A stretch of DNA of 64,000 nucleotides from Candidatus Falkowbacteria bacterium (lineage in GTDB: Bacteria; Patescibacteriota; Patescibacteriia; Patescibacteriales; UBA12465). The notes beneath the pieces were generated by a model. That model was given only the letters and a program-made list of their open reading frames with translations. It made no database searches and was not told the origin of the DNA. The stretch lies in assembly GCA_012800315.1 (NCBI GenBank), contig JAAZJO010000006.1:10172-74171 (forward strand), read 5' to 3'. This document shows positions 1-64,000 of the stretch, piece after piece. A program made the position numbers and the translations under genes. Each line of letters begins with the position of its first letter. Within the stretch, counting starts at the first letter, position 1.

Positions 1-317
1 TCTAAAGAAGCTGGTTTTTGAGATTTAATTAACTCCATCACAGAATCAGCAAAAGCCTGAAACTTTTCGTTACGAGCGACAAAATCAGTTTCTGAATTTA
101 TTTCTAAAATATATCCTTCAGTCTTCTCAGCATTAACAGCCACCTTAATTACGCCCTCATTGGTATCACGATCCGTTCTTTTAGCAGCTTTAGAAATACC
201 TTTTTTTCTTAAAATATCAACAGCTTTTTCTAAATTATTGTCAGCTTCTTTAAGAGCTTTTTGACAATCGACCATGCCAGCGCCGGTCATTTCACGAAGT
301 TGTTTAATGAGTTCCAT
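1..317 (-). CDS. tsf: Elongation factor Ts, N-terminal part (3' end lies beyond the window edge)
   Basis: Not in the ORF track because it runs off the window. Reverse-strand translation from the ATG at 315-317 gives [59 protein letters not shown]...[12 protein letters not shown]. This is the typical EF-Ts N-terminal domain with the TDFVA motif. It lies directly downstream of rpsB, as in the conserved rpsB-tsf operon. Confidence 0.85.
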
Positions 318-375
318 ATTATTAAAAATTAAATTTCCTAAAAATAAAGCTTACTAATTTAAGCTTTTTATTAAT

Positions 376-1071
376 TTAAGCTTTGCTATTTTTTTTCGCC
401 TCTAAAATAGCTGCGGAAATAGTATCTAAGATAATCTTTATTGTCTTAGTTGAATCATCGTTAGCCGGAATAGCATAAGTCACATTATCCGGATTAACAT
501 TAGTATCACAAACTGCAATAATCGGAATATTTTTTTGCTGCGCTTCCTTAACAGCTGTTTCTTCCTCTCTAATATCCCAAACAAATAAAGCATCTGGTAG
601 TTTATTTAAACTAGTTAAACCACCAACACGCATTTCTAATTTTTTAATTTCTCGGTCAAAATCTAAACGCTCTTTTTTAGTATATTTATCTAATTTGCCA
701 GTCTCCTTTTTTTCAATCAAATCTAAGTATTTTTTCACTGATTTTTTAACCACTGCAAAATTAGTTAAAAAACCACCCAACCATTTACCGACAATGTATG
801 GTTGCTCAATAGTCATGGCCATCTTTTTTAATGGCTCAGCTACTTGGTTCTTTGTACCGACAAATAGAATGCTTTTACCTTCACTGATTAGCTTAGTCAT
901 AAAATCCAAAGCAATCCCTAGTTGTTCTTGGGTTTTTTTCAAATCAATGATGTAAACACCATTCTTAGAGGTAAAGATGAACTGCTTCATCTTAGGGTGC
1001 CAACGATTAGTACGATGACCAAAATGAGCACCAGCTTTCAATAATTCTTCTAAACTTGGTAAGTTTTGCAT
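376..1071 (-). CDS. rpsB: 30S ribosomal protein S2
   Basis: 231-aa ORF. The N-terminus LLKAGAHFGHRTNRWHPKMKQFIF and the overall layout are typical of S2. It is followed by tsf. Confidence 0.95.
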   Translation of the reverse strand: MQNLPSLEELLKAGAHFGHRTNRWHPKMKQFIFTSKNGVYIIDLKKTQEQLGIALDFMTKLISEGKSILFVGTKNQVAEPLKKMAMTIEQPYIVGKWLGGFLTNFAVVKKSVKKYLDLIEKKETGKLDKYTKKERLDFDREIKKLEMRVGGLTSLNKLPDALFVWDIREEETAVKEAQQKNIPIIAVCDTNVNPDNVTYAIPANDDSTKTIKIILDTISAAILEAKKNSKA

Positions 1072-1201
1072 ATTTTTTCTTTTTTACTTCTGCTCCCCTG
1101 CCCTAATATTAGGGAAGAAAATAATGGTTTCTCAACCATAGGAGCATGATAATTTAAATAAATAAAAAGAGGTCACTTTTTGAGGTTGAACCTCTCTTAT
1201 T

Positions 1202-1230
1202 AGGATATATAAAAAATGACTACTTGTCAA
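1202..1230 (-). promoter_or_regulatory. Candidate sigma70-type promoter for rpsB-tsf (TTGACA-17-TATCCT)
   Basis: On the minus strand there is TTGACA (1225-1230), a 17-nt spacer and TATCCT (1202-1207). It lies about 130 nt upstream of the rpsB ATG. The -10 element is weak. Confidence 0.35.
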
Positions 1231-1249
1231 CAAAAAACAAAATAACTTA

Positions 1250-1278
1250 TTGACATTATATAAAAAGAATGATATAAT
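1250..1278 (+). promoter_or_regulatory. Sigma70-type promoter (TTGACA-17-TATAAT) for the 1335..1856 gene
   Basis: Consensus TTGACA at 1250-1255, an exactly 17-nt spacer, and consensus TATAAT at 1273-1278. It lies 57 nt upstream of the ATG at 1335. Confidence 0.55.
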
Positions 1279-1334
1279 TGACTGAATTGATTGAAATAGT
1301 AGAAAAAATAACATTAACCTAAAACTAACCATAA

Positions 1335-1856
1335 ATGAACATTGACAAAAAAATTTTTAGGAATTTACGGCGGAGGTCCGTAATCCTGATTAAGTCCCTA
1401 ACCTCTGTTTTCGGGACAAGATTCTGGGGCGCAAAAGTCCTAATCTCTCTGGGAGCGGCTATCATGGCCTATTGGCTAGCTGCCGTGCTCATAAGGATGG
1501 GAAATCCTATAATTCTGGGTGTAACAATATTTTATTTTATTATTATGAGCTACCTGCTCAACCTAGAAAATTATCACAGGAGAAACTTCAGACAAAAAAG
1601 ATTTTTTCAAATATCAAGAACGGTCTTTGGAGTCTGTGCCCTCCATATAGTCATATCAATCATGGCTATTTTGGTGGATATTCCTCTTTTGCTTTTTGGA
1701 GAGACAACGGCTGCAAAAGCATTCATTCTGCTTGTTAGCATGATTGCTTTAGGGCTGGCGTCTTATATGTTTATTGGAAATATCGGTGTGTCAGTAGACA
1801 ACTACACCCGAGAGCAAACAGCTCCAATTCCAATGACTCCCCCAATAAAAGCCTAA
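1335..1856 (+). CDS. Hypothetical integral membrane protein (about 4 TM helices)
   Basis: 173-aa ORF with several long hydrophobic segments. It has a consensus promoter upstream and a terminator hairpin downstream. No recognisable family. Confidence 0.6.
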   Translation: MNIDKKIFRNLRRRSVILIKSLTSVFGTRFWGAKVLISLGAAIMAYWLAAVLIRMGNPIILGVTIFYFIIMSYLLNLENYHRRNFRQKRFFQISRTVFGVCALHIVISIMAILVDIPLLLFGETTAAKAFILLVSMIALGLASYMFIGNIGVSVDNYTREQTAPIPMTPPIKA

Positions 1857-1860
1857 AAAT

Positions 1861-1891
1861 AAAACCGATAGTTAAAAGCTATCGGTTTTTT
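1861..1891. terminator. Bidirectional rho-independent terminator between convergent genes
   Basis: AAAACCGATAG-ttaaaag-CTATCGGTTTTTT. The hairpin has a perfect 10-bp stem, an A-run on the 5' side and a T-run on the 3' side. Confidence 0.6.
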
Positions 1892-1908
1892 ATTACTAAA
1901 AAGGTATT

Positions 1909-3420
1909 CTATTTCTGATAAAAACTTTTCACCGCTAAATTAAACACGCTCGCTTGAGAATTATATTCACTCACTTTTCCTTTATAAACACTCACTTCTT
2001 CATTATAGGTCTTAACTAAGGAATTAAAAATTGGCACCATTCTATTATATTCAGCCGTCTGTCCACTATCATAATATTCCTTAACCCTTTCTCTCATTGA
2101 AGCAATCTCAGCTTCTTTATTTTTTAAAATAGTATTGATCTCTTGTATTTCTAAATTAAAAATATCTAACTCATTTTTAGTCGCTCTTAAATCAGCTACT
2201 TGAGAATAAATAATAGGCATCCCTTGATATATTTTACCACTTGTTTTCTGATAAATTTCAACTTTACCTAGACTTTGAACATTAAACATGTCAGAAAAAC
2301 CGTCTGGACTTTGAACTAAGCCATTATTAATATTTTGCGGAATAACTCCAAAAGGAAAATAATTAGTGGTCTCTACATAGCAATAACCTGATCCATGAAG
2401 GGAATATTCTGTTGGGCAAGCCACCCCTAAAGCCGAATGATTTTTTTCTGGAAAATCTAAAATAGCCGCCCCATAACCTAGTTGGCGCAATAAAGCGACC
2501 GCTAAAAAAGTTTTATCTGAACAAACCCCTTTATTTAAATACAAAGTTTCATAAGGAAAATAGGGATTATTATTTAATTGAGGATTCTCAAGCACCTTAA
2601 CATCATCATAAGGAATATATTGAACCAGGGCCACCGTTGCTTCTAATAACTCTTCATCTGTCCATTTATTTAATGTTGCTAACTCTCTTAATTTAGCCAC
2701 TAAAGAAGCAATGGTCGTATCTCCTTTTCTTGATTGCAAAAATAAAGCATAAAACTCATTCTGAATATCACTCTGAGTTTTTCCAGAAATTGATGCATAA
2801 GTATAAGTTTTGCTAGAGTTTTTATAATCCTTATATAATTGCGTGGGGAAAAAATGACTTAATTCATAATTATTATTTTTATAGCGAAAAGTAAAATTTC
2901 TTAAAAATCCCTCAGTCCCCGAATAGGAAACATTTTCTGAACTAGGCTCTCTACTTAACTGCAGCTCCCCCATAGGAATTTGGAACAAGTCCCTATTCGT
3001 GATACCTAAACCCAAGGTACGCATCACTGCAAAAGCATCAGTCGGACGGCCGAGATAATGTAACTCTAATTTAAGAGGATCAAGATAATAAGCCTGCCCC
3101 TTATCTTGAACCTTAAGAAGAATACGACCAGCTAATCGGGCTGGAGCTTTACTGGAAAAAGAATTAAAATCAGCATTAGAAATTCCTAAACCAAAAGCGC
3201 GCATGACCGCAAAAGCATCGTCTGGACGACCGAGATAATAACGTTTACCATCAACTGGATTAACATACCAAGCCTGCCCCTTATCTTGAACTTGCAGCAA
3301 AATACGACCGCTTAAATTCGGCGCAGCTATTACTAATTTAAAAGGATAGAAAGAAAGTAAACTAATTAGCAAAATGACTAAAACGGGAAAAAATTTTAAT
3401 TTTATTTTTGACTGAAACAT
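1909..3420 (-). CDS. Secreted or anchored protein with two tandem 60-aa repeats, a transglutaminase-like Cys-protease-type core and a C-terminal coiled coil
   Basis: N-terminal hydrophobic signal or anchor. There are two 60-aa repeats (GRILLQVQDKGQAWYVNP..YLGRPDDAFAVMRAFGLGI / GRILLKVQDKGQAYYLDP..YLGRPTDAFAVMRTLGLGI). The segment NKGVCSDKTFLAVALLRQLGY...NHSALGV...CYVETT resembles the Cys/His/acid arrangement of transglutaminase-like enzymes. The function is tentative. Confidence 0.55.
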   Translation of the reverse strand: MFQSKIKLKFFPVLVILLISLLSFYPFKLVIAAPNLSGRILLQVQDKGQAWYVNPVDGKRYYLGRPDDAFAVMRAFGLGISNADFNSFSSKAPARLAGRILLKVQDKGQAYYLDPLKLELHYLGRPTDAFAVMRTLGLGITNRDLFQIPMGELQLSREPSSENVSYSGTEGFLRNFTFRYKNNNYELSHFFPTQLYKDYKNSSKTYTYASISGKTQSDIQNEFYALFLQSRKGDTTIASLVAKLRELATLNKWTDEELLEATVALVQYIPYDDVKVLENPQLNNNPYFPYETLYLNKGVCSDKTFLAVALLRQLGYGAAILDFPEKNHSALGVACPTEYSLHGSGYCYVETTNYFPFGVIPQNINNGLVQSPDGFSDMFNVQSLGKVEIYQKTSGKIYQGMPIIYSQVADLRATKNELDIFNLEIQEINTILKNKEAEIASMRERVKEYYDSGQTAEYNRMVPIFNSLVKTYNEEVSVYKGKVSEYNSQASVFNLAVKSFYQK

Positions 3421-3431
3421 TTTAAAAATAT

Positions 3432-4103
3432 TTAACTAATCAAAGTCTTAAACAAATCCTCATTAACAGCATAAGGTAAATGTCCAACATCATTAATATA
3501 ATTTATAGTCACAAAACCATCACGATCAATCAATAATTTAGTAATTGAGGATTGAAATATCTCTAAAGATAAAAATCCAATAATATCGGCGTTAAGAATG
3601 CCGGTCACTAAAGATTTAATAAAATTCCCATGAGAAAAAATGGCTACGCTCTTCCCTTTACTATTACGATATATATCCGCTAAACTACGGCGAGCCACTG
3701 TCTGCATTTCATCCAGCTGTTTATCAAGAATATCATATTGTTTTAATTTTTTCGCTCGCGTTTTTTCCGACATATTAAAATATTTCACCTTCACCCAATG
3801 CTTCCAATCAATCTCATTTAAACGTCCATCAACAATTACCTCCTTTTTAATTAATTTAGCAAAGGGGGTAGCCGTTTCAAGCGCTCGCACAATTTCACTA
3901 GAATAAACCTTATCAATTTTTAAAGTCAATAATTTTTTAATTAAAAACTTTCTTTGTTCAATCCCTCTCTTAGATAAAGGCATATTCTTTTCACCTAATT
4001 TTTTCTCCTTTCTATAATCAGGATGACAATGCCTAATTAAATAAATTTCCGTATACGGACCATGGACTTTAGGTTTAATCTTTTTATAAGGACTTTGATA
4101 CAT
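3432..4103 (-). CDS. Histidine phosphatase family protein (phosphoglycerate mutase-like superfamily)
   Basis: An LIRHCHP motif (RHG-type) near the N-terminus, a later ALETA segment, and FSHGNFIKSL providing the second catalytic His. Confidence 0.75.
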   Translation of the reverse strand: MYQSPYKKIKPKVHGPYTEIYLIRHCHPDYRKEKKLGEKNMPLSKRGIEQRKFLIKKLLTLKIDKVYSSEIVRALETATPFAKLIKKEVIVDGRLNEIDWKHWVKVKYFNMSEKTRAKKLKQYDILDKQLDEMQTVARRSLADIYRNSKGKSVAIFSHGNFIKSLVTGILNADIIGFLSLEIFQSSITKLLIDRDGFVTINYINDVGHLPYAVNEDLFKTLIS

Positions 4104-4141
4104 AGGCTTAACTTTTATTTATCATTTTAATTATTTTTTAA

Positions 4142-5164
4142 CTAAATTTTTTCTAAATTATTTTTGCGACCGCACAACTGCCCACAAGCCGCTGTTATAT
4201 CAGCACCAAAACTCAAGCGGACAGTAACCGCTACTCCAGCATCTTCTAAAATCTTTTTAAATTTTTCAATTCGTTCACGACTTGAAGCTCTAAAACGTCC
4301 GGTTTCATTATACGGAATTAAATTAACTAGATACAGTGGACGAGCCATAATCTTCGCTAATTTCAACGCATCTTGATCACTATCATTTACTTCTTTAATC
4401 ATTAAATATTCAAACATCACTCGCCGACCAGTCTTAGCAATATAATTATCAACCGTTTTTAAAAGCTCATGTAAATTATATTTTTTAGCTATCGGCATTA
4501 AATCTTTACGTAAATTTTCATCAGCCGCATGTAGTGAAATAGCTAAATTAATTTGTAATTTTTCACCAGCTAATTTTTTTATTCCCTCAGTGATACCGGC
4601 TGTTGATACCGATATCCGGCGTGAACCAATATTGAAAGTTTCTGGATTATTTAAAAATTTAACCGCCTTAATAAATTCAGCATAATTTAAAAATGCTTCA
4701 CCCATGCCCATAAAGACAATATTATCAATCTTTTCACCTTTATTTTCTGCTTTTAAATAACGTCCCCAAAAAACTACTTGTTTCACTATTTCCCGAGCTG
4801 TTAAATTACGCTGAAAGCCAAATTGACCAGTCGCACAAAAAGCACAAGCCAAAGGACAACCAACTTGTGAAGACACACAAACCGTATTGCGTTTATCTTT
4901 CTGGCGAATTAAAACTGTTTCAACCACTTCTCCATCGGCTAAAGTAATTAAAGCCTTAAAGCTCTTATTTTTATTATTATTCTTAATTAACTCTGCCTTA
5001 ATTTCTAAGGGGCATTCTCGCTCTAATTTCTCTCTAAGCACTTTAGGTAAATTAGAAACTGCCTGCCAAGAAGAAATAAAATCTTGCCAAACTGCTTGAT
5101 TAACCTGCGAGAACCGATATGGCGGCTCTGTTTTTAAAATATCTGATAATTTATCTAGATTCAT
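4142..5164 (-). CDS. rlmN: 23S rRNA/tRNA (adenine-C2)-methyltransferase RlmN (radical SAM)
   Basis: Radical-SAM CPLACAFCATG motif, the C-terminal conserved Cys (AACGQL), and length and layout typical of RlmN. Confidence 0.9.
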   Translation of the reverse strand: MNLDKLSDILKTEPPYRFSQVNQAVWQDFISSWQAVSNLPKVLREKLERECPLEIKAELIKNNNKNKSFKALITLADGEVVETVLIRQKDKRNTVCVSSQVGCPLACAFCATGQFGFQRNLTAREIVKQVVFWGRYLKAENKGEKIDNIVFMGMGEAFLNYAEFIKAVKFLNNPETFNIGSRRISVSTAGITEGIKKLAGEKLQINLAISLHAADENLRKDLMPIAKKYNLHELLKTVDNYIAKTGRRVMFEYLMIKEVNDSDQDALKLAKIMARPLYLVNLIPYNETGRFRASSRERIEKFKKILEDAGVAVTVRLSFGADITAACGQLCGRKNNLEKI

Positions 5165-5165
5165 T

Positions 5166-6275
5166 TTATTTTTTCTTAAGAATAATTTTAGTAATTTCGC
5201 CCCGGCCAGAAGTTCTCATTGGCGGGCCCCAAGTACCAACTCCACGATTAACGATCAAGGAAAAATCTTGATCTTTAAATAAACCATGACCATAACCTCC
5301 ATGTACCAATTTAACAATATAATTAAAAGGAAAAAGTTGACCATTATGGGTATGACCAGATAATTGTAAATCAATTTCCGCTTCTTTAGCTAGCGACACA
5401 TGTCTTGGTTCATGAAACAAAAGAATGCTTGGTAATTGGCGATCATAACCAACTTGCTTTAAAATTGCTGCCTGTAAATCAAAATTTTTATCAAAAGAAA
5501 AATTAATTCCGATTATCTGTAAACCATCAACTACCACCATTTTATCAGCTAAAATTGTTATCGGGCTATCTTTTAAAATATTTACCACCCGATTAAATCC
5601 TAAATAAAGATCATGATTGCCAAATGAATAATATATCCCTTTTGGCGCCTTCAATTCAACAAAAAAATTATTAACCCAACTAAACTCTGATTTCATTCCA
5701 TCAAATAAATCACCAGTAATAAATACCGCTTCTGGATTTAATTGTTGAATTTTCTTAAGTAAACGATTAAAAAATTTCTGACGATGTATTGGACCGAGAT
5801 GCACATCAGAAATCTGGACTACCGTTTTATTATGCCAGCTCTCTGGTAAATCCTTAATAGCAACTTCATAAGAAAATACTTTAGGAACAAACGCCTGATA
5901 AACTCCTAAAGCAGAAAGCAAAAGAGTGCCAGCAAAAAATATTATTTTAATAAGTGAAAGCGGTAAAGAAAAAGCAAACGCCGCGGCAAGCTCTTTTAAA
6001 ATAATAATTATCAAGCCCATTAAAAACATGTTCACAATAATCCCAACCCAAAAACTAGAAAGAAAATAATAACTACGCGACCAAGGACCATCTTTTTTAT
6101 GAATTAAAAGAGAGGAAATAATGACACTAAAAAATAAAAATAATAAAACCAAAGCCAGGATAACCTGAAAATTTTCTAAAACTGGAAATAATTTTATCAA
6201 GATAAACCATAAAGAAACATGTCCAAATAAAAGGGCAATAGACGAGGTGGTAAAAGAGATTAATAACTGAATCAT
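5166..6275 (-). CDS. Membrane-anchored metallophosphoesterase (calcineurin-like)
   Basis: About 4 N-terminal TM helices, followed by the ISDVHLG, GDLFD, GNHD and GHTHNG motifs. Confidence 0.85.
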   Translation of the reverse strand: MIQLLISFTTSSIALLFGHVSLWFILIKLFPVLENFQVILALVLLFLFFSVIISSLLIHKKDGPWSRSYYFLSSFWVGIIVNMFLMGLIIIILKELAAAFAFSLPLSLIKIIFFAGTLLLSALGVYQAFVPKVFSYEVAIKDLPESWHNKTVVQISDVHLGPIHRQKFFNRLLKKIQQLNPEAVFITGDLFDGMKSEFSWVNNFFVELKAPKGIYYSFGNHDLYLGFNRVVNILKDSPITILADKMVVVDGLQIIGINFSFDKNFDLQAAILKQVGYDRQLPSILLFHEPRHVSLAKEAEIDLQLSGHTHNGQLFPFNYIVKLVHGGYGHGLFKDQDFSLIVNRGVGTWGPPMRTSGRGEITKIILKKK

Positions 6276-6293
6276 AAAATTTCTAAATTAAAA

Positions 6294-7391
6294 TTAGGAA
6301 CGACGAAGCTTAGCTAAAACATTCTGATAAAACTCTAAATTATTCAAACTAGCTATTTTTTGACCTAATAATTCATTAAGTTTAAATAAATGGTGGAGAT
6401 AAGCTCGGGAATTAGTTTTTAGTTCTTTCAATTTACTATTTTTATTAATCGCTGAAAAATCAGTAGCAAAGCAGGCGTTATTAATATTAATGCTAGTATA
6501 CTTATCATTTTTTTCAGCAATAAAAAGTTTTCCGTGACGCCCCTCTCTAGTTGGGATAACACAATCAAAGATATCCCAACCCATCTCAGCGCAACGTTTA
6601 ATATCTGCCGGTGTTCCAATACCTAAAGCAAAACGCACAGCCTTTTCCGGAATAAAAGAAGCGGTCTTAGCTAAAACTTCAGCTAAAAAATTTCCTTCTT
6701 GATCAATTGGTCGCGCCCCAAAACCATAACCATCAAAACCAATTCGCACCAATTCCTGAGCGCATTTCTCACGTAAATCAATTTCTGCCCCGCCCTGAAT
6801 AACAGCAAACAAAAGAGGTTTTTTTACTCCTGTTAATTTTCTTTTCTTAATTTGTTTTAAATACTCCGCCTTACAACGTTTTGCCCAAGCAATTGTCCGC
6901 TTAACCGCTTTTTCTATCTCCGCCCGTGAAGATTCATTTGGCGGACAATCATCTAAACAAACCATCATATCTACACCTAAAGCAAATTGAATTTGAATTG
7001 ATTTTTCCGGACTTAATTCATGACGCGAACCATCCAAAGGTGATTTAAAAATAACTTTATCATCTCTAATCTCGCCCCACTGCTTATTTTTATAAAGCAA
7101 AGAAAAAACTTGAAAGCCACCAGAATCAGCTAATAAAGGTCCCGACCAATTCATAAAGCGATGAAGACCACCCGCTTTTTTTATAACTGCCAAACCTGGT
7201 TGTAAATAAAGATGAAAAGTATTAACTACTAAAACGGCTGTGCCGGTGCTTTTAACCTCATCATTAGTCATTAACTTAACAAAACCCCGCGTGGCATCCG
7301 GCATATAAAAAGGAGTATTTAAAACACCATGAGCAGTCTGTAAAACTCCCCGTCTAATTCCCGACTTGGTTGTTTTAATTAATTTAAACAT
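6294..7391 (-). CDS. tgt: tRNA-guanine transglycosylase family protein (divergent, no zinc site)
   Basis: TPFYMPDATRG, LADSGGFQV, VIQGG and FDCVIPTREGRHG...SRAYLHHL match TGT. The CxCxxC...H zinc motif is absent (see findings). Confidence 0.8.
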   Translation of the reverse strand: MFKLIKTTKSGIRRGVLQTAHGVLNTPFYMPDATRGFVKLMTNDEVKSTGTAVLVVNTFHLYLQPGLAVIKKAGGLHRFMNWSGPLLADSGGFQVFSLLYKNKQWGEIRDDKVIFKSPLDGSRHELSPEKSIQIQFALGVDMMVCLDDCPPNESSRAEIEKAVKRTIAWAKRCKAEYLKQIKKRKLTGVKKPLLFAVIQGGAEIDLREKCAQELVRIGFDGYGFGARPIDQEGNFLAEVLAKTASFIPEKAVRFALGIGTPADIKRCAEMGWDIFDCVIPTREGRHGKLFIAEKNDKYTSININNACFATDFSAINKNSKLKELKTNSRAYLHHLFKLNELLGQKIASLNNLEFYQNVLAKLRRS

Positions 7392-7395
7392 AAAA

Positions 7396-9402
7396 CTATT
7401 GCACCCTGCCAGACGAATTATTTAAATTAACAATATCATCATCCTCCAGCTTTGTTGTTTTAGCAGCCGTTTTTTTAGTAATAATACTGTTTGTTTCCGT
7501 ATCAGTTGCTTCAATCACCGAGCCAGGCGAAATAACCAAAATCTTATCATAATCATTCTCAGTAGGTACAACATTAACATTAAATTCCGCATCAGTGCGA
7601 TAAACTGAAACTGGCAAACGACCAATTTCCCAAACTACCTGACGAGTATTTTCATCATAATTTAAGCTACCAACATTAGTATAGGTCTTTTCATCAAAAT
7701 TAATATTAGCCGGCAAATTAAAAACTACTTTAACATCCGATAGCTCATGTAAATTATTTCTAACCACCCAATAAACTTTAAAACTAGTTTTTTCACCAAC
7801 TTTTGGTGGCAAAGGGCCAGAACCAACGGGAACATTATCTTCATTAAAATACAAAATCTTTTCACTCAAACTTAAATCACTATTAATCAAATTCTTTATC
7901 ACATTGCTTTTATTATCAGCCTGCTTCACCGCTTGATTATTGATACTATATTGAGCATAAGAATTAACTTCTAATTTCTTCCCCAGATCATCATCCTGAA
8001 AAGCTTGTAAATTAATTGAAAACTTTATTTCCCCTTTATCACCTGATTTAATTTCTTTCAAAGCGGGAATCTCATTCTTTGTCCAAGTAATTGATTGCCC
8101 ACGCACACTTCCCTTGTCTGTCATTTTTAAAGAAGCAAAATTAAGAAAATCGCTTTGTAAAACTGCCATAATCACTACATCCTTAAAAGAGTTCTCACCC
8201 TGATTATTATAGCTGATAACATAATCTAGGCTTTGTCCAAAATTAACAGCACTATTAGTTTTACTCTTATTAACCGATAATTCTAAATTTAAATCACTTT
8301 TTACTAATTCCGGTTGGAAAGATTTTTCCCAAAAAACATAAGCCTGCCCATCTTCCAGTTTCTTTTCTAAGCGAACAATAATTTTTGGATTAGCTATTTT
8401 AGTATTTACCCGATAAGTAATCGGAATTTCTTGACGATCCATTTCTTTATCTAAGCCACTAATTCGCCAGCTGGTTCCACCAACTTTAGTAATCACAATT
8501 TCTTTGGCTGAAGTGGCTATTGCTTCAGTTGAAGAACTAGCTTCATTAATAAGTTCGGGCAGAAGAGCTACATTAGTTTCTTCTGGCAAAGAAAAACTTA
8601 AATTAAAATCTCCAATATAATTATTTTCAACATTAAAGAAATTTAAAATCAATTCATTATCTTGATTTAAAAAAGCGGTATTAGCATAAACTAAATCCGT
8701 TCGCCAACCTAAACCGCTAATAACTGTTGAAGCTGAGGCCTCTTTTTTAAATTGGCTAGAATATTCTGAAGGCAAATAACTTAAACGAGCAATAACCACA
8801 TTAACTGAGTCTGGCTGACCAATTAATTTTCCAGTAATGCGTAAATTGGCACTACCCCCCGGCTCAAGATTAGGTAAATTCCAACCATAATTTCCACTAT
8901 CCGGCTCAATAGATCTATCAGTTACAATAAAATTTTCTGGATACTGTATTTCTAGATGAACATTTTTAAAAATAAATTTGCTTGGATTATGATAATTAAT
9001 TACATAAGAAATTTCCTCACCAACTAAAACTTTTTCTGGAGCACTAATACTTATTTCTAAAGAATTAATGTTATTATTTTTACTTAAAAAATATGTATAA
9101 GCAAAATAAGCAATCCCAATCAATAAAGTAAAGATGAGCAATCTCTTAAAAAAGCGAACAATCGCTAATTGACGACGTTTTATTTTCATTTTTTTAACAT
9201 CTACTAAATTGCCTTTTTTATCGGTATAAATTTCCGAGAGATTAGTATCTATTTCCTGACTACGCACCTCTCGCTTAATCGCCTTTTCAAAACTAGAAAC
9301 TTCCTTTTCAGTTGGGACAGGGCGTTCCACGAAAGCTGATAAACCAGAATACTCCTCTTTCACTGTGCGCAATATTTTTTTCACTTTTTTTTCTTTGCTC
9401 AT
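7396..9402 (-). CDS. Large single-pass membrane protein with repeated DUF11/CARDB-like beta-sandwich modules
   Basis: Lys-rich N-terminus, one TM helix (LLIFTLLIGIAYFAYTYF), then recurring modules such as GEEISYVINYHNPSKFIFKNVHLEIQYPENF, GQSLDYVISYNNQGENSFKDVVIMAVL and GEKTSFKVYWVVRNNLHELSDVKVVFNLP. Confidence 0.6.
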   Translation of the reverse strand: MSKEKKVKKILRTVKEEYSGLSAFVERPVPTEKEVSSFEKAIKREVRSQEIDTNLSEIYTDKKGNLVDVKKMKIKRRQLAIVRFFKRLLIFTLLIGIAYFAYTYFLSKNNNINSLEISISAPEKVLVGEEISYVINYHNPSKFIFKNVHLEIQYPENFIVTDRSIEPDSGNYGWNLPNLEPGGSANLRITGKLIGQPDSVNVVIARLSYLPSEYSSQFKKEASASTVISGLGWRTDLVYANTAFLNQDNELILNFFNVENNYIGDFNLSFSLPEETNVALLPELINEASSSTEAIATSAKEIVITKVGGTSWRISGLDKEMDRQEIPITYRVNTKIANPKIIVRLEKKLEDGQAYVFWEKSFQPELVKSDLNLELSVNKSKTNSAVNFGQSLDYVISYNNQGENSFKDVVIMAVLQSDFLNFASLKMTDKGSVRGQSITWTKNEIPALKEIKSGDKGEIKFSINLQAFQDDDLGKKLEVNSYAQYSINNQAVKQADNKSNVIKNLINSDLSLSEKILYFNEDNVPVGSGPLPPKVGEKTSFKVYWVVRNNLHELSDVKVVFNLPANINFDEKTYTNVGSLNYDENTRQVVWEIGRLPVSVYRTDAEFNVNVVPTENDYDKILVISPGSVIEATDTETNSIITKKTAAKTTKLEDDDIVNLNNSSGRVQ

Positions 9403-9412
9403 ATTTTAAAAA

Positions 9413-11947
9413 TTATTTTTCAATCAAAATAGACCAATATTTATCAGTATTTAATTCATCTACTATTTCCCAACCATTAACCTTATCATATTTTTTCTCG
9501 CTGGCCCAAAAAACTGACCAAGAATCAGGTAAAATTAAACGACTAGAAAATTCACTTGGTTTAGCGCCCGGCTGTTTTTGCACAATTAAACTATAAGGAA
9601 TCAGAGGCTCTTCAGCTGGGTTTAAAAATTTATTTATTTTTTCCAAACGATTATTCAAAGTGGGCTCTGTTAAAAAATTAACTGCCAAACGATATTTAAG
9701 TGTAACCGTCACACTCTCACCCGGATCAACCATTAGCCAGTTGGCAAAAACTGTCTTATTATTTTCCGTATAAATCTTTGTACCACTCGCTTCATCAATT
9801 AGAGCTTTATTTTCATTTTTAACTAATTCATTTTCTTGCCAACTAGGGTCTGGTTTTTCATCAAAATATTCTTCAGCTGGTTTAATAAAACCTTCGGCTA
9901 ACAAAAGTTTACTGCCTTCTGGAACATAAACTCGTAACCAATCAACATTGCGCACTCCAGTTAGCGGTTCATTTTTTATGCCTGTGTGTGTACGTGTAAT
10001 TTTGACTGTATTAATGATTGAGCCATCAGACATTAATTCACTCAGATGCTCTATTTTTTCTACCATTTTTCTATCTGATTTCTGGCCAGCAATATTAGTA
10101 TTAACCACCATTAAATAATCATATTCCGCTTCTTTTATTTCTCCCGCCCAATTATGTTTTACCATTTCTGCTTGGATATTCGGATCATTAAAATAAAATA
10201 AAATCTGTTTCTCCGCCAAGCTGCTTTCAAACATAGCTAAGATATCAATTAAATTGTCTTTAGTTAATTTAGTTGGTAAAACTTCCATAATTCTAGCCAT
10301 CAAATCACCAATAATTTTTTTCGGTTTATTATCACTATTAACTTCTAAACCTTGCTTAAGTGGCAAAGCTGACTCTAAAACCGTGGATGTCGCCGGAATG
10401 CCAACTAAAGCTTCTGTGGCAGTTGGATGATTAATCATGATATTTTTCTGTTCAACAATTTTTTGCACAAGTTCCCAAAAATTATCTGCATCAATAAGCA
10501 AACCATATTCATTAGTCATATCAATCGGACCAGTAATTGCTAATAATCGCTCAACAATCGTCGGCGTTAAAGCAACTACCCCATCCACTGTCGGACCACC
10601 ACTTTTTTCATAAAACCACATCAAATTTTTAGCCGTCGTTGGCCAATCTGGCCACCAATTAGCATCCCAAAAATGCCACGATGGATTGACTAACCATAAT
10701 GGTTCTGGCGCAACTACACGAACTGTCATTCCGCCCTCTGTGTCATAGGAGCCACCACCCGGCACTTCTAAATTACGAACTTTCCCATCACGAATATCTA
10801 CTAAAGCATAGCTCCCTAAAAAACCACCGCTAGCCCGTAATTCAGCGTTATTCTGAAAAACTAATAAATAGCGTTTATCAACGGTAGCCCCAAGAGCCTC
10901 TTTTAATTTCGTAGCCAAGCCAACAAAATTATTCAAATTTTCCCCGAGCGAAATCGCTTGCTCGCTTAGAATTATAAATTTTTCCCGATATTCTTCAGGT
11001 AAATTTTTAACTTTAATTTTTTTTAATTCTTTTTTTAAATTATTAGCGTCCTGGCTGGCTAATGTACCATAATAAATAAACTGATCTAACGAAGCAGAAA
11101 AATTTTCCTGATTATCAGAAAATAAGCTATCAGTTGCTAAAACTAAATTATTCCCCAAAGAAGAAGTAAAGGCGCCCGCCGCCAAAAATTTTTTACTCTC
11201 AGTCGCTAATTTTAATTTCGGATTATCAGAAAGAGAGGCTAAAAATAAAATTGAATCACTAATATTATTTAATTTTTTCTGAGCAGAAATAAAATCTTGA
11301 CCAGCGCTTTGAAAATCAGAAGCCGACAACTTAAAATCCATCTGCCCAGCAGCTTCAACCGCCGCCATTAAATTATTCAGAGCTGATTTAGAGCGATTAA
11401 TAATTTGAGTTTCTAATTTATTAACATTAAAAATATCAAAATGAGATAAAATTTTAAATGGCACAATAAGCAAAATTAAAGCAAGACTAAAAGAAAGAAT
11501 GGAACGATACCAAGCAACCTTTGCTTCCGCTGCCTTTAATCTCTGTCGCTGCGCATTTCGCTTTTTAAGAGAATTAATATTTATTTTCGCCACTCCCTCA
11601 AATAATCTTGATTTTTCCTTTAAAAATTTATCCCAAAAACTAGTCTTCGGAGAAAACCATTTTTTTCTTGGAGATCTAAATTTAAAATTAAAACCCCTAA
11701 AATTAAAACTTGGAAAAATTATCCCTCTCTTTTTTTTCAATAAATTTGGTTGTAGTTTTTTAACTCTTTTAATTTTTTTTCTAAAAAATCGCTTAGCCTT
11801 TTTTTTAGCATCCGTTAACTCATCAGCAATTATTTCCTGACCTTGCTTTGTTTCTTCTTTTATTTTCTGCCTTAAATCAACCACAAAGCCGGAAACCTGG
11901 TTTCCGAAACCGCCTTTATGATTAAATTTTATTTTCCTATTAGCCAT
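9413..11947 (-). CDS. DUF4012-like large membrane-anchored envelope protein
   Basis: Basic N-terminus plus one TM helix. The central motif FQNNAELRASGGFLGSYALVDIRDGKV is what I recall as the DUF4012 signature. Its start overlaps the upstream GT4 gene by 8 nt. Confidence 0.65.
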   Translation of the reverse strand: MANRKIKFNHKGGFGNQVSGFVVDLRQKIKEETKQGQEIIADELTDAKKKAKRFFRKKIKRVKKLQPNLLKKKRGIIFPSFNFRGFNFKFRSPRKKWFSPKTSFWDKFLKEKSRLFEGVAKININSLKKRNAQRQRLKAAEAKVAWYRSILSFSLALILLIVPFKILSHFDIFNVNKLETQIINRSKSALNNLMAAVEAAGQMDFKLSASDFQSAGQDFISAQKKLNNISDSILFLASLSDNPKLKLATESKKFLAAGAFTSSLGNNLVLATDSLFSDNQENFSASLDQFIYYGTLASQDANNLKKELKKIKVKNLPEEYREKFIILSEQAISLGENLNNFVGLATKLKEALGATVDKRYLLVFQNNAELRASGGFLGSYALVDIRDGKVRNLEVPGGGSYDTEGGMTVRVVAPEPLWLVNPSWHFWDANWWPDWPTTAKNLMWFYEKSGGPTVDGVVALTPTIVERLLAITGPIDMTNEYGLLIDADNFWELVQKIVEQKNIMINHPTATEALVGIPATSTVLESALPLKQGLEVNSDNKPKKIIGDLMARIMEVLPTKLTKDNLIDILAMFESSLAEKQILFYFNDPNIQAEMVKHNWAGEIKEAEYDYLMVVNTNIAGQKSDRKMVEKIEHLSELMSDGSIINTVKITRTHTGIKNEPLTGVRNVDWLRVYVPEGSKLLLAEGFIKPAEEYFDEKPDPSWQENELVKNENKALIDEASGTKIYTENNKTVFANWLMVDPGESVTVTLKYRLAVNFLTEPTLNNRLEKINKFLNPAEEPLIPYSLIVQKQPGAKPSEFSSRLILPDSWSVFWASEKKYDKVNGWEIVDELNTDKYWSILIEK

Positions 11948-13118
11948 TTAAAATTTGTTTATAAACATTTAAAGTTTCATTGGCACATTCCCACCAACTA
12001 AACTTTTTTACTCGTTCTAAACCTTTATTAATTAAAGATTGACGAAGCTCCTGGTCATCTAATAATCGTCCAATTTTTTCAACCATCTCATTTTTATCTT
12101 CTGGATTAAAATAAAGCGCCGCCTCACCTAATATTTCTGGTAGAGAAGCCCGATCAGAGCTAGCCACTGGACATTGTCTAGCCATCGCTTCTAATGGCGG
12201 CAAACCAAAACCTTCATACAAAGAAGGAAAAACATAAACCCTAGCCTCTTGATAAAAAATCTCTAACTGAGCATCAGAAACATAACCAGGAAAAATGACT
12301 GGGCTATTAATATTTCCCTGCTGCCAAATATTTAAAGCCCTGGCCTTATCTTGCACCCGATTATAGAAAAAATCTTCTTTGCCCACTAAAACCAAACGCA
12401 AATCTGGATACTTGAGGCGTAAATCCGCAAAAACTTCCAGCAACATCTCTAAGTTTTTATGCGGATAAGCATTACCCACATATAATAAAAAATTTTTCGG
12501 AATATGAAACTGATCTAAAATTTCCTGATTATCCAATTTCGCCACAAATAAAGAGTCACGTCCTTTAGCTAAGTTCGCTACCCCCTCATAAGTAACCACT
12601 ATTTTTTCCTCTTTCACCCCAAATTGTTTAACAATATCTTGTTTAGTAAATTCTGAAACTGTAATTATTTTCTTAGCTCGCTTCACAGCCCTTGAAATAA
12701 CTAGACGATAAGCAAAGTTTTTAAAACGATAAACAATTGGATTGAGAGTAGTCGCCCGACGAGTTGGAAAATGAGTTAAAATCAAATCGTGAATAGTCAC
12801 TACAAACTTATTAAAAACAAATATCGGCACATTAAAATGTGGGAAGTGCATCAAATCTATTTTTTCGCGCCAAAGATAAAAAGGCATTAATAACTGTTCT
12901 TGCCAAGTATACCATCTAATATTTAAACAAACTTTCTTAACATTCGCTTGCGTGCAGACAAATTCATCAAAATTATCTGGACTCAGAAAAATAACAAAAT
13001 CAAAACTAGCACCAGTGGCGCTAATTATTTTTATAATATTATCAACTATTTCTTGAGTGTATCGCCCCAGTCCTTTACCAATCGGACCATAAAAACGAGC
13101 ATCAATGCCTATGCGCAT
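11940..13118 (-). CDS. Glycosyltransferase family 4 (GT-B, GT1/GT4 type)
   Basis: MRIGIDAR... start and the C-terminal EGFGLPPLEAMA motif. Confidence 0.85.
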   Translation of the reverse strand: MRIGIDARFYGPIGKGLGRYTQEIVDNIIKIISATGASFDFVIFLSPDNFDEFVCTQANVKKVCLNIRWYTWQEQLLMPFYLWREKIDLMHFPHFNVPIFVFNKFVVTIHDLILTHFPTRRATTLNPIVYRFKNFAYRLVISRAVKRAKKIITVSEFTKQDIVKQFGVKEEKIVVTYEGVANLAKGRDSLFVAKLDNQEILDQFHIPKNFLLYVGNAYPHKNLEMLLEVFADLRLKYPDLRLVLVGKEDFFYNRVQDKARALNIWQQGNINSPVIFPGYVSDAQLEIFYQEARVYVFPSLYEGFGLPPLEAMARQCPVASSDRASLPEILGEAALYFNPEDKNEMVEKIGRLLDDQELRQSLINKGLERVKKFSWWECANETLNVYKQILNG

Positions 13119-13132
13119 AATTTATACTTAAA

Positions 13133-14563
13133 TTAAACAAAGGGTAAATTCTCCGGTGGTGGTGGTCCCGAAGATTCAAAATCATTATTCAATAAATCTT
13201 TTTCTTTATTTTCTGAGCCCTCACTCAAACCAGTAAAAATATCCACTGGCAAGGGCATTTCTTCTTCAATAATTGGCAAAGACGATGGCGCATCTGCTTT
13301 ACGGCCCGGTGCCTTCTGGATCAAAGGAGACTTCACATTAGCTTCAATTGGAAAATGCCAAAGAGTCGCTAACTCTTCTATGTTTAATAAATACAACTCT
13401 CGGCCATCGGTTGAGCGATTAATATAGTTATGAAAAAGATTACGCTTCTTTCTTATTAAACGCGGCTTTTTTCTAAAATAAACCGCTTTAGTCATGGTCA
13501 CCTTAACATCAGGTTTAAAACTATTCATCCCCAAAGCACCAAATTGCTTAATATAACCAACAAAACCATTAAAGACCTTAGCTTTATCCATCACTTCTTT
13601 CCGCGCTACATAAACTACTCTTAATTTAGCGTTAAACCCGAGCTTAGTCGCTTTCCGATATATTCCCTCCACTTGCTCTTTTTCTTTAGGTGATAAATCA
13701 AGCATAGTTTTAGCCTTTTCTTCTTTTTTATCACCGCTAATATCACCCCAAATTGGATAAATAATTTCACTAGCCTCACCCAGCGCCTCTACTCCCTTCA
13801 TTGCCAAACTCTTTTTTGCTTTTTTCTTGCGGCCCATGATCTTATCAACCGCTTGCATAGCCTCTTTTACCCAATCAAAACCAGTTGGCTCAATTATTAT
13901 TTGCATCCATAACTGCTCACCTGAGCGTAAAGAGCTACATAAATCCATTAAAGAAGCCATTGGGTCTTTAAATTGAGTTTCACTTGGACCCATCGGATGT
14001 TCAAAATCTGGATAAGTTCTTATTGGTAAATACCAAGAATCTTGCAAAATAAACTCTGACCCAAAAACATCCCACTCATCATCTGGATATTTTTGCGGCA
14101 CATTCTGAGTATAGTCATCAACTTCAGAAATTTCCGCATCTGGATATTGTGAATAAACAGATGACTCTACTAAATTACGAAATTCAACTGGCGTTCTAAT
14201 TAAAAATTGCGTATAACCCTCAAGGCTAACTATTTCATAACTAAAAGTTTTTTGATATTCTCCAGCAAACCATTTTTCATAAAAATTCTGACTACCATGA
14301 GCGCCGCCTAAATAAGTAAACATGTTCTCTACCGCTTTTGGTGATTGCTCATTACCTCTGGGAATATCAATGGCTAACAAAACAAACTTATGCCCCTGAG
14401 ACCACTTAGTTCTAATATAATTTAGCCAAACTAATAGAGCGCCATAAATAAAAATAATACCAAAAAACACCCAAGCAAAATTAGCCAAGAAAGACCAAAG
14501 CATTTGCTCGGGAGGTAAATTAAAAAAATGTTCAAAAACAGCCAAATTGACAACTATATCCAT
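13133..14563 (-). CDS. Conserved-looking hypothetical membrane protein (2 N-terminal TM helices plus a large soluble domain, Pro-rich tail)
   Basis: 476-aa ORF containing LLAIDIPRGNEQSPKAVENMFTYLGG, FSYEIVSLEGYTQFLIRTP...YSQYPDAEI and EELATLWHFP. There is no P-loop and I could not assign a family with confidence. Confidence 0.65.
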   Translation of the reverse strand: MDIVVNLAVFEHFFNLPPEQMLWSFLANFAWVFFGIIFIYGALLVWLNYIRTKWSQGHKFVLLAIDIPRGNEQSPKAVENMFTYLGGAHGSQNFYEKWFAGEYQKTFSYEIVSLEGYTQFLIRTPVEFRNLVESSVYSQYPDAEISEVDDYTQNVPQKYPDDEWDVFGSEFILQDSWYLPIRTYPDFEHPMGPSETQFKDPMASLMDLCSSLRSGEQLWMQIIIEPTGFDWVKEAMQAVDKIMGRKKKAKKSLAMKGVEALGEASEIIYPIWGDISGDKKEEKAKTMLDLSPKEKEQVEGIYRKATKLGFNAKLRVVYVARKEVMDKAKVFNGFVGYIKQFGALGMNSFKPDVKVTMTKAVYFRKKPRLIRKKRNLFHNYINRSTDGRELYLLNIEELATLWHFPIEANVKSPLIQKAPGRKADAPSSLPIIEEEMPLPVDIFTGLSEGSENKEKDLLNNDFESSGPPPPENLPFV

Positions 14564-14607
14564 ACCTCCGTAATTATTTTAATATTTGTATTTTAACATA
14601 TTTTTAA

Positions 14608-14646
14608 AAGAAAAACAAAAAAATCCGACCGTTCCCGATCGGATTT
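14608..14646 (-). terminator. Rho-independent terminator after the 14678..15718 gene
   Basis: Minus strand: ATCCGATCG-GGAA-CGGTCGGAT, a 9-bp stem including one G-U pair, followed by TTTTTTTGTTTTT. Confidence 0.65.
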
Positions 14647-14677
14647 ATACTAAAATTATTTTACTCATTCTTTAAAG

Positions 14678-15718
14678 TTATTTTTCCCATTCTTTAAGAC
14701 CATAAGTGCCACGGCTAACTAAGACATAACGATCATCAAGAATAAGCTCATTATGCACAGTAGCCGGATTAGCCTTCTTCTTATCAAACTTCATTTCATT
14801 TATTTTAGAAGCAATTTCCTTAAAATGAAGGGGTTTAGTTTCATGTTTTAAAACTAAATAAATCTTATCATTAACAGTTTTAGGCTTAATTTCCTGAGAA
14901 TTAGCTTTCCCCCATTCTCCATATTTATTTTGCCCCAAACTCTTTACAACCTGAATCAAGGAATACAAAACCTTATTACTATTAATAGTTTCTGCCTTGT
15001 CAGGGAAAGTCTTGCTCTTAAAAATCGGATAAATATCTATTTGCTTAGTTGAATCAAGTCTCTCTTGATATTTATTATAAACATCTAATTGTTTTAATAA
15101 CCCAATTAATTCTTCGGTCGTATAAGTTTTCTTTAAAGATTCAACATTTTTTAATAAATCTTCAGCTAATTCCTTTAAATAACTAACTTCTCCATCTTTT
15201 AACTTAACTGAAAGATTAAACTGATTATTACCACCAACCACCTCTAGTTTATCGCCCATTAATCTAGAAATTAAGAAGCTAAAGTGATTACGATAGGCAA
15301 TCTTCTTTTTCTCATAATCAGCCTCGCTGATATTATCATTCTTATTAAATTCTAAAGCTAAAACTACCAAAATATCTAATAAAAAATCTCGGCTGATTAA
15401 GCCACCGTGTCCATTAATTAGCTCCTTAACAATTTCTTCTAAAACTTGAATATAATCCTGTAAATTGTTTAATCTCTTTATTTTTTTAATACTAGCCGCC
15501 TCAATCTGACGAACTCGTTCTCTGGTTAATTTATGCATACTACCAATTTTCTCTAAAGTTTCACCTTTATCACCAGCTAAACCAAAGCGACGATATAAAA
15601 TATCTTTTTCGCGATCTAATAATTCCGAAAACAAAGAATCAACAATTTTAATAGCATCAAGACGAGCTAATTCCTCAGATTTCCTGTTAGTTATTATTCT
15701 TTCTAATAAATTTGCCAT
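14678..15718 (-). CDS. Sigma-70 region-4-like HTH protein with a C-terminal HARE-HTH-like domain
   Basis: N-terminal ILYRRFGL...ETLEKIGSMHKLTRERVRQIEAASIKKIK is a region 4 HTH with no region 2. C-terminal KPLHFKEIASKI...VHNELILDDRYVLVSRGTYGLKEW resembles HARE-HTH, as in the RpoE/delta N-terminus. Confidence 0.6.
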   Translation of the reverse strand: MANLLERIITNRKSEELARLDAIKIVDSLFSELLDREKDILYRRFGLAGDKGETLEKIGSMHKLTRERVRQIEAASIKKIKRLNNLQDYIQVLEEIVKELINGHGGLISRDFLLDILVVLALEFNKNDNISEADYEKKKIAYRNHFSFLISRLMGDKLEVVGGNNQFNLSVKLKDGEVSYLKELAEDLLKNVESLKKTYTTEELIGLLKQLDVYNKYQERLDSTKQIDIYPIFKSKTFPDKAETINSNKVLYSLIQVVKSLGQNKYGEWGKANSQEIKPKTVNDKIYLVLKHETKPLHFKEIASKINEMKFDKKKANPATVHNELILDDRYVLVSRGTYGLKEWEK

Positions 15719-15776
15719 AAAAAAAAGACTTATAATTCTAAAGATAAGCCCAGATTATCACATTATTTTATATTAG

Positions 15777-16736
15777 TCAAGACCTCTTAGTAGACGAACA
15801 AATATTCTTGTACTCTTTTAAAAGATATTGTTCTAATATGAGAGAAAAAACACCCATAGCCAAAACTCTCAAAATAATAATAGCTTGACTGAATAAATTC
15901 TGTTTTGTCCAGTGTTTGATAAATATTAAATGCTGATTCCTAAATGACCAGGAGCGTATTTGACGACTTTTTTTTGAACGATTAAAAATCTTTCTCAACA
16001 AACCCCTACCAGCCGAAGAAGCCGTGCGGTCATGATACATGATGGCGCTTGGCACTAAAGCTGATTTAAAACCAGCTAAAAATAGACGATAAGCTAAATC
16101 ACAATCTTCTTTATACATAAAAAACTGCTCGTCAAAATACTGGTTATTTTCTTTTATTTTTTCTAAGGCGCTTAAACGAAAAATCCCCGCCGCTCCAGAT
16201 GGGCCAAAAATCTTAAAAAAATCAAACCTTTTGTCATCTTTTTCCCCCTGCCCTAAATCATAAAAACGCAAACCCGGTTTCACGATCAAACCGCAAGTAT
16301 CAAGCACGCGTGTTTTTGTGTTAGCCGCAAAATCCCAACAACGAATTTTTGGGCTAGCAGACGCTAAGTCATTATTTTTATCTAAAGCTAAAACTAATTC
16401 GGAAATAGTGTTTTTTTCTAATAAGGTATCTGGATTAACCATGAAAAAATATTCCGCACCCAAACGAGTAGCTGAATGAAGCAAAATATTATAAGCACGA
16501 CTAAAACCAAGATTACTATCAGCCGAAATATATTCTAAAAACCCATTATTCTGTTCATTAAATAACTCTAAAATTTCTTTATTGCGGTGATTGCCCTGAT
16601 CACTGTTATCAAAAACCAAAACCTGATATTCCTGAGATTCTAAAAAACCGAGCGCCTCTTTCAGACTCGGCAAAAAATCCGCTAAATATTTAGCGCTGGT
16701 ATCATTATAAGTTAGGAATCCAACCGCTAACTTCAT
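15777..16736 (-). CDS. Glycosyltransferase family 2
   Basis: GT-A fold features: VGFLTYND, FDNSD, FSRAYN and a YKEDCDL (ED) motif. There is a 4-nt overlap with upstream rmlA. It ends in a TGA stop. Confidence 0.8.
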   Translation of the reverse strand: MKLAVGFLTYNDTSAKYLADFLPSLKEALGFLESQEYQVLVFDNSDQGNHRNKEILELFNEQNNGFLEYISADSNLGFSRAYNILLHSATRLGAEYFFMVNPDTLLEKNTISELVLALDKNNDLASASPKIRCWDFAANTKTRVLDTCGLIVKPGLRFYDLGQGEKDDKRFDFFKIFGPSGAAGIFRLSALEKIKENNQYFDEQFFMYKEDCDLAYRLFLAGFKSALVPSAIMYHDRTASSAGRGLLRKIFNRSKKSRQIRSWSFRNQHLIFIKHWTKQNLFSQAIIILRVLAMGVFSLILEQYLLKEYKNICSSTKRS

Positions 16737-17458
16737 ATAATCATTTTATCAACCATTTTTTCTTTCGCAAAGTTTTGGGCTTCAAGCAGACTGTCAAAAG
16801 TGCCCGCATCTAGCCACTCGCCCTTAACTTCAGCGACCTCTAGCTCGCCTCTCTCTAAAAACCAATTATTAACATCTGTTATTTCCAACTCACCCCGTGG
16901 ACTCGCTTTTATAGTTTTAGCTACTTCAACCACCCGATGATCATAAACGTACAAACCTGTAACCGCATAATTACTTAGATATTCTTCTGGCTTCTCTACA
17001 ATCTTTTCTGCTTTCATCTGTTCATTAAATTTAACTACACCAAATCTCTCTGGATCGGGAACTTTCTTAGCAAAAACTTTCGCCCCTCCTTGAAAATTTT
17101 TAATCTCTTCCGAAAAATCATCCTCAAAAATATTGTCCCCCAAAATCATCACAACATCATCTTCATCAATAAAATTTTCACCGATTATAAAAGCTTGCGC
17201 TAAACCCTCTGGTTTATCTTGAATTTCGTATGTCAACTTAACTCCAAATTCTTTACCAGAACCAAGAAGATTTAAATAGTCACCAGCTCTTTCTGGAGCC
17301 ACAATAATTAATATTTCCTTAATCCCAGCCTTGATTAAAGTATTTAGCGGATAATAAATCATTGGCCGATGATAAACTGGTAATAATTGTTTACTGGTGA
17401 TTTTTGTTAAAGGGCGCAAACGCGTCCCTGAACCACCGGATAAAATTATTCCTTTCAT
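16733..17458 (-). CDS. rfbA: Glucose-1-phosphate thymidylyltransferase, short form (sugar nucleotidyltransferase)
   Basis: MKGIILSGGSGTRLRPLT...KQLLPV N-terminus. It is adjacent to rmlD. Confidence 0.8.
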   Translation of the reverse strand: MKGIILSGGSGTRLRPLTKITSKQLLPVYHRPMIYYPLNTLIKAGIKEILIIVAPERAGDYLNLLGSGKEFGVKLTYEIQDKPEGLAQAFIIGENFIDEDDVVMILGDNIFEDDFSEEIKNFQGGAKVFAKKVPDPERFGVVKFNEQMKAEKIVEKPEEYLSNYAVTGLYVYDHRVVEVAKTIKASPRGELEITDVNNWFLERGELEVAEVKGEWLDAGTFDSLLEAQNFAKEKMVDKMII

Positions 17459-17462
17459 ATTT

Positions 17463-18320
17463 TTATTTACTTATATATTCTTTTAAGGCGTCCTGCCAAT
17501 GGCGTAATTTTTTAACTTTCAAATTTTTCAAAACAGAAAATTTCGGCCGACGCGCTGCTCGCAAAAGATTTTCACTTCTAACTGCCTTAATATCAACTTC
17601 AATATTTTTTAAAGCAAACAAGGCTTCAGCCCCATCAAACCAAGTACAAGCTCCTTCATTAACTAAATGATAAATACCAAACGGAGTTTCTAATTCCCAC
17701 AATCTTTTAGTAGCTAAAGCTAAATCAAGAGTATAGGTAAAGCAACTTAATTCTTCATTAACCACAGTTAATTCCTTCTTATCTTGCGCTAAAGAAGACA
17801 TAATATCAAAAAAACTCGGCTTAGCTACTGGACTAGATCCTTTTGGTCCAAACAATTTTGAAGTTCTAATTAAATAAAAATTCAAACCTTGCTCGGCTCT
17901 TTTTAAAATTTCTCGCTCACCAGCAAACTTACTCTCACCATATTTATTTATTGGATTAGGTGTATCTTCTTCAGTAAACTCTTTCTTCTCTGCTGTGCCA
18001 CTAAAAACATAATCAGTAGAATAATGAATAAGAGTGATCTGACGTTCTAAAGCAATCTCAGCCAAAACTGCTGGCAACTCCGCATTTAATTTTAAAGCTA
18101 ATTCAAATTCCTCTTTGTCCTCACATTTATCAACGGCATTATAAGCAACTGTATTAATAATTAAATTAGGGGCTAGTTCAGTAATTTTCTCATTTAGTAA
18201 AGAAAAATCTAAAACATCAAGATCGGCGCGATCCCAGGCAATTGTTTCAAAATCAGCCGCAAAAACCTTAACTAATTGTGTACCTAAGTTTCCTTGCCCG
18301 CCTAAAATTAATATTTTCAT
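17463..18320 (-). CDS. rfbD: dTDP-4-dehydrorhamnose reductase
   Basis: MKILILGGQGNLG Rossmann start, YSTDYVF motif, and about 285 aa, typical of RmlD. Confidence 0.85.
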   Translation of the reverse strand: MKILILGGQGNLGTQLVKVFAADFETIAWDRADLDVLDFSLLNEKITELAPNLIINTVAYNAVDKCEDKEEFELALKLNAELPAVLAEIALERQITLIHYSTDYVFSGTAEKKEFTEEDTPNPINKYGESKFAGEREILKRAEQGLNFYLIRTSKLFGPKGSSPVAKPSFFDIMSSLAQDKKELTVVNEELSCFTYTLDLALATKRLWELETPFGIYHLVNEGACTWFDGAEALFALKNIEVDIKAVRSENLLRAARRPKFSVLKNLKVKKLRHWQDALKEYISK

Positions 18321-18340
18321 ATTCTTTACTTAATATTTTA

Positions 18341-19630
18341 TTATTTATTTTTCCATTCTTTTTCCTGACGAACAATTAATTCAGCTGCTCTTTCCGGTTC
18401 AGCCATCAATTCCTTCACTACTTTTTCCATGCGCGCCCCCTGTGAACCTTTAACTAAAAGAATATCCCCGGCCTTAATCCGGTTTTGTAAAAATCTGCCC
18501 GCCTCTTCAGGTTTATCAAAATAAAAAATATAATCATCTTCCATACCGGCCTCCTTAGCACCCCTAATAAAATCACGCGCTCGCTCGCCAACCGCAATTA
18601 ATTGACTAATTTTATTTTCAACCACTGCCTTGCCTACTAACCGATGACCTTCCTCTGTATAACTGCCAATTTCTAACATATCACCCAAAACCGCATATTT
18701 ATTAGCCTTATCATCTATTCTCACCCTCTTTAAAACATTAAGCGCTAATAAAACTGCTTCCGGAGAAGAATTATATGTATCATCAATAATAAAAGTATTT
18801 TTGATACCTGGTAAAAAATTCATGCGCCCTTTTGGCAAACTAAAATCACTTAAAGCAGTTGCAATTTCTACTAAATTAAAATCAAAATATTGTGCTACTG
18901 CTGTCGCTGCCAAAGCCGCATAAATAGCTGTCTCAGCCATCACATTTTTCATATACACCGGCACAACCGAGCCATTATAATTTAATTTAAAGTGTATGCC
19001 TAAAATATCATAACCTTCTTTGGTAAAATTATAAACAATATCTTGAGCCCGAAAATTAACTCCTTCTTTTAGTCCATAACTTAAAGTCCTAGCTTTACTA
19101 AACTCGGTCATTTCTTTGACATACTGATTATCAAAATTAAGAACCGCTAAACCTTTAGGATTTAAGTTTTCAATCAATTCTTGTTTCTCTTTTTGAATAT
19201 TAGTAATTGAGCCAAAATATTCTAAGTGCGAATAACTAACCGCCGTGACCACGCCAATATCAACAGGCACAATCTCTAATAAATATTTCATATCGCCGGC
19301 ATGATCAACCCCCATTTCTAAAACCAAAACCTCAGGATATTTTTTATTTTTAATTATTAATAAGTAGCAAGCATATAAAAACACACCTAACCAACCAAAA
19401 AAACTTCTGCCCGGAGATTTCCGTCCAATAATCGTTAAAGGCAAACCAATTTCATTATTATAATTCTTAAATGTTGTCCGTACACGCAACTTTTGTTGCA
19501 AAACTTTATTAATCGCCTCTTTAGTGCTAGTTTTTCCAATTGATCCAGTAATGCCAATAACCACCGGCTGATATTTTTTAATAATCATCCGGGAAAACAT
19601 TTTTAATTTTAACTGCAATAATTTTTTCAT
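18341..19630 (-). CDS. murF: UDP-MurNAc-tripeptide--D-Ala-D-Ala ligase
   Basis: Mur ligase P-loop GITGSIGKTSTKE, the MurF-type NYNNEIGLPLT motif, and dcw context. Confidence 0.85.
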   Translation of the reverse strand: MKKLLQLKLKMFSRMIIKKYQPVVIGITGSIGKTSTKEAINKVLQQKLRVRTTFKNYNNEIGLPLTIIGRKSPGRSFFGWLGVFLYACYLLIIKNKKYPEVLVLEMGVDHAGDMKYLLEIVPVDIGVVTAVSYSHLEYFGSITNIQKEKQELIENLNPKGLAVLNFDNQYVKEMTEFSKARTLSYGLKEGVNFRAQDIVYNFTKEGYDILGIHFKLNYNGSVVPVYMKNVMAETAIYAALAATAVAQYFDFNLVEIATALSDFSLPKGRMNFLPGIKNTFIIDDTYNSSPEAVLLALNVLKRVRIDDKANKYAVLGDMLEIGSYTEEGHRLVGKAVVENKISQLIAVGERARDFIRGAKEAGMEDDYIFYFDKPEEAGRFLQNRIKAGDILLVKGSQGARMEKVVKELMAEPERAAELIVRQEKEWKNK

Positions 19631-19631
19631 A

Positions 19632-21623
19632 TTAATTTCTGGATTTAGGAATTTGATAATACTTTAAAATAAAATCAGCAATATCTTTCCACAAAGGCAC
19701 AACCGAACCTTCCGCATAAACCACATCTTTAGGATTATCCATTTTAGTTAACATCACAAAAGCTGGACTTTCAATCGGAGCAATGCCGACAAAAGTATGA
19801 ATATACTGATCTTTTAAATAACCACCCGGCCCTGGAATTTGGGCTGTACCAGTCTTTCCGCCAATATAATAACCTTCAATATAGGCTTTACTAGAATGTC
19901 CTTTTTCAACCACATTAGTTAACATCGCTGACATAGTGGCAGCTGTTTGCGCTGAAATCACTCGTCTAATTTGCTGTGGCTGAATATCTTCACGTTTACC
20001 ATCACTACGCACAATACTTTCAACAATGTGTGGCTTCATCATTACTCCCTTATTAGCAATCGCTTGATAGGGCATGATCATTTGTAAAGAAGTAACGGCA
20101 ATTCCCTGACCAAAGGAAGCAGTCGCTGCATCTATTTCTTTAATTTTTGGTTTTAATAAATTATTAATATTACCAGAACTTTCTGAACCCAATTCAATGC
20201 CTGTCTTTTCACCAAAACCATAATTCTTCACATAATCAGCAAAGACCGTTGGGCCAGCTTGACGCATAGCAAAAATTGAACCTGTATTTAAAGAGTTTTC
20301 CAAAACATAATTCATATCAACCATCCCATGACTACCTTTAGAACTAAAATCTGAATTACGAATCGGCTTATTCCAACCGGCAATCATAATTTCTCCGGTA
20401 TCATTAAAAAGAGTTGCTGGAGACACTTTATTCTGATCAATCGCGATTGACATCGTCACTGTTTTAAAAACCGAACCTGGTTCATACTGCTCAAAAATCA
20501 CTGGATTATTAAAAACTCCGATATCAGAAACATCTTTATAATTATTCGGATCAAAATCGGGCACAGAACACATGGCAATAATTGCTCCAGTTTTCGGATT
20601 CATCACCACTACACTGCCACTATCAGCATCATGTTTTTTTACTGCTTCCTTTAATTTTTCACAAGCAACAAATTGAATATTACGATCTATCGTTAAAATT
20701 AAATCAGAACCATTTTCCGGTTTCACATATTCACGATTATTAACAATAACTGTTTCACTTTTACCAGCTTTCTCTGATTTTAAATAGCCAGCTTTGCCAG
20801 CCAATTCTTCATTAAAAAAATCCTCTAAACCATAGCGGCCGACTTCTTGATTATCAACATTGCTAACAAAACCAATAATATGCGAGCCAATTTCTTTTTC
20901 CGGATAATAACGATGGGGCCTTAAATCAAAACCAAACCCCGGAAGATAAAATCTAGTTGCTGATACTCCCTTCTTATAATTAACTTGTCCATTGCGCAAT
21001 TCTAAATCATCAACTGAAATCGGCGAACTAGTTGAGGCTAGAAAAGCAAATAATTTTAATAGCTCTTCAGTCCCTAATTTCTTATCTAATGATTCATAAG
21101 GATCACCTGGTTTATCAAGTTTTTTTAAATATTTTTGAATTATTTGCTCTTTGCTTGAGGAGGCAAATTCAGCAAACTCTTTTCCAGTTAATAAGTTGGC
21201 TAAAGAAGAAGAGGAAACAGTTATTCCCTTAGTCTTTAATTCTTCAACAAATTTTTCTTCAAGTAAAGGTTCATCAAAAAAAGTATATAGCTTCTCAGCC
21301 ATTTCCTGTGGATTGCTTATCTCTTTAGGCACAGCATAAACTGAAGCAAAATCTTTATTAGTCGCCAAAGGATAAAGTTTTTCTGTTCCATTAATTACTT
21401 CTCTTAAATAAATTCTGCCTCTTTCTGGTTCTAGTTGACTAAAAACTTCATGCTGAGAAGAAGCTAGAGCAGTATAAAAATCACATTGCCCAATTTGGAT
21501 AGAAAATAATTTATAAATTAAAGCACCGCACAACAAAAAAACAATCGCCACCACCAAGCGGAGACGATTAAGATTTATTTTATTTTTCTCTGACTGTCCC
21601 TTGTTTTTTGTTTCGCGCCACAT
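19632..21623 (-). CDS. ftsI: Penicillin-binding protein 2/FtsI-type transpeptidase
   Basis: N-terminal TM helix plus SxxK (GSVFKT), SxN (NSLNTG) and KTG (GKTGTAQ) motifs. I chose the start at the internal ATG 21621-23 (MWRETKNK) to avoid a 53-nt overlap with ftsL. The ORF-track start is 21683. Confidence 0.85.
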   Translation of the reverse strand: MWRETKNKGQSEKNKINLNRLRLVVAIVFLLCGALIYKLFSIQIGQCDFYTALASSQHEVFSQLEPERGRIYLREVINGTEKLYPLATNKDFASVYAVPKEISNPQEMAEKLYTFFDEPLLEEKFVEELKTKGITVSSSSLANLLTGKEFAEFASSSKEQIIQKYLKKLDKPGDPYESLDKKLGTEELLKLFAFLASTSSPISVDDLELRNGQVNYKKGVSATRFYLPGFGFDLRPHRYYPEKEIGSHIIGFVSNVDNQEVGRYGLEDFFNEELAGKAGYLKSEKAGKSETVIVNNREYVKPENGSDLILTIDRNIQFVACEKLKEAVKKHDADSGSVVVMNPKTGAIIAMCSVPDFDPNNYKDVSDIGVFNNPVIFEQYEPGSVFKTVTMSIAIDQNKVSPATLFNDTGEIMIAGWNKPIRNSDFSSKGSHGMVDMNYVLENSLNTGSIFAMRQAGPTVFADYVKNYGFGEKTGIELGSESSGNINNLLKPKIKEIDAATASFGQGIAVTSLQMIMPYQAIANKGVMMKPHIVESIVRSDGKREDIQPQQIRRVISAQTAATMSAMLTNVVEKGHSSKAYIEGYYIGGKTGTAQIPGPGGYLKDQYIHTFVGIAPIESPAFVMLTKMDNPKDVVYAEGSVVPLWKDIADFILKYYQIPKSRN

Positions 21624-21630
21624 AGTTATT

Positions 21631-21972
21631 CTATTTACGAGCAACGACTGAAGGAATAACTGATAAATATTCAATTTCACCAATAGCCACCATGTTTAAT
21701 TTTTGTGCGCGAGTGCTTAAAGAATAATATGATTGAAGATTATTGATCTGTTCTTCATTATCAAGTTTCTCGCTAGCCAAAACTTCAGCCTGGGCCTTCA
21801 GTTCTTTTAAAGCAAATCCTTTAACCGCCAAGTCACTAGCATTAACTAAATAACAAACCCCGAGTAAAGAAATACAAAAGACTAAAAAGAGATTAAACTT
21901 TTTTAAATTTATTTTTTTACCACGACTTGATTGTTGGGTTGGCGCTTGATAGCAATTAATAACCTTGGTCAT
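21631..21972 (-). CDS. ftsL: FtsL-like cell-division protein (single TM helix plus coiled coil)
   Basis: 113 aa with one TM helix followed by a heptad-like region. Its position between rsmH and ftsI is the canonical FtsL slot. Confidence 0.55.
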   Translation of the reverse strand: MTKVINCYQAPTQQSSRGKKINLKKFNLFLVFCISLLGVCYLVNASDLAVKGFALKELKAQAEVLASEKLDNEEQINNLQSYYSLSTRAQKLNMVAIGEIEYLSVIPSVVARK

Positions 21973-22005
21973 AAAATGATTACAAAATTTATATCAATTT
22001 AAAAA

Positions 22006-22896
22006 TTATCCTATTTTTTCAGCGGCCCGAAGTTTGGCACTACGCGCTCGGGAATTATTCACCATTTCTTCCGCAGTCGGTATTAAGGGTTTTTTAGTTA
22101 ATATTTTAATTTCAGGATTATCTTTAAAAAATTGTTTAACAATTCTATCTTCTCCACTATGAAAAGAGACTACTACTAAACGACCATAAGGCTTTAACAA
22201 ACTAACTGCATCAGGCAAAACTGCTTCTAAAACTTTTAATTCCTCGTTAGTCTCCATTCTCAAAGCTTGGAAAATTCTAGTTGCGGGATGAATTTTGGAG
22301 TGATAACGAAAAGGGGTAACTTTTTCAATAATACTCACTAAATCATGGGTTGAGGCAATTCTCTTTTTTTTACGGGCCTCCACAATTTCCTTAGCAATGC
22401 GATAGGCATATCTTTCTTCGCCATATTCTTGAAAAATTCTGGTTAATTCTGGCAACGAATAAGTGTTCACTATATCTGCCGTTGATCTCTCATTCTTTGG
22501 ACCAAAGGACATGTCTAATGGTCGCTCACCTTTAAAAGAAAAACCCCGCGCCTCATCATCAAGCTGAGCTGAAGATAAACCAAGATCAAAAACAATACCA
22601 TCAAATTTAGCTTCCGGAGATACCTGTTCGCTCACCACCGCTTTTAAATTTTTAAAGTTATCATTAACTAAAACAATATTTTCTAATTTTTGCTGGGCAA
22701 TTAATCTAGTTGCATTTTTAATAGCTAATTCATCCAGATCAATCGCAATTACTTGTCCCTGCTCACCCACCTCTTTTGCTAAAGCAATCGTATAACCAGC
22801 TCCACCCAAAGTACAGTCAATATATTTTTTTCCCGGACGAGGATCTAAATAGTTCAGAATTTCTTTAAGCATGACCGAAACATGAAAATAGGCCAT
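22006..22896 (-). CDS. rsmH: 16S rRNA (cytosine1402-N4)-methyltransferase
   Basis: HVSVMLKE start, DCTLGGAGYT SAM motif, FDLGLSS, and its position after mraZ. Confidence 0.92.
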   Translation of the reverse strand: MAYFHVSVMLKEILNYLDPRPGKKYIDCTLGGAGYTIALAKEVGEQGQVIAIDLDELAIKNATRLIAQQKLENIVLVNDNFKNLKAVVSEQVSPEAKFDGIVFDLGLSSAQLDDEARGFSFKGERPLDMSFGPKNERSTADIVNTYSLPELTRIFQEYGEERYAYRIAKEIVEARKKKRIASTHDLVSIIEKVTPFRYHSKIHPATRIFQALRMETNEELKVLEAVLPDAVSLLKPYGRLVVVSFHSGEDRIVKQFFKDNPEIKILTKKPLIPTAEEMVNNSRARSAKLRAAEKIG

Positions 22897-22901
22897 AGAT
22901 T

Positions 22902-23333
22902 TTAAATTCCTAAATCACCTAACTCTTCAGCAATCGCATTACTATTTTTCTCACTAACTGTCTTATATTTACGCCAAGCATCTGCATCCCAAATTTCCAA
23001 ATGATTATATAAACCAGCAATAACAATTTTCTTTTTTAATCCAGAAAAAGTTCGTAGATATTCTGGCAAAGTTATTCGCCCCTGATTATCAAAATCAAGA
23101 TCCATCGCGCCAGCTAACATGTGACGACTAAAAGTTCTGGCTTTCGCCTGACTAATCGGTAAAGCAGCTAACTTTTTCGCAATATTCTCAAATTGTTCTT
23201 TGGAATACAAAAATAAGCAGTTATCTAAACCTTTGGTAACAACTGCTCCCTTTTTTAAGATAGCCCGAAACTTAGCCGGAATAGCTAAGCGTCCTTTATC
23301 ATCTAAATTGTGACTGTATTCCCCGATGAACAT
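22902..23333 (-). CDS. mraZ: Transcriptional regulator MraZ
   Basis: MFIGEYSHNLDDKGRLAIPAKFR and a second DxxGR(I/L)xLP repeat (DNQGRITLPEYLR). 143 aa. Confidence 0.92.
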   Translation of the reverse strand: MFIGEYSHNLDDKGRLAIPAKFRAILKKGAVVTKGLDNCLFLYSKEQFENIAKKLAALPISQAKARTFSRHMLAGAMDLDFDNQGRITLPEYLRTFSGLKKKIVIAGLYNHLEIWDADAWRKYKTVSEKNSNAIAEELGDLGI

Positions 23334-23373
23334 AATAAATTAAACAAAAATTAATTTAATCAAAATAAAGATA

Positions 23374-23399
23374 TTCACCACTGTTCACCACAATTCACC
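23374..23399 (-). promoter_or_regulatory. Three direct GGTGAA boxes at exact 10-bp phasing (candidate MraZ operator)
   Basis: The minus strand reads AGGTGAATtGTGGTGAAcaGTGGTGAATat. The plus-strand TTCACC copies lie at 23374-79, 23384-89 and 23394-99, just downstream of the -10 element and 41-66 nt upstream of the mraZ ATG. Confidence 0.5.
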
Positions 23400-23410
23400 T
23401 TACAAGTTTA

Positions 23411-23439
23411 ATTATACACCACTAATGCCCAACGGTCAA
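23411..23439 (-). promoter_or_regulatory. Sigma70-type promoter of the mraZ/dcw operon (TTGACC-17-TATAAT)
   Basis: On the minus strand there is TTGACC (23434-39), a 17-nt spacer and TATAAT (23411-16). Confidence 0.6.
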
Positions 23440-23465
23440 CACTAAACTTTTGCCTTATATAAGCT

Positions 23466-23504
23466 AAAAAATAAAAAAAAGATTACTTATTCACAAGTAA
23501 TCTT
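23466..23504 (-). terminator. Rho-independent terminator after the tsaB-like gene
   Basis: Minus strand: AAGATTACTT-gtgaat-AAGTAATCTT, a 10-bp stem followed by TTTTTTTTATTTTTT. Confidence 0.6.
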
Positions 23505-23563
23505 AATTATGTAAAAATAATTTATCCCAATAATCCAAAAGTTTTCAACAATTAACCCACAGG

Positions 23564-23944
23564 CTATAATTTCAATTTTTTAGGCTTTCCGATATTCGCT
23601 TCTCGGTCATAAATCGGCTCAACAATAGAATAATCAGCAAATTTTTTCTGACCTTTTGTTTTTGTCTCCGCTTCCACTGGGATACATAAGGCATAAGCGA
23701 GAGCATTAGCGGTTATCACACCAATCCGCAAAGAAGTAAAACTACCGCCATAATTAGCCACTATAATTTTTGTTAATTGCTGCAATTTTATTTTTTTAGT
23801 TTTTAATAATTTATCAATAGACGGCAGTAATTTCTCAGCCTGCTGGCGCGGTGCTTTAATTTTCCGATGAGCCAAAACCCTATCTCCATCCCTTAATTCA
23901 ATTATTATTTGATTATGTTCAACTGTATTAATATATAAAATCAT
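23564..23944 (-). CDS. tsaB: TsaB/YeaZ-like protein, N-terminal half only (126 aa)
   Basis: MILYINT...KLLPSIDKLL...LTKIIVANYGGSFTSLRIGVITANALAYAL matches the TsaB N-terminal ASKHA subdomain. The protein is about half the usual length. Confidence 0.6.
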   Translation of the reverse strand: MILYINTVEHNQIIIELRDGDRVLAHRKIKAPRQQAEKLLPSIDKLLKTKKIKLQQLTKIIVANYGGSFTSLRIGVITANALAYALCIPVEAETKTKGQKKFADYSIVEPIYDREANIGKPKKLKL

Positions 23945-23948
23945 ATTA

Positions 23949-24902
23949 TTATTTTAATATTTTTTTTATCTCGGCTAAACTATTTACCTTTACTAATTGC
24001 TCGCGTAGTTTAGCCGCACCAACCATTCCTTGCATATACCAAACTGCTTGTTTACGAAACTCTACTAAACCACGCTTCCCTTTCTGAGCTTGTTTTAATT
24101 CAGCCTGCTGTAAAACAATTTTAAAAATTTCTTCCGCTTTTAAATTAATTACTTGATCTTTTTTTATTTCTTTATAAAGCCAAGGTCGCCCCAAAACGCC
24201 TCGGGCTAAACCTAAACCATCAGCCTTGCTTTCACGCAAAGCTTTTTTTGCACTAACTAAATCATTAATTCCACCATTAGCTAAAATCACTCCTGAAAAA
24301 TATTTTCTAGCTTCTTTGACCACTTTCCAATCTGGCTGACCAGCAAAGCCTTGTTTTAAAGTTCGGCCATGAATCATTAAAGCAGCTACTGGCAAATCAA
24401 TAATATTCTTTAAAAATTTTTGTACATCAACATTGCCAGCCTGTGCCCGAATTTTTATTGACACAGGCAAATCAGTATTAGCTAGTACTGCCTTAATAAC
24501 CGCTCGGGCTCCTGCTAAATCTTTCATTAAACCAGAACCAGCTCCTTGTTTAATAATCTTTGGTACTGGACAACCAAAATTAATATCAATTCCATCTGGC
24601 TTAATCTTTTCAGTAATAATTCTAGCCGCTACAGCAAAGTGCTCTGGGTTAGCGCCAAATAATTGTACCACATAATATTTTTCTTTTTGACGATTAAACC
24701 TTAAAAGATCAAGAGTTAAATTCTTCTTTTTATTTTGATTATAAAAAAGCGCAGTGACTGAAGCCATCTCGCTATACAAAACATCAGCGCCATATTTTTT
24801 ACAAATCTGACGAAAAGCGGAATCAGTGAAACCAGCCATAGGTGCCAAAGCTAAAATTGGTCTAGATCGTTTTCTTAATGTCTCCCAAAAATTTTTTGCC
24901 AT
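23949..24902 (-). CDS. tRNA-dihydrouridine synthase
   Basis: LAPMAGFTDSAFRQI, DINFGCP and the overall Dus TIM-barrel layout. I placed the start at ATG 24900-02 (MAKNFWE), 1 nt after the cysS stop. The ORF-track start of 24950 overlaps cysS. Confidence 0.85.
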   Translation of the reverse strand: MAKNFWETLRKRSRPILALAPMAGFTDSAFRQICKKYGADVLYSEMASVTALFYNQNKKKNLTLDLLRFNRQKEKYYVVQLFGANPEHFAVAARIITEKIKPDGIDINFGCPVPKIIKQGAGSGLMKDLAGARAVIKAVLANTDLPVSIKIRAQAGNVDVQKFLKNIIDLPVAALMIHGRTLKQGFAGQPDWKVVKEARKYFSGVILANGGINDLVSAKKALRESKADGLGLARGVLGRPWLYKEIKKDQVINLKAEEIFKIVLQQAELKQAQKGKRGLVEFRKQAVWYMQGMVGAAKLREQLVKVNSLAEIKKILK

Positions 24903-24903
24903 G

Positions 24904-26334
24904 TTAGTTTTTAATGCGATAAATTCGGAAAGTATCTTGATCATCCTCAAGTAAATATCCCTGCTTTTTTATTGCCTCCCGCAAACGATCAGATTCTGAC
25001 CAATCTTTATTGTCCCGAGCAGTATGACGAGCAATCACTAAACTTTGCACCTCCATCGGTAAATCTGCTAATTTTAATTCTGAAGAAAAACTCTGTGCTT
25101 GCTCCAATTTTAAACCAAAAACTTGATCAAAATCTATAATCGTCGCCCACAAATCTGCCTTAGTTAACTTTGACTTTTTAAGAGAAAATAAAACAGCTAA
25201 GGCCTGTGGTGTATTTAAATCATCATTAATCGCAGCTAAAAATTTTTCTTTAAAACCTAAATCAACCTGAGCATTTTTCATTTCTGTTGCACTTAATGAT
25301 TCTTTAAGGCTAGCTACCCAAGAATATAAACTCTCTAACCCTTCGGCTGCTTGCTGAATTCCTGTCTCACTATATTCCATTGGTTTGCGATAGCTAACTT
25401 GTAAAGCAGCAAAACGAAAAGCTAGTGGATTAATACCTTTCTTAATTAGCGCATTTTCTAAAGTTAAAAAATTATCCGCGCTCTTCGCCATTTTCTTGCC
25501 ACCAGCAATATTCAAAAATCCATTATGTAGCCAATAATTAAAAAATGGTTCTCCAGTCGCTGTCTCCGATTGAGCAATTTCATTAGTATGATGAATATTA
25601 ATATGATCAACGCCACCACAATGAATATCTAACTGCTGGTTTAAATATTTTAAACTCATTGCCGAGCATTCAATATGCCAACCCGGGAAACCTGTTCCCC
25701 AGGGCGAAGCCCACTCCATCTGACGCTTAGTTCCAACTGGTGAAAATTTCCATAAAGCAAAATCAGTTGGATTTTTCTTTTCAGTATTTACTTCCACGCG
25801 CGCGCCTTCTTTTAATTCTTCCAAAGGTAAATGACTAAGTTTATTATAATCCTTAACTAAAGAGGTATCAAAATAAAGACCATCACTAGTTTGATAGGTA
25901 TAGCCTTTCTCTACTAATTTTTCAATTAAAGCTATCTGCTCAGGAATATTATCAGTTGCGCGAGAATAAACATCAGCTGGTTTAATATTTAAAGCAGCTA
26001 AATCTTTTTTAAAAGCCTCTTCATAGAATCTAGCAATTTCCCAAGCACTTTTACCTTCTCGCTTAGCTCCCAATTCTAATTTATCTTCACCCATATCCAT
26101 ATCACCAGTTAAATGCCCAACATCAGTGATATTCATAACATGTTTTACTGTATATCCATTATACTGTAAAATTCGCTTCAAGAAATCATCAAATAAATAA
26201 GCTCGTAAATTTCCTAAATGAGCATAATTATAAACCGTCGGTCCGCAAGTATAGAGACCAACGCTTTTCTCTTTTATCGGAATAAACTCCTCCTTCTGAC
26301 GAGTCAAGGTATTGTATAAAAAAATTTTTGTCAT
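24904..26334 (-). CDS. cysS: Cysteinyl-tRNA synthetase
   Basis: [12 protein letters not shown] (HIGH-type) and KMAKS motifs. I placed the start at ATG 26332-34 (MTKIFLYNT). The longer ORF-track N-terminus reads through tRNA-Val and is spurious. Confidence 0.92.
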
Positions 26335-26339
26335 ATTTT

Positions 26340-26416
26340 TGGTGGTCGTTAGTGGACTCGGACCACTGACCTCCGCGATGTGAACGCGGCGCTCTAACCA
26401 GCTGAGCCAAACGACC
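26340..26416 (-). tRNA. tRNA-Val (anticodon CAC), CCA encoded
   Basis: Hand-folded cloverleaf: GGTCGTT/AACGACC acceptor, GCTC/GAGC D stem, CCGCG-TTCACAT-CGCGG anticodon arm, AGTGG-TCCGAGT-CCACT T arm, then discriminator A plus CCA. The T-loop has C at position 55. Confidence 0.88.
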
Positions 26417-26466
26417 AATTATTAAAATAAATTGCTTTTTTATATCCGCATTATATCGCCTTTCTG

Positions 26467-26550
26467 TGCCCGGAGGGGGACTTGAACCCCCATGAGATTG
26501 CTCCCACAGCGTTCTGAACACTGCGTGTCTACCAGTTTCACCACCCGGGC
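26467..26550 (-). tRNA. tRNA-Leu (anticodon CAG), class II long variable arm, no encoded CCA
   Basis: GCCCGGG acceptor, CAGTG-TTCAGAA-CGCTG anticodon arm, a 15-nt variable arm, and a GGGGG-TTCAAGT-CCCCC T arm. Confidence 0.9.
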
Positions 26551-26572
26551 GATAAAATGCTTATACACCTAG

Positions 26573-26601
26573 ATTATAAGCGTAATATCCTTATTTTACA
26601 A
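26573..26601 (-). promoter_or_regulatory. Candidate promoter for the tRNA-Leu/tRNA-Val/cysS transcript (TTGTAA-17-TATAAT)
   Basis: On the minus strand there is TTGTAA (26596-601), a 17-nt spacer and TATAAT (26573-78). It lies 22 nt upstream of the tRNA-Leu 5' end. Confidence 0.5.
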
Positions 26602-26659
26602 GTATTTTGCCATGAAATTTAGGCAAAACTTTTCCTACTATTTATGATATAATAATTAC

Positions 26660-27286
26660 ATGTTAGATTTAAAGACTGAAAAGAAAATATTTGATCTCGG
26701 CTATAAGTGGGTAGGCGGAGTTGATGAAGCTGGGCGCGGCCCCCTAGCGGGACCAGTAGTAGCTGCCTGTGTTGTAATTGGCCCTGATTTTAAAATTGAT
26801 CAAGAAGATTTAGCCCTAATCGCTGATTCAAAAAAGCTAAGCGCTAAGAAGCGAGAAAAATTATTCGGCATCATTAAAGAAAAAGTGGCAGCGGTTGAAA
26901 TTGGTGTAGTTGATAATCTGCTAATTGATAAAATAAATATTCTTCAAGCTAGTTTTTTAGCTATGCGGCGGGCAATTAAAAAATTAAAAATTGAACCCGA
27001 CTATCTTTTAGTTGATGGCAATTTTAAAATTCCTAAACTAGAGAAATCACAGACCGCTATTGTTGGTGGTGACGCCCAAGTTTTTTGTATCGCCGCTGCC
27101 TCTATTATTGCTAAAGTTAGTCGGGATTGGATGATGACTGAAATTGATAAACAATATCCTCAATATGGTTTTGCTAAACATAAGGGTTACGGCACTAAAG
27201 CTCATTTTGCTAAAATTGCTGAACATGGCCCCTGCCCTCTACATCGCTTTAGCTTTAAACCAATCAAAGAAATGATGACTAAATAA
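26660..27286 (+). CDS. rnhB: Ribonuclease HII
   Basis: GVDEAGRGPLAGPVV catalytic motif, DSKKLS, and the KGYG... C-terminal region. Confidence 0.9.
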   Translation: MLDLKTEKKIFDLGYKWVGGVDEAGRGPLAGPVVAACVVIGPDFKIDQEDLALIADSKKLSAKKREKLFGIIKEKVAAVEIGVVDNLLIDKINILQASFLAMRRAIKKLKIEPDYLLVDGNFKIPKLEKSQTAIVGGDAQVFCIAAASIIAKVSRDWMMTEIDKQYPQYGFAKHKGYGTKAHFAKIAEHGPCPLHRFSFKPIKEMMTK

Positions 27287-27297
27287 AATATCAAAAA

Positions 27298-27326
27298 AGA
27301 GCTAAATTAATTAGCTCTTTTTATTT
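27298..27326 (+). terminator. Terminator hairpin after rnhB (overlaps the typA stop codon)
   Basis: AGAGCTAA-attaa-TTAGCTCT, an 8-bp stem followed by TTTTATTTTT, located between convergent genes. Confidence 0.5.
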
Positions 27327-29108
27327 TTCTCTATTCTTGTTGCGTTCATTTTCAGTTAAAAACTTCTTGCGCAATCTAATACTCTGCGGAGTCACTTCTA
27401 AATATTCATCTTCATTGATAATACTTAAACCTCTTTCTAAAGTTAATTCCCAAGGTGGAGTTAAAATAATCGCTTCATCTGAACCAGAAGCGCGCATATT
27501 AGTTAATTTTTTCCCCTTAATCGGATTAACAACCATATCATTTCCCTTGGCAACATTGCCAATAACCATGCCTTCATAAACATTAGTGTTTGGTGAAATA
27601 TATAAAACACCCCGTTCCTGTAGATTCCATAAAGAAAAAGCCAAAGCCTTGCCAGTGGCCATAGAAATCATTGAGCCCAACTTAGTTCTTTCAACATCTC
27701 CAGCCCAAGGTTTAAAACCAAGAAACCGAGAACACAAAATTCCTTCACCCCGTGTATCAACCACAAATTCATCACGATAACCTAAAAGACCACGAGTCGG
27801 AATTAAAAAATTAATAACTGTCTGTCCATTATTATTTTTTAAATCAAGCATCTGTCCTTTGCGCTGAGAAATTTTATCAATCACTATGCCAGTACAATTA
27901 TCCGGAATATCAACCGAAATTTCTTCGTACGGCTCTAGTTTAACTCCAGCCTCTTCCTTGGTGATTACTTGTGGCTGTGAAACTTGAACCTCATAACCTT
28001 CACGTCGCATATTTTCTAACAAAACAGCGATATGTAATTCACCACGACCATACACTTTATAAAAATTAACATCAGAAAAATCAATTCTCAAACCAACATT
28101 AACTTCCAATTCTTTTTCTAAACGCTCTCTCAATTGACGATTAGTGACAAATTTTCCTTCCCGACCAGCAAAAGGAGAATTATTAATTAAAAAATTTAAG
28201 CAAATAGTTGGTTCATCTATTAAAATTGCGGGCAAAGCGGCTTGCTCAGCTTTTTCTGAAATTGTTTCTCCAATATAAATATCAGACAAACCAGCAATCA
28301 AAATAATGTCACCCGCACTAGCCTCCGCAATTTCTTTACGACTAAGACCGCTAAAAGTAAATAATTTAGTAACTTTTTGTGTCCGAACCTGACCAGCTAA
28401 ATTTTTTATAAAAACACTTTGCCCAGCTTTAATTTTCCCCTGATAAATACGAGCCACCGCACAACGTCCTAAAAAATTATCATAAGCAAGATTAAATGGC
28501 TGAGCTGCTAAAGGCATAGTGATCATCTCTGGACTAGCTGCTGGTTTAATATACTGCAAAATTAAATCAAGTAAAGGATTGAGATTATCCATTAATTGAT
28601 CAGGCGCACTACCGGCATGACCCGCTTTAGCAATGGTATAAATGATTGGAAAATCAAGTTGTTCATCAGTCGCGCCTAAATCTAAAAATAATTCATAAAC
28701 CATTTCCGCTACAGCGGCCGGACGAGCTGCTGGTTTATCAACTTTATTAATAACCACTATTGGCTTTAAGCCTAACTCTAAGGATTTTTTCAAAACAAAT
28801 TTTGTTTGCGGCATCGGCCCTTCTTGAGCATCAACTACTAACAAAACCGAATCAATTGAACGTAAAACTCGCTCCACTTCTGAACTAAAATCAGCATGAC
28901 CGGGAGTGTCAACAATATTTATCTTTGTATCTTTATAAAAAAGACTGCAATTTTTTGCATAAATAGTAATACCTCTTTCCTGTTCAATTGAATCACTATC
29001 CATGCTAACACTCTCTTCAACTAAACCAGCTTGACGTAGAAGCGAATCTGTTAGAGTTGTCTTTCCATGATCAACATGAGCAATAATCGCAATATTTCTT
29101 ATTTCCAT
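27321..29108 (-). CDS. typA: Translational GTPase TypA/BipA
   Basis: IRNIAIIAHVDHGKTTL, DTPGHADF and NKVD G-motifs. 595 aa with an EF-G-like layout lacking domain IV. Confidence 0.92.
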   Translation of the reverse strand: MEIRNIAIIAHVDHGKTTLTDSLLRQAGLVEESVSMDSDSIEQERGITIYAKNCSLFYKDTKINIVDTPGHADFSSEVERVLRSIDSVLLVVDAQEGPMPQTKFVLKKSLELGLKPIVVINKVDKPAARPAAVAEMVYELFLDLGATDEQLDFPIIYTIAKAGHAGSAPDQLMDNLNPLLDLILQYIKPAASPEMITMPLAAQPFNLAYDNFLGRCAVARIYQGKIKAGQSVFIKNLAGQVRTQKVTKLFTFSGLSRKEIAEASAGDIILIAGLSDIYIGETISEKAEQAALPAILIDEPTICLNFLINNSPFAGREGKFVTNRQLRERLEKELEVNVGLRIDFSDVNFYKVYGRGELHIAVLLENMRREGYEVQVSQPQVITKEEAGVKLEPYEEISVDIPDNCTGIVIDKISQRKGQMLDLKNNNGQTVINFLIPTRGLLGYRDEFVVDTRGEGILCSRFLGFKPWAGDVERTKLGSMISMATGKALAFSLWNLQERGVLYISPNTNVYEGMVIGNVAKGNDMVVNPIKGKKLTNMRASGSDEAIILTPPWELTLERGLSIINEDEYLEVTPQSIRLRKKFLTENERNKNREK

Positions 29109-29117
29109 ATTTTTATT

Positions 29118-29153
29118 TTAGATAAAATAAAACGCGACCTCTCCGCGTCGCGT
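29118..29153 (-). terminator. Terminator-like hairpin downstream of hisS and 23 nt upstream of the typA ATG
   Basis: Minus strand: ACGCGAC-gcggagag-GTCGCGT followed by TTTATTTTATC. Confidence 0.5.
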
Positions 29154-29210
29154 CTGATTGCGTTTAGCGAACCAAAGACTTTTACATCCTACAAGATAAG
29201 CCAATAAATG

Positions 29211-30500
29211 TCAAATACTTTCTAACTTTTCTTCCCCACTAATCATGTCTTTTACTTTATAAACTCCCTGAGCTAGCTCATCCTCGCCAACAATAATAAC
29301 TTTAGTAATATTTTTTTTATTAGCAAACTCTAAAGCCTTCACAATTTTCTGCTCTTCTAAGCCAAGTAAAATATTTAAATTGCGACAACGCAATTTTTTT
29401 GCTAATTGATTAACTTGTTCTTTTAACTCAATATTTAATAAAGGCAAATAATATTTTTCCGGAACTTCCTGTTTAATTCTATCAATTAGACCCCAACTCT
29501 CTAGAAATAATTTAGTAGTTTCATCACCGGGTGCAAAACCAACCGCTGGAAAATTCTTCTCTCCAAAAATTTCCGCTAAACCATTATAGCGTCCACCACC
29601 AAACATAGCACGTCTATTTTCCGGATTTTTATCAAAAACTTCAAAAACCATACCGTCATAATAATCAAAACCCCGAATAACTGTTGGATTAAACTCCAAC
29701 CAATCTCCATAACCAAGATTTTCTAGCGCCTCAATAATTTTCTGCGTTTCAATTAGGCCCGCGTTATCTTTAAGCTCTGGAATATTTTTTAACAAATTAT
29801 CTAAGCCAATACTAATCATGAATTTTTCCAAAATTTTTACCGCCTCTTTATTTAAACCGGCTGAAAATAAACGCTCATTAATCTCTTCTAGACTAAGCTT
29901 ATTCCATTTATCTAAAGTCCGAACTACTGCTAAACGATTTTCCGAACTTAATTCATTAGCCCCACTTAGTTCTAAAATAGCCTCAATCAGTTTACGATTA
30001 TTAATCGCTAAGGAAAAAGAATTCTGCGGCGGATCAAATTCAAGCATTATGTCTAAAGCTAACTGCAAAATTTCTATATCAGCCGCTAAAGAATCACTAC
30101 CAAAAATATCACAATTCAATTGCCAAAATTCACGATTACGACCACGTTGTGGCTTCTCATTGCGCATAAAATTAGCAATGGAAAAATACTTTAACGGTTT
30201 TGCGCTTGAAGCATAAATCTTAGTAACCATTCTCGTAACTGATGGGGTCATTTCTGGTCTAATAGATAATTCTCGGCCGCCCATATCCATAAAAGTAAGC
30301 AACTCCTTATTAGCAATATCTTCACCAGATTTAGCCCGATAAATATCAGCACTTTCAACTAAAGGAGTTAAATATTCCTCAAACCCATAGCGCAAACAAA
30401 CCCGACGCCAAGTATCAAAAATGTATTTTCTCAATAAAAACTCCTCCGGAAACCAATCCCGAGTGCCTTTTGGTTCTTGATTTGATAAAACTTTATTCAT
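29211..30500 (-). CDS. hisS: Histidyl-tRNA synthetase
   Basis: PKGTRDWFPEE, class II motif 2 region (FRNEKPQRGRNREFWQ) and GGGRYNGL motif 3. Confidence 0.88.
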   Translation of the reverse strand: MNKVLSNQEPKGTRDWFPEEFLLRKYIFDTWRRVCLRYGFEEYLTPLVESADIYRAKSGEDIANKELLTFMDMGGRELSIRPEMTPSVTRMVTKIYASSAKPLKYFSIANFMRNEKPQRGRNREFWQLNCDIFGSDSLAADIEILQLALDIMLEFDPPQNSFSLAINNRKLIEAILELSGANELSSENRLAVVRTLDKWNKLSLEEINERLFSAGLNKEAVKILEKFMISIGLDNLLKNIPELKDNAGLIETQKIIEALENLGYGDWLEFNPTVIRGFDYYDGMVFEVFDKNPENRRAMFGGGRYNGLAEIFGEKNFPAVGFAPGDETTKLFLESWGLIDRIKQEVPEKYYLPLLNIELKEQVNQLAKKLRCRNLNILLGLEEQKIVKALEFANKKNITKVIIVGEDELAQGVYKVKDMISGEEKLESI

Positions 30501-30643
30501 ATAAATTAATCTTACTATGTCTTTTTAATTTTAGCAACTTAGCCAGTTTTCAACAATTTTTATCTTTCCTTTAAGCTATTTTTAGAAATTATTCATCCTC
30601 TTTTTATTATACTAAAGAGACTTAATAATTAATAAAAAAATCT

Positions 30644-31339
30644 ATGAAAATTCTTATTATTGATGATGAAATTAGTATTCTAGAATTCCTTAAACAAGGT
30701 CTAGAAGCAAAAATGTTTCAAGTAGAAACAGCTGAGGATGGTGAACGGGGCGCCTTTCTCGGGCGCACTGGTAATTATGATTTAATTATCCTTGACTATG
30801 TTTTGCCTAAAATGGATGGTTTTGAAGTCTTAAAAGAAATAAGAAATGAAAAGAGGCATATTCCCGTCATCATGCTAACTGTTAAGTCGGAATTAAACAT
30901 GAAAGAAAAAATGTTTGCTTTAGGAGTAGATGATTATCTCACTAAACCATTTTTATTTGATGAATTATTAATGCGTATTAATGCTATTTTAAAACGACCA
31001 GCCAAAATTGAAGGCGATCTCTTTAAAGTAGATAACCTCACGCTTAACACTAAAACAAGTATTGTTAAGCGAGGCGGTAAAGAAATTTATTTAACCCGAC
31101 GCGAATTTTTTCTCTTAGAATATTTATTACGTCATCGCGGCTTAATTGTTTCTCGGCAAGAAATTTTAGAACATGTTTGGGACTACAACGCTGATCCCTT
31201 TTCCAATTCCATTGAATCACATATTGCCAGCTTGCGACGCAAACTTAATAAAAATAAAAATCGCAATTTAATCCACACCTTCAACGGCCGCGGTTATAAA
31301 TTAGCCTTAAATAAACTAGACGATGGTTTTAAAAACTAA
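30644..31339 (+). CDS. OmpR-family response regulator (receiver plus winged-helix)
   Basis: MKILIIDDE...DLIILDYVLPKMDG (phospho-acceptor Asp), KP motif, and a C-terminal LTRREFFLLEYL...GRGYKL winged helix. No histidine kinase is adjacent. Confidence 0.88.
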   Translation: MKILIIDDEISILEFLKQGLEAKMFQVETAEDGERGAFLGRTGNYDLIILDYVLPKMDGFEVLKEIRNEKRHIPVIMLTVKSELNMKEKMFALGVDDYLTKPFLFDELLMRINAILKRPAKIEGDLFKVDNLTLNTKTSIVKRGGKEIYLTRREFFLLEYLLRHRGLIVSRQEILEHVWDYNADPFSNSIESHIASLRRKLNKNKNRNLIHTFNGRGYKLALNKLDDGFKN

Positions 31340-32508
31340 AGAAATTTTTTGCCCTTTAATTTAGCTGGTAAATATTCTTGATCACTATCATCTTCCAACG
31401 GCGTATATTTATAGTCTTTAGCGTAGCCTAATTCTTTCATTAACTTTGTTGGTGCATTTCGCAAATACAAAGGAACTGGCAAATTGCCAGAAGTAGCCAC
31501 CTCAGCCATGGCCTTTTCATAGCCCATGTAAACAGCGATGTTTTTAGCTGACTTAGCTAAATAAACAACACAGTGCGCTAAATTAACTCCACACTCTGGT
31601 AGACCAATATTTTTACAAGCATCATAAGCCGCGTTAGCTAACATCAGGGCACTATTATTAGCTAAACCAATATCTTCACTAGCAAAACGAATGAGACGAC
31701 GAGCAATATAAAGCGGATCTTCGCCAGCCGCTAACATGCGCGCTAAATAATAAATAGCCGCATCCGCATTTCCGCCACGCATGGATTTATGTAAAGCGGA
31801 AATAAGATTATAATGTTCTTCACCGCTTTTATCATAAAGCAAATTCGGCTTATTAATTATATCCTTAATTAATTTAACATCTATTTTCTCACCCACCTCA
31901 ATCGCGCTTTCTAAAATATTTAAAGCCTTACGCGCATCACCATTAGCTAACTTAGCAATTAAGCCAACAACTTCTGCTGATATTTTTACCTTTAACTCCT
32001 TAGCCGCTCGTTTCAGAATTAAACTTAAATCTTCCAGTGTTAAAGCCTCAAGAACAACTACTTTAACCCGAGAAAGTAAAGCGCCGTTAACAGCAAAGCT
32101 TGGGTTTTCCGTCGTAGCACCAATCAAAGTAATAGTTCCGTTCTCAACTTGTGGCAAAAGCGCATCTTGCTGCGCCTTATTCCAACGATGAATTTCATCA
32201 ATAAATAAAATAGTTTTAGAGCCTAGGCGTTTATTCTCCTTAGCCCGATCAATTATTATTTTTAAATTTTTTACTCCGCTAGAAGTAGCGCTTAATTCCC
32301 GAAACTCTGATTTCGTTTCTTTAGCAATAATAAAAGCTAGAGTCGTTTTCCCAGTACCCGGAGGACCCCATAATAAAAGGGATGGCACTTTGTCACTTTT
32401 TATCGCTTGATAAAGCCATCCATTTTTTTTAATTATTTTTTCCTGACCAACAAATTCCTCTAAACTTTTCGGACGAAAATAAGTGGCTAAAGGAATATCT
32501 TTAATCAT
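31336..32508 (-). CDS. rarA: Replication-associated recombination protein A (MgsA/RarA AAA+ ATPase)
   Basis: RPKSLEEFVGQE, GPPGTGKTT, FIDEIHRWNKAQQD and a C-terminal MgsA domain (HYNLISALHKSMRG). Confidence 0.9.
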   Translation of the reverse strand: MIKDIPLATYFRPKSLEEFVGQEKIIKKNGWLYQAIKSDKVPSLLLWGPPGTGKTTLAFIIAKETKSEFRELSATSSGVKNLKIIIDRAKENKRLGSKTILFIDEIHRWNKAQQDALLPQVENGTITLIGATTENPSFAVNGALLSRVKVVVLEALTLEDLSLILKRAAKELKVKISAEVVGLIAKLANGDARKALNILESAIEVGEKIDVKLIKDIINKPNLLYDKSGEEHYNLISALHKSMRGGNADAAIYYLARMLAAGEDPLYIARRLIRFASEDIGLANNSALMLANAAYDACKNIGLPECGVNLAHCVVYLAKSAKNIAVYMGYEKAMAEVATSGNLPVPLYLRNAPTKLMKELGYAKDYKYTPLEDDSDQEYLPAKLKGKKFL

Positions 32509-32541
32509 ATATTCAGCCTTAAAATGTTAATGATTAAATTG

Positions 32542-33039
32542 TTAAGCGTTTAAAACCCAAATAGCGTAATTTAAAACACCAGCATAAGCTACCCAAAGCA
32601 AATAAGGCGATAATAAATAGGCTGCCGCTTTATTAATTTTAGAGAAATAATAAATATTAACAATAATCATTAACCAAAGAGAAATCAAACCAAAAAAAGC
32701 CAAACCTGGCTCATGTGTAAAAAAGAAAAGAAAAGACCAATAAAGATTTAAAAGAAGTTGGGCGCCGAAACTTAAAACAGCAGCGCGAAAATATCTTTTA
32801 TCTTGACCTTTACTAAAACAATCTCTCAACACTAGAAAGAAAGCAAACGCCATTAAAATAAATAAAATTGTCCAAACCGGCGAAAAAAGATAGCTTGGCG
32901 GATTAAAAGATGGTTTATTAATCGTCGCATACCAACCACTAATATTGGGGATGACTAAAATAGTACCCAAATAAGCAATCAAGGAAACTACACTCAAAGA
33001 AAGTAAAAAGAATAAAAAATTTTTTAATTTTACATTCAT
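32542..33039 (-). CDS. tspO: TspO/MBR family tryptophan-rich sensory protein
   Basis: 5-TM protein with WYATINKPSFNPPSYLFSPVWTILFILM and a C-terminal YLLWVAYAGVLN. Confidence 0.85.
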   Translation of the reverse strand: MNVKLKNFLFFLLSLSVVSLIAYLGTILVIPNISGWYATINKPSFNPPSYLFSPVWTILFILMAFAFFLVLRDCFSKGQDKRYFRAAVLSFGAQLLLNLYWSFLFFFTHEPGLAFFGLISLWLMIIVNIYYFSKINKAAAYLLSPYLLWVAYAGVLNYAIWVLNA

Positions 33040-33075
33040 ATTATTTAAATCTAAAAATATTAATAACTATTTACT

Positions 33076-33171
33076 TTACTTCTCCTTTCTTTCTTCAATT
33101 GATAAGCCAATCAGCGCCACCGTCAAGGCAACTAAGAAAATTAAACCAATGGAAATTATTCTAGCTAACAT
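33076..33171 (-). CDS. Possible 31-aa single-TM micropeptide upstream of tspO
   Basis: ATG at 33169-71 translating to MLARIISIGLIFLVALTVALIGLSIEERKEK, with a stop at 33076-78. It is too short for the ORF track. The support is weak: one hydrophobic helix and the same orientation as tspO. Confidence 0.2.
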   Translation of the reverse strand: MLARIISIGLIFLVALTVALIGLSIEERKEK

Positions 33172-33240
33172 AAAATAGAAGATTAAACTAGCTATTTAAA
33201 TAATAACATTTTTAAAGAAAAAAGACGAACTAATAAATCC

Positions 33241-33269
33241 TTGTCCAAGTCATTTTTTATTGCTATTAT
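33241..33269 (+). promoter_or_regulatory. Candidate promoter for adk (TTGTCC-17-TATTAT)
   Basis: TTGTCC at 33241-46, a 17-nt spacer, and TATTAT at 33264-69. Confidence 0.4.
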
Positions 33270-33318
33270 AATATTTTGTTAGAAATTATATAAAAATTAT
33301 ATAAAAAATACGAAAATT

Positions 33319-33888
33319 ATGAAAAAAATCATCTCGCTATACGGTTTAGCAGCTGCCGGCAAAACAACTCAAGCCAATTTATTATGTAAAAAATATGGCT
33401 TTCAGCAATTTGGCATGGGTGAGACCTTGAGAGCAGAAATAGCTTCTGGATCTGAACTAGGGGCTGAAATTAAAAAAAGCGTTGATCAAGGTGTTTTGAT
33501 TCCTGATGAATTAATGGTCCAAGTTTTGAAAAAAATCGGACCAAGTATAAAAGAGACGGGCATAGTCTTTGACGGTTTCCCTCGCATTGTTCCACAAGCG
33601 GAAATGTTAGATAAAATAGTCAAAGAAAATGACCTAGAAGTTGACTTATTTATATTACTAAATATTAGTTTCGCAGAAGCTCAAAAAAGAATTAATAAGC
33701 GCGCTGCTGAAACTGGCCGAAGTGATGATCAAGATCCAGAAGTGGTTAACAATCGCTTAGAAGTTTTTCGCCGAGAATCAGAACCCTTAATCTCGTATTA
33801 TAAAGAAAGAGGAAAATTTATTGAAATTGATGGAGAAAAAACAATTGAAGAAGTTTTTAGCGAAATTGAAAAACAGCTGATTCGGTAA
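33319..33888 (+). CDS. adk: Adenylate kinase, short-LID type
   Basis: P-loop GLAAAGKTTQ, GETLRAEI...SELG, VFDGFPR, and a short LID region with no Cys4 zinc knuckle. Confidence 0.85.
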   Translation: MKKIISLYGLAAAGKTTQANLLCKKYGFQQFGMGETLRAEIASGSELGAEIKKSVDQGVLIPDELMVQVLKKIGPSIKETGIVFDGFPRIVPQAEMLDKIVKENDLEVDLFILLNISFAEAQKRINKRAAETGRSDDQDPEVVNNRLEVFRRESEPLISYYKERGKFIEIDGEKTIEEVFSEIEKQLIR

Positions 33889-34744
33889 ATTTTTTAATTA
33901 CTCTAGCTACTTCTGCTTCGTGTCCCCGAAATCCATGGAGGCTATTTTTAATTGTTTTTAACTGACCCTTTTTATTATCAATATTTTTCTCAAACCAAGC
34001 AGCAATTTCTTTAATTGGCCGATCGCGATATTCGTCTTCCCCTGCTAAAATAACTAAAAGCGGTTTTTTAACTCGCTGCAAAATTTTAGCTGGTTGATTA
34101 GAAGCATAAGTAAAAATTTCTTCAACACTATCTGCTGTATTTAAACTTAAAAATCGTTGAGCAGTAATTAAATCTGGCCAAATATTTTTAGGCATAAATT
34201 CCTGCCCCTGGCCCTCTCGCACCATTTTCCTAGCACAGCTAACCGCCTTAGCTAAAACTTTTTGATCAGTCCAGGCAGCAGTAATCGCATAATCACTCAT
34301 TGGCGCCAACAAAATTGCTCCCTTAACGGGTGTTTTTTGTTTTTTAGCTAAATAATATATACTTTTTTGGCAACCGGTTGAATAACCAAGTAGAAAAATA
34401 TTTTTCGCACCCAAAGATTTAGCCGACATAATGGCGCCCTCAATATCATCAACACAATCGGTAAAAACCTCATGCACCATGCCAAGTGACATAGTTTTAT
34501 AACCCTTCTTTCTGCTAGCGCATAGACGTTTAATCGGAGTGATAATTCCACTACCGCGATTATTAAAAGCTAACACCGCATTATTTTTATCAATAATTTT
34601 TTCAAAGAGATCAAGGTGGCTAAATAAACTACCAGCCAAACCATGAACATAGATAAAAATATTCTTAGCCTTCTTAGGACCAAAAACAAAACCATTGAGA
34701 ACAAATTTCTTGGGTGTAATTATTTTTTCTACTTTCCCTTCCAT
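33857..34744 (-). CDS. Alpha/beta hydrolase fold protein
   Basis: HGLAGS oxyanion region, nucleophile elbow GYSTGC (GxSxG) and a C-terminal His region (SLHGF). It overlaps the adk 3' end by 32 nt in convergent orientation. Confidence 0.7.
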   Translation of the reverse strand: MEGKVEKIITPKKFVLNGFVFGPKKAKNIFIYVHGLAGSLFSHLDLFEKIIDKNNAVLAFNNRGSGIITPIKRLCASRKKGYKTMSLGMVHEVFTDCVDDIEGAIMSAKSLGAKNIFLLGYSTGCQKSIYYLAKKQKTPVKGAILLAPMSDYAITAAWTDQKVLAKAVSCARKMVREGQGQEFMPKNIWPDLITAQRFLSLNTADSVEEIFTYASNQPAKILQRVKKPLLVILAGEDEYRDRPIKEIAAWFEKNIDNKKGQLKTIKNSLHGFRGHEAEVARVIKKFTESAVFQFR

Positions 34745-34754
34745 GTTTTTATAC

Positions 34755-34828
34755 TGGCACGGGCGGTAGGAATCGAACCCACGCTAAAGGTTTTGGAGAC
34801 CCTTGTACTGCCACTATACGACGCCCGC
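34755..34828 (-). tRNA. tRNA-Trp (anticodon CCA), CCA encoded
   Basis: GCGGGCG/CGCCCGT acceptor (G1-U72 wobble, discriminator G73), AGGGT-CTCCAAA-ACCTT anticodon arm, and GTGGG-TTCGATT-CCTAC T arm. Confidence 0.9.
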
Positions 34829-34829
34829 A

Positions 34830-34855
34830 AAAATACTCCGCTAAGGGAGTATTTT
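34830..34855. terminator. Hairpin between desulforedoxin and tRNA-Trp (terminator-like or processing structure)
   Basis: AAAATACTCC-gctaag-GGAGTATTTT, a perfect 10-bp stem ending 1 nt from the tRNA-Trp 5' end. Confidence 0.45.
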
Positions 34856-34878
34856 GCTCATCTTAATTAATAAATAAC

Positions 34879-35016
34879 CTAATTTGCCTCCTCTTTGGCC
34901 TGCTTCTCTTGCATTGGCTGCCCGCAACAAAAAAGTTGTCCGCCACCATCTTTTTCAAATTTCACTTCATTTTTGCAAATTTCGCAAAAATAAATTTTTC
35001 CAACTCTATTTTCCAT
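34879..35016 (-). CDS. Desulforedoxin-like small Fe(Cys)4 protein (45 aa)
   Basis: MENRVGKIYFCEICKNEVKFEKDGGGQLFCCGQPM shows the CxxC...CC desulforedoxin pattern. I placed the start at ATG 35014-16. The longer ORF-track N-terminus overlaps rbr. Confidence 0.75.
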   Translation of the reverse strand: MENRVGKIYFCEICKNEVKFEKDGGGQLFCCGQPMQEKQAKEEAN

Positions 35017-35032
35017 ATTTTTATTTTTTAAT

Positions 35033-35563
35033 TTAATATGTTTCTTCAAAAATTTCAAAATATCCTTGTGGGTGACTGCAAGCTGGGCAAGTTTGTGGTG
35101 CCTCCTCACCCTCGTGAATATAGCCACAATTCAAGCATTTCCAGCGACGAGGGCTAACTTTCTTAAAGACTTCACCCTTCTCTATATTTTCTAATAACTT
35201 CTTATATCTAATTTCATGTGCTTCTTCAACTTCGCCCACCTCCTTGAACAAGTGAGCGATTTCTGGGTGTCCCTCTTCTAAAGCCTCCTTTTCCATACGT
35301 GGGTACATCTCTTCATTTTCATAACGTTCTCCCTCAATAGCTGCTTTTAAGCTCTCTGTTAATTCAGCTGGGATAAGGCCTAATTGCTTAGCCCAAAGCT
35401 TAGCATGTTCTTTTTCATTATTCGCTGTTTCTTCAAAAATATTAGCAATCTGAACATAGCCCGCTTTTCTAAAAGCCGAGGCAAAATAGGAATATTTATT
35501 GCGCGCCATTGATTCGCCAGCAAAAGCTTCCTCCAAATTCTTTTTTGTTTTTGGTCCTAACAT
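35033..35563 (-). CDS. rbr: Rubrerythrin
   Basis: N-terminal diiron four-helix motifs (EAFAGESMARNKY, EKEH, EGERYE, EEAH) plus a C-terminal rubredoxin-like CLNCGY...CPACSHP. Confidence 0.9.
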   Translation of the reverse strand: MLGPKTKKNLEEAFAGESMARNKYSYFASAFRKAGYVQIANIFEETANNEKEHAKLWAKQLGLIPAELTESLKAAIEGERYENEEMYPRMEKEALEEGHPEIAHLFKEVGEVEEAHEIRYKKLLENIEKGEVFKKVSPRRWKCLNCGYIHEGEEAPQTCPACSHPQGYFEIFEETY

Positions 35564-35574
35564 AAGTTTTAAAA

Positions 35575-36678
35575 TTAATTTTTCTTATTATCTTTATTAA
35601 GTTTATCTTTCTTTTCAACTACATTGTCTTCAGTTAATTCATCACAAAACTCTAATTCATAAATATGAATAATGGTAATTGCTAAAGTTAACATTAACGG
35701 ACCGATAGCTACTCCCCAAATACCAAACAAAGCTAAGCCACCAAGGATGGAAAAGAAAATAAATACTGGATTTATCTTTTCCTTGCCCTTAATCATGAAA
35801 GTGCGAACAATATTATCAACCGTACCAATAACTAAAAATCCCCAAAGAAGAATAAATATTCCCTGCCAAATTTCTCCGGTTAAAAGGTAATAAATAGCTA
35901 CTGGAACATAAAAAATAGCTGAGCCAAAATAAGGTAAAAAGGAAAATAAAAAGACTAAAATAAACGCTAAAAAAGCCGGAAAACCCACAATCGCAAAACC
36001 AATCGCACCGGCAATTCCTTGGGTTAATGAGGCAGCAAAAGCAGCCACTAAAGTTGAATAACTAACATCTCTAAATTTTTCAAATATTTTTCTATCATAT
36101 TTATCCGGCAGCGGCGAAAGATGCATTAAACGCTGCAACATTTCCTTTCCATCAACAAAGAAAAAGAACATGGTTAAAATGATCAAAACTAAAGAAAAAA
36201 TAAAATTAGCCGTTCCCTTAACTAAATCAGTAGCACCAGCAATTAACCAGGAACTAGCATCTCTGGCCACCGTTAAAATAGTATCCTGAAAAGCCTGACT
36301 TTGAATCTTGTTAAAATTCAAATGACGAAAAATAGATTTTTCTCCCACGTTACCACCCAGCACATCCTCTAAACTATGTTCACTAAAAAAAGCAACGGTT
36401 TCATTATAAGTCACCACTGATTTTTCTGCGCCATAAATCAATAATTTAACCGATGGCAAAATTATCACCAAAACTAAAATTAAACACATTAAAACGGCGG
36501 CTAAATTTTTTCGCCCCCTAAGAGTTTTTGTTAAAGCAAGATACGGCTTATAAAATATGGTCGCCATGACTGCGGCCATAAATATTTCCGGAATAAAAGG
36601 CTTAAACACCAAGAAACAACCAACTATCACCAAAAAAACGAGAATCAAAATAAATGGCTTAGTTAATTTTCTAGGCAT
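35575..36678 (-). CDS. AI-2E (PerM) family transporter
   Basis: 367 aa with about 8 TM helices, and the conserved C-terminal layout (FLPYFGSAI..., GGLALFGIWGVAIGP). Confidence 0.8.
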   Translation of the reverse strand: MPRKLTKPFILILVFLVIVGCFLVFKPFIPEIFMAAVMATIFYKPYLALTKTLRGRKNLAAVLMCLILVLVIILPSVKLLIYGAEKSVVTYNETVAFFSEHSLEDVLGGNVGEKSIFRHLNFNKIQSQAFQDTILTVARDASSWLIAGATDLVKGTANFIFSLVLIILTMFFFFVDGKEMLQRLMHLSPLPDKYDRKIFEKFRDVSYSTLVAAFAASLTQGIAGAIGFAIVGFPAFLAFILVFLFSFLPYFGSAIFYVPVAIYYLLTGEIWQGIFILLWGFLVIGTVDNIVRTFMIKGKEKINPVFIFFSILGGLALFGIWGVAIGPLMLTLAITIIHIYELEFCDELTEDNVVEKKDKLNKDNKKN

Positions 36679-36685
36679 ATAAAAA

Positions 36686-36841
36686 TTATTTAGTTTCTTT
36701 ATGAAGAGTGTGTTTTCTGCATTGATTGCAATATTTTGACAATTCCAAACGCTCTTTCAACGTTTTTTTGTTTTTATGAGAATGATGCGTAATCGTTTTG
36801 CAAGCTGTGCATTCAAACTTAATCATGTTGTCTTGAGACAT
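36686..36841 (-). CDS. rpmG: 50S ribosomal protein L33
   Basis: Not in the ORF track (51 aa). The minus-strand translation is MSQDNMIKFECTACKTITHHSHKNKKTLKERLELSKYCNQCRKHTLHKETK, the L33 CxxC...CxxC zinc-ribbon pattern with KNKK and the HKE(T)K end. Confidence 0.85.
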   Translation of the reverse strand: MSQDNMIKFECTACKTITHHSHKNKKTLKERLELSKYCNQCRKHTLHKETK

Positions 36842-36948
36842 ATTTTTCTTAAAAATTAATTATACATAAACTATACCTAAACAATATATAAAAACAGGCT
36901 AAAAGTCAATAAAAACAGCTAATCTTATTTTAATCTAGCTAAATTACA

Positions 36949-37824
36949 TTATTTTTGACAATGAGGACAATAAGTTGTACCCCGACCAGCTAATTTTACT
37001 TTAACAATTTTCGTTTTACACACTAAACAGGCCTCTTTTTGTCGCCCATAAACTTTTAAAAAGCGCGAAAAATTTCCCTTTTTCCCCCGAGAATCAACAT
37101 AATTGCTAAAAGTCGTGCCCCGATACTCCAACGCTTTTTTAATTAAACGATTGATTGCCTTATATAATTTTTCTAATTCTTCTTTTTTCAGACTACTAGC
37201 TAAGCGAGTCGGGCGAATACCAGCGGCAAATAAGGCCTCATCAACATAAATATTACCTAGACCAGCAATAAGTTTTTGATTAAGCAAAACTGCTTTTATC
37301 TTTGTTTTTCTGTTTTTAATAATTTCTTGAAAGCGTGCTAAAGAAAACTCTGGCGTAAGTGGCTCTGGTCCATAATTTTTAGCCAGAATATTTTTTAATT
37401 CTTGGGCATTAACTAATTTCAAATAACCAAACTTGCGTAAATCATTAAAAAATAATTGACCACCGCCAGAAAAAGAGAAAATGGCACGCGTATATTTATT
37501 CGGTAATTTTCCGCCCACCGCTTTTTCAAAAGAACCCTCAGCTAAACTATGACCGCCGGCAATTCTGTGCTTCTTTGACTGAAAAATTAACTGCCCAGTC
37601 ATTTTCAAATGAATCAACAAAAACTGATCAGCCGAAAAAACAAAAATTAATAATTTACCCCGACGCTCTATTTTTAATAATTTTTTTCCCATCAACGCCC
37701 GTTTTAAAAAAGCCGCTGAAGGAGAAGCGGTTTTAGCATCAAGAATATCTAGCGCGCTGATTTTTTGACCAATTAAAACATCCAAATCACGTCTAATTGT
37801 TTCTACCTCTGGTAATTCCGGCAT
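36949..37824 (-). CDS. mutM: Formamidopyrimidine-DNA glycosylase
   Basis: MPELPEVETIRR N-terminus and a C-terminal zinc finger CLVCKTKI...YCPHCQ. Confidence 0.9.
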   Translation of the reverse strand: MPELPEVETIRRDLDVLIGQKISALDILDAKTASPSAAFLKRALMGKKLLKIERRGKLLIFVFSADQFLLIHLKMTGQLIFQSKKHRIAGGHSLAEGSFEKAVGGKLPNKYTRAIFSFSGGGQLFFNDLRKFGYLKLVNAQELKNILAKNYGPEPLTPEFSLARFQEIIKNRKTKIKAVLLNQKLIAGLGNIYVDEALFAAGIRPTRLASSLKKEELEKLYKAINRLIKKALEYRGTTFSNYVDSRGKKGNFSRFLKVYGRQKEACLVCKTKIVKVKLAGRGTTYCPHCQK

Positions 37825-37827
37825 ACT

Positions 37828-37932
37828 TTATAAAGATAATAAAACGGTAATCACAATACCCAGAGCTAAAAATAGAATGGCGTAAATTTTTATTAGGCTA
37901 AGACCTAATTTATCGGGATTAAATAATGGCAT
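37828..37932 (-). CDS. Possible 34-aa single-TM micropeptide between tRNA-Tyr and mutM
   Basis: MPLFNPDKLGLSLIKIYAILFLALGIVITVLLSL. The ATG is 10 nt after the tRNA-Tyr discriminator, and the TAA stop is 3 nt before the mutM ATG. Weak evidence. Confidence 0.2.
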   Translation of the reverse strand: MPLFNPDKLGLSLIKIYAILFLALGIVITVLLSL

Positions 37933-37942
37933 AATTTTAAGG

Positions 37943-38025
37943 TGGGCCGAGTTGGATTCGAACCAACGAAGGCGTGAGCCAGCAGATTTACAGTCTGCCC
38001 CAGTTGACCGCTTTGGTATCGACCC
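37943..38025 (-). tRNA. tRNA-Tyr (anticodon GUA), class II long variable arm
   Basis: GGGTCGA/TCGGCCC acceptor, GCAGA-CTGTAAA-TCTGC anticodon arm, a long variable arm, and GTTGG-TTCGAAT-CCAAC T arm. It is followed by CC but not a full CCA. Confidence 0.9.
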
Positions 38026-38112
38026 TGATTTATCAGTCTTGTTTTATAATAAAAAAAATATTAACACTTGTCAAACCAATAATCGGTTATCAATAGTTAA
38101 TATTTTTACTTA

Positions 38113-38475
38113 TTATCTTATCTTAGTAATCACAAAATAAACTAGGGCGTAGGAAGAAAAAATCACTGCCAAACCAACTGCTGACCAAACCAAGATGTCT
38201 TTCCCTTTTTTAACCTTATCTGAACTACCGCCAGACAACATCCAAGTAAGTCCGCCAAAAATAAACATGAGTAAAGCGATAGAGCCAACTATACCCATAA
38301 TCGCATTAATCACATTACCAATTAATTTTTGCGGGGTAGTGTCATTTCCCAGAGGATTCTCCAAACAAACAGTTCCATCTCCGGGACAATCCGCCCTCAC
38401 AACTGAAATTGGGGCAGCTAAAGATAAAAAAGCAATAACTAATAATAAACAAATAGAAATTAAATGTTTTTTCAT
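38113..38475 (-). CDS. T4SS-pilin-like (TrbC/VirB2-like) small secreted membrane protein
   Basis: Signal peptide, NPLGNDTTPQKLIGNVINAIMGIVGSIALLMFIFGGLTWMLSGGSSDKVKKGKDILVWSAVGLAVIF. This is the two-helix pattern I recall for the CPR 'T4SS pilin' family. The assignment is from memory only. Confidence 0.5.
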   Translation of the reverse strand: MKKHLISICLLLVIAFLSLAAPISVVRADCPGDGTVCLENPLGNDTTPQKLIGNVINAIMGIVGSIALLMFIFGGLTWMLSGGSSDKVKKGKDILVWSAVGLAVIFSSYALVYFVITKIR

Positions 38476-38495
38476 AAATTTTTTATGCTAACTAA

Positions 38496-38524
38496 ATCAT
38501 AACATTTTTATTTATTAATAACAA
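38496..38524 (-). promoter_or_regulatory. Candidate promoter for the pilin-like gene (TTGTTA-17-TATGAT)
   Basis: On the minus strand there is TTGTTA (38519-24), a 17-nt spacer and TATGAT (38496-501). Confidence 0.4.
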
Positions 38525-38549
38525 GATAGTTAGCTTAATAAATACCTTA

Positions 38550-38582
38550 TTAAAAAGACTATTCTCCGAATAGTCTTTTTTT
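38550..38582. terminator. Terminator hairpin immediately 3' of tRNA-Thr
   Basis: AAAGACTATTC-tccg-GAATAGTCTTT, an 11-bp stem flanked by A and T runs. Confidence 0.6.
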
Positions 38583-38587
38583 CTCTG

Positions 38588-38660
38588 AGCCGTTGACCGG
38601 GATTGAACCGGTGACCTTCTCCTTACCATGGAGATGCTCTACCAGCTGAGCTACAACGGC
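38588..38660 (-). tRNA. tRNA-Thr (anticodon GGU), no encoded CCA
   Basis: GCCGTTG/CAACGGC acceptor, GCTC/GAGC D stem, TCTCC-ATGGTAA-GGAGA anticodon arm, and ACCGG-TTCAATC-CCGGT T arm. Confidence 0.9.
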
Positions 38661-38694
38661 TTAGTTTAAATTTAACTTTATTTAATAATAATTT

Positions 38695-39501
38695 TTATAG
38701 TTTTTCTATTAACTCTGCCCATTCAGCCAACTTCTGATTCTCTGGATTAACTAAGGCTAATTTCTCTAAAAAAGTAATAGCTAATTCTTTATCTTTTCTC
38801 ATTATACTTAAATCCAAGATTAAATCAAGATAACGGGGATTATTTGATTCTAATTCTAAAGCCTCTCTAATATTTTCCAAAGCAGCTTCCAGCTCGCCCG
38901 CCTCCTTTTCCACCCAAGCTAAAGAAAAATAAATTTCTTGAGGTGTAATTTCTCCCATTAAATCATCATCTTGCTCATACTGTTTAGCTAGTTTTAAGGC
39001 ATAATTATAAGTCTCACGCGCCTCTGGCCACTTTTTTTGCTCACTATAAAGATTGCCTAACTTAAAAAAGGCTGGCAAATTTTTCTGATCAAGCGTAATT
39101 ATATTCAACAACTTCTCTTCTGCTTCAGCATATTTTTCCTCCTTTAATAAATCAGCATAAGCAATAAATAATTCCTTAATCATTTTTTTCTTCTCGCTAT
39201 AAGGAATTTTTACTGAAGCCTTATAATTTAATTTAGCTTTTTCTAATTTATTTTGTAAAGATTGTAAAAAATTAGAAACATGTTTAGTGATAAATAGCCA
39301 AATACGTGCTAGTACACCACTAATACGAGCCACATCACGTTCAACTTTTTGTCTAATAATTTGATCCTTAAATTTTGTTTCTTTTTCACCCGGCAAATTA
39401 TTTATATCTAAAATTGCTAAGGCCGGAAATTTTTTCAAAATAATGATCACAATCACTAACAAACTTAAAACTAGTAAAATTATAGAAAAAGTAGTCAACA
39501 T
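38695..39501 (-). CDS. Membrane-anchored TPR-repeat protein
   Basis: N-terminal TM helix followed by several TPR-like units (YAEAEEKLLNII, FFKLGNLYSEQKKWPEARETYNYALKL, LEAALENIREALEL). Confidence 0.7.
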   Translation of the reverse strand: MLTTFSIILLVLSLLVIVIIILKKFPALAILDINNLPGEKETKFKDQIIRQKVERDVARISGVLARIWLFITKHVSNFLQSLQNKLEKAKLNYKASVKIPYSEKKKMIKELFIAYADLLKEEKYAEAEEKLLNIITLDQKNLPAFFKLGNLYSEQKKWPEARETYNYALKLAKQYEQDDDLMGEITPQEIYFSLAWVEKEAGELEAALENIREALELESNNPRYLDLILDLSIMRKDKELAITFLEKLALVNPENQKLAEWAELIEKL

Positions 39502-39504
39502 ATT

Positions 39505-40242
39505 CTAGTTAGTTATAATAGAAAAGTCTTTAACCTGCAAACTAGCGCCACCAACTAATAATCCATCAATATGCGCTTGCGCTAAAAAATCAGCCGCATT
39601 CTCAGCCTTAACACTACCACCATAAAGCACGCGAACTTTTTTCTGCAAAATCTTCTGCGCCTGCTCTTTAATAAATTTCTGAATCTCATCTGCCTCAGAA
39701 CAGGAAATCGGCTTGGCTCCTTTATTAGTGCTAATCGCCCAAACTGGTTCATAGGCAATAATTAAATCATTGACTGTTTTTATTTTAAGACCTTTTAAAC
39801 CTTGACGCAATTCTTGGAGTAAATATTCCTTAGTTTTACCTGCTCTCTTCTCAGCTAATCTTTCACCAATACAAAAAACTGGTACTAATTTATTTTCTAA
39901 AGCGACTTTAATTTTTTGATTAATCAATACTGAATCCTCCTTTAAGTATTCCCTTCTTTCACTGTGACCTAAAATAACATATTTTGCTCCCAATGATTGG
40001 ATATTTAGCGGCGAAACCTCACCTGTATAAGCACCTTTGGCGCTAAAAGCACAATCCTGCGCTCCTAAAGCAATATTAGTGTTTTTAAAAATTGGCGCTA
40101 AAAAAGCTAAAGCAGCATAATCTGGGCAAACGACAATTTCATTTTTTTGTAAATTAAGTTTTTTCACATATCCCCTAGCCAAAACTAAGCTTTCCTTTAA
40201 AGATAACTGCATTTTCCAATTAGCAATAATTATTTTTTTCAT
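39505..40242 (-). CDS. tpiA: Triosephosphate isomerase
   Basis: IIANWKM, GHSERR, AYEPVWAI and GGSV motifs. Confidence 0.9.
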   Translation of the reverse strand: MKKIIIANWKMQLSLKESLVLARGYVKKLNLQKNEIVVCPDYAALAFLAPIFKNTNIALGAQDCAFSAKGAYTGEVSPLNIQSLGAKYVILGHSERREYLKEDSVLINQKIKVALENKLVPVFCIGERLAEKRAGKTKEYLLQELRQGLKGLKIKTVNDLIIAYEPVWAISTNKGAKPISCSEADEIQKFIKEQAQKILQKKVRVLYGGSVKAENAADFLAQAHIDGLLVGGASLQVKDFSIITN

Positions 40243-40246
40243 ATTT

Positions 40247-41173
40247 TTACTTTTTTAAACTTTTTGTCCAAGCAACCGTTCTTTTTATACCTTCTTCTAA
40301 ATTTATTTTTGGCTCCCAATTTAAAACATCTTTGGCGCGCTGATAACTTAAACAACTTCTTCTTTGTTCACCTAATTTCTTTGGCTTTTCTTTTATTTTT
40401 ATTTTTTCGCCTAAAGCTTTTTCAATATTCTCTCTCACCTCTAACAAAGTGCTCTCCACTCCCGAACCAATATTTATCTCTCCCCGACAATCAATATTCA
40501 TGGCTGCATATAAACCATCAACCACATCATCTACATAAACAAAATCTCTGGTCTGTAAACCATCACCAAATTGTAAACTCTCTTTTTCTTTAACTCCATT
40601 TTCAACAAAAATAGCAATCACTCCCGCTTCTCCGCCCTTAAACTGACGCGGTCCATAAACATTAGCAAAACGTAAAACAGTAAAATTTAAACCGTAAACA
40701 TGATAATAATAATTTAAATACTTTTCTAAAGTTAATTTATGGATACCATAAGGTGATAAGGGAAAAGTTGGATAATTTTCGGTAGTGGGAATTTCTTCCG
40801 CTTCACCATAAATAGCGCCACCGGTAGAGGCCATGATTATTTTTTTAATCTGGTGACGATAACTATTTTCAATTATATTTAAACCTCCCAGTACATTTAT
40901 TTTATTATCAAAAACTGGATCCTCAACTGATTTGCGCACATCAATTTGAGCCGCTAGGTGATAAACGAATTGAAATTTTTCCTTTTGAAAAATTCTCGCA
41001 ACTTTTGGTGAACAAATATCTATTTTATATAATTTAGCAGCTGGATTAACATATTCCTTCTTGCCAGAAGACAAATCATCTATAATTACCACCTCATTTC
41101 CCTCCTTAATTAATCTATCAACCAGCGTTGAGCCAATAAAACCAGCCCCGCCGGTAACGAGTATTTTTGACAT
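40247..41173 (-). CDS. NAD-dependent sugar-nucleotide epimerase/dehydratase (GalE-like SDR)
   Basis: ILVTGGAGFIGS Rossmann motif and YxxxK (SPYGIHKL). 308 aa. Confidence 0.85.
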   Translation of the reverse strand: MSKILVTGGAGFIGSTLVDRLIKEGNEVVIIDDLSSGKKEYVNPAAKLYKIDICSPKVARIFQKEKFQFVYHLAAQIDVRKSVEDPVFDNKINVLGGLNIIENSYRHQIKKIIMASTGGAIYGEAEEIPTTENYPTFPLSPYGIHKLTLEKYLNYYYHVYGLNFTVLRFANVYGPRQFKGGEAGVIAIFVENGVKEKESLQFGDGLQTRDFVYVDDVVDGLYAAMNIDCRGEINIGSGVESTLLEVRENIEKALGEKIKIKEKPKKLGEQRRSCLSYQRAKDVLNWEPKINLEEGIKRTVAWTKSLKK

Positions 41174-41283
41174 AAATATTTTTTATTTTTATATAAATTA
41201 TCATAGCATTATTTTTGAATAAAATGAAGAGAAAAAACTAATAATTTATCACTAAATTCAGATCTTCAATGACTTGCCAGACT

Positions 41284-41312
41284 AATCTTTTTTTGCTAAA
41301 ATAATACTAGAA
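41284..41312 (+). promoter_or_regulatory. Candidate gyrB promoter (TTGCCA-17-TAAAAT)
   Basis: TTGCCA at 41284-89, a 17-nt spacer, and TAAAAT at 41307-12. It would give a leader of about 90 nt. Confidence 0.45.
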
Positions 41313-41403
41313 AATTAATTAATTATGACCACCTAAAAAGCGGTAAAAATAAACAAAAATGCCCATAAATACTTGGGGTTTTTGTTTTTAATTCTGATTC
41401 TAT

Positions 41404-43455
41404 ATGTCAAAAAACCAAAAAAAAGTTAACGATTATGGTGCTGACCAGATCACTGTCTTAGAAGGACTGGATCCGGTTAGAAAGAGGCCGGGAATGTATA
41501 TTGGCTCAACCTCTTCTACTGGCTTACACCACTTAATTTGGGAAGTGGTTGATAACTCTATTGATGAGGCTATGGCCGGTTATGCCACCGAAATTACTGT
41601 CTCCCTACTACCAGATAGATTGGTTTCGGTAGCTGATAATGGACGCGGTATTCCAGTTCAAAAACATAAAACTACCGGAGTTTCTGCCCTAGAAACGGTT
41701 TTAACTAAACTACACGCTGGTGGTAAATTTGGAGGTGGTAGTTATAAAGTTTCTGGCGGTCTACACGGAGTCGGCGTCTCAGTAGTTAATGCTTTAAGTG
41801 AATACCTAAAAGCAGAAATTCATTCTTCTGATGGTAAAATCTGGGTCCAGGAATATAAAGCCGGTAAACCACAAAAACCAGCTAAACCAGTAGGTAACTG
41901 TAAAGATACTGGAACAATCATTACCTTTAGGCCAGACAGCACTATTTTTACCGAGCTAGAATATAATTGGGGCAAGATTCTTGATCGCTTAAGACAGCAA
42001 TCTTATTTAACCAAAGGGATTACTATTAATGTTTTTGATAAGCGTGAAGGTCATCGCGAAAAAAAATATCGTTTCCATTTTGAAGGCGGCATTAAATCAT
42101 ATATAAAATCCCTCCATCGCAATAAAGAGGTTAAAAATGATACAGTTTTTTATGTTGATAAAGAGATTGATAATTGTAAAATAGAAATCGCTCTCCAATA
42201 CAATGATGAATATAATGAAACTTTATTAGCTTTTGCTAATAATATTCATAACCAGGAAGGTGGAACTCATGTGGCTGGTTTTCGTTCGGCTTTAACCAGA
42301 ACTTTAAATAACTATGCCCGCAGTAAAAATATCTTAAAAGAAAAGCAAGAAAACTTAAGCGGTGACGATGTGCGTGAAGGCCTAACAGCTATTATCAGTG
42401 TTAAATTACCTGTTCCACAATTTGAGGGACAAACTAAAGGAAAACTTGGAAACGCAGAAATGAAAGGTTATGTTGAAAACGTCTTCGGCGAAGCTTTTCT
42501 CACCTATCTAGAAGAACATCCTAAGGAAGCTGAATCAATAATCGGTAAATGTGTTCTCTCTGCCCAAGCGCGCTTAGCTGCTAGAACTGCCCGAGCAACC
42601 ATTCTAAGGAAAGGCGCTCTAGAAGGCATGACACTCCCAGGAAAATTAGCTGATTGTTCTAGTCGCCACCCAGAAGAATGTGAATTATATATTGTTGAAG
42701 GAGACTCCGCTGGTGGTAGTGCCAAACAAGGACGTAATCGTAAATTTCAAGCTATTCTCCCTTTACGCGGTAAAATTTTAAACGTTGAACGAGCTCGTTT
42801 AGATAAAATATTAGTTAATGAAGAAATAAAAAATTTAGTTATTGCTCTAGGCACTAATATTGATGATCAACTTGATATTGAAAAATTAAGATACCACCGC
42901 ATCATTATCATGACTGATGCTGATGTAGACGGTGCTCATATTTGCACCCTGCTCCTTACTTTATTTTTCCGCTACTTCACTCCTTTAATTACTGGTGGCT
43001 ATATTTATATCGCCCAACCACCTTTATATCAATTACGCAAAGGCGCAACCGTCCGCTATGCTTATAATGATGAAGAAAAAGAAAAAATAATTACTGAACT
43101 GGGCGGCAATTTAGAAGAGACTGTTGAAGTTGGTGAAGAAAATGATGAAGGTGAAACTACTGAAATAATTGAGGAAGAAACCGAAGCAAAAGGAAAGAAA
43201 AAGAAAGACGGAGAAGATGATAAGAAAAAAACAAGTAAAATAATTATTCAACGCTACAAAGGTCTCGGAGAAATGAACCCAGAACAACTTTGGAGCACTA
43301 CTATGGATCCCGAACACCGTGTTTTGAAACAAGTAGTCCTAGAAGATGCAGCCAAAGCGGATCAAACCTTTGATATGTTAATGGGTAATAATGTCGGTCC
43401 ACGTAAAAACTTTATCCAAACCCATGCTAAGAAAGCAAAGAACTTAGATTTCTAA
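41404..43455 (+). CDS. gyrB: DNA gyrase subunit B
   Basis: YGADQITVLEGLDPVRKRPGMYIG, GHKL ATPase motifs, Toprim (EGDSAGG, IMTDADVDG) and QRYKGLGEMNPEQLW. Confidence 0.95.
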   Translation: MSKNQKKVNDYGADQITVLEGLDPVRKRPGMYIGSTSSTGLHHLIWEVVDNSIDEAMAGYATEITVSLLPDRLVSVADNGRGIPVQKHKTTGVSALETVLTKLHAGGKFGGGSYKVSGGLHGVGVSVVNALSEYLKAEIHSSDGKIWVQEYKAGKPQKPAKPVGNCKDTGTIITFRPDSTIFTELEYNWGKILDRLRQQSYLTKGITINVFDKREGHREKKYRFHFEGGIKSYIKSLHRNKEVKNDTVFYVDKEIDNCKIEIALQYNDEYNETLLAFANNIHNQEGGTHVAGFRSALTRTLNNYARSKNILKEKQENLSGDDVREGLTAIISVKLPVPQFEGQTKGKLGNAEMKGYVENVFGEAFLTYLEEHPKEAESIIGKCVLSAQARLAARTARATILRKGALEGMTLPGKLADCSSRHPEECELYIVEGDSAGGSAKQGRNRKFQAILPLRGKILNVERARLDKILVNEEIKNLVIALGTNIDDQLDIEKLRYHRIIIMTDADVDGAHICTLLLTLFFRYFTPLITGGYIYIAQPPLYQLRKGATVRYAYNDEEKEKIITELGGNLEETVEVGEENDEGETTEIIEEETEAKGKKKKDGEDDKKKTSKIIIQRYKGLGEMNPEQLWSTTMDPEHRVLKQVVLEDAAKADQTFDMLMGNNVGPRKNFIQTHAKKAKNLDF

Positions 43456-43456
43456 T

Positions 43457-43888
43457 ATGTATATTTATTTCATAACTCCAATCATCGCTTTTTCAATCGC
43501 CCAAGGAACAAAAGTTTTTTTACGCTCCTTAAAGCAAAAAATCACCTGGCGTGATATTTTCTCTTACTCCGATATGCCTAGTGGACATGCGGCAGTTGTT
43601 GTTGCTATGGCTACTATTCTTGCTTTAAGACTAGGAATTGATTCGCCAATTTTTGCTGCTACCTTTGTCTATGCCGCTATTGTCATTACTGACGCCGTCG
43701 GTTTACGCAACTATCTTGGACAGCATGGCAAAACTTTAAATATCTTAGTTAAGGATTTAAAAGAAGATGAATTTCTTGATCATAGCTATCCTAAATTATT
43801 AGAAAAAATTGGACACACACCACTACAAGTTTTAATTGGTGGGATAATTGGTGTTACCGTTAGTGTGATTATGCATCTCCTTTTCTAA
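43457..43888 (+). CDS. Divergent PAP2 / DUF212-type membrane protein
   Basis: 143 aa with MPSGHAA and a C-terminal GHTPLQV motif, typical of the 'acid phosphatase/vanadium-dependent haloperoxidase-related' family. It starts 1 nt after the gyrB stop. Confidence 0.7.
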   Translation: MYIYFITPIIAFSIAQGTKVFLRSLKQKITWRDIFSYSDMPSGHAAVVVAMATILALRLGIDSPIFAATFVYAAIVITDAVGLRNYLGQHGKTLNILVKDLKEDEFLDHSYPKLLEKIGHTPLQVLIGGIIGVTVSVIMHLLF

Positions 43889-43920
43889 TTATTTCTCTCT
43901 AATAAAAATAAATCTCTATT

Positions 43921-43957
43921 TAAAAACAAGCTCTTCTATTCAGAGCTTGTTTTTTTA
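43921..43957. terminator. Bidirectional terminator between convergent genes (overlaps the last codons of the iPGM-like gene)
   Basis: AAACAAGCTCT-tctattc-AGAGCTTGTTT flanked by A and T runs. Confidence 0.6.
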
Positions 43958-44862
43958 TTTAACCATTCTTGATTAATTAAGGAATTACCCGTCATGCCTC
44001 TCGGCTTCGGTAAATTCATAATATCTAAAATCGTGGGCGCTAAATCACCTAAGTTGCCAACTGGCGCTAATAAACTTAAATCATTGTTTAACGGTTCACT
44101 AAAACCAATAGTCATTCCTTTAAAACTATCACCAATAATAATTAACGGAACTGGGTTATCTGTTATTTCATCATCCAATAATTCCGTTGCCATATTTTTA
44201 ATATTTTCAATATTCCCAGCCGCCGCTGTCAACAATAAAACCCCATTTTTTTCTAAAACCATGGCCGCAATTTTTCTTAAATTATTATCAACCGCTTTAA
44301 CCGCTTTTTTAATTATTTTTTGCTCACCACTAGCCGCCACTAAATCTAAAGTCGGTAAAGACACAGCTAGAAAATGGTATTGCTCTGTTTTTAAGCAATT
44401 AATTAATTCAGTTGTTATCTTATTAGCTACCTCAATTGACTTTTTTCTATCACCAGCCGTCTGTGAAGAAATAATTTTCCAATCTTCATTAGGCGCTTTA
44501 TTATCACTATGACCATTAAAAAAATAAGTTAAGGCAGCTAGCCGCTCTGTTTCTGTAATTTTAATTTGCTTCAGGCCAGCGTTAGCGATAACTCGTGTAA
44601 TAATTGCTGCTGGATTAGTTTTTTCATTTTTTAAATCACTCCCAGCTCCTAAACTTAAATAACGTGTATTTAAATTTTTATCGCCAACTGAAAGCAAGGC
44701 TACTGGATAATCAACAATTAAATTATTAAAAGTCGGTGTATCCTCAGGATGAATAGCATTAGCTTCACTCAACGGTGCCACTCCCCAACCATCTACTAAT
44801 AACAAAACTACCGGTGAATACGGGAGAGGTTCGTCTTGCTGATTGTTATTTATTGCAGTCAT
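43936..44862 (-). CDS. iPGM-like alkaline-phosphatase-superfamily protein lacking the transferase domain (probably non-canonical)
   Basis: N-terminal VVLLLVDGWG, LKQIKITETERLAALTYFFNG and C-terminal GNLGDLAPTILDIMNLPKPRGMTGNSLI align by eye to cofactor-independent phosphoglycerate mutase. It is only 308 aa against about 510. See findings. Confidence 0.65.
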   Translation of the reverse strand: MTAINNNQQDEPLPYSPVVLLLVDGWGVAPLSEANAIHPEDTPTFNNLIVDYPVALLSVGDKNLNTRYLSLGAGSDLKNEKTNPAAIITRVIANAGLKQIKITETERLAALTYFFNGHSDNKAPNEDWKIISSQTAGDRKKSIEVANKITTELINCLKTEQYHFLAVSLPTLDLVAASGEQKIIKKAVKAVDNNLRKIAAMVLEKNGVLLLTAAAGNIENIKNMATELLDDEITDNPVPLIIIGDSFKGMTIGFSEPLNNDLSLLAPVGNLGDLAPTILDIMNLPKPRGMTGNSLINQEWLNKKTSSE

Positions 44863-44881
44863 TTTATCTAAAACTATTTAA

Positions 44882-46135
44882 TTATTTAATCATTTCCGCT
44901 ATTTCTAATAACCGATTATATTTAGCCACTCTTTCTCCTCGTGAAAGAGAGCCAGCCTTTAAATAGTCGGCTCCGATCGCTACAGCTAAATCAACAATGA
45001 AATCATCATTAGTTTCCCCGCTACGATGAGAAACAACCACTTTATATCCCTGACGTTGAGCTAATTTTACGCAATCAATCGTTTCGCTTAAAGTGCCTAC
45101 CTGATTTGGTTTAATAATTATAGTGTTAGCTATCTTGGCTGACAAACCCTGACGTAAACGATTAATATCAGTGGCAAATAAATCATCACCAGCGATTAAC
45201 ATTTTTCCACCTAATTCAGCTGTCAACTTACTCCAATTTTCTAAATCATCCTCGGCTAAACCATCCTCTAAATAAGAAATTGGATATTTCTCAAACCATT
45301 CATGGTATAAGCCAATTAAATTAGCAGCACTAAAATAGGCGCTGTCCAGCGGGAAAATATATTTTTTAGACTCATCGTCATATAGAATTGAGGAACCAAC
45401 ATCAATTCCTAATCTAATATCTTCCCCTGGTTTATAACCAGCCCGAATAGTGGCCGCTAAAATAAACTCAATCGCTTCAATGCTAGAATCAAGATCTGGT
45501 GCATAACCACCCTCCAACCCAGTATCGGTATCATAATCTGCCTCCTTTAATACTTTTCCTAATTCATGAAAAATTTCCACCCCCATTTGAATCATCTGAT
45601 CAGCCTTGGCCGTTTTAGGAATAATTAAAAACTCTTGAAAATCTAAATTAGTATCAGCGTGCTTGCCACCATTAAACAAATTAAAAATGGGCACTGGTAT
45701 TTTTGGCTGAGTAGTTAAGGAAAAACTTTTTTGTAAATAAGAAAATAATTCCTGTCCACTACTTAAAGCAGCGACTCGCGCACATGCTAAAGAAACAGCC
45801 AGCAAAGAATTAGCTCCCAATTTTTTCTTATTTTTAGTACCGTCCAAAGCAATCAAAAGATCGTCAATCTCTTTTTGCTTAGTCACATCAAAACCAATTA
45901 ATTTTGGAGCAATAATTTCATTAATTTTATTAACCGCTTGTAAAACTCCTAATCCGGCATAACGCTGACTATCTCCATCACGTAATTCATGAGCTTCATA
46001 ACTTCCTTTTGAAGTTCCGCCCGGAACACTGGCTCTGGCCCGACAACCATTCTCTAAAATAACCGTTGCCTCAATTGTGGGGATGCCTCGCGCATCTAAA
46101 ATTTCTCGGGCAATAATATTTTTTATCTTAGGCAT
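44882..46135 (-). CDS. eno: Enolase
   Basis: AREILDARGIPTIE, SHRSGETND, and overall length and layout. Confidence 0.95.
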   Translation of the reverse strand: MPKIKNIIAREILDARGIPTIEATVILENGCRARASVPGGTSKGSYEAHELRDGDSQRYAGLGVLQAVNKINEIIAPKLIGFDVTKQKEIDDLLIALDGTKNKKKLGANSLLAVSLACARVAALSSGQELFSYLQKSFSLTTQPKIPVPIFNLFNGGKHADTNLDFQEFLIIPKTAKADQMIQMGVEIFHELGKVLKEADYDTDTGLEGGYAPDLDSSIEAIEFILAATIRAGYKPGEDIRLGIDVGSSILYDDESKKYIFPLDSAYFSAANLIGLYHEWFEKYPISYLEDGLAEDDLENWSKLTAELGGKMLIAGDDLFATDINRLRQGLSAKIANTIIIKPNQVGTLSETIDCVKLAQRQGYKVVVSHRSGETNDDFIVDLAVAIGADYLKAGSLSRGERVAKYNRLLEIAEMIK

Positions 46136-46143
46136 ATATATTT

Positions 46144-47322
46144 TTATTTACTAACTATTTTTACTAGACCGGGCATTTTACCACCACTCAAATAAGTTAA
46201 CATCGCTCCGCCAGCTGTTGAAACCCAATCAACATATTGTTCCATCTTAGTTAAACGCAATGCTTCCACTGTTTCACCACCACCAACTAAACCAAAAGCT
46301 TTGCCACTAGCCCGCGAAGCTACTAAAAGAGCAATCGCTAAAGTTCCATGTTTAAAACTAGCTTCTTCAAATTTACCCATCGGCCCATTCCAAACTAAAG
46401 TATGAGCTGCTTTAATATATTTTGAATAAAGAGCGATTGTTTCTGGACCAATATCTAAAATACTTTCTCCTGATTTAACTTCATTTAAATAACGCACCGC
46501 TGCTGTACCCTTCCTGGTTTTAACAACCACATCAAGCGGTAAAATAATTTTAGAAGCTAATTTCTTTCCTTGATAAAATTTCTTTACCTCAGCTAAACTA
46601 TCAGCATCAAAAAGTGATTTACCAATTTCTAATTTTTGGTATTTAAAGAAATTATTAGCCAAAGCTCCACCCAAAAGAATTTGGCTAGCCGTCTTATATA
46701 GTTTTGTAATTAACGGCGCCTTAGTACTAATTTTTGCTCCTCCCATAATCACCACTAACGGCTTAGTCGGTTTCAATACTTTATTTAAAGCAATCACTTC
46801 TTTTTCTAACAATAAACCAGCATAGGCAGGTAAAAAACTTTTAACCGCCACCACCGAAGCCTGCTCGCGATGGCAAACGGCAAAAGCATCATTAACATAA
46901 ATATCAGCCTGCGCCACTAATTCTTTAGCAAATTTTTTATCATTAGTTAGTTCTCCTGGGTGAAAACGTAAATTTTCCAACATCATTAATTCCCCAGCCT
47001 TTAGGATAGAAATAGCTTTATTTACTTTTTCTCCCACTACTTCAGGAATAAATTTAACCGGTTTTTTAAGTAGAGCCTTAAGTCGCAAAGCTACTGGCTT
47101 CACGGATAACTCTTTCACTATTTTTCCTTTAGGATCACCTAAATGAGTAGCCACTACCACCCGAGCACCGCGCTCTAAAAGAAAATTAATTGTTTCTAAG
47201 CCAGCCACAAGACGATAATCTTCTGCCACCTTCCCTTTATTCAGAGCCACATTAAAATCAACGCGCAAAAAAACCACTTTATTTTTTAAATTTTTTACAT
47301 TTTTAAGAGTAGTTATTTTCAT
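46144..47322 (-). CDS. pgk: Phosphoglycerate kinase
   Basis: VFLRVDFNV, LENLRFHPGE, GGAKISTK and STAGGAMLTYL. Confidence 0.95.
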   Translation of the reverse strand: MKITTLKNVKNLKNKVVFLRVDFNVALNKGKVAEDYRLVAGLETINFLLERGARVVVATHLGDPKGKIVKELSVKPVALRLKALLKKPVKFIPEVVGEKVNKAISILKAGELMMLENLRFHPGELTNDKKFAKELVAQADIYVNDAFAVCHREQASVVAVKSFLPAYAGLLLEKEVIALNKVLKPTKPLVVIMGGAKISTKAPLITKLYKTASQILLGGALANNFFKYQKLEIGKSLFDADSLAEVKKFYQGKKLASKIILPLDVVVKTRKGTAAVRYLNEVKSGESILDIGPETIALYSKYIKAAHTLVWNGPMGKFEEASFKHGTLAIALLVASRASGKAFGLVGGGETVEALRLTKMEQYVDWVSTAGGAMLTYLSGGKMPGLVKIVSK

Positions 47323-47337
47323 AAAACAAAAATTATT

Positions 47338-48501
47338 TTATTCTTTCACTTTAAATTCTCCTAAAATTAAATCAACTTGTTTTTCTTGACCATCACGCCA
47401 ATAACTCACCGTAATTTTATCACCAGATTTATAAGTGGCAATCACATCCGCTAAATCATTTTGCTTATCAAGTTCACGATTATTTATCCAGGTAATAATA
47501 TCACCTTCTTGTAAACCTGCTTTCTGCGCTGGACTATTTTCTAACACCGCAACTTTCCCCCGCGGATAAATCAAAGCTCCTTTATCAAGATTTTTCTCCA
47601 AAATTTTTGTAGAAGCTAGATCTAAATAATTAACACCAAAAGATGGGCGGACGTTTTTTACAACCCCCCAAAAACTTTGCCAATAATAATTATGAGCAAA
47701 GGCTGGCACCACCTCTTTATCAGCACTAATAATAGCCACCAAATCCCCAGAAAGATTAAACACTAGAGAGTTTTGCTGTAAAGCATCAGAGTTATTAGAT
47801 AGAGATAAACGCGCATTTACAGAATCACTATTTAAAATATCCGGCGTTTTTTCAAATGAAGCCAAGGTTGTTGGCCAGGCATTATGTCGGCTATTAATCA
47901 CTAATAAAGACTGCCCCAAAGACAGTTCTGACCGCGATGCTATTTTTCTAACCGGTAAATTTTCGGCTTCAGCTAAATGGAAAAAAACAATATCTCCCGG
48001 TAAATCTTTAACCACATTAACCTTATCTATTTGATATATTTTTCTGTCGGCCGAAATAGCAACAAAATCTTTACTAGTAAAAGTTTTTTTATCCTCGGCT
48101 GATAAAGAAGACATCACCCAACCGTCACTAGTCATTATTAAACCAATAAATAATGGATCGTTTAAAGAATAATAAGCCGGTTTAGCAGACACTGCCTTAG
48201 CCTCTTCTTCTTCTAGATCAATTTCCTTAAAAACACCAACAATAGAAGTTGATAAAGAATTAATTGTCTCCGCAATTTTTTGATCTTGATTAATAACCAC
48301 TTTCTTTGGTTCCTGAATAATAAAATTTGAGTTGGCGTTATTGAGGTTAGTTAAATTAACCTCCTGTTTCGCATAGGGCAAAGAAAAATCACTGACAAAA
48401 TAATTATAAGCGACTATGCCGCCAAAAATTCCCGCCAATAAACCACCAATCGCCAAAAGAGTGATCAAGAAAATTATGTTCTTTGTTAATTTCTTTTTCA
48501 T
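47338..48501 (-). CDS. Membrane-anchored HtrA-like (trypsin-fold plus PDZ) protein, catalytic status uncertain
   Basis: N-terminal TM helix, a region alignable by eye to S1C proteases (GDIVFFHL, QQNSLVFNLSGDLVAII), and a clear C-terminal PDZ domain (SPAQKAGLQEGDIITWINNRELD). Confidence 0.55.
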   Translation of the reverse strand: MKKKLTKNIIFLITLLAIGGLLAGIFGGIVAYNYFVSDFSLPYAKQEVNLTNLNNANSNFIIQEPKKVVINQDQKIAETINSLSTSIVGVFKEIDLEEEEAKAVSAKPAYYSLNDPLFIGLIMTSDGWVMSSLSAEDKKTFTSKDFVAISADRKIYQIDKVNVVKDLPGDIVFFHLAEAENLPVRKIASRSELSLGQSLLVINSRHNAWPTTLASFEKTPDILNSDSVNARLSLSNNSDALQQNSLVFNLSGDLVAIISADKEVVPAFAHNYYWQSFWGVVKNVRPSFGVNYLDLASTKILEKNLDKGALIYPRGKVAVLENSPAQKAGLQEGDIITWINNRELDKQNDLADVIATYKSGDKITVSYWRDGQEKQVDLILGEFKVKE

Positions 48502-48544
48502 AATAGTACTATTTATATTACATGAATTTTTTAACTAAATTTTA

Positions 48545-49312
48545 TTAAAGCCAACGAGCTGATAAAAGAATAACCATTACCATAATAATAGTTATAATCA
48601 ATGGCCATTTTATATTTCTAAAATTAAAACGATTTTCTAAACGTAAATTATCAAATACAGATAAAAGATAAAAAACTAAGGCAACCAGTAAACCTAAAAC
48701 ATTATAGCTAAGTGGTAGAAAAAAAAGAACAGCCGCAAATTCAGCTAAAATAAAAACATTAATGAATAAAAACCTAATCTGCTCTCGTTTTATTTCTCTA
48801 GAAAAAATTAAAGATTGTCCAAAAAGAATAAAGCTGACTGCTATAAATAAAAGTAACAATAAACCAAAATTCCAACTAAGAAAAATAGGTAAACCATAAC
48901 AAGTGGCGGCCAAAGCAAAAGCGGATAAAAATGAACCTACTTGTAATAAATTATACAATTTAACCTCTACTTCAGAAGAAGGGGTATAAAGATATTTAAA
49001 TAAATTTCTTAAATAGAAAAAAACAAATAAGGCATTAAAAATAAAAATGACTTGAATCCAAAAATGATTAACCAATATGCCACTATATAAAGAAAAACTT
49101 AAATAAAATAGAGCTGGAGATAAGGCATAAAGCAGGCGATATTTAGAATCACTATCTTTAGTTATTTTCCAAACTGCAAAAAGTATCACCAATAAACCCA
49201 AACTTAAAGACACAAAGAAAAACTGCGGTTCAAAAACAAAAGCCTCATTTAAAGCTAAAAGAATAATTGGGGTTAAAAATAAATATAAATATTTATTGGG
49301 CATATAAATCAA
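48545..49312 (-). CDS. Hypothetical polytopic membrane protein (about 8 TM helices)
   Basis: 255-aa ORF that is almost entirely hydrophobic helices. No recognisable family. Confidence 0.55.
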   Translation of the reverse strand: MIYMPNKYLYLFLTPIILLALNEAFVFEPQFFFVSLSLGLLVILFAVWKITKDSDSKYRLLYALSPALFYLSFSLYSGILVNHFWIQVIFIFNALFVFFYLRNLFKYLYTPSSEVEVKLYNLLQVGSFLSAFALAATCYGLPIFLSWNFGLLLLLFIAVSFILFGQSLIFSREIKREQIRFLFINVFILAEFAAVLFFLPLSYNVLGLLVALVFYLLSVFDNLRLENRFNFRNIKWPLIITIIMVMVILLSARWL

Positions 49313-49327
49313 GAGATTTAAACAAAG

Positions 49328-51640
49328 CTAATAGCTTGGAGATTCTATTAAGTTCTCCTCTGCCGTTTCCACTGGAGCTTCCCCTAAAACTTCCGTTGAA
49401 GTTCCTGCAACAGGCTCTGCTGGAGTATCTATTAAATTGTCTCTTGGAGTTTCTGTAACGGCTTCTTTTATACCTTGTTCTAATGTTTCAGCTGTAGGCT
49501 CTAAAATTGCCCCTGCACTATCCTCGGGAAGATTCTCAGTTACTGGAGCTATAATGTAATCGCCCTCATCCTCAATTAGGACCAAGCTTTTAACTAAACT
49601 TAAATCAAGTAGGCTATTTATCTTTAAAAATTTATTGGAAAAAGTAAATAGATAATCATTAATATAAAAACTTCTCTTCACCACACTATCAGAATAGTCA
49701 TGATTAAGAAAACTGCTAAGTTTAGCCGCTGGAGAAATATGATCTATCTTTTCTCTTAAAACAAATTTATTATCAATAATATTAAAAATCAAAGAACCAG
49801 AGAAAACAGTTTGCTTATTCTCTTTTAGCACAATCGGCAAAGATAGCAAGTTCTTTCCTCCTGAATACAAAAAGGATTTATGGTCTTCAAAAATAATTGA
49901 ATCACTACCCACATCGCCAAAAATTGCAGAATTAAGTTCTTTTGGTTTCGCTAAATCAGTAAAATCAAATAAAGAAATTTTTAAACCCTTGGCTTTAATT
50001 AAACCACTGTCATCATCTTGCATATTATAACCAACGCCAATTAATTTATGACCATTCTGATCAATCGGATAAAAATAAGTTGAGGCATCTGGAATGCGCA
50101 GGGCGCCTGAAACTGTTGGCTTAGTAGGATCATCTAAACTGATAATATAAAGAGGGTCACTTTGTTTAGTAGTAATCAAATAGGCTCTATTTCCTAAAAA
50201 ACGAGCAGCGTATATTTTTTCGTTAGTTACTAAGTTTTCCAAGCGACCAACTACCTTAAGTTCATTATCAAGAACAAAAATATTACTATATGGCTCAGAT
50301 TGTGTCTCAGCTAAACGCGCTCCCACTGAACTTTGAGCAGTCGCTATCCGAAAATAACCATCCTCCTCATTCATTGAAAGCTCATTCAAAATTTGACCAT
50401 TTACTTCAGCAAAACCACGATATTCAAAATTTTTCCCATTGAGGGCTATTTTATAAATAGTCGTTTTTCCTGTATCAGCTGATCTAGCCATTAACTTTTC
50501 TTTCATTTTCTCACTAATCTTCAACTGAATGGCCTTTGCTTCTTCCGTCCCTAAATTAGCTAAATAATTATCCATTAAAGCAGCAACCTTCACCTTCTTT
50601 TCAGCCGTATTTAAAACATAATCAGCTACCGCCTCAATTTCAGTTATTTTATTCTGTTCCTCAGCACTTAAATCTGCCAATATTAATTCTCTTTTAGCTG
50701 ATTGTTCTAAATCATATTCATCTATTGCCTCAGTATATGTAAGGTAAACATTTTTTTGAGCAATATATATAGCTTGCTCATCATTAATTAAATATGACTG
50801 CCCACTGATTGGTTCAGTCTTATCACTAATATTGATAGCTACTATATTAAAATAATGAAAGGAGTTATACGGAATATCAAAATAAAAAACTTCCGGCGCA
50901 AAACAATCGCTAGCTACACTGCAATCATTAGATAAAGTAAAGCCCTGACTAGTTGCCTGTGGGATTAAAGATTTTCCCTTTTTATAATCAATAAAACTAT
51001 CGGTAAATAAATAAACATAATCTCCATTTAAACGAGCCTCCCGATAATTGCCTTCAAAACCTAGTTCTCGCACTAAAGTTGGATTAGTCGGATTAGCTAA
51101 ATCAAAAACTTTTACAGACACTTTTGCTTGATCAGCAAATTCAAAAACAACTAAATTATTTCCGCTGATAAAAATATTTTGTGGCTGCGATTCAAAAGTT
51201 ATTGTGCTAATCACCTCGGCTTCAGAAGCTGGGTTAATTTTAATTATTTTTAATTCATCACGAAGCAAGGCATAAACATAATTGCCACCAAACTTAACTA
51301 TATCAGCCTCATCAAGTCCTGGTACTTGAATATTTATTGGCGAAAAATCTTCAGTCGTCTCAGTCCTATTAATTACTTCTCTTGCTATTCCACTAGTACT
51401 CCCTTGCTTAGCACTCTTTTCTTCAAAAAATTTTTCCAATCCCTGATAATCACTAAACTTCATCAATTGTTTAGTCTTAACCGGAACATCATCAGCAGAA
51501 ATTTCTTTTGTTTTTTCCTTTTTTACCTCCACAGAGGTAGCGGAATTTTTTTTCTGCCAAGGAAAAGTACAACCACTCACCAAAACAGCTGAGATAAGAA
51601 TAATAAAAGAAAATTTTATTATTTTTTTAAACATAGACAA
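49328..51640 (-). CDS. Lipoprotein with beta-propeller domain (COG4880-like secreted beta-propeller)
   Basis: Lipobox LVSGC. INIQVPGLDEADIVKFGGNYVYAL matches the motif I recall for the 'beta propeller domain' family. Acidic, low-complexity C-terminal tail. Confidence 0.65.
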   Translation of the reverse strand: MSMFKKIIKFSFIILISAVLVSGCTFPWQKKNSATSVEVKKEKTKEISADDVPVKTKQLMKFSDYQGLEKFFEEKSAKQGSTSGIAREVINRTETTEDFSPINIQVPGLDEADIVKFGGNYVYALLRDELKIIKINPASEAEVISTITFESQPQNIFISGNNLVVFEFADQAKVSVKVFDLANPTNPTLVRELGFEGNYREARLNGDYVYLFTDSFIDYKKGKSLIPQATSQGFTLSNDCSVASDCFAPEVFYFDIPYNSFHYFNIVAINISDKTEPISGQSYLINDEQAIYIAQKNVYLTYTEAIDEYDLEQSAKRELILADLSAEEQNKITEIEAVADYVLNTAEKKVKVAALMDNYLANLGTEEAKAIQLKISEKMKEKLMARSADTGKTTIYKIALNGKNFEYRGFAEVNGQILNELSMNEEDGYFRIATAQSSVGARLAETQSEPYSNIFVLDNELKVVGRLENLVTNEKIYAARFLGNRAYLITTKQSDPLYIISLDDPTKPTVSGALRIPDASTYFYPIDQNGHKLIGVGYNMQDDDSGLIKAKGLKISLFDFTDLAKPKELNSAIFGDVGSDSIIFEDHKSFLYSGGKNLLSLPIVLKENKQTVFSGSLIFNIIDNKFVLREKIDHISPAAKLSSFLNHDYSDSVVKRSFYINDYLFTFSNKFLKINSLLDLSLVKSLVLIEDEGDYIIAPVTENLPEDSAGAILEPTAETLEQGIKEAVTETPRDNLIDTPAEPVAGTSTEVLGEAPVETAEENLIESPSY

Positions 51641-51754
51641 AAATATTAGAACACCTAACTTATTATCTAAAGTATATCATTTTTTTACCTTACCGTCACT
51701 TTTAGCTCAAACAAAACATCATTAATCTGAGTTTTTCTTTTTTATTTACAAATC

Positions 51755-53329
51755 TTAATTATCTAAAGAAAATTCACAACCACAAAATTTTTGCCGATAA
51801 AGACCCAATTCTTTAGCCAATTCTTGTGAGCGCTGATAACCATTATTAGCCTGAAAATCTATATCCAAAAATTTAGGACCATTTTCAGCAGTTAAAGATA
51901 AGCTAATCTTTTTAATAGCCTCTGTATCTTTATAAGGACTGAGTAAAAGACTGGTGCTAAAATAAGTAAATTTCTTTTTTTGAGCTAAAAGCGCTGTTCT
52001 ACTTAAACGATCACGATAACAAAGATGACAACGCTTCCCTCTTTCTGGATCAGTTTCCCGGCCCTTGACTTTCTCTAACCAAGCCTCATGTTTATAAGGT
52101 TCAACAATTAAGGGAATGGCTAGCTTAGTCGCCACAAATTTAACCGCTGCTAAACGTTTATTATATTCTTCAAGAGAATTTAAATTTGGATTATCAAAAT
52201 ACCAAGTTAGTTTATATTGTGGTAATAAAATATCACGACTAATATAAGAAGCGCACGGTGCACAGCAAACATGAAGTAGGAGGGATGGCTTTTTATTTTT
52301 ACGATCCATAAACCAAAAGGTAACTACCAAGCCAAACATAATCACCACTAATAAAATTAAAGCTAAAAATTTCCCCCGACTTTGTAAAAACAAACCACTT
52401 AAACCAAATGACAAAGCTAAAAAATAAAAAAGTAAAACAGTCCCCCTTTGTCCTAAACCAAGATCAAGAAGGCGATGGTGTAAATGTTTTTTATCGGCAC
52501 TCTTAAAAGGGTTTTGCTTATTTATTAAGCGACGTAAAATTGTCCAAAAAACATCAAGAATCGGAATACCCATAATTAAAAGAGCAATCGCTATTTTCCC
52601 TCCAGAAATAATTGCTAAAACTCCCAAGATATAACCAAGTAATAAAGAGCCACCCTCTCCGAGAAATATTTTAGCCGGATGCCAGTTAAAAATTAAAAAA
52701 CCAAGAGCTGTTCCGGTTAATAGAATTGAGGCAAAGGCAATATCTGGTTGAAAATAGCGAGTTGTAGTGGTAAATAAAAAAATAACAAAACCACCAATGG
52801 CTGTTATTCCTGTTACCAAGCCATCTACCCCATCTAGCAGCTTAGTGGTGTACATCATTCCTAAAAGCCAAAAAGCAATTAGCAGCGGGCTGATAATGGC
52901 TAGTGAGTTTAAATCAATGTAGCCACCAGTAAAGGGATTGGTAATTTTTTCAATTTCCACACCTCCCAAAATAACTACCGCAATCGCCAGTAAGGGAAAA
53001 ATTATTTGCTTTCTTGGAGGTAAATTATATTTATCATCCAGCGCACCGCCAATCACTAAAATTAAAGCACCTATAAAAAAAGCCAGAAGATGTGACCAAC
53101 GCAGATTACCTGATAAAAAATGCCGCGCAAAAATAAATAGCAAAATAAAATAAGCTAAAAAAATAGCCATCCCACCTAACAGCGGAATTGGCTGACGATG
53201 AATCTTGCGTCCGTGACCACCTTCATCGGGCTGATCTAAAATATTCAAAGAAATAGCTGCTTTTCTAACTAAAACAGTTATCCCGGCTGTGAGTACTAAA
53301 CTAGTAAAAAAAATAAAAAAATAAAACAT
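51755..53329 (-). CDS. Fusion protein: WecA/TagO-type polyprenyl-phosphate HexNAc-1-P transferase (MraY/GT4 family) plus C-terminal QueH-like (DUF208) epoxyqueuosine reductase domain
   Basis: N-terminal about 340 aa: multi-TM with PLLGG, DDKYNL, KLLDGVDGL, NWHPAKIFLGEGGS and HLHHRLLDLG. C-terminal 184 aa from the in-frame Met at 52309: LLLHVCCAPCAS...KRCHLCYRDRL...FCGCEFS (QueH Cys pattern). I placed the start at ATG 53327-29 (MFYFFIFF), 1 nt after the upstream stop. Confidence 0.75.
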   Translation of the reverse strand: MFYFFIFFTSLVLTAGITVLVRKAAISLNILDQPDEGGHGRKIHRQPIPLLGGMAIFLAYFILLFIFARHFLSGNLRWSHLLAFFIGALILVIGGALDDKYNLPPRKQIIFPLLAIAVVILGGVEIEKITNPFTGGYIDLNSLAIISPLLIAFWLLGMMYTTKLLDGVDGLVTGITAIGGFVIFLFTTTTRYFQPDIAFASILLTGTALGFLIFNWHPAKIFLGEGGSLLLGYILGVLAIISGGKIAIALLIMGIPILDVFWTILRRLINKQNPFKSADKKHLHHRLLDLGLGQRGTVLLFYFLALSFGLSGLFLQSRGKFLALILLVVIMFGLVVTFWFMDRKNKKPSLLLHVCCAPCASYISRDILLPQYKLTWYFDNPNLNSLEEYNKRLAAVKFVATKLAIPLIVEPYKHEAWLEKVKGRETDPERGKRCHLCYRDRLSRTALLAQKKKFTYFSTSLLLSPYKDTEAIKKISLSLTAENGPKFLDIDFQANNGYQRSQELAKELGLYRQKFCGCEFSLDN

Positions 53330-53330
53330 A

Positions 53331-56024
53331 TTACAACGCCTGAGCTTTCTCAATCTCAATTTCTGCCCGTGAGTTAATAACTACTGTATCCCGACGTTTT
53401 AATTCGCCACTCAGTATCCTGTGGGCAATAATATTTTCCACTCTATCTTGAAGTAAACGACGTAAGGGCCGAGCTCCGAATTTAGGATCATAACCCTCTT
53501 GAGCTAAAATAGCCACCCCATCTTTATCAGCTTTAAAATAAATACCTTTTTCTCCCAGATTCTTTTTAATCTTTTTCAACATTAGAGTAGCAATATCAAT
53601 AACATTATCCTTAGTCAAAGGTTTAAAAACAATAATGCCATCAAAACGATTAATCAACTCTGGCCGCATGTATTTATTTAACTGATTATCAATCAATTCC
53701 TGCTTAATAATATTAATTTTGGTCTTAGCCTTAATTTGTTCTTGAATATATAAAGCGCCGATATTTGAAGTAGCGATAATAATTGATTCTGAAAAATTAA
53801 TTGTTCTGCCCTGGCCATCCGTTAAACGTCCATCATCAAATAATTGTAAAAAAAGATGTAAAATATCTGGATGCGCTTTTTCAATTTCGTCTAATAAAAT
53901 CAGAGAAAACGGTTTTTTACGAACTGCTTCAGTTAAATAGCCTAAAGTACCATCAACATCGCCGATCATTTTGCGGACGCTGTCTGGATGCTGATATTCA
54001 CTCATATCTACTCTAATTAAATAATCAGCATCGCCGAAATAAATTTCAGACACTGCTTTAGCTAGTTCCGTTTTACCAACACCAGTTGGTCCTAAAAATA
54101 AAAAGCTGGCAATCGGCCGATCTTCATCTTTCAAAGCAGTGCGAGCACGACGCAAACTAGCGGCCACCGCCGTAACCGCTTCTTCTTGACCAATTAAACG
54201 TTTATGAATTTCTTTTTCCAAAGTTAATAATTTTTGGCTTTCATCAATAGTAATTTTATTAACTAAAATGCCAGTCATTTCTTCTACCGCTAAAGCCACC
54301 TCTTCACCACTACAAAAATTTTTATCTGGATTATTCTGTCTATTTTTCGCAGCAATTAAGGCAGCTTTTTCTAATAAATTAATCGCCTTAAATGGCAAAG
54401 CCTTGTCATGCAAATAACGTTCAGACATTTTCACCGCTTGCTCTAAAGCGCTATAAACAATAAAAATATCATATTTTGATTCTAAATAACCAACTTTACT
54501 CTCTAAAATCTGGATAGTTTGATTAAAATCAGGCTCCTTAACCCCAACAGTGGTCATTACACTACCCAAAGCTTTATTTTCAATATATTTAACATAGTTT
54601 TCAGTTGTGGCTGAGGCTAAACATAAAAGATGACGACGACTAAGAGACTCCGCCAAAACTTCTGATAAATCTAAACTTTCTCGACTACCCGCGCTAATAC
54701 CAATTAAATTTTCAATATTATCTATATAAAGAATAATATTTCTTGAACGATTAATCTCATTAATGATCATTAATAAACGCTCCTCAGCCATCGCCGGATC
54801 AGCACCACTCACTAAACGTGAAACATCTAATTCAACCAAACGTTTATCTTTTAGAAAATCCGGCACTTTTTCCTCAACCATTAAACGCGCTAAGCCGTGA
54901 ATAATAGCACTCTTGCCCACGCCAGTTGAACCAACTAAAAGAACACCACTATGCCCCCCAGTAAAAGCTTCAAAAATAGCTCTAATTTCTTTTTTTCTAC
55001 CAACACAAATTTCATTTAAATCATATTTAGATTGAATGGTTAAATCATGAGAAAAATGGTCTAATGTCGGTGTGGCAATCGCAGTATAGGCTCTATCCAT
55101 ACCTGTGCCCGGCTTTAAAATCGCTAAACGACGATAATTATTATAATTATCTAGCATAATCTGATTAACTCTAAACCACTCAACCGTATTCATCAATTTA
55201 TCAGCATCAACTTCTAATTCATACAATATTTCTGCTAATCGCGGATCTCTTTCATAGCAAAATGGAATTAAATCAATAATTTTTATATTATCCTGCTCTA
55301 AATTAAAAGCTTCAATAAAAGATAAAATTAAAACTTCCTCTAAAGACGAGGATAGTTGGCTGCGACCAGAAAACTTATCCGCCGGATTAATTAATTGACG
55401 ATCTAATAATTCAACTAATTTTTTAGCATTAACATTAAGTCTAATAAAAAGCGCTTGTACTTCTTTTTTCTTCAAAAGCACTCTAAAAAGATGAATGGCT
55501 GTCACCTCAGCTTGTTTTAATTTATCAGCCAACAAAAAAGCTTCCTCAATCGCCTCAATTACTTCATCACTACAAGCCTTAGCTACATTATATCTTTTCG
55601 GACTATTTGAATTTTTATCAGCTGAAGAGGCAAAATTATGATAATTTATTTTTTTAACACTCGCCTTGGCTTCACTTTTTTTATAAAACAGAAATAAATC
55701 AAACCACAAAGAAAGTAAAAAACAAAAAATAAGCGGATCTTTTTTAGCCCAAAAAAAGAAAATACGTATTGGGTTATCTAACAAAACAGCTTGATTACGT
55801 AAAATCCATAAAGCAAAAGCCAGCCAACCAGCAAAAATAATCAACCAAGTAAAAAACTCTAAAATCTTCTCTAATCTCTTTTTAGAGTTTTCTAATTTAA
55901 TTAATGACCACTTTAAATCCTTTTCCCAATACAAAAACCTACCCAAAAACCAAGTGCCGGGGCGACCACTAGAAGAATCAGGGGTAAAAACAATTTGCTC
56001 AGGTTTTGTTTTTTCAATTATCAT
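53331..56024 (-). CDS. Membrane-anchored Clp/Hsp100-family AAA+ protein (two AAA modules, degenerate D1, no M-domain)
   Basis: Two N-terminal hydrophobic helices and two Clp_N-like repeats. D1 has GSTGVGKS but ILYIDNIENL in place of Walker B. D2 is intact: GPTGVGKTELAK, LILLDEIEKAHPD and GARPLRR. Confidence 0.8.
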   Translation of the reverse strand: MIIEKTKPEQIVFTPDSSSGRPGTWFLGRFLYWEKDLKWSLIKLENSKKRLEKILEFFTWLIIFAGWLAFALWILRNQAVLLDNPIRIFFFWAKKDPLIFCFLLSLWFDLFLFYKKSEAKASVKKINYHNFASSADKNSNSPKRYNVAKACSDEVIEAIEEAFLLADKLKQAEVTAIHLFRVLLKKKEVQALFIRLNVNAKKLVELLDRQLINPADKFSGRSQLSSSLEEVLILSFIEAFNLEQDNIKIIDLIPFCYERDPRLAEILYELEVDADKLMNTVEWFRVNQIMLDNYNNYRRLAILKPGTGMDRAYTAIATPTLDHFSHDLTIQSKYDLNEICVGRKKEIRAIFEAFTGGHSGVLLVGSTGVGKSAIIHGLARLMVEEKVPDFLKDKRLVELDVSRLVSGADPAMAEERLLMIINEINRSRNIILYIDNIENLIGISAGSRESLDLSEVLAESLSRRHLLCLASATTENYVKYIENKALGSVMTTVGVKEPDFNQTIQILESKVGYLESKYDIFIVYSALEQAVKMSERYLHDKALPFKAINLLEKAALIAAKNRQNNPDKNFCSGEEVALAVEEMTGILVNKITIDESQKLLTLEKEIHKRLIGQEEAVTAVAASLRRARTALKDEDRPIASFLFLGPTGVGKTELAKAVSEIYFGDADYLIRVDMSEYQHPDSVRKMIGDVDGTLGYLTEAVRKKPFSLILLDEIEKAHPDILHLFLQLFDDGRLTDGQGRTINFSESIIIATSNIGALYIQEQIKAKTKINIIKQELIDNQLNKYMRPELINRFDGIIVFKPLTKDNVIDIATLMLKKIKKNLGEKGIYFKADKDGVAILAQEGYDPKFGARPLRRLLQDRVENIIAHRILSGELKRRDTVVINSRAEIEIEKAQAL

Positions 56025-56035
56025 ATCAACTTAGT

Positions 56036-56410
56036 TTATTTCAATATTTGAAGAAGTAAAGCGTAAACAAGAGCCACGGGCAAAATTAACCACAGCAGTA
56101 AAGCTAAAAAACAAAGACTTGCCCACAAAAGCAAAATAAAGCCACGAGCGATAATTTGGACCAAGCGCATAAAAAAACTAATCACTCGGCCAGCGAGATC
56201 ATATTGACCATACATCGGCACTAAAATATTCTTCGCCCAGATTAAAAAACCCAAAGATTTTTCTCGCTGAATTAAAAAAAGGCGGATATTCTTAAAAAAA
56301 CGAAGAAATCCGACGCTGTACCACCAAATTGGAAAATAAATTAGCTCTAAAACTAAAGAAACAATTATTTTCCCGCTATAAGTTAAAAAATTATGCTGAA
56401 ACTTAAGCAT
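56036..56410 (-). CDS. Hypothetical small membrane protein (3-4 TM helices), first gene of the apparent Clp-like operon
   Basis: 124-aa hydrophobic ORF, 11 nt upstream of and co-oriented with the Clp-like gene. Confidence 0.55.
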   Translation of the reverse strand: MLKFQHNFLTYSGKIIVSLVLELIYFPIWWYSVGFLRFFKNIRLFLIQREKSLGFLIWAKNILVPMYGQYDLAGRVISFFMRLVQIIARGFILLLWASLCFLALLLWLILPVALVYALLLQILK

Positions 56411-56512
56411 ATCTCTATTTTAATTAATTTCACCCTAAGCTTACTCTTATATATTACCATAAAAACCCTTAATAAACAAAACCGCAAAAAGTTCCCCTGC
56501 CTCCTTTAATAT

Positions 56513-56541
56513 TTGACAAAGAAGCAAGCATATATTATGAT
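56513..56541 (+). promoter_or_regulatory. clpB promoter (TTGACA-17-TATGAT)
   Basis: Consensus TTGACA at 56513-18, a 17-nt spacer, and TATGAT at 56536-41. Confidence 0.6.
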
Positions 56542-56545
56542 GATA

Positions 56546-56572
56546 TTAGCACTCTAAGATAAGGACTGCTAA
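56546..56572 (+). promoter_or_regulatory. CIRCE-like inverted repeat (HrcA operator)
   Basis: TTAGCACTC-taagataag-GACTGCTAA against the consensus TTAGCACTC-N9-GAGTGCTAA, with 1 mismatch. It starts 4 nt after the -10 element and ends 28 nt before the clpB ATG. Confidence 0.65.
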
Positions 56573-56600
56573 AAATAATTTAACTGATAAATTTAAATAT

Positions 56601-59252
56601 ATGTTTAATAAATTTACTGATAAATCTCAAGAAGCTATCATTAATTCTCAAATTCTTGCCTCTGCTTATGGTCAAGCAAATATTGAAGCTCTACACATCC
56701 TCTTAGCTCTACTCCAACAAAATGAAAGTTTAATTAAACCAATTTTAGAGAAGATGAAAATTGATCCAGAAATTATTGAAGATTATACAATTAATGAAAT
56801 AAAAAAACTGCCACGTGTAAAAACCACTGTTAACAGTGGTCCAGTGCAAGCTGTTTCTGGCACCGCTGAAACAGCTGTTATTCTAGAGCGCGCTCAAAAA
56901 GAGGCGGCTAGCATGAATGATGAATTTATTTCTACTGAACACATTTTATTAGCTCTCATTGGTGTCGTTTCTCCAGCCCAAACTATTCTTTTAAATTTTA
57001 AAGTTGAATATAGTACTGTTAAACAAATATTAAAAGAATTGCGCGGTTCCCAAACAATCACCGATCCTTTTCCAGAAAATAAATATAAAGTTTTAGAAAA
57101 ATACACCACTAATTTAACAGAATTAGCGCGCCAAGAAAAACTTGATCCAGTTATTGGTCGCGATGAAGAAATCCGCCGCATCATGCAAGTGCTTTTACGT
57201 CGCACTAAAAATAATCCAGTATTAATTGGTGAAGCGGGTACTGGAAAAACAGCTATCGTGGAAGGTTTAGCCCAAAGAATAATCGCTGGTGATGTACCAG
57301 AAAATTTAAAAAATAAAGAAATTGTTTCTTTAGATTTAGGCTCTTTAGTGGCTGGCGCAAAATTTCGTGGTGAATTTGAAGATCGTCTCAAGGCTGTTCT
57401 TAAAGAAGTAAAATCACAAAATGGACGCATTATTTTATTTATTGATGAGCTGCACACCTTAATCGGAGCTGGCGCTTCGGAAGGTTCTATGGATGCTTCT
57501 AATATGTTAAAACCGGAATTGGCCCGCGGCGAATTATGTACTATTGGCGCAACAACTACTAAGGAATATCAAAAATATATTGAAAAGGATGCCGCTCTAG
57601 AAAGACGCTTCCAACCAATCATGGTTAATGAACCAAGTATTGAGGACACTATTTCTATGTTGCGCGGCTTAAAAGAAAAATATGAGGTCCATCACGGTGT
57701 TCGCATTACCGATAACGCTGTGATTGCGGCGGCTAAACTATCTAATCGCTACATCAGCGATCGCTTCTTGCCAGATAAGGCGGTTGATTTAATTGATGAA
57801 GCCACCTCTTCTTTAAGAATGGAAATTGATTCTATGCCTGATGAGCTTGACCAGCTAAAAAGAAAGATTAAACAGCTTGAATTAAATAAAGCTGGTATTA
57901 TGACTACTGAAAAAAAATCCAGTAAATTAAAAAATATAAATTCAGAATTAGCTAAACTGAAAGAAAAAGCTACTCAGCTAGAATTACATTGGAATAATGA
58001 AAAAAATATCATCTCACAAATAAGAAATTCTAAAAAAGAAATAGATGAATTAAAAATTAAAGCCGAAATTGCTCAACGTCAAGGAACTGATTTAACTGAA
58101 GTTGCTAAAATAAAATATGCTTTAATTCCTGAATTAGAAAATAAAATTAAAAAATCACAAGAAGAATTACTTAAGATTCAGAAAAAAGGACAAAGAATTT
58201 TAAAGGAAGAGGTTGATGAGGAAGATATTGCTAAGGTAGTGGCGCGCTGGACTGGCATTCCGGTTAACCGCATGCTTCAAGATGAAATTAGAAAATTAAG
58301 TGAAGCAGAAACTGAACTTAACAAAGAAGTAATTGGGCAAGAAGAAGCTATTAAAGCAATTTCTAATGCTTTACGTCGTTCTCGCGCTGGCATTAATGAA
58401 GAAAAAAAACCAATCGGCTCCTTTCTCTTTGTTGGGCCAACTGGTGTTGGTAAAACGGAATTAGCTAAAAGCTTAGCGCGCTTCATGTTTAATGATAAAA
58501 AAGCCTTAATCCGTTTAGATATGAGCGAATTCATGGAAAAACATTCGGTAGCTAAATTAATTGGTTCCCCACCCGGCTATATTGGACATGATGACGGTGG
58601 TCAATTAACTGATAAAGTTCGTCGTCATCCCTACAGCGTTGTCTTGTTTGATGAAATTGAAAAAGCACACCCAGACATCTTTAATGTGCTACTCCAAATT
58701 TTAGATGATGGTCGCTTAACTGACTCCAAGGGCCGAACAGTCAATTTTAAAAACACCATCATTATTATGACTTCTAATCTAGGCAATGAAATTATTAAAC
58801 AATATTCTATTGGTTTTTCCGATAACAGCGATAAAAAGGAAGCTGGTCAGCTGCGCGCTGAAGAAATGAAGGAAAAAATTGATAAAATATTGAAAGATAA
58901 TTTTAAATTAGAGTTTTTGAATCGTATTGATGAAATTGTTCTCTTTAGAAGTTTAACACCAGCCGGTCTAGAAAAAATTGTTGATTTAGAATTAGCTAAA
59001 GTAGAAAAACGTTTACATAATAAAAATATTAGCCTACGTATCAGTCCCAAAGTTAAAAAACTTCTGGCTGAAAAAGGTTACGATATTACTTATGGTGCTC
59101 GCCCACTTAAACGTATTATCCAAACAATGATTTTAGATGAACTAGCTTTAGAAATAATTGAAGGGAAGGTTAAAGAAGGTGATAAAATTAAAATTGATCT
59201 AGGCAATACTGAAAAAATTACAATATTAGTTAAACAACCCGCTAAAAAATAA
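56601..59252 (+). CDS. clpB: Chaperone ClpB (Hsp100 disaggregase)
   Basis: Clp_N repeats. D1 has GEAGTGKTA and ILFIDELHTL, followed by a long coiled-coil M-domain. D2 has GPTGVGKTELAK, VVLFDEIEKAHPD and GARPLKR. Confidence 0.95.
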   Translation: MFNKFTDKSQEAIINSQILASAYGQANIEALHILLALLQQNESLIKPILEKMKIDPEIIEDYTINEIKKLPRVKTTVNSGPVQAVSGTAETAVILERAQKEAASMNDEFISTEHILLALIGVVSPAQTILLNFKVEYSTVKQILKELRGSQTITDPFPENKYKVLEKYTTNLTELARQEKLDPVIGRDEEIRRIMQVLLRRTKNNPVLIGEAGTGKTAIVEGLAQRIIAGDVPENLKNKEIVSLDLGSLVAGAKFRGEFEDRLKAVLKEVKSQNGRIILFIDELHTLIGAGASEGSMDASNMLKPELARGELCTIGATTTKEYQKYIEKDAALERRFQPIMVNEPSIEDTISMLRGLKEKYEVHHGVRITDNAVIAAAKLSNRYISDRFLPDKAVDLIDEATSSLRMEIDSMPDELDQLKRKIKQLELNKAGIMTTEKKSSKLKNINSELAKLKEKATQLELHWNNEKNIISQIRNSKKEIDELKIKAEIAQRQGTDLTEVAKIKYALIPELENKIKKSQEELLKIQKKGQRILKEEVDEEDIAKVVARWTGIPVNRMLQDEIRKLSEAETELNKEVIGQEEAIKAISNALRRSRAGINEEKKPIGSFLFVGPTGVGKTELAKSLARFMFNDKKALIRLDMSEFMEKHSVAKLIGSPPGYIGHDDGGQLTDKVRRHPYSVVLFDEIEKAHPDIFNVLLQILDDGRLTDSKGRTVNFKNTIIIMTSNLGNEIIKQYSIGFSDNSDKKEAGQLRAEEMKEKIDKILKDNFKLEFLNRIDEIVLFRSLTPAGLEKIVDLELAKVEKRLHNKNISLRISPKVKKLLAEKGYDITYGARPLKRIIQTMILDELALEIIEGKVKEGDKIKIDLGNTEKITILVKQPAKK

Positions 59253-59270
59253 ATAATCTTGACTAAAAGC

Positions 59271-59300
59271 AAAACCCGCTCCCTAAGCGGGTTTTGTGTA
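59271..59300 (+). terminator. Rho-independent terminator after clpB
   Basis: AAAACCCGCT-cccta-AGCGGGTTTT followed by GTGTATT. Confidence 0.7.
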
Positions 59301-59323
59301 TTAAAAATTTTCATAAATTCAAT

Positions 59324-59352
59324 TTGTGAATTTAAAGAAGATTTGTTATAAT
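59324..59352 (+). promoter_or_regulatory. Candidate promoter (TTGTGA-17-TATAAT) for the 59386 gene
   Basis: TTGTGA at 59324-29, a 17-nt spacer, and TATAAT at 59347-52. Confidence 0.5.
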
Positions 59353-59385
59353 TTATAATGCTTTAAAATTTAATTACTTATTTTC

Positions 59386-60936
59386 ATGAATTTCAAAAAA
59401 ATCCTTATTATTTTTTTATTTTCTCTCTTAATTGGACAAACAGCTGAAGCGCAAAGCTCTTTTATTGATCCAGATTTCAACCCTGGACGAATTATTGAAG
59501 ACAGCCAAATGTTAAATTATAGCTCAATGACCTTGGGTGAAATTCAGGCTTTTTTAGAAAATAAAAATAGTTATTTAGCTAATTATCGCACTGAAAATGC
59601 TTATGGCGTTGTTAAGTCAGCAGCTGAAATAATTTACGATGCCGCCAACCAAAACTATGATATCAGCTTTAATTACAAAACGAATCAATATGAATGTGAT
59701 CATGGTCTTGTTTTAGGCACAACCCTAGTTGAATCAGAAATTAAACAAAAATGCCAACCAATCACTACCGTTAATCCCCTATTCCTCTTAATTCTTCTAC
59801 AAAAAGAAAGTAGTTTAATAGAAAACTCTCAGCCAACACAAAATCATCTTGATTGGGCAACTGGTTATATGATTTTTGATGGTATGCTTACCTGTAGCCC
59901 TTATGATAAATGCTGGCGCTATAAAGGTTTTGGAAAACAGGTTAACAGCGCTGCTTTACAATTTTTATACTATCTAAAAACTCCGGGGAAATATACTTAT
60001 GAGGCCGGTAAAACTTATACTTTTTCAAACCAATACGGCACAATTTTCAAAGAAGGAATGACTGTTTATATAGAAAATAATGCGACAGCTGCTTTATATA
60101 ACTACACCCCCCATGTTTTTAATGGAAATTATAATGTCTTTAAACTGCTGAAAAGATATACTACTGAAAAAGAGGAAAATATAACAAAAATAATTAAAGC
60201 CTATCCTGACGGCTCCTTAATTAAGTTAGCTAACGATCCGGGAATCTGGTTAATAGAAAAAGGACAGAAGAGACCATTTTTAAATTACTCTGCTTTTATC
60301 TCCCGCTTTAAACCAGATCAAGTGGTAATTGTCTCTGAAGCTGAATTCAATAAATACGAAGTCGGTCCCAACATTAAATTTGCCAATTATTCCATTGTCC
60401 AGACACCAGATGAGCAAATATATCTTTTAGTAGATAAGGAAAAAAGACCATTTGCAAGTTTAGCGGTTTTCAAAAAAATAGGTTTTAACCCAGAAGAAAT
60501 TGAAAAAGCAAACGCTGAAGACTTGACTCTTTACACTGTTGGTAAAACTATCACCGCTACCTCAACTTATGTCACAGGCGCCCTTCTTCAAGACACTAAG
60601 ACTGGCGGAGTTTATTATGTAATTGATGATACTAAAGCTCCCTTAACTGATAGAATTTTACTCACCACTAAATTTAAAGATAAAAAAATAATTAAAGCTA
60701 CTCCAGAAGAATTAGAAAAATATACAAAAGTTGCTCCCGTTTTACTTGACGATGGAACTTTAGTAAAAACTGATAACTATCCAACCGTTTATCTAATCTC
60801 CAATGGTTTAAAACGCCCCTTTGCTGATGAAAATATTTTTGCTAGTTTAGGATATAATTTCAATAATGTTATTACTGTCTCCTCGCAATTCCTCTATAAT
60901 TATCAATTAGGTGGACCAATCCAAAAAACCGAATAA
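59386..60936 (+). CDS. Secreted protein: N-terminal possible glycoside-hydrolase-like region plus four C-terminal ~60-aa repeats
   Basis: Signal peptide (..GQTAEA/QS). LLILLQKESSLIEN...DWATGY is reminiscent of cell-wall hydrolase-like domains, at low confidence. There are four repeats with the pattern (I/V)(W/Y)LIxxGxKRPF...F...G. Confidence 0.6.
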   Translation: MNFKKILIIFLFSLLIGQTAEAQSSFIDPDFNPGRIIEDSQMLNYSSMTLGEIQAFLENKNSYLANYRTENAYGVVKSAAEIIYDAANQNYDISFNYKTNQYECDHGLVLGTTLVESEIKQKCQPITTVNPLFLLILLQKESSLIENSQPTQNHLDWATGYMIFDGMLTCSPYDKCWRYKGFGKQVNSAALQFLYYLKTPGKYTYEAGKTYTFSNQYGTIFKEGMTVYIENNATAALYNYTPHVFNGNYNVFKLLKRYTTEKEENITKIIKAYPDGSLIKLANDPGIWLIEKGQKRPFLNYSAFISRFKPDQVVIVSEAEFNKYEVGPNIKFANYSIVQTPDEQIYLLVDKEKRPFASLAVFKKIGFNPEEIEKANAEDLTLYTVGKTITATSTYVTGALLQDTKTGGVYYVIDDTKAPLTDRILLTTKFKDKKIIKATPEELEKYTKVAPVLLDDGTLVKTDNYPTVYLISNGLKRPFADENIFASLGYNFNNVITVSSQFLYNYQLGGPIQKTE

Positions 60937-60952
60937 TAAAAATGATTCTATA

Positions 60953-60992
60953 AAAAAAGCCCCTGTTTACTAATTTAGGGGCTTTTTTATAT
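60953..60992 (+). terminator. Rho-independent terminator
   Basis: AAAGCCCCT-gtttactaattt-AGGGGCTTT followed by TTTATATT. Confidence 0.65.
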
Positions 60993-61122
60993 TAATTTAG
61001 ACCTTTTATTATATTTTAGAGCTTAATACTACACAATTTAATTATATCATATTTATTTAGTTTTGTCAACTTCTCTAAAGTTATTTTTTATACTATACTA
61101 AAATTACTTAAAAACATAAAAT

Positions 61123-61926
61123 ATGGCTTTAATTAAAACCGTTATTCTCCCCCATTCTCCCTTACTTATCCCGGAAATTGGGAAAATTAATTACAATTTT
61201 CTTGATAAAACCAATGCTGCTTACGAACAAATCGGTCACGATTTAAAAAATCTTGGACTAGAAACTCTAATTATTATTAGTCCTCACTGCCCAGCTCAAG
61301 ATAATGCCTTTACTATCAATATTGCCCCTGACATGGAGATGAGTTTTAAAGACTTCGGCTTTATCCCAGCTAAAACAAGTTTAGCTGGTGATTCCCTACT
61401 GGCTGATCAAATAAAAAATATTTTGCCCGATGAATTACCCTTGCAACTTATTTCCGAGGAAGCTCTTGATTATGGCAGCGCTATCCCGGCTTATCTTTTC
61501 CATAAAATAAATCCTGATTTCAAAATTATTGTCATTGGTCCTGCCAACGAATTAAGTTTAGAAAAACATTACGAGCTAGGAAAATATTTAAAAGAAGTAA
61601 TTGAAGCTAGCGAAAAAAAAATTGCTGTCTTAGCTTCTAGTGATCTTTCTCATCGTCTCAAAAAAAGCTCACCGGGAGGCTATTCTCCTAAAGGTGCTAA
61701 ATTTGATAATAAATTAATAGAACACTTAAGCGACAAGGAAACTGCCGCTGAAAATATTTTGAAAATGGATGAAAAAACTATTCAAGATGCGGGAGAATGT
61801 GGTCTAAAACCAATTATGGTTTTACTTGGCGTTTTAGAAGGAACACCCGTTCAGTCACATGTTCTAGCCTACCAAACAGATTTTGGAGTTGGCTATTTAA
61901 GTTTAGAATTTAAACTCCTAAATTAA
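61123..61926 (+). CDS. LigB-superfamily (class III extradiol dioxygenase / Memo-like) protein
   Basis: VILPHSPLL near the N-terminus and LASSDLSHRL later, about 267 aa. The assignment is by motif memory only. Confidence 0.5.
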   Translation: MALIKTVILPHSPLLIPEIGKINYNFLDKTNAAYEQIGHDLKNLGLETLIIISPHCPAQDNAFTINIAPDMEMSFKDFGFIPAKTSLAGDSLLADQIKNILPDELPLQLISEEALDYGSAIPAYLFHKINPDFKIIVIGPANELSLEKHYELGKYLKEVIEASEKKIAVLASSDLSHRLKKSSPGGYSPKGAKFDNKLIEHLSDKETAAENILKMDEKTIQDAGECGLKPIMVLLGVLEGTPVQSHVLAYQTDFGVGYLSLEFKLLN

Positions 61927-61939
61927 ATCTAAAGATTTT

Positions 61940-62260
61940 ATGTCTGAAGATAAATTTCAATCATTAGCCGACATCATTAAGGTTAAACAAACTGGTAAAA
62001 CTATTAAACCACCAGCCTATCCTTGGCAGGAATTAGCTTTACAAGTTATTAAAGAATTAGGCGGAGTACCAAATTTTAAGCGTGCCTCTATTTTTAAAGT
62101 CTGCCGCGATTTACCAGAAAATAAAATTAGACTCGCCCTTAATGACACTAAGGAACTTTGCCAATCTGGATCCTCTTGGAAATATTTTTTCAAAATTCTT
62201 GAACAGAAAAAAGATTCTACACAAAATAAAAAGCCCAAAGAAGAAAAAAAGCAAAAATAA
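61940..62260 (+). CDS. Hypothetical small protein with Lys-rich tail
   Basis: 106-aa ORF, tightly packed (4-nt gap) before def. No family recognised. Confidence 0.45.
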   Translation: MSEDKFQSLADIIKVKQTGKTIKPPAYPWQELALQVIKELGGVPNFKRASIFKVCRDLPENKIRLALNDTKELCQSGSSWKYFFKILEQKKDSTQNKKPKEEKKQK

Positions 62261-62264
62261 TTAT

Positions 62265-62753
62265 ATGCCTAAATTATTAGAAATATTATTAAACCCTAAC
62301 CCAATTCTGCGAAAAAAATCTCTGCCAGTGGCAGTGGATGATATTTTAAAACCAGATTTCCAATCTTTTTTAGCCGACCTGAAGGAAACAATGATCAAAA
62401 AAGATGGGGCTGGCTTAGCCGCACCTCAGGTTGGTAAAAATATTCGCGTTGTTGTTATACAAAACGATAACCAGATCTTTTTTCTAATCAATCCAGTGAT
62501 TACTAAAAAATCTTGGGCTCGGGAAATAGAAGAAGAAGGTTGCTTATCTGTGTTAAGTAAAAAGGGTGAAATAATTTATGCTCCAGTAGAGCGTCATAAA
62601 AAAATAAATTGTATCTATCTGAACGAAAAAGGAGAGAAGAAAAAAATAAGCGCCGAAAAATTATTAGCTAGAATTATTCAGCACGAAACCGATCATTTAG
62701 ATGGTGTTTTATTTATTGATAAAATAGCTAAAATTAAGCCAAAGAAAAAATAA
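62265..62753 (+). CDS. def: Peptide deformylase
   Basis: GLAAPQVG, EGCLSV and HETDHLDG motifs. I placed the start at ATG 62265-67 (MPKLLEILLNPNPILR). The longer ORF-track N-terminus overlaps the upstream gene. Confidence 0.9.
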   Translation: MPKLLEILLNPNPILRKKSLPVAVDDILKPDFQSFLADLKETMIKKDGAGLAAPQVGKNIRVVVIQNDNQIFFLINPVITKKSWAREIEEEGCLSVLSKKGEIIYAPVERHKKINCIYLNEKGEKKKISAEKLLARIIQHETDHLDGVLFIDKIAKIKPKKK

Positions 62754-62763
62754 GCTAAAAAGC

Positions 62764-63447
62764 TTATTCTTGTTTTTTGCTATTAATTATTTCTGTTTCC
62801 CGTTTTTTCTTTTTTCTGATCTGCCTAATAACAAATAAAGCTCCGATAGCTAATAAAATAATTACAGTTTCTTGATAATACTTAGCAAACAGTGCTTGAT
62901 TTTCACCAATAAAATATCCTAAAAAAGCTAAAATACTTACCCAGATAAAAGCGCCTAAAGCAGTAAATAAAACGAAAGAGCCATAAGGCATGCGGGAGAA
63001 TCCGGCAGGAATAGAAATTAAATGACGAATAACTGGTAATAAACGTCCTAAAAAAGTAGCCGATTTAGCGTTAGTTAAAAAATATTTTTCTGCCCGCTCA
63101 ATTTTTTCTGGAGAGATAAGTAAAAAACGAGCAAACCGATGACTAGCTAATTTATAAATCAAGGGACGACCAATTATTAATGACAATACATAGTTAAATG
63201 TTGCTCCTAAAATACTACCTAAAGTACCAAATAAAATAATTAAAACTAAATTCATTTTTCCCTGACTAGCTAAATAAGCCGCTGGCGGAATAACTACTTC
63301 TGAGGGTAAGGGTAAAAATGACGATTCAACCGCCATTAAAATAACTATTCCTAAATAGCCTAAACCTTCAGTAATATTAAGAATCCAAGTAAGTAGTGCA
63401 TTTAGCATAAGATAAAAAAATATTGAGCATAGCAACCATAATAGCAA
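62764..63447 (-). CDS. DedA/SNARE-associated family membrane protein
   Basis: YLGIVILMAVESSFLPLPSEVVIPPAGYL-type motif (here ...PPAAYLA) and GRLLPVIRHLISIPAG. The start is uncertain; an alternative Met lies at 63408. Confidence 0.8.
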   Translation of the reverse strand: MLLWLLCSIFFYLMLNALLTWILNITEGLGYLGIVILMAVESSFLPLPSEVVIPPAAYLASQGKMNLVLIILFGTLGSILGATFNYVLSLIIGRPLIYKLASHRFARFLLISPEKIERAEKYFLTNAKSATFLGRLLPVIRHLISIPAGFSRMPYGSFVLFTALGAFIWVSILAFLGYFIGENQALFAKYYQETVIILLAIGALFVIRQIRKKKKRETEIINSKKQE

Positions 63448-63459
63448 ATTTTTCTTGAT

Positions 63460-64000
63460 ATGTCGATTAATAAAAATAACAAAAAAATACGCATAATTTT
63501 CATGGGCACTCCAGAGTTTTCTTTACCGGGATTAAGGGCTTTGATAGCTGAAAAAGATTTTGAAATAGTCGGTGTTTTTACTCAAGCTGATAAACCTGTC
63601 GGACGAGAGCAAGCAATAACTCCGCCACCAGTAAAAATTTTAGCTTTAGAAAATAATTTACCTATTTTTCAACCAGAAAAAATAAAAGAGTCCCTAGGAA
63701 CTATTAAAAAACTATCTCCAGATTTAATTGTGGTAATTGCTTATGGGAAAATAATCCCTCAAAACATTTTAGATGTTCCAACTTATGGCTGCCTTAATGT
63801 TCACGCTTCCCTACTACCAAAATATCGCGGAGCCGCTTGTCTGAATGCTCCTATTTTAAATGGTGATTCTGAAACTGGTGTAACTATAATGAAAATGGAA
63901 GCTAGTCTTGACACTGGCCCAATTCTACGACAAGCTACTATTAAGCTTGAGGGAAAAGAAAAGCTAGTAGATATTCATGATGCCCTAGCCACTCTAGGCG
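63460..64000 (+). CDS. fmt: Methionyl-tRNA formyltransferase, N-terminal part (continues beyond the window)
   Basis: Not in the ORF track because it is open-ended. Translation gives MSINKNNKKIRIIFMGTPEFSLPGLRALIAEKDFEIVGVFTQADKPVGREQAITPPPVK...GCLNVHASLLPKYRGAA, the Fmt signature. Confidence 0.88.
   Translation, partial: MSINKNNKKIRIIFMGTPEFSLPGLRALIAEKDFEIVGVFTQADKPVGREQAITPPPVKILALENNLPIFQPEKIKESLGTIKKLSPDLIVVIAYGKIIPQNILDVPTYGCLNVHASLLPKYRGAACLNAPILNGDSETGVTIMKMEASLDTGPILRQATIKLEGKEKLVDIHDALATLG

Follow-up and report, generated by a model that had tools for sequence, protein, structure and literature searches.

How did a domain for tRNA modification come to share one reading frame with a membrane enzyme of lipid-carrier metabolism, and does the pairing serve a function? 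QueH (DUF208, PF02677) is a cobalamin-independent epoxyqueuosine reductase, a small soluble tRNA-modification enzyme, and Falkowbacteria (Patescibacteria) are ultra-small bacteria that cannot yet be grown alone. To our knowledge, tRNA-modifying enzymes of bacteria are seldom embedded in a membrane. In the 64,000-nucleotide stretch of Candidatus Falkowbacteria DNA analyzed here (the window), a preliminary description had pointed to one uninterrupted ORF with two modules, and both modules, Glycos_transf_4 (GT4) and QueH, are supported by Pfam (Table 1). The ORF starts with ATG, an alternative TTG start is located at 53359, and the coding strand, which the preliminary description did not give, is the minus strand. 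The product is 100% identical to NLZ74503.1 (GX917_01175) from a Candidatus Falkowbacteria MAG at NCBI. Public records name the 524-aa protein either 'QueH' or 'WecA'. Either name conceals half of the protein, which should serve as a warning for annotation.

Table 1. Coordinates of the fused gene, its modules and motifs, and other genes of the window (aa numbering refers to the 524-aa product).
Feature	Coordinates	Strand	Evidence or remark
Whole fused gene	51755..53329	-	524 codons plus TAA stop at 51755-51757; no internal stop
Polyprenyl-phosphate sugar-1-phosphate transferase module, aa 1-344	52298..53329	-	Pfam, hydropathy/positive-inside loops, AF2 helices, fold match
Asp98-Asp99, cytoplasmic DDxxN motif	53033..53038	-	Invariant in 51 homologues
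Asp166...Asp169, LDGVDG motif	52823..52834	-	Invariant
HLHH, aa 282-285	52475..52486	-	H282, L283, H284 invariant
Linker MDRKNKKP, aa 341-348	52286..52309	-	Includes non-conserved Met341
C-terminal QueH (epoxyqueuosine reductase family) domain, aa 349-522	51764..52285	-	Pfam, PDB 7LC5, fold
Cys355, Cys356, Cys359 (HVCCAPC)	52253..52267	-	Invariant
Cys434, Cys437 (RCHLC)	52019..52030	-	Invariant
Cys516, Cys518 (FCGCEF)	51776..51784	-	Invariant
TGT	6294..7391	-	Atypical; sole other queuosine-pathway gene in window
ClpB-like AAA+ gene, upstream	53331..56024	-	TAA stop one base from ATG of the fusion
Beta-propeller protein, downstream	49328..51640	-	Conserved syntenic neighbor

The N-terminal module is a member of the WecA/TagO/MraY superfamily. 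Glycos_transf_4 (PF00953) matches aa 82-242 with 103.3 bits (cutoff 27, E 1.7e-29), and the transferase motifs quoted in the preliminary description are present at 49-53 (PLLGG), 98-103 (DDKYNL), 165-171 (LDGVDGL), and 282-288 (HLHHRLL). Residues D98, D99, K163, D166, D169, H282, H284, and R286 are invariant among 51 homologues. The HLHH sequence presumably occupies the place of the HIHH motif in E. coli WecA, and we take E225 to sit where the 'FMGD' motif of WecA/MraY has Asp. Eleven TM helices are predicted (3-21, 50-68, 79-97, 108-126, 143-161, 168-186, 196-214, 234-252, 251-269, 297-315, and 321-339); WecA has 11 TM helices and a cytoplasmic C-terminus. Furthermore, the AF2 model of the module matches MraY and DPAGT1 chains in fold (Foldseek, TM(target) 0.57-0.76, E ~1e-9). 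The earlier label 'WecA/TagO-type' is borne out as a resemblance, in TM number, HxHH motif, and best match, but does not extend to identity: the score against the WecA equivalog TIGR02380 (111.4 bits) is far under the cutoff of 326.05, and hence the module cannot be filed as WecA. Identity with MraY is not supported either (TIGR00445, 67.9 bits versus a cutoff of 192.05); mraY was not found within the window. As to sugar specificity, we infer the transfer of an N-acetylhexosamine-1-phosphate.

The C-terminal module is a full member of the QueH domain family, and the odd architecture leaves this membership unaffected. The HMM check confirms the proposed DUF208 assignment strongly, as PF02677 covers aa 350-522 at profile positions 1-173 of 175 with 197.6 bits (cutoff 23.5, E 2.3e-58). 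With this model, the crystallized QueH of Thermotoga maritima, our structural reference (PDB 7LC5, 7LC7, 9DEU), reaches 190.4 bits, below the fused domain. The fused QueH matches 7LC5 with an E value of 4.8e-27 and 37% identity, and the AF2 model (pLDDT 85.7) superimposes on it with a TM score of 0.90 and an rmsd of 1.5 A over 177 columns. The cysteine motifs reported earlier are located at 353-361 (HVCCAPCAS), 434-438 (CHLCY), and 515-520 (FCGCEF), and none of the seven cysteines (C355, C356, C359, C434, C437, C516, and C518) varies among 51 fused homologues or 79 standalone QueHs. Cys359 falls on the position of T. maritima Asp13 and is Cys in 100% of the 79 standalone proteins. The metal-ligand roles of these cysteines and of Asp13 are presumed here from the titles of PDB mutant entries (C9S, D13N). 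The standalone QueHs have 39 positions with a conservation of at least 90%, and each of them is conserved in the fused group too. The window's QueH equals the standalone consensus at all but 4 of these 39 (I367, D427, S476, and F515, all conservative changes) and keeps every metal-ligand and polar signature residue.

How are the two modules joined? The predicted topology, based on hydropathy and the positive-inside rule, is N-out/C-in. In the AF2 model, the helix of TM11 (320-344) is followed by four unstructured residues (345-348) and the first QueH strand at 349, and among homologues the spacer between Trp339 and QueH comprises 8-37 residues. Some relatives encode triple fusions of the type GT4-QueH-TM-TSP3-YkuD, where a further TM helix after QueH leads to an L,D-transpeptidase outside the cell. 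The 11-TM positive-inside topology and the triple fusions place QueH on the cytoplasmic side, and the shortness of the spacer suggests that it stays near the membrane. Thus, the membrane tether put forward in the preliminary description gains support from the topology, the continuity of TM11 into the first QueH strand, and the triple fusions. At 0.70, the pTM of the model gives no information on whether the domains adopt a fixed packing.

The single ORF might be an assembly or frameshift artefact, or QueH might normally be translated from its own start. An in-frame ATG does exist at 52307-52309 (Met341), as had been noted, and two related species carry a stop and restart in the linker. However, Met is found in the linker of just 8 of 120 homologues, and direct reading before Met341 revealed no Shine-Dalgarno-like sequence, in agreement with the preliminary description; separate translation from Met341, which that description had considered, is rejected given the lack of conservation of this residue. 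Against an artefact, the same architecture occurs in independent assemblies from NCBI, JGI, ENA, and Logan. The identical protein is encoded on 62 contigs, and both Pfam domains are found in each of the 120 best homologues (62-100% identity). The check for the same domain pair in related genomes came out clearly for the fusion: among 82 loci from species-representative genomes, 77 have a single in-frame ORF, three are truncated by a contig end but in frame, and two are split. Hence, we reject an assembly or frameshift artefact, and together with the alternative start this explanation is very improbable.

The gene fusion is real and inherited. The fused architecture is shared by ~80 related species, with pairwise identities among the related loci down to 48%. 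In the two split cases (L009 and L018), which form nested lineages, the gene has been re-split within the linker by a TAA followed two codons on by an ATG; a split QueH scores 202.9 bits in Pfam. Standalone QueH proteins occur in two other close relatives (L088 and L089).

Related loci also suggest where the fusion came from. At the same syntenic locus, L176 encodes a GT4 (59% identity) overlapped by a VanZ-QueH gene located directly downstream, and L171 encodes a GT4 next to VanZ, from which we conclude that QueH was probably VanZ-anchored beforehand. The linker sequence 'KPSLLLHVCC' leading into QueH is identical in the window's fusion and in the VanZ-QueH of L176, while the 'DRKNKK' part looks like the tail in which standalone GT4 orthologues naturally end. 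In a neighbor-joining tree built without support values, the GT4-QueH domains form a single clade surrounded by VanZ-QueH clades. VanZ-QueH itself forms ~30 clusters at two different loci, and some copies adjoin mgsA. The fusion most likely originated by loss of VanZ from neighboring GT4 and VanZ-QueH genes. Under this scenario, the ancestor of the Patescibacteria clade would have carried QueH already fused to the small membrane protein VanZ, and this VanZ-QueH gene would have come right after the GT4 gene. Once the VanZ portion was deleted, the end of GT4 would have run straight into the linker before QueH, and the product would have been stably inherited in a clade of Candidatus Falkowbacteria.

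The locus as a whole appears prone to such events. Orthologous GT4s are also fused to DUF192, to GT2, or to an upstream ClpB-like gene. In the window, only one base separates the ClpB-like gene from the fusion, which makes a shared operon probable, and in the relative P0153 the ClpB-like gene is itself fused to GT4. On the other side, a gap of 114 bp separates the fusion from the beta-propeller gene; the YkuD gene that some relatives have between the two is absent here.

With moderate confidence, we interpret the inherited fusion as one bifunctional inner-membrane protein that arose by the VanZ deletion and consists of independent modules, the second being a canonical QueH. On the cytoplasmic face, the GT4 module would initiate a cell-envelope glycan linked to a lipid carrier, and the short Lys/Arg-rich linker after TM11 would carry QueH into the cytoplasm. 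There, judged by its sequence, QueH has most likely retained the reduction of tRNA-bound epoxyqueuosine to queuosine by means of a [4Fe-4S] cluster and an extra iron, an activity suggested by the complete conservation of the family ligands and signature residues. Independent action of the two modules is probable, given the variable linker length of 8-37 residues and the re-split genes of L009 and L018.

The history of the fusion leaves room for a second explanation, namely that membrane anchoring of QueH was itself selected in this clade. Anchoring might bring QueH to a membrane-associated source of reductant or iron-sulfur, or might let Q modification be regulated together with envelope growth. 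QueH is attached to two unrelated polytopic anchors, VanZ and GT4, across the whole clade, VanZ-QueH is found in its ~30 clusters at two different loci, an anchor has been retained through 48-83% sequence divergence, and the few unstructured residues of the AF2 model and the short spacer of the homologues hold QueH close to the membrane. Yet close relatives manage with an unanchored QueH, either standalone (L088, L089) or split (L009, L018), the linker length is unconstrained, and the same GT4 gene fuses with whatever adjoins it. Moreover, a single ancestral VanZ fusion followed by one deletion suffices without selection. We regard selection for anchoring as unlikely. In one Patescibacteria clade, the tether is of ancient date and is inherited, with two different lipid-carrier enzymes serving as anchors.

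VanZ and GT4 are linked functionally and genomically in lipid-carrier metabolism (PMC12419801), and the fusion of QueH to both may point to a functional link with the envelope instead of a neutral history. Taken further, the QueH domain might have been recruited to envelope chemistry, acting as a reductase on a polyprenyl- or nucleotide-linked intermediate of the pathway that GT4 would start and VanZ edit, and no longer on tRNA. That QueH is associated with GT4 as well as VanZ, each of which acts on lipid carriers (PMC12419801), is compatible with this, as are the triple fusions, which place QueH between GT4 and an extracellular L,D-transpeptidase. Such recruitment is difficult to reconcile with the polar signature, of which N380, N382, E388, R392, H414, W417, E429, R433, S464, K467, Y511, R512, and Q513 are all kept, or with a Pfam score that exceeds that of the characterized T. 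maritima enzyme.

The remaining evidence concerns the queuosine pathway. In favor of the canonical reading, at the level of the family, an anti-correlation has been described between the phyletic distributions of PF02677 and of the QueG domain, DUF1730 (PMC6822775). For the pathway within the window, the preliminary description had listed a divergent TGT and nothing else besides the fusion, and both statements hold. All four zinc ligands are missing, and GARPIDQ replaces GGLAVGE, the usual preQ1-pocket motif; a frameshift as the source of these odd motifs was rejected. A metagenome scan with this TGT returned mostly canonical TGTs of other bacteria among the matches listed. With E. coli QueA, a Patescibacteria QueA, and YhhQ as tblastn queries, neither queA nor yhhQ was found in the window plus 10 kb of left flank (~74 kb) or in ~1.6 Mb of related, Falkowbacteria-type loci. 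As these loci sample only ~85 kb of genome space, the miss does not show a genome-wide absence. The metagenome scan also yielded a Paceibacteria-like yhhQ-queA-tgt cluster (L092).

The altered TGT base pocket and the missing queA in the loci searched would fit a QueH that has left the tRNA pathway. Conversely, the window's TGT passes the Tgt equivalog cutoff, and queA is common elsewhere in Patescibacteria, with at least 120 QueAs (none named Falkowbacteria among the 120 matches listed). We consider recruitment to envelope chemistry improbable. The broader proposition that QueH has been persistently joined to polyprenyl-phosphate glycan enzymes, VanZ and then GT4, for a functional reason and possibly with a non-tRNA substrate, in a lineage with a non-canonical queuosine pathway, appears to us similarly doubtful. 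The alternative named in the preliminary description, a different substrate for this QueH domain, is neither backed nor contradicted by these data. With such an atypical TGT in the window, the state of the lineage's queuosine pathway can be tested directly.

No mention of a GT4-QueH fusion was found in the full-text literature searched. An apparent link between QueH and isoprenoids in papers on archaeal lipids was rejected, because the text matches were to the author name 'Quehenberger'. If the reading as a bifunctional protein with a canonical QueH is true, the locus offers a datable case of streamlined genomes building multifunctional proteins by fusion of neighbors and swapping an anchor via deletion. 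If the tether is functional, it would represent an unrecognized link of Fe-S/queuosine chemistry with envelope synthesis.

Compared with known systems, the C-terminal module resembles T. maritima QueH in its full-length domain, fold, and six cysteines, whereas the seventh ligand position is Cys here and Asp13 there. The usual QueH is a soluble, single-domain protein of ~175-200 aa; in the fusion it makes up the C-terminal part of a 524-aa protein with 11 TM helices. With WecA/TagO/WbpL-type PNPTs, the fused protein shares Glycos_transf_4, the cytoplasmic DD, LDGxDG, and HxHH motifs, 11 TM helices, and an MraY/DPAGT1-like fold. It differs from them in the added C-terminal enzyme domain and in missing the WecA and MraY cutoffs. 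VanZ-QueH (UniRef100_A0A2M6WU74, PLX21930.1) likewise has a QueH of the same clade behind an N-terminal polytopic module and a short basic linker, but its anchor is a 4-helix VanZ (lipocone) of ~120 aa instead of a 344-aa transferase. Finally, GT4-DUF192, GT4-GT2, and ClpB-like-GT4 show the same GT4 family joined to whichever gene adjoins, with partners that are envelope-related or of unknown function and, unlike QueH, in no case RNA-modifying.

The GT4-QueH ORF opens with ATG (a TTG at 53359 is a second possible start) and encodes 524 aa with 0 internal stops. Pfam detects two domains, Glycos_transf_4 (aa 82-242, E 1.7e-29) and QueH (aa 350-522, E 2.3e-58; positions 1-173 of the 175 in the profile), bearing out the preliminary description of one uninterrupted ORF with both modules; every motif quoted there is found in the translation. 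The N-terminal half had been called WecA/TagO-type, and WecA is indeed its top NCBIfam match, although at 111 bits, where the cutoff is 326, assignment to WecA is not sustained. Since its MraY score is also under the cutoff (67.9 vs 192 bits), this half is best described, on these profile scores, as a WecA-like member of the PNPT superfamily that can be filed neither as WecA nor as MraY. GT4 and QueH are each well-known families and the fused architecture already has public database entries, which call it 'QueH' or 'WecA'; no mention of it was found in the searchable literature.

A protein 100% identical to the fusion (NLZ74503.1, GX917_01175) occurs in a Candidatus Falkowbacteria MAG and is present on 62 contigs, and each of the 120 best homologues, drawn from NCBI, JGI, ENA and Logan assemblies at 62-100% identity, has both domains. 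Among 82 related loci (80 retained from a scan of species-representative genomes, every one from Falkowbacteria or Patescibacteria MAGs, plus two added), the gene is a complete single ORF at 77 and is cut by the contig end but in frame at three. The domain pair is thus found in related genomes, where the preliminary description had proposed looking for it, and the identical MAG protein, the two-domain homologues and the 77 intact loci rule out an assembly artefact. In two species (L009, ~11048; L018, ~1720) the fused gene has been re-split by a linker TAA, and an ATG two codons later opens a QueH of standalone length. Each split gene is nested within fused relatives, and the two are not mutual closest relatives. 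The split QueH keeps 202.9 bits (QueH Pfam), so the GT4 and QueH halves can function without being joined. Among the representatives of a library clustered at 50% identity, only two full-length ones are fused, and nearly all remaining top matches are standalone GT4s of 340-370 aa ending directly past TM11; hence, the fusion is a lineage-specific trait.

Hydropathy together with the positive-inside rule predicts an N-out, C-in topology of 11 TM helices, in which the DD, LDGVDG and HLHH loops of the transferase face the cytoplasm as expected for the GT4 family. In the AF2 model, TM11 spans 320-344 and the first QueH strand starts at 349, four residues on. At nine related loci the ORF is 245-270 aa longer, adding one TM helix, TSP3 repeats and a YkuD L,D-transpeptidase; these triple fusions (731-794 aa) form two groups by nearest-neighbour identity, and in other relatives (e.g., L001) YkuD has its own gene, starting 3 bp downstream. 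Because YkuD, past the extra helix, acts outside the cell, the QueH domain is independently predicted to be cytoplasmic. The TM11-QueH linker is rich in Lys/Arg and varies between 8 and 37 residues, which speaks against the two active sites being held in a fixed arrangement. The in-frame ATG at 52307-52309, proposed earlier as a separate QueH start, exists as Met341; a conserved internal start is disfavoured since only 8/120 proteins have a Met within the linker.

Features and loci of the GT4-QueH analysis
Feature	Location	Strand	Remark
TGT	6294..7391	-	
dcw-type cluster	18341..23333	-	mraZ, rsmH, small ftsL-like ORF, PBP, Mur ligase
120-aa ORF	38113..38475	-	type IV secretion system pilin family PF18895, E 2e-13
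GT4-QueH fusion	51755..53329	-	
ClpB-like AAA+ protein, 897 aa	53331..56024	-	upstream of fusion
Canonical ClpB	56601..59252		divergent to ClpB-like gene
GT4 + VanZ-QueH stretch	L176 6932..8927		
yhhQ-queA-tgt cluster	L092 7979..11125		Paceibacteria-like metagenomic contig
VanZ-QueH examples	L176, L084-L087		proteins P0261, P0270-P0300
Triple fusions	L034, L038, L048, L050, L052, L060, L066, L074, L077		proteins P0041, P0073, P0102, P0120
dcw-cluster GT4 cases	L174, L175		proteins P0149, P0151, P0164, P0168, P0204, P0208, P0245

Relatives share the gene order ClpB-like, GT4(-QueH), [YkuD], beta-propeller, PDZ protease, PGK and enolase. At the syntenic locus L176 ('Ca. Parcubacteria', GCA_002869265.1), the last 14 nt of a GT4 gene (59% identical to that of the window) also belong to a separate VanZ-QueH gene, whose pre-QueH linker 'KPSLLLHVCC' is identical to that of the window fusion. 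Two further loci (L171, L172) carry GT4 and then a standalone VanZ, homologous to the VanZ part of VanZ-QueH proteins. VanZ-QueH fusions make up about 30 clusters in related Patescibacteria, and some adjoin mgsA, a site holding standalone QueH in other relatives. In a neighbour-joining QueH-domain tree without support values, the GT4-QueH domains form a single clade nested among VanZ-QueH clades. In the simplest history, QueH would have fused to VanZ, the VanZ-QueH gene would have lain downstream of GT4, and deletion of VanZ would have joined GT4 to QueH; the L176 arrangement is the likely precursor.

The predicted targets of VanZ proteins are polyprenyl-diphosphate head groups, and these proteins are often encoded next to, or fused with, UDP-GlcNAc/MurNAc lipid transferases (PMC12419801). 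QueH would thus have been fused successively to two functionally linked lipid-carrier enzymes, which may reflect hitch-hiking. The same succession could be read as selection for membrane anchoring of QueH itself, which we consider unlikely, or as recruitment of QueH to envelope chemistry, a still more doubtful reading, against which the full retention of the QueH signature residues speaks. The GT4 locus is prone to neighbour fusions, since in other lineages the same gene is fused to DUF192, GT2 or the upstream ClpB-like gene, whose stop in the window lies one base from the GT4-QueH start.

One relative encodes such a ClpB-like-GT4 protein (P0153, 1231 aa). The window's ClpB-like protein may be membrane-anchored, as two N-terminal hydrophobic segments (~aa 56-74, 97-114) replace a clear Clp_N domain. 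Elsewhere in Patescibacteria, the GT4 orthologue (about 45-52% identity) lies in the dcw cluster directly past mraZ, rsmH and an ftsL-like gene, with a DUF192 domain adjacent downstream or fused. The window's own dcw-type cluster leads directly on to genes of the rhamnose pathway (RmlD-like, RmlA-like) and a GT2; mraY went undetected across the 64,000 nt.

PF02677 is phyletically anti-correlated with DUF1730, backing the family's role as a QueG alternative (PMC6822775). The window TGT exceeds the NCBIfam Tgt equivalog cutoff (352 vs 306.75 bits) and retains three catalytic aspartates; it has 0/4 zinc ligands (E. coli C302, C304, C307, H333) and GARPIDQ at the place of the preQ1-pocket motif GGLAVGE (E. 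coli 213-219). A frameshift was rejected, as none explains both oddities. A metagenomic relative (L091, 45% identical) likewise misses the zinc site and retains GGLSVGE. No queA turned up in the window, in its left flank or in the related loci examined, which together cover only a small part of the genome. The gene is common elsewhere in Patescibacteria, and a compact yhhQ-queA-tgt cluster with canonical TGT (L092) indicates queuosine-precursor salvage there.

The best-supported reading is a bifunctional protein of independent modules with a presumably canonical, membrane-tethered QueH. Across 51 aligned fused proteins, D98, D99, K163, D166, D169, H282, H284 and R286 of the transferase and seven of seven QueH cysteines are invariant. 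All 39 positions conserved in at least 90% of 79 standalone QueHs from diverse bacteria are also conserved across the fused group, and the window QueH departs from their consensus at only four, conservatively (I367, D427, S476, F515). Cys359 is the family norm, since the position of T. maritima Asp13 is Cys in 100% of the standalone QueHs. Both modules therefore look functional, also in the AF2 model (pLDDT 85.7, pTM 0.70), whose N-terminal part matches MraY and DPAGT1 and whose C-terminal part matches T. maritima QueH (TM 0.90, rmsd 1.5 Å).

Follow-up and report, generated by a model that had tools for sequence, protein, structure and literature searches.

Gene layout at the Clp-like locus

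The window, which is the whole 64-kb stretch of DNA that was analysed, contains three successive ORFs on the minus strand (Table 1). The first encodes a small protein, the second an Hsp100/Clp-like protein and the third a WecA-type GT4 phosphoglycosyltransferase fused to QueH. A gap of 11 nt separates the first two, and the ATG of the WecA-QueH fusion, at position 53329, lies 1 nt past the stop codon of the Clp-like ORF. These short gaps, which had been noted in the initial annotation, are borne out by the ORF coordinates and by the JGI and ENA gene calls, in which the boundaries are identical. The divergent orientation of clpB noted there was also seen: a canonical clpB lies on the plus strand downstream of a promoter-like site and a CIRCE-like inverted repeat, the latter with one mismatch to the CIRCE consensus. 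According to the gene calls, the neighbours of the Clp-like gene in the window are housekeeping genes, and a non-exhaustive survey of 20 further ORFs, confined to these 64 kb, found no clpP, clpX, ftsH or lon.

Table 1. Features of the Clp-like locus, with positions counted from the first nucleotide of the window and residues numbered within the 897-aa protein.
Feature	Coordinates	Strand	Basis
WecA-type GT4 phosphoglycosyltransferase fused to QueH	51755..53329	-	Pfam PF00953 and PF02677, gene calls
Clp-like ORF, 897 aa, whole predicted membrane-anchored Hsp100/Clp-like protein	53331..56024	-	ORF, profile matches, AF2
D2 AAA+ module and D2-small, residues 569-885	53370..54320	-	Pfam, alignment to ClpC
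D2 pore loop-1, residues 688-696, GDVDGTLGY, no GYVG tyrosine	53937..53963	-	HMMER against ClpC, MAFFT, AF2
D1 AAA+ module, residues 331-568, predicted catalytically degenerate	54321..55034	-	alignments to ClpC/ClpB
D1 trans-acting arginine pair position, residues 487-490, GSVM for ERRF	54555..54566	-	alignments to ClpC/ClpB
D1 Walker B position, residues 431-436, ILYIDN, catalytic Glu to Asn	54717..54734	-	alignments to ClpC/ClpB
Putative Clp_N-like N-domain, residues 151-301	55122..55574	-	Clp_N, TIGR02639 from residue 153, AF2
Predicted TM helix 2, residues about 96-115, family motif FWxSLLxDLFLxYR	55680..55739	-	Kyte-Doolittle, Wimley-White, AF2
Predicted TM helix 1, residues 57-75, FFTWLIIFAGWLAFALWIL	55800..55856	-	Kyte-Doolittle, Wimley-White, AF2
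N-terminal mini-domain, residues 1-38, conserved WFLGRFLYW motif	55911..56024	-	family alignment, AF2
Partner ORF, 124 aa	56036..56410	-	ORF, AF2, hydropathy
clpB promoter-like site, TTGACA-17-TATGAT	56513-56541	+	sequence; upstream of the CIRCE-like repeat (together 56513..56572)
CIRCE-like inverted repeat, TTAGCACTC-N9-GACTGCTAA	56546-56572	+	sequence; 3' of the promoter-like site
Canonical clpB, divergent to the Clp-like gene	56601..59252	+	TIGR03346, 1203 bits

Distribution and synteny of the family

The Clp-like protein has at least 1120 homologue matches. Its N-terminal region is matched by 235 clusters at 50% identity, and 574 matching stretches were found in species-representative genomes of Falkow-, Uhr- and Kerfeldbacteria; the taxonomy of distant members is that given by the cluster names. 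Below, family-wide counts refer to 80 diverse members, close comparisons to sets of 118 or 120 sequences and synteny to 80 close and 9 distant loci. Databases name these proteins ClpC or 'ATP-dependent Clp protease ATP-binding subunit', and our literature search found no published description of the family or its architecture. This is a real, widely conserved and unstudied family of Patescibacteria.

The neighbourhood is conserved to different degrees. Divergent clpB was found in 57 of the 80 close loci and is non-adjacent in 8 of the 9 distant ones (in L088 it lies two genes downstream of the Clp-like gene). It is specific to the clade of the window protein, outside of which it is not part of the module. 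The GT4 gene lies immediately downstream of the Clp-like gene in 76/80 close loci, with QueH next in 67. The tight gaps are compatible with the proposed operon that includes the WecA-QueH fusion, and the fusion and the Clp-like gene are probably on one transcript. An inherited gene block may instead account for this arrangement, as a block with the order CLIPPER-TGT-small-Clp-GT4-L21-RecR-YbaB-DnaB recurs in distant lineages. As the GT4 gene sits within this larger block, its adjacency to the Clp-like gene may be inherited, and the GT4 and TGT neighbours may represent inherited synteny without functional meaning. In one distant locus (L086), the module is adjoined by a DnaJ-domain gene. These chaperone-related neighbours, clpB and the DnaJ-domain gene, agree with the mechanism proposed below.

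Domain order, fold and predicted membrane anchor

The 897-aa protein has the features of a class I Hsp100: two AAA+ modules, AAA_lid_9 (residues 501-568) after D1, and AAA_2 (636-795) and ClpB_D2-small (803-883) in D2. TIGR02639, the ClpA model, aligns with residues 153-883 as one stretch. The score of this match is 461 bits, against a ClpA equivalog cutoff of 993, and the ClpB model TIGR03346 scores 532 bits where 1232 are required; every curated NCBIfam cutoff lies above the score of the protein. The best Foldseek matches to its AF2 model (pLDDT 86, pTM 0.77) are ClpC, ClpB and ClpC1 protomers, with a target-normalised TM-score of ~0.8 over ~585 residues at 36-42% identity, and ClpC is the best match in the PDB by both sequence and fold. 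Clp_N scores 19.1 bits in the window protein, below the cutoff of 20.7, and 30.3 bits in one relative; it also appears in the precomputed Pfam annotation, and the AF2 model has eight helices across residues 153-301. Pfam, TIGR02639 and AF2 agree with the domain order that had been read from the sequence, with a putative, weakly scoring Clp_N domain ahead of D1 and D2.

The two N-terminal hydrophobic helices reported initially were recovered by the Kyte-Doolittle and Wimley-White scales and as helices in the AF2 model. TM helix 1 (57-75) has a Kyte-Doolittle value of 2.18 and a Wimley-White octanol sum of -18.6 kcal/mol and falls in an AF2 helix spanning residues 39-76, and the corresponding values for TM helix 2 (96-114) are 1.69, -12.9 kcal/mol and 97-122. 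Because one segment of soluble ClpB is wrongly flagged by Kyte-Doolittle, the Wimley-White scale and a family-wide comparison were added. No Wimley-White octanol window under -8 kcal/mol is present in the neighbouring ClpB, and TM helix 2 is the best-conserved anchor segment in the family. From the hydropathy scales and AF2 helices, the two TM helices are predicted to anchor the Clp-like protein in the membrane.

These helices are preceded by a mini-domain with AF2 strands at residues 13-15, 22-26 and 29-32. Most distant members start with a double CxxCxGxG motif, which was lost in the clade of the window protein: at least two CxxC motifs occur in 55/80 diverse members and in 0/120 close ones. 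Residues 1-38 appear to be a remnant of this zinc-ribbon-like unit. The unit recalls the zinc-binding N-domains of ClpE and ClpX and the CxxCxGxG repeats of DnaJ, but it has only two repeats, which are followed by the TM hairpin. Matches of relatives to DnaJ_CXXCXGXG and Anti-TRAP are weak (E 0.02-0.09) and under the Pfam cutoff.

The first AAA+ module

Alignment to ClpC and ClpB gave the same reading of the D1 motifs as the initial annotation (GSTGVGKS, ILYIDNIENL and ALGSVMT). The Walker A motif of the window protein (GSTGVGKS) is intact, as it is in its clade. Both the catalytic glutamate of Walker B and the trans-acting arginine pair are lost, the alignments showing IDN and GSVM at these positions, and in the pore loop DPA stands in place of KYR, so that the tyrosine is absent. 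These substitutions are not peculiar to the window protein. Among close relatives N436 is found in 115/118 and G487 in 118/118, whereas across the diverse members the Walker B glutamate is present in 1/80, the two arginines in 10/80 and 9/80 and an aromatic residue in the pore loop in 5/80. Judged from these motifs, D1 is predicted to be catalytically dead, with no ATP hydrolysis. In ClpB, it is through the D1 arginine pair that the binding of nucleotide is linked to oligomerisation and activity (PMC4239642).

The absence of a long M-domain was also borne out. The corresponding region (residues 540-610) measures ~68 aa in the family versus 191 aa in ClpB, and the AAA_lid_9 match ends at profile position 70 of 104.

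The second AAA+ module and its pore loop

D2 retains Walker A (GPTGVGKT), Walker B (LLDEIEK), sensor-1 (N754), the arginine finger (R793) and sensor-2 (GARPLRR). Across the diverse members, K and T of Walker A and sensor-1 are conserved in 80/80, D and E of Walker B in 79/80 and the arginine finger in 78/80, and this conservation holds down to ~25% N-terminal identity. D2-large is the most conserved region of the protein (56% identity versus 41% for D1-large).

D2 had been described as fully canonical, which is true of its catalytic motifs and yet not of its pore loop. HMMER and MAFFT alignments show that this loop is shortened by 5 residues relative to ClpB and ClpC, with the GYVG tyrosine replaced or deleted, and AF2 models a loop of 7 residues with helices 682-687 and 696-703 on either side. 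The sequence of the loop (GTLG) is strongly conserved in the close clade. An aromatic residue occurs in the D2 loop of 13/80 diverse members, and at the canonical position (PPG[YF]) in 7/80. The aromatic pore-loop residues expected in D1 (KYR) and D2 (GYVG) are thus missing, the loops reading DPA and GTLG or being deleted. Clp/Hsp100 proteins depend critically on aromatic pore loops when they unfold substrates processively (PMC5425593). The proposal that one active ring drives an unfoldase is therefore not supported as worded, since that ring has no pore-loop tyrosine here and in most of the family, and for the same reason the threading or extraction implied by FtsH-like logic is doubtful.

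The ClpP-docking loop, [ILVM]G[FL], was found in 0/80 diverse members, and the window protein has a 6-residue gap at the VGF loop of ClpC, in agreement with the initial reading that no such loop is present. With the D2 point excepted, the observation of a membrane-anchored Hsp100 paralog with a degenerate D1 holds, whereas the interpretation first given to it is supported in part.

A predicted small membrane protein is encoded directly upstream

The 124-aa protein is predicted to form a two-helix membrane hairpin. Its AF2 model (pLDDT 89.6) has helices at residues 8-53 and 72-123, with putative TM parts at ~15-33 and ~91-120. The part between them (34-90) forms a basic stalk of net charge +7 in the model, with an invariant PMYG loop at its tip. 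There are 224 homologues of ~122 aa, and P27, W29, W30, Y31, G34, P65, M66, I77, S78, R82 and P111 are invariant in distant lineages. Searches of Pfam, NCBIfam, PHROGs and PADLOC gave no match, and no fold match was found in the PDB, where only non-significant helical matches (E >3) were obtained.

The initial annotation paired this protein with the Clp-like protein and suggested synteny as a check, which supports the pairing. The small gene is directly upstream and on the same strand in all 75 close loci for which the preceding DNA is available, and directly upstream in 9/9 distant loci, where the gap ranges from -10 to +20 nt and two of the gene pairs overlap. From this synteny we infer that the Clp-like protein interacts with the small protein as its obligate partner. 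A charge pair between an Asp in TM helix 2 of the large protein and an invariant Arg of the partner was considered and dropped, as members without this Asp still carry the Arg.

Comparison with known AAA+ systems

The family shares with ClpC, ClpB and ClpA the order N-domain (putative here), D1 with lid and D2 with D2-small, and its D2 catalytic site is identical to theirs in every motif. Relative to these proteins, it adds a predicted N-terminal TM hairpin and a dedicated small membrane partner, and loses the D1 Walker B glutamate, arginine pair and pore tyrosine as well as the D2 pore tyrosine, with a shortened D2 loop. Unlike ClpB and ClpC it has no M-domain, and unlike ClpA, ClpC and ClpE it has no ClpP loop. 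To our knowledge, all characterised bacterial Hsp100/Clp proteins are soluble and grip their substrates by pore-loop tyrosines. The family retains the body of an Hsp100, and the ATPase site of its D2 is perfect, yet it is predicted to be membrane-integral, with an apparently dead D1, both tyrosines lost and a dedicated membrane partner. It would thus illustrate the extent to which the Hsp100 scaffold can be repurposed and offer a natural one-ring-active, pore-loop-less variant for mechanistic study.

In FtsH and Msp1/ATAD1, an N-terminal anchor keeps the cytoplasmic AAA+ ring at the surface of the membrane, a layout that the Clp-like family would share. Those proteins are single-ring members of the classical AAA clade with aromatic pore loops, FtsH also having a protease domain, whereas the Clp-like family has a two-ring Hsp100 body, no protease and no aromatic pore loops. 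No peptidase family such as the M41 zinc-protease domain is among its Pfam matches, and its C-terminus is ClpB_D2-small. In NSF (D2), PEX1/PEX6 (D1) and ClpA (D1, as the minor ring), the ring named binds nucleotide or only acts as a scaffold for the hexamer, and the work is done by the other. The likeness would lie in the one non-catalytic ring, but those motors are soluble and their active ring retains its aromatic pore loops.

Torsins, which are relatives of Clp/Hsp100 proteins, associate with the membrane via an N-terminal hydrophobic domain, have no aromatic pore loops and use membrane-protein cofactors (PMC5425593). Like Torsin with LAP1/LULL1, the Clp-like family has an Hsp100-type D2, no pore tyrosine, a predicted membrane anchor and a partner that is itself a predicted membrane protein. 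However, torsins have no arginine finger of their own and are supplied with one by the cofactor, whereas R793 is conserved in D2 of the Clp-like family (78/80). LAP1/LULL1 have an AAA+-like fold and the AF2 model of the partner is a two-helix hairpin, and torsins are single-ring, eukaryotic and ER-luminal. Membership among the Clp-like ATPases of defence systems, such as DolB of Dodola, was rejected, as the PADLOC match to DolB, at 112 bits, is confined to generic D2 similarity and the neighbours are housekeeping genes.

Proposed mechanism and alternative explanations

With moderate confidence, we propose that the products of the two genes form a membrane-docked ring that works independently of ClpP, in which D1 is structural, D2 is the sole motor and the hairpin protein is the partner, and that this ring performs limited remodelling rather than processive threading. 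This Patescibacteria-specific two-gene AAA+ machine would be derived from a ClpC/ClpB-type Hsp100. The N-terminal helical hairpin would hold each large subunit in the membrane, with the mini-domain and the AAA+ body in the cytoplasm. The large subunits probably assemble as a ring, as the trans-acting D2 arginine finger and D2-small are kept. In the clade of the window protein D1 probably still binds ATP, like an E-to-Q trap mutant, and would most likely serve as a static assembly or platform ring, while D2, by its motifs, appears to be the only motor. The partner would pass its two long helices through the membrane and point its basic stalk toward the ATPase.

As it has no docking loop, the Clp-like protein would not feed ClpP, and as it has no M-domain, it would not be coupled to DnaK. 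As both pore loops are without tyrosine, we propose limited, low-grip remodelling or switching rather than processive threading of whole polypeptides. The D2 cycle may act on membrane-embedded or membrane-proximal clients, or on the partner assembly itself; our best guess for the client is envelope-biogenesis membrane proteins or general membrane-protein quality control. Some translocation activity is possible, with PPG[YF] kept in 7/80 members and the GTLG loop strongly conserved in the clade.

More translocation than this is assumed if the protein is a classical threading extractase that follows FtsH/Msp1 logic without a protease, its D2 ring pulling membrane proteins through the axial pore. 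By hydropathy and AF2, the N-terminal anchor would turn the entry face of the ring toward the membrane; D2 has a complete, highly conserved ATPase site, the D2 loop is strongly conserved in the clade and a few family members keep PPG[YF]. This reading is nevertheless unlikely: processive Clp/Hsp100 unfolding critically needs aromatic pore loops (PMC5425593), whereas the tyrosine is absent from both rings of the window protein, aromatic residues are confined to 5/80 D1 and 13/80 D2 loops and the D2 loop falls 5 residues short of its ClpB/ClpC counterparts. Tentatively, and with similarly low probability, the machine may not thread at all. The 12 helices of six Clp hairpins and the 12 of six partner hairpins would then form a ring in the membrane that is opened, closed or reshaped by the D2 cycle. 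If true, this ring would serve as a gated conduit or an insertase, or would remodel membranes or lipid carriers. Such a machine would be confined to a large branch of Patescibacteria and would parallel, in prokaryotes, the way in which torsins work with their membrane cofactors.

It is rather improbable that the module is dedicated to envelope glycan synthesis, where it would assemble, regulate or turn over the downstream WecA-type polyprenyl-phosphate glycosyltransferase. The GT4 gene follows immediately in most close loci and also in the distant loci L085 and L090 (gaps of 4 and 2 nt), and in L091 and L084 the module is closely preceded by glycosyltransferase and flippase genes. The GT4 gene is, however, part of the larger conserved block, so that adjacency may be inherited, and it is non-adjacent in L084, L087, L088, L089 and L091. 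A Clp::GT4 fusion ORF (P0330, 1231 aa) would link the two, but it is confined to a single contig, where it may be an assembly or sequencing error, and was thus set aside.

Despite the database names, and with ClpC as the best PDB sequence and fold match, we consider it very improbable that the protein serves the ClpP protease as a conventional ATP-binding subunit of ClpC/ClpA type: the docking loop is absent throughout (0/80), the scores lie far under the NCBIfam cutoffs, D1 is apparently dead, the M-domain is missing and a TM anchor is predicted. The automatic label misleads metabolic and proteostasis reconstructions of these genomes. The module misannotated as 'ClpC' is a conserved one, in an uncultivated radiation with poorly understood membrane and envelope biology. 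The degenerate D1 motifs and pore loops could also suggest a decaying, functionless clpB paralog, but this is hardly credible, being contradicted by the conservation data: the ORF is full-length in hundreds of lineages, the D2 catalytic residues are invariant or nearly so, the non-canonical D1 residues are fixed and the partner is always present.

Protein architecture and membrane anchor

Homology places the 897-aa protein in the Hsp100/Clp superfamily. Pfam matched AAA_lid_9 (residues 501–568), AAA_2 (636–795) and ClpB_D2-small (803–883), and the ClpA model aligned to residues 153–883 in a single stretch. Scores were below every curated NCBIfam cutoff by a wide margin (ClpB, 532 versus 1232; ClpA, 461 versus 993). 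An AlphaFold2 model, built with a 120-sequence family alignment (pLDDT 86, pTM 0.77), consisted of a small beta unit (residues 13–32), a long helix (39–76), short helices and a further helix (97–122), followed by an eight-helix N-domain (153–301), D1 and D2. The protomer fold resembled ClpC, ClpB and ClpC1 structures (target-normalised TM-score ~0.8, ~585 residues).

The two hydrophobic N-terminal helices proposed in the initial annotation were recovered in this model and by two hydropathy scales. Residues 57–75 and ~96–115 were strongly hydrophobic, with Kyte-Doolittle values of 2.18 and 1.69 and Wimley-White octanol sums of -18.6 and -12.9 kcal/mol, respectively. For comparison, the neighbouring ClpB had no Wimley-White window below -8, and the most negative window in the soluble part of 80 diverse relatives had a median of -2.6.

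Coordinates and reading frames agreed with those first assigned, including the 11-nt and 1-nt gaps, and gene boundaries were identical in independent JGI and ENA gene calls.

Features of the window discussed in the text
Feature	Position	Strand	Evidence or remark
CLIPPER-TGT pair	6294-9402	-	46 kb from the small-Clp pair
770-aa, 252-aa and PDZ-domain proteins	49328-51640 and 47338-48501	-	downstream side of the operon
Glycos_transf_4 (WecA-type) + QueH fusion, one ORF	51755-53329	-	Pfam; ATG at 53329, 1 nt past the stop of the 897-aa gene
897-aa Hsp100/Clp-like ORF	53331..56024	-	ORF call
124-aa small membrane protein ORF	56036..56410	-	11 nt upstream of the 897-aa ORF
Candidate TG-extended -10 of small gene, TAATAT	56456-56451		by eye
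Candidate weak -35 of small gene, TTGTTT	56479-56474		by eye
Sigma-70 promoter, TTGACA-17-TATGAT	56513-56541	+	near-consensus; upstream of clpB
CIRCE-like inverted repeat, TTAGCACTC-N9-GACTGCTAA	56546-56572		one mismatch; between promoter and clpB
Canonical clpB	56601..59252	+	TIGR03346, 1203 bits; Clp_N, full AAA_lid_9, M-domain

Degeneration of D1 and retention of the D2 active site

D1 motifs were read from alignments to B. subtilis ClpC and to the window's own ClpB, and the changes reported previously (P-loop kept, IDN at Walker B, ALGSVMT in place of the arginine pair) were seen in both. Judging from these sequences, the standard catalytic glutamate and trans-acting arginines are not available to D1. 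In ClpB, the D1 arginines make both oligomerisation and activity depend on bound nucleotide (PMC4239642). Within the close clade, the replacement residues have themselves become fixed, with Asn436 in 115 of 118 sequences and Gly487 in all 118.

The description of D2 as fully canonical held for its ATPase motifs, all of which are intact, and not for its pore loop, which is shortened and has lost the GYVG tyrosine. HMMER placed GTLG of D2 opposite ClpC GYVG, a Tyr to Thr change, with the next five residues deleted, and MAFFT laid the deletion over GYVG itself; the tyrosine is missing under either alignment. The AlphaFold2 loop is only seven residues long, between helices 682–687 and 696–703. By sequence, the D2 active site, inter-subunit in nature, is complete, and the aromatic residue is gone from both pore loops. 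This aromatic has been described as critical for processive unfolding in Clp/Hsp100 proteins (PMC5425593). Conservation peaks in D2-large, where diverse members share 56% identity with the window protein, and is 41% in D1-large.

Motifs of D1 and D2 and their retention among the 80 diverse sequences
Motif	897-aa protein	ClpB/ClpC	Canonical in diverse sequences
D1 Walker A	GSTGVGKS, intact	intact	Lys 68/80; following Ser/Thr 40/80
D1 Walker B	ILYIDN	ILFIDE	Glu 1/80
D1 trans-acting Arg pair	ALGSVMT	ALERRFQ	10/80 and 9/80
D1 pore loop	GADPAMAEE	GAK[YF]RGEFE	aromatic 5/80
D2 Walker A	GPTGVGKT		Lys, Thr 80/80
D2 Walker B	LLDEIEK		Asp, Glu 79/80
D2 sensor-1	TSN		80/80
D2 Arg finger	NRFD		78/80
D2 sensor-2	GARPLRR		
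D2 pore loop	MIGDVDGTLGYLTEA	20 residues (ClpC)	aromatic 13/80; PPG[YF] in 7

The initial annotation had also noted the absence of an M-domain and of a ClpP loop. The M-domain is missing from the 897-aa protein, a six-residue gap occupies the position of the ClpC VGF loop, and none of the 80 diverse sequences has a ClpP loop. At the level of sequence, the protein has neither a ClpP interface nor an M-domain interface.

A conserved small membrane partner

The small protein has 224 detectable homologues of ~122 aa and matched no family in Pfam, NCBIfam, PHROG or PADLOC. Its AlphaFold2 model (pLDDT 89.6) contains two long helices (8–53 and 72–123) joined by an invariant PMYG.Y loop, and this fold had no match in the PDB. 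The stretch between its hydrophobic parts (~15–33 and 91–120) is basic, containing nine Lys/Arg and two acidic residues, and is therefore likely a cytoplasmic stalk.

The proposed pairing with the Clp-like gene was seen in every locus with upstream DNA. Of 80 close loci (41–85% N-terminal identity), five begin at a contig end; in each of the other 75, the Clp-like gene is immediately preceded by a same-strand homologue of the small gene. Nine of nine distant loci (L084–L092) have a 119–156-aa ORF directly upstream (gaps -10 to +20 nt), homologous to the window's small protein at 26–40% identity. P27, W29, W30, Y31, G34, P65, M66, I77, S78, R82 and P111 are invariant across the distant loci. 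That the two genes form a real, conserved module is well supported.

Candidate promoter elements of the small gene were picked by eye and are absent from the promoter scan list. This possible divergent promoter is ~70–95 nt from the CIRCE-like repeat, where bound HrcA might also affect it.

Relation to known systems and possible mechanism

Our literature search returned no paper on this family. Unlike ClpB, which is defined by its M-domain, and ClpA/C/E, which are defined by the ClpP loop, the protein has neither; it also differs from active class I Hsp100s in both D1 catalysis and pore tyrosines. Its working logic shares membrane anchoring with FtsH and Msp1. Torsins present the same theme of a membrane partner and no aromatic pore loop, but the 897-aa protein keeps its own Arg finger.

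We infer that the subunits assemble into a ring, because the D2 Arg finger and D2-small are conserved. The hairpin would have N-in, C-in topology, and the protein would associate physically with its small partner. D1 may serve as a static ring for assembly, with ATP bound in the window's clade, and D2 would be the only motor. Such a complex would not thread polypeptides processively but would remodel or switch its targets at the membrane with low grip. Envelope-biogenesis membrane proteins are our guess for its clients, based on the neighbouring genes.

Membership in the Dodola system was rejected: the PADLOC DolB match (112 bits, residues 586–871) appears to reflect generic AAA_2 similarity, and no further defence gene was found near the 897-aa ORF.

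Gene neighbourhood

In the close loci, clpB is divergent upstream in 57 of 80, and GT4 lies downstream in 76, followed by QueH in 67; three long loci (L033, L053, L062) have GT4 without QueH. A larger block recurs in the distant loci (CLIPPER-domain protein, TGT, small protein, Clp-like protein, GT4, L21, RecR, YbaB, DnaB), so the adjacency of GT4 to the Clp-like gene may be inherited. In L087, L088, L090 and L092, the small-Clp pair is immediately preceded by genes for a CLIPPER/DUF11-domain protein and TGT. As the corresponding pair is distant in the window, the ancestral block was split in the window's clade. Both TGT and QueH belong to the queuosine pathway.

Chaperone-type neighbours recur loosely: besides clpB in the window, L088 has a canonical clpB two genes downstream of the module (8333–10906), and L086 a DnaJ-domain gene divergent upstream (4119–5390). 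A Pup_ligase-family gene, likewise related to protein quality control, occurs just upstream of the partner gene in L090 (3079–4542). In L092 (4001–7696), the Clp-like protein is continuous with a GT4 domain in one ORF (P0330, 1231 aa). This joined ORF is on record as one sequence from one contig; either the two genes are truly fused or a stop codon has been lost in a single MAG.

The 770-aa, 252-aa and PDZ-domain proteins beyond the window's operon are possibly envelope or secreted proteins. The first contains a Beta_propel domain (PF09826) and has an N-terminus that looks lipoprotein-like, and the second belongs to no family.

Distribution of the family

The N-terminal 563 aa of the 897-aa protein matched at least 1120 proteins. 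The best 120 of these cover the anchor, are nearly all 889–921 aa long (two are shorter, 826 and 621 aa), bear the name ClpC or "Clp protease ATP-binding subunit", and come from Falkowbacteria or "Patescibacteria group". When residues 1–330 were compared exhaustively with 1.84 billion representatives clustered at 50% identity, 235 clusters matched at E <=1e-3 (155 at <=1e-10), many of 870–940 aa, with identity down to ~25%. One conserved peptide pattern, scanned against one genome per GTDB species, gave 574 confirmed stretches. Named distant members are from Uhrbacteria and Kerfeldbacteria, both ranked by NCBI as candidate phyla within the Patescibacteria/Parcubacteria group; these and Falkowbacteria probably belong to GTDB class ABY1.

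In 55 of the 80 diverse members, the protein opens with a pair of CxxCxGxG motifs and then a conserved F-x-Y-W. This start is absent from all 120 close relatives, and the window protein retains only a beta remnant and WFLGRFLYW of this unit. Pfam matched the motif weakly to DnaJ_CXXCXGXG or Anti-TRAP (E 0.02–0.09). A word-indexed protein search with a distant member's N-terminus gave no scoring match, though the exhaustive search shows many relatives; the word index has poor sensitivity for such a hydrophobic stretch of low complexity.

The Patescibacteria-type locus, at 41–85% identity and with the same synteny, also occurs in many MAG records with the title "uncultured Gammaproteobacteria bacterium" (L001, L003, L008 and others), where the taxonomy given looks like a placeholder or an error. 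Another record, L024, is titled Saccharimonadales, yet resembles the Falkowbacteria loci.
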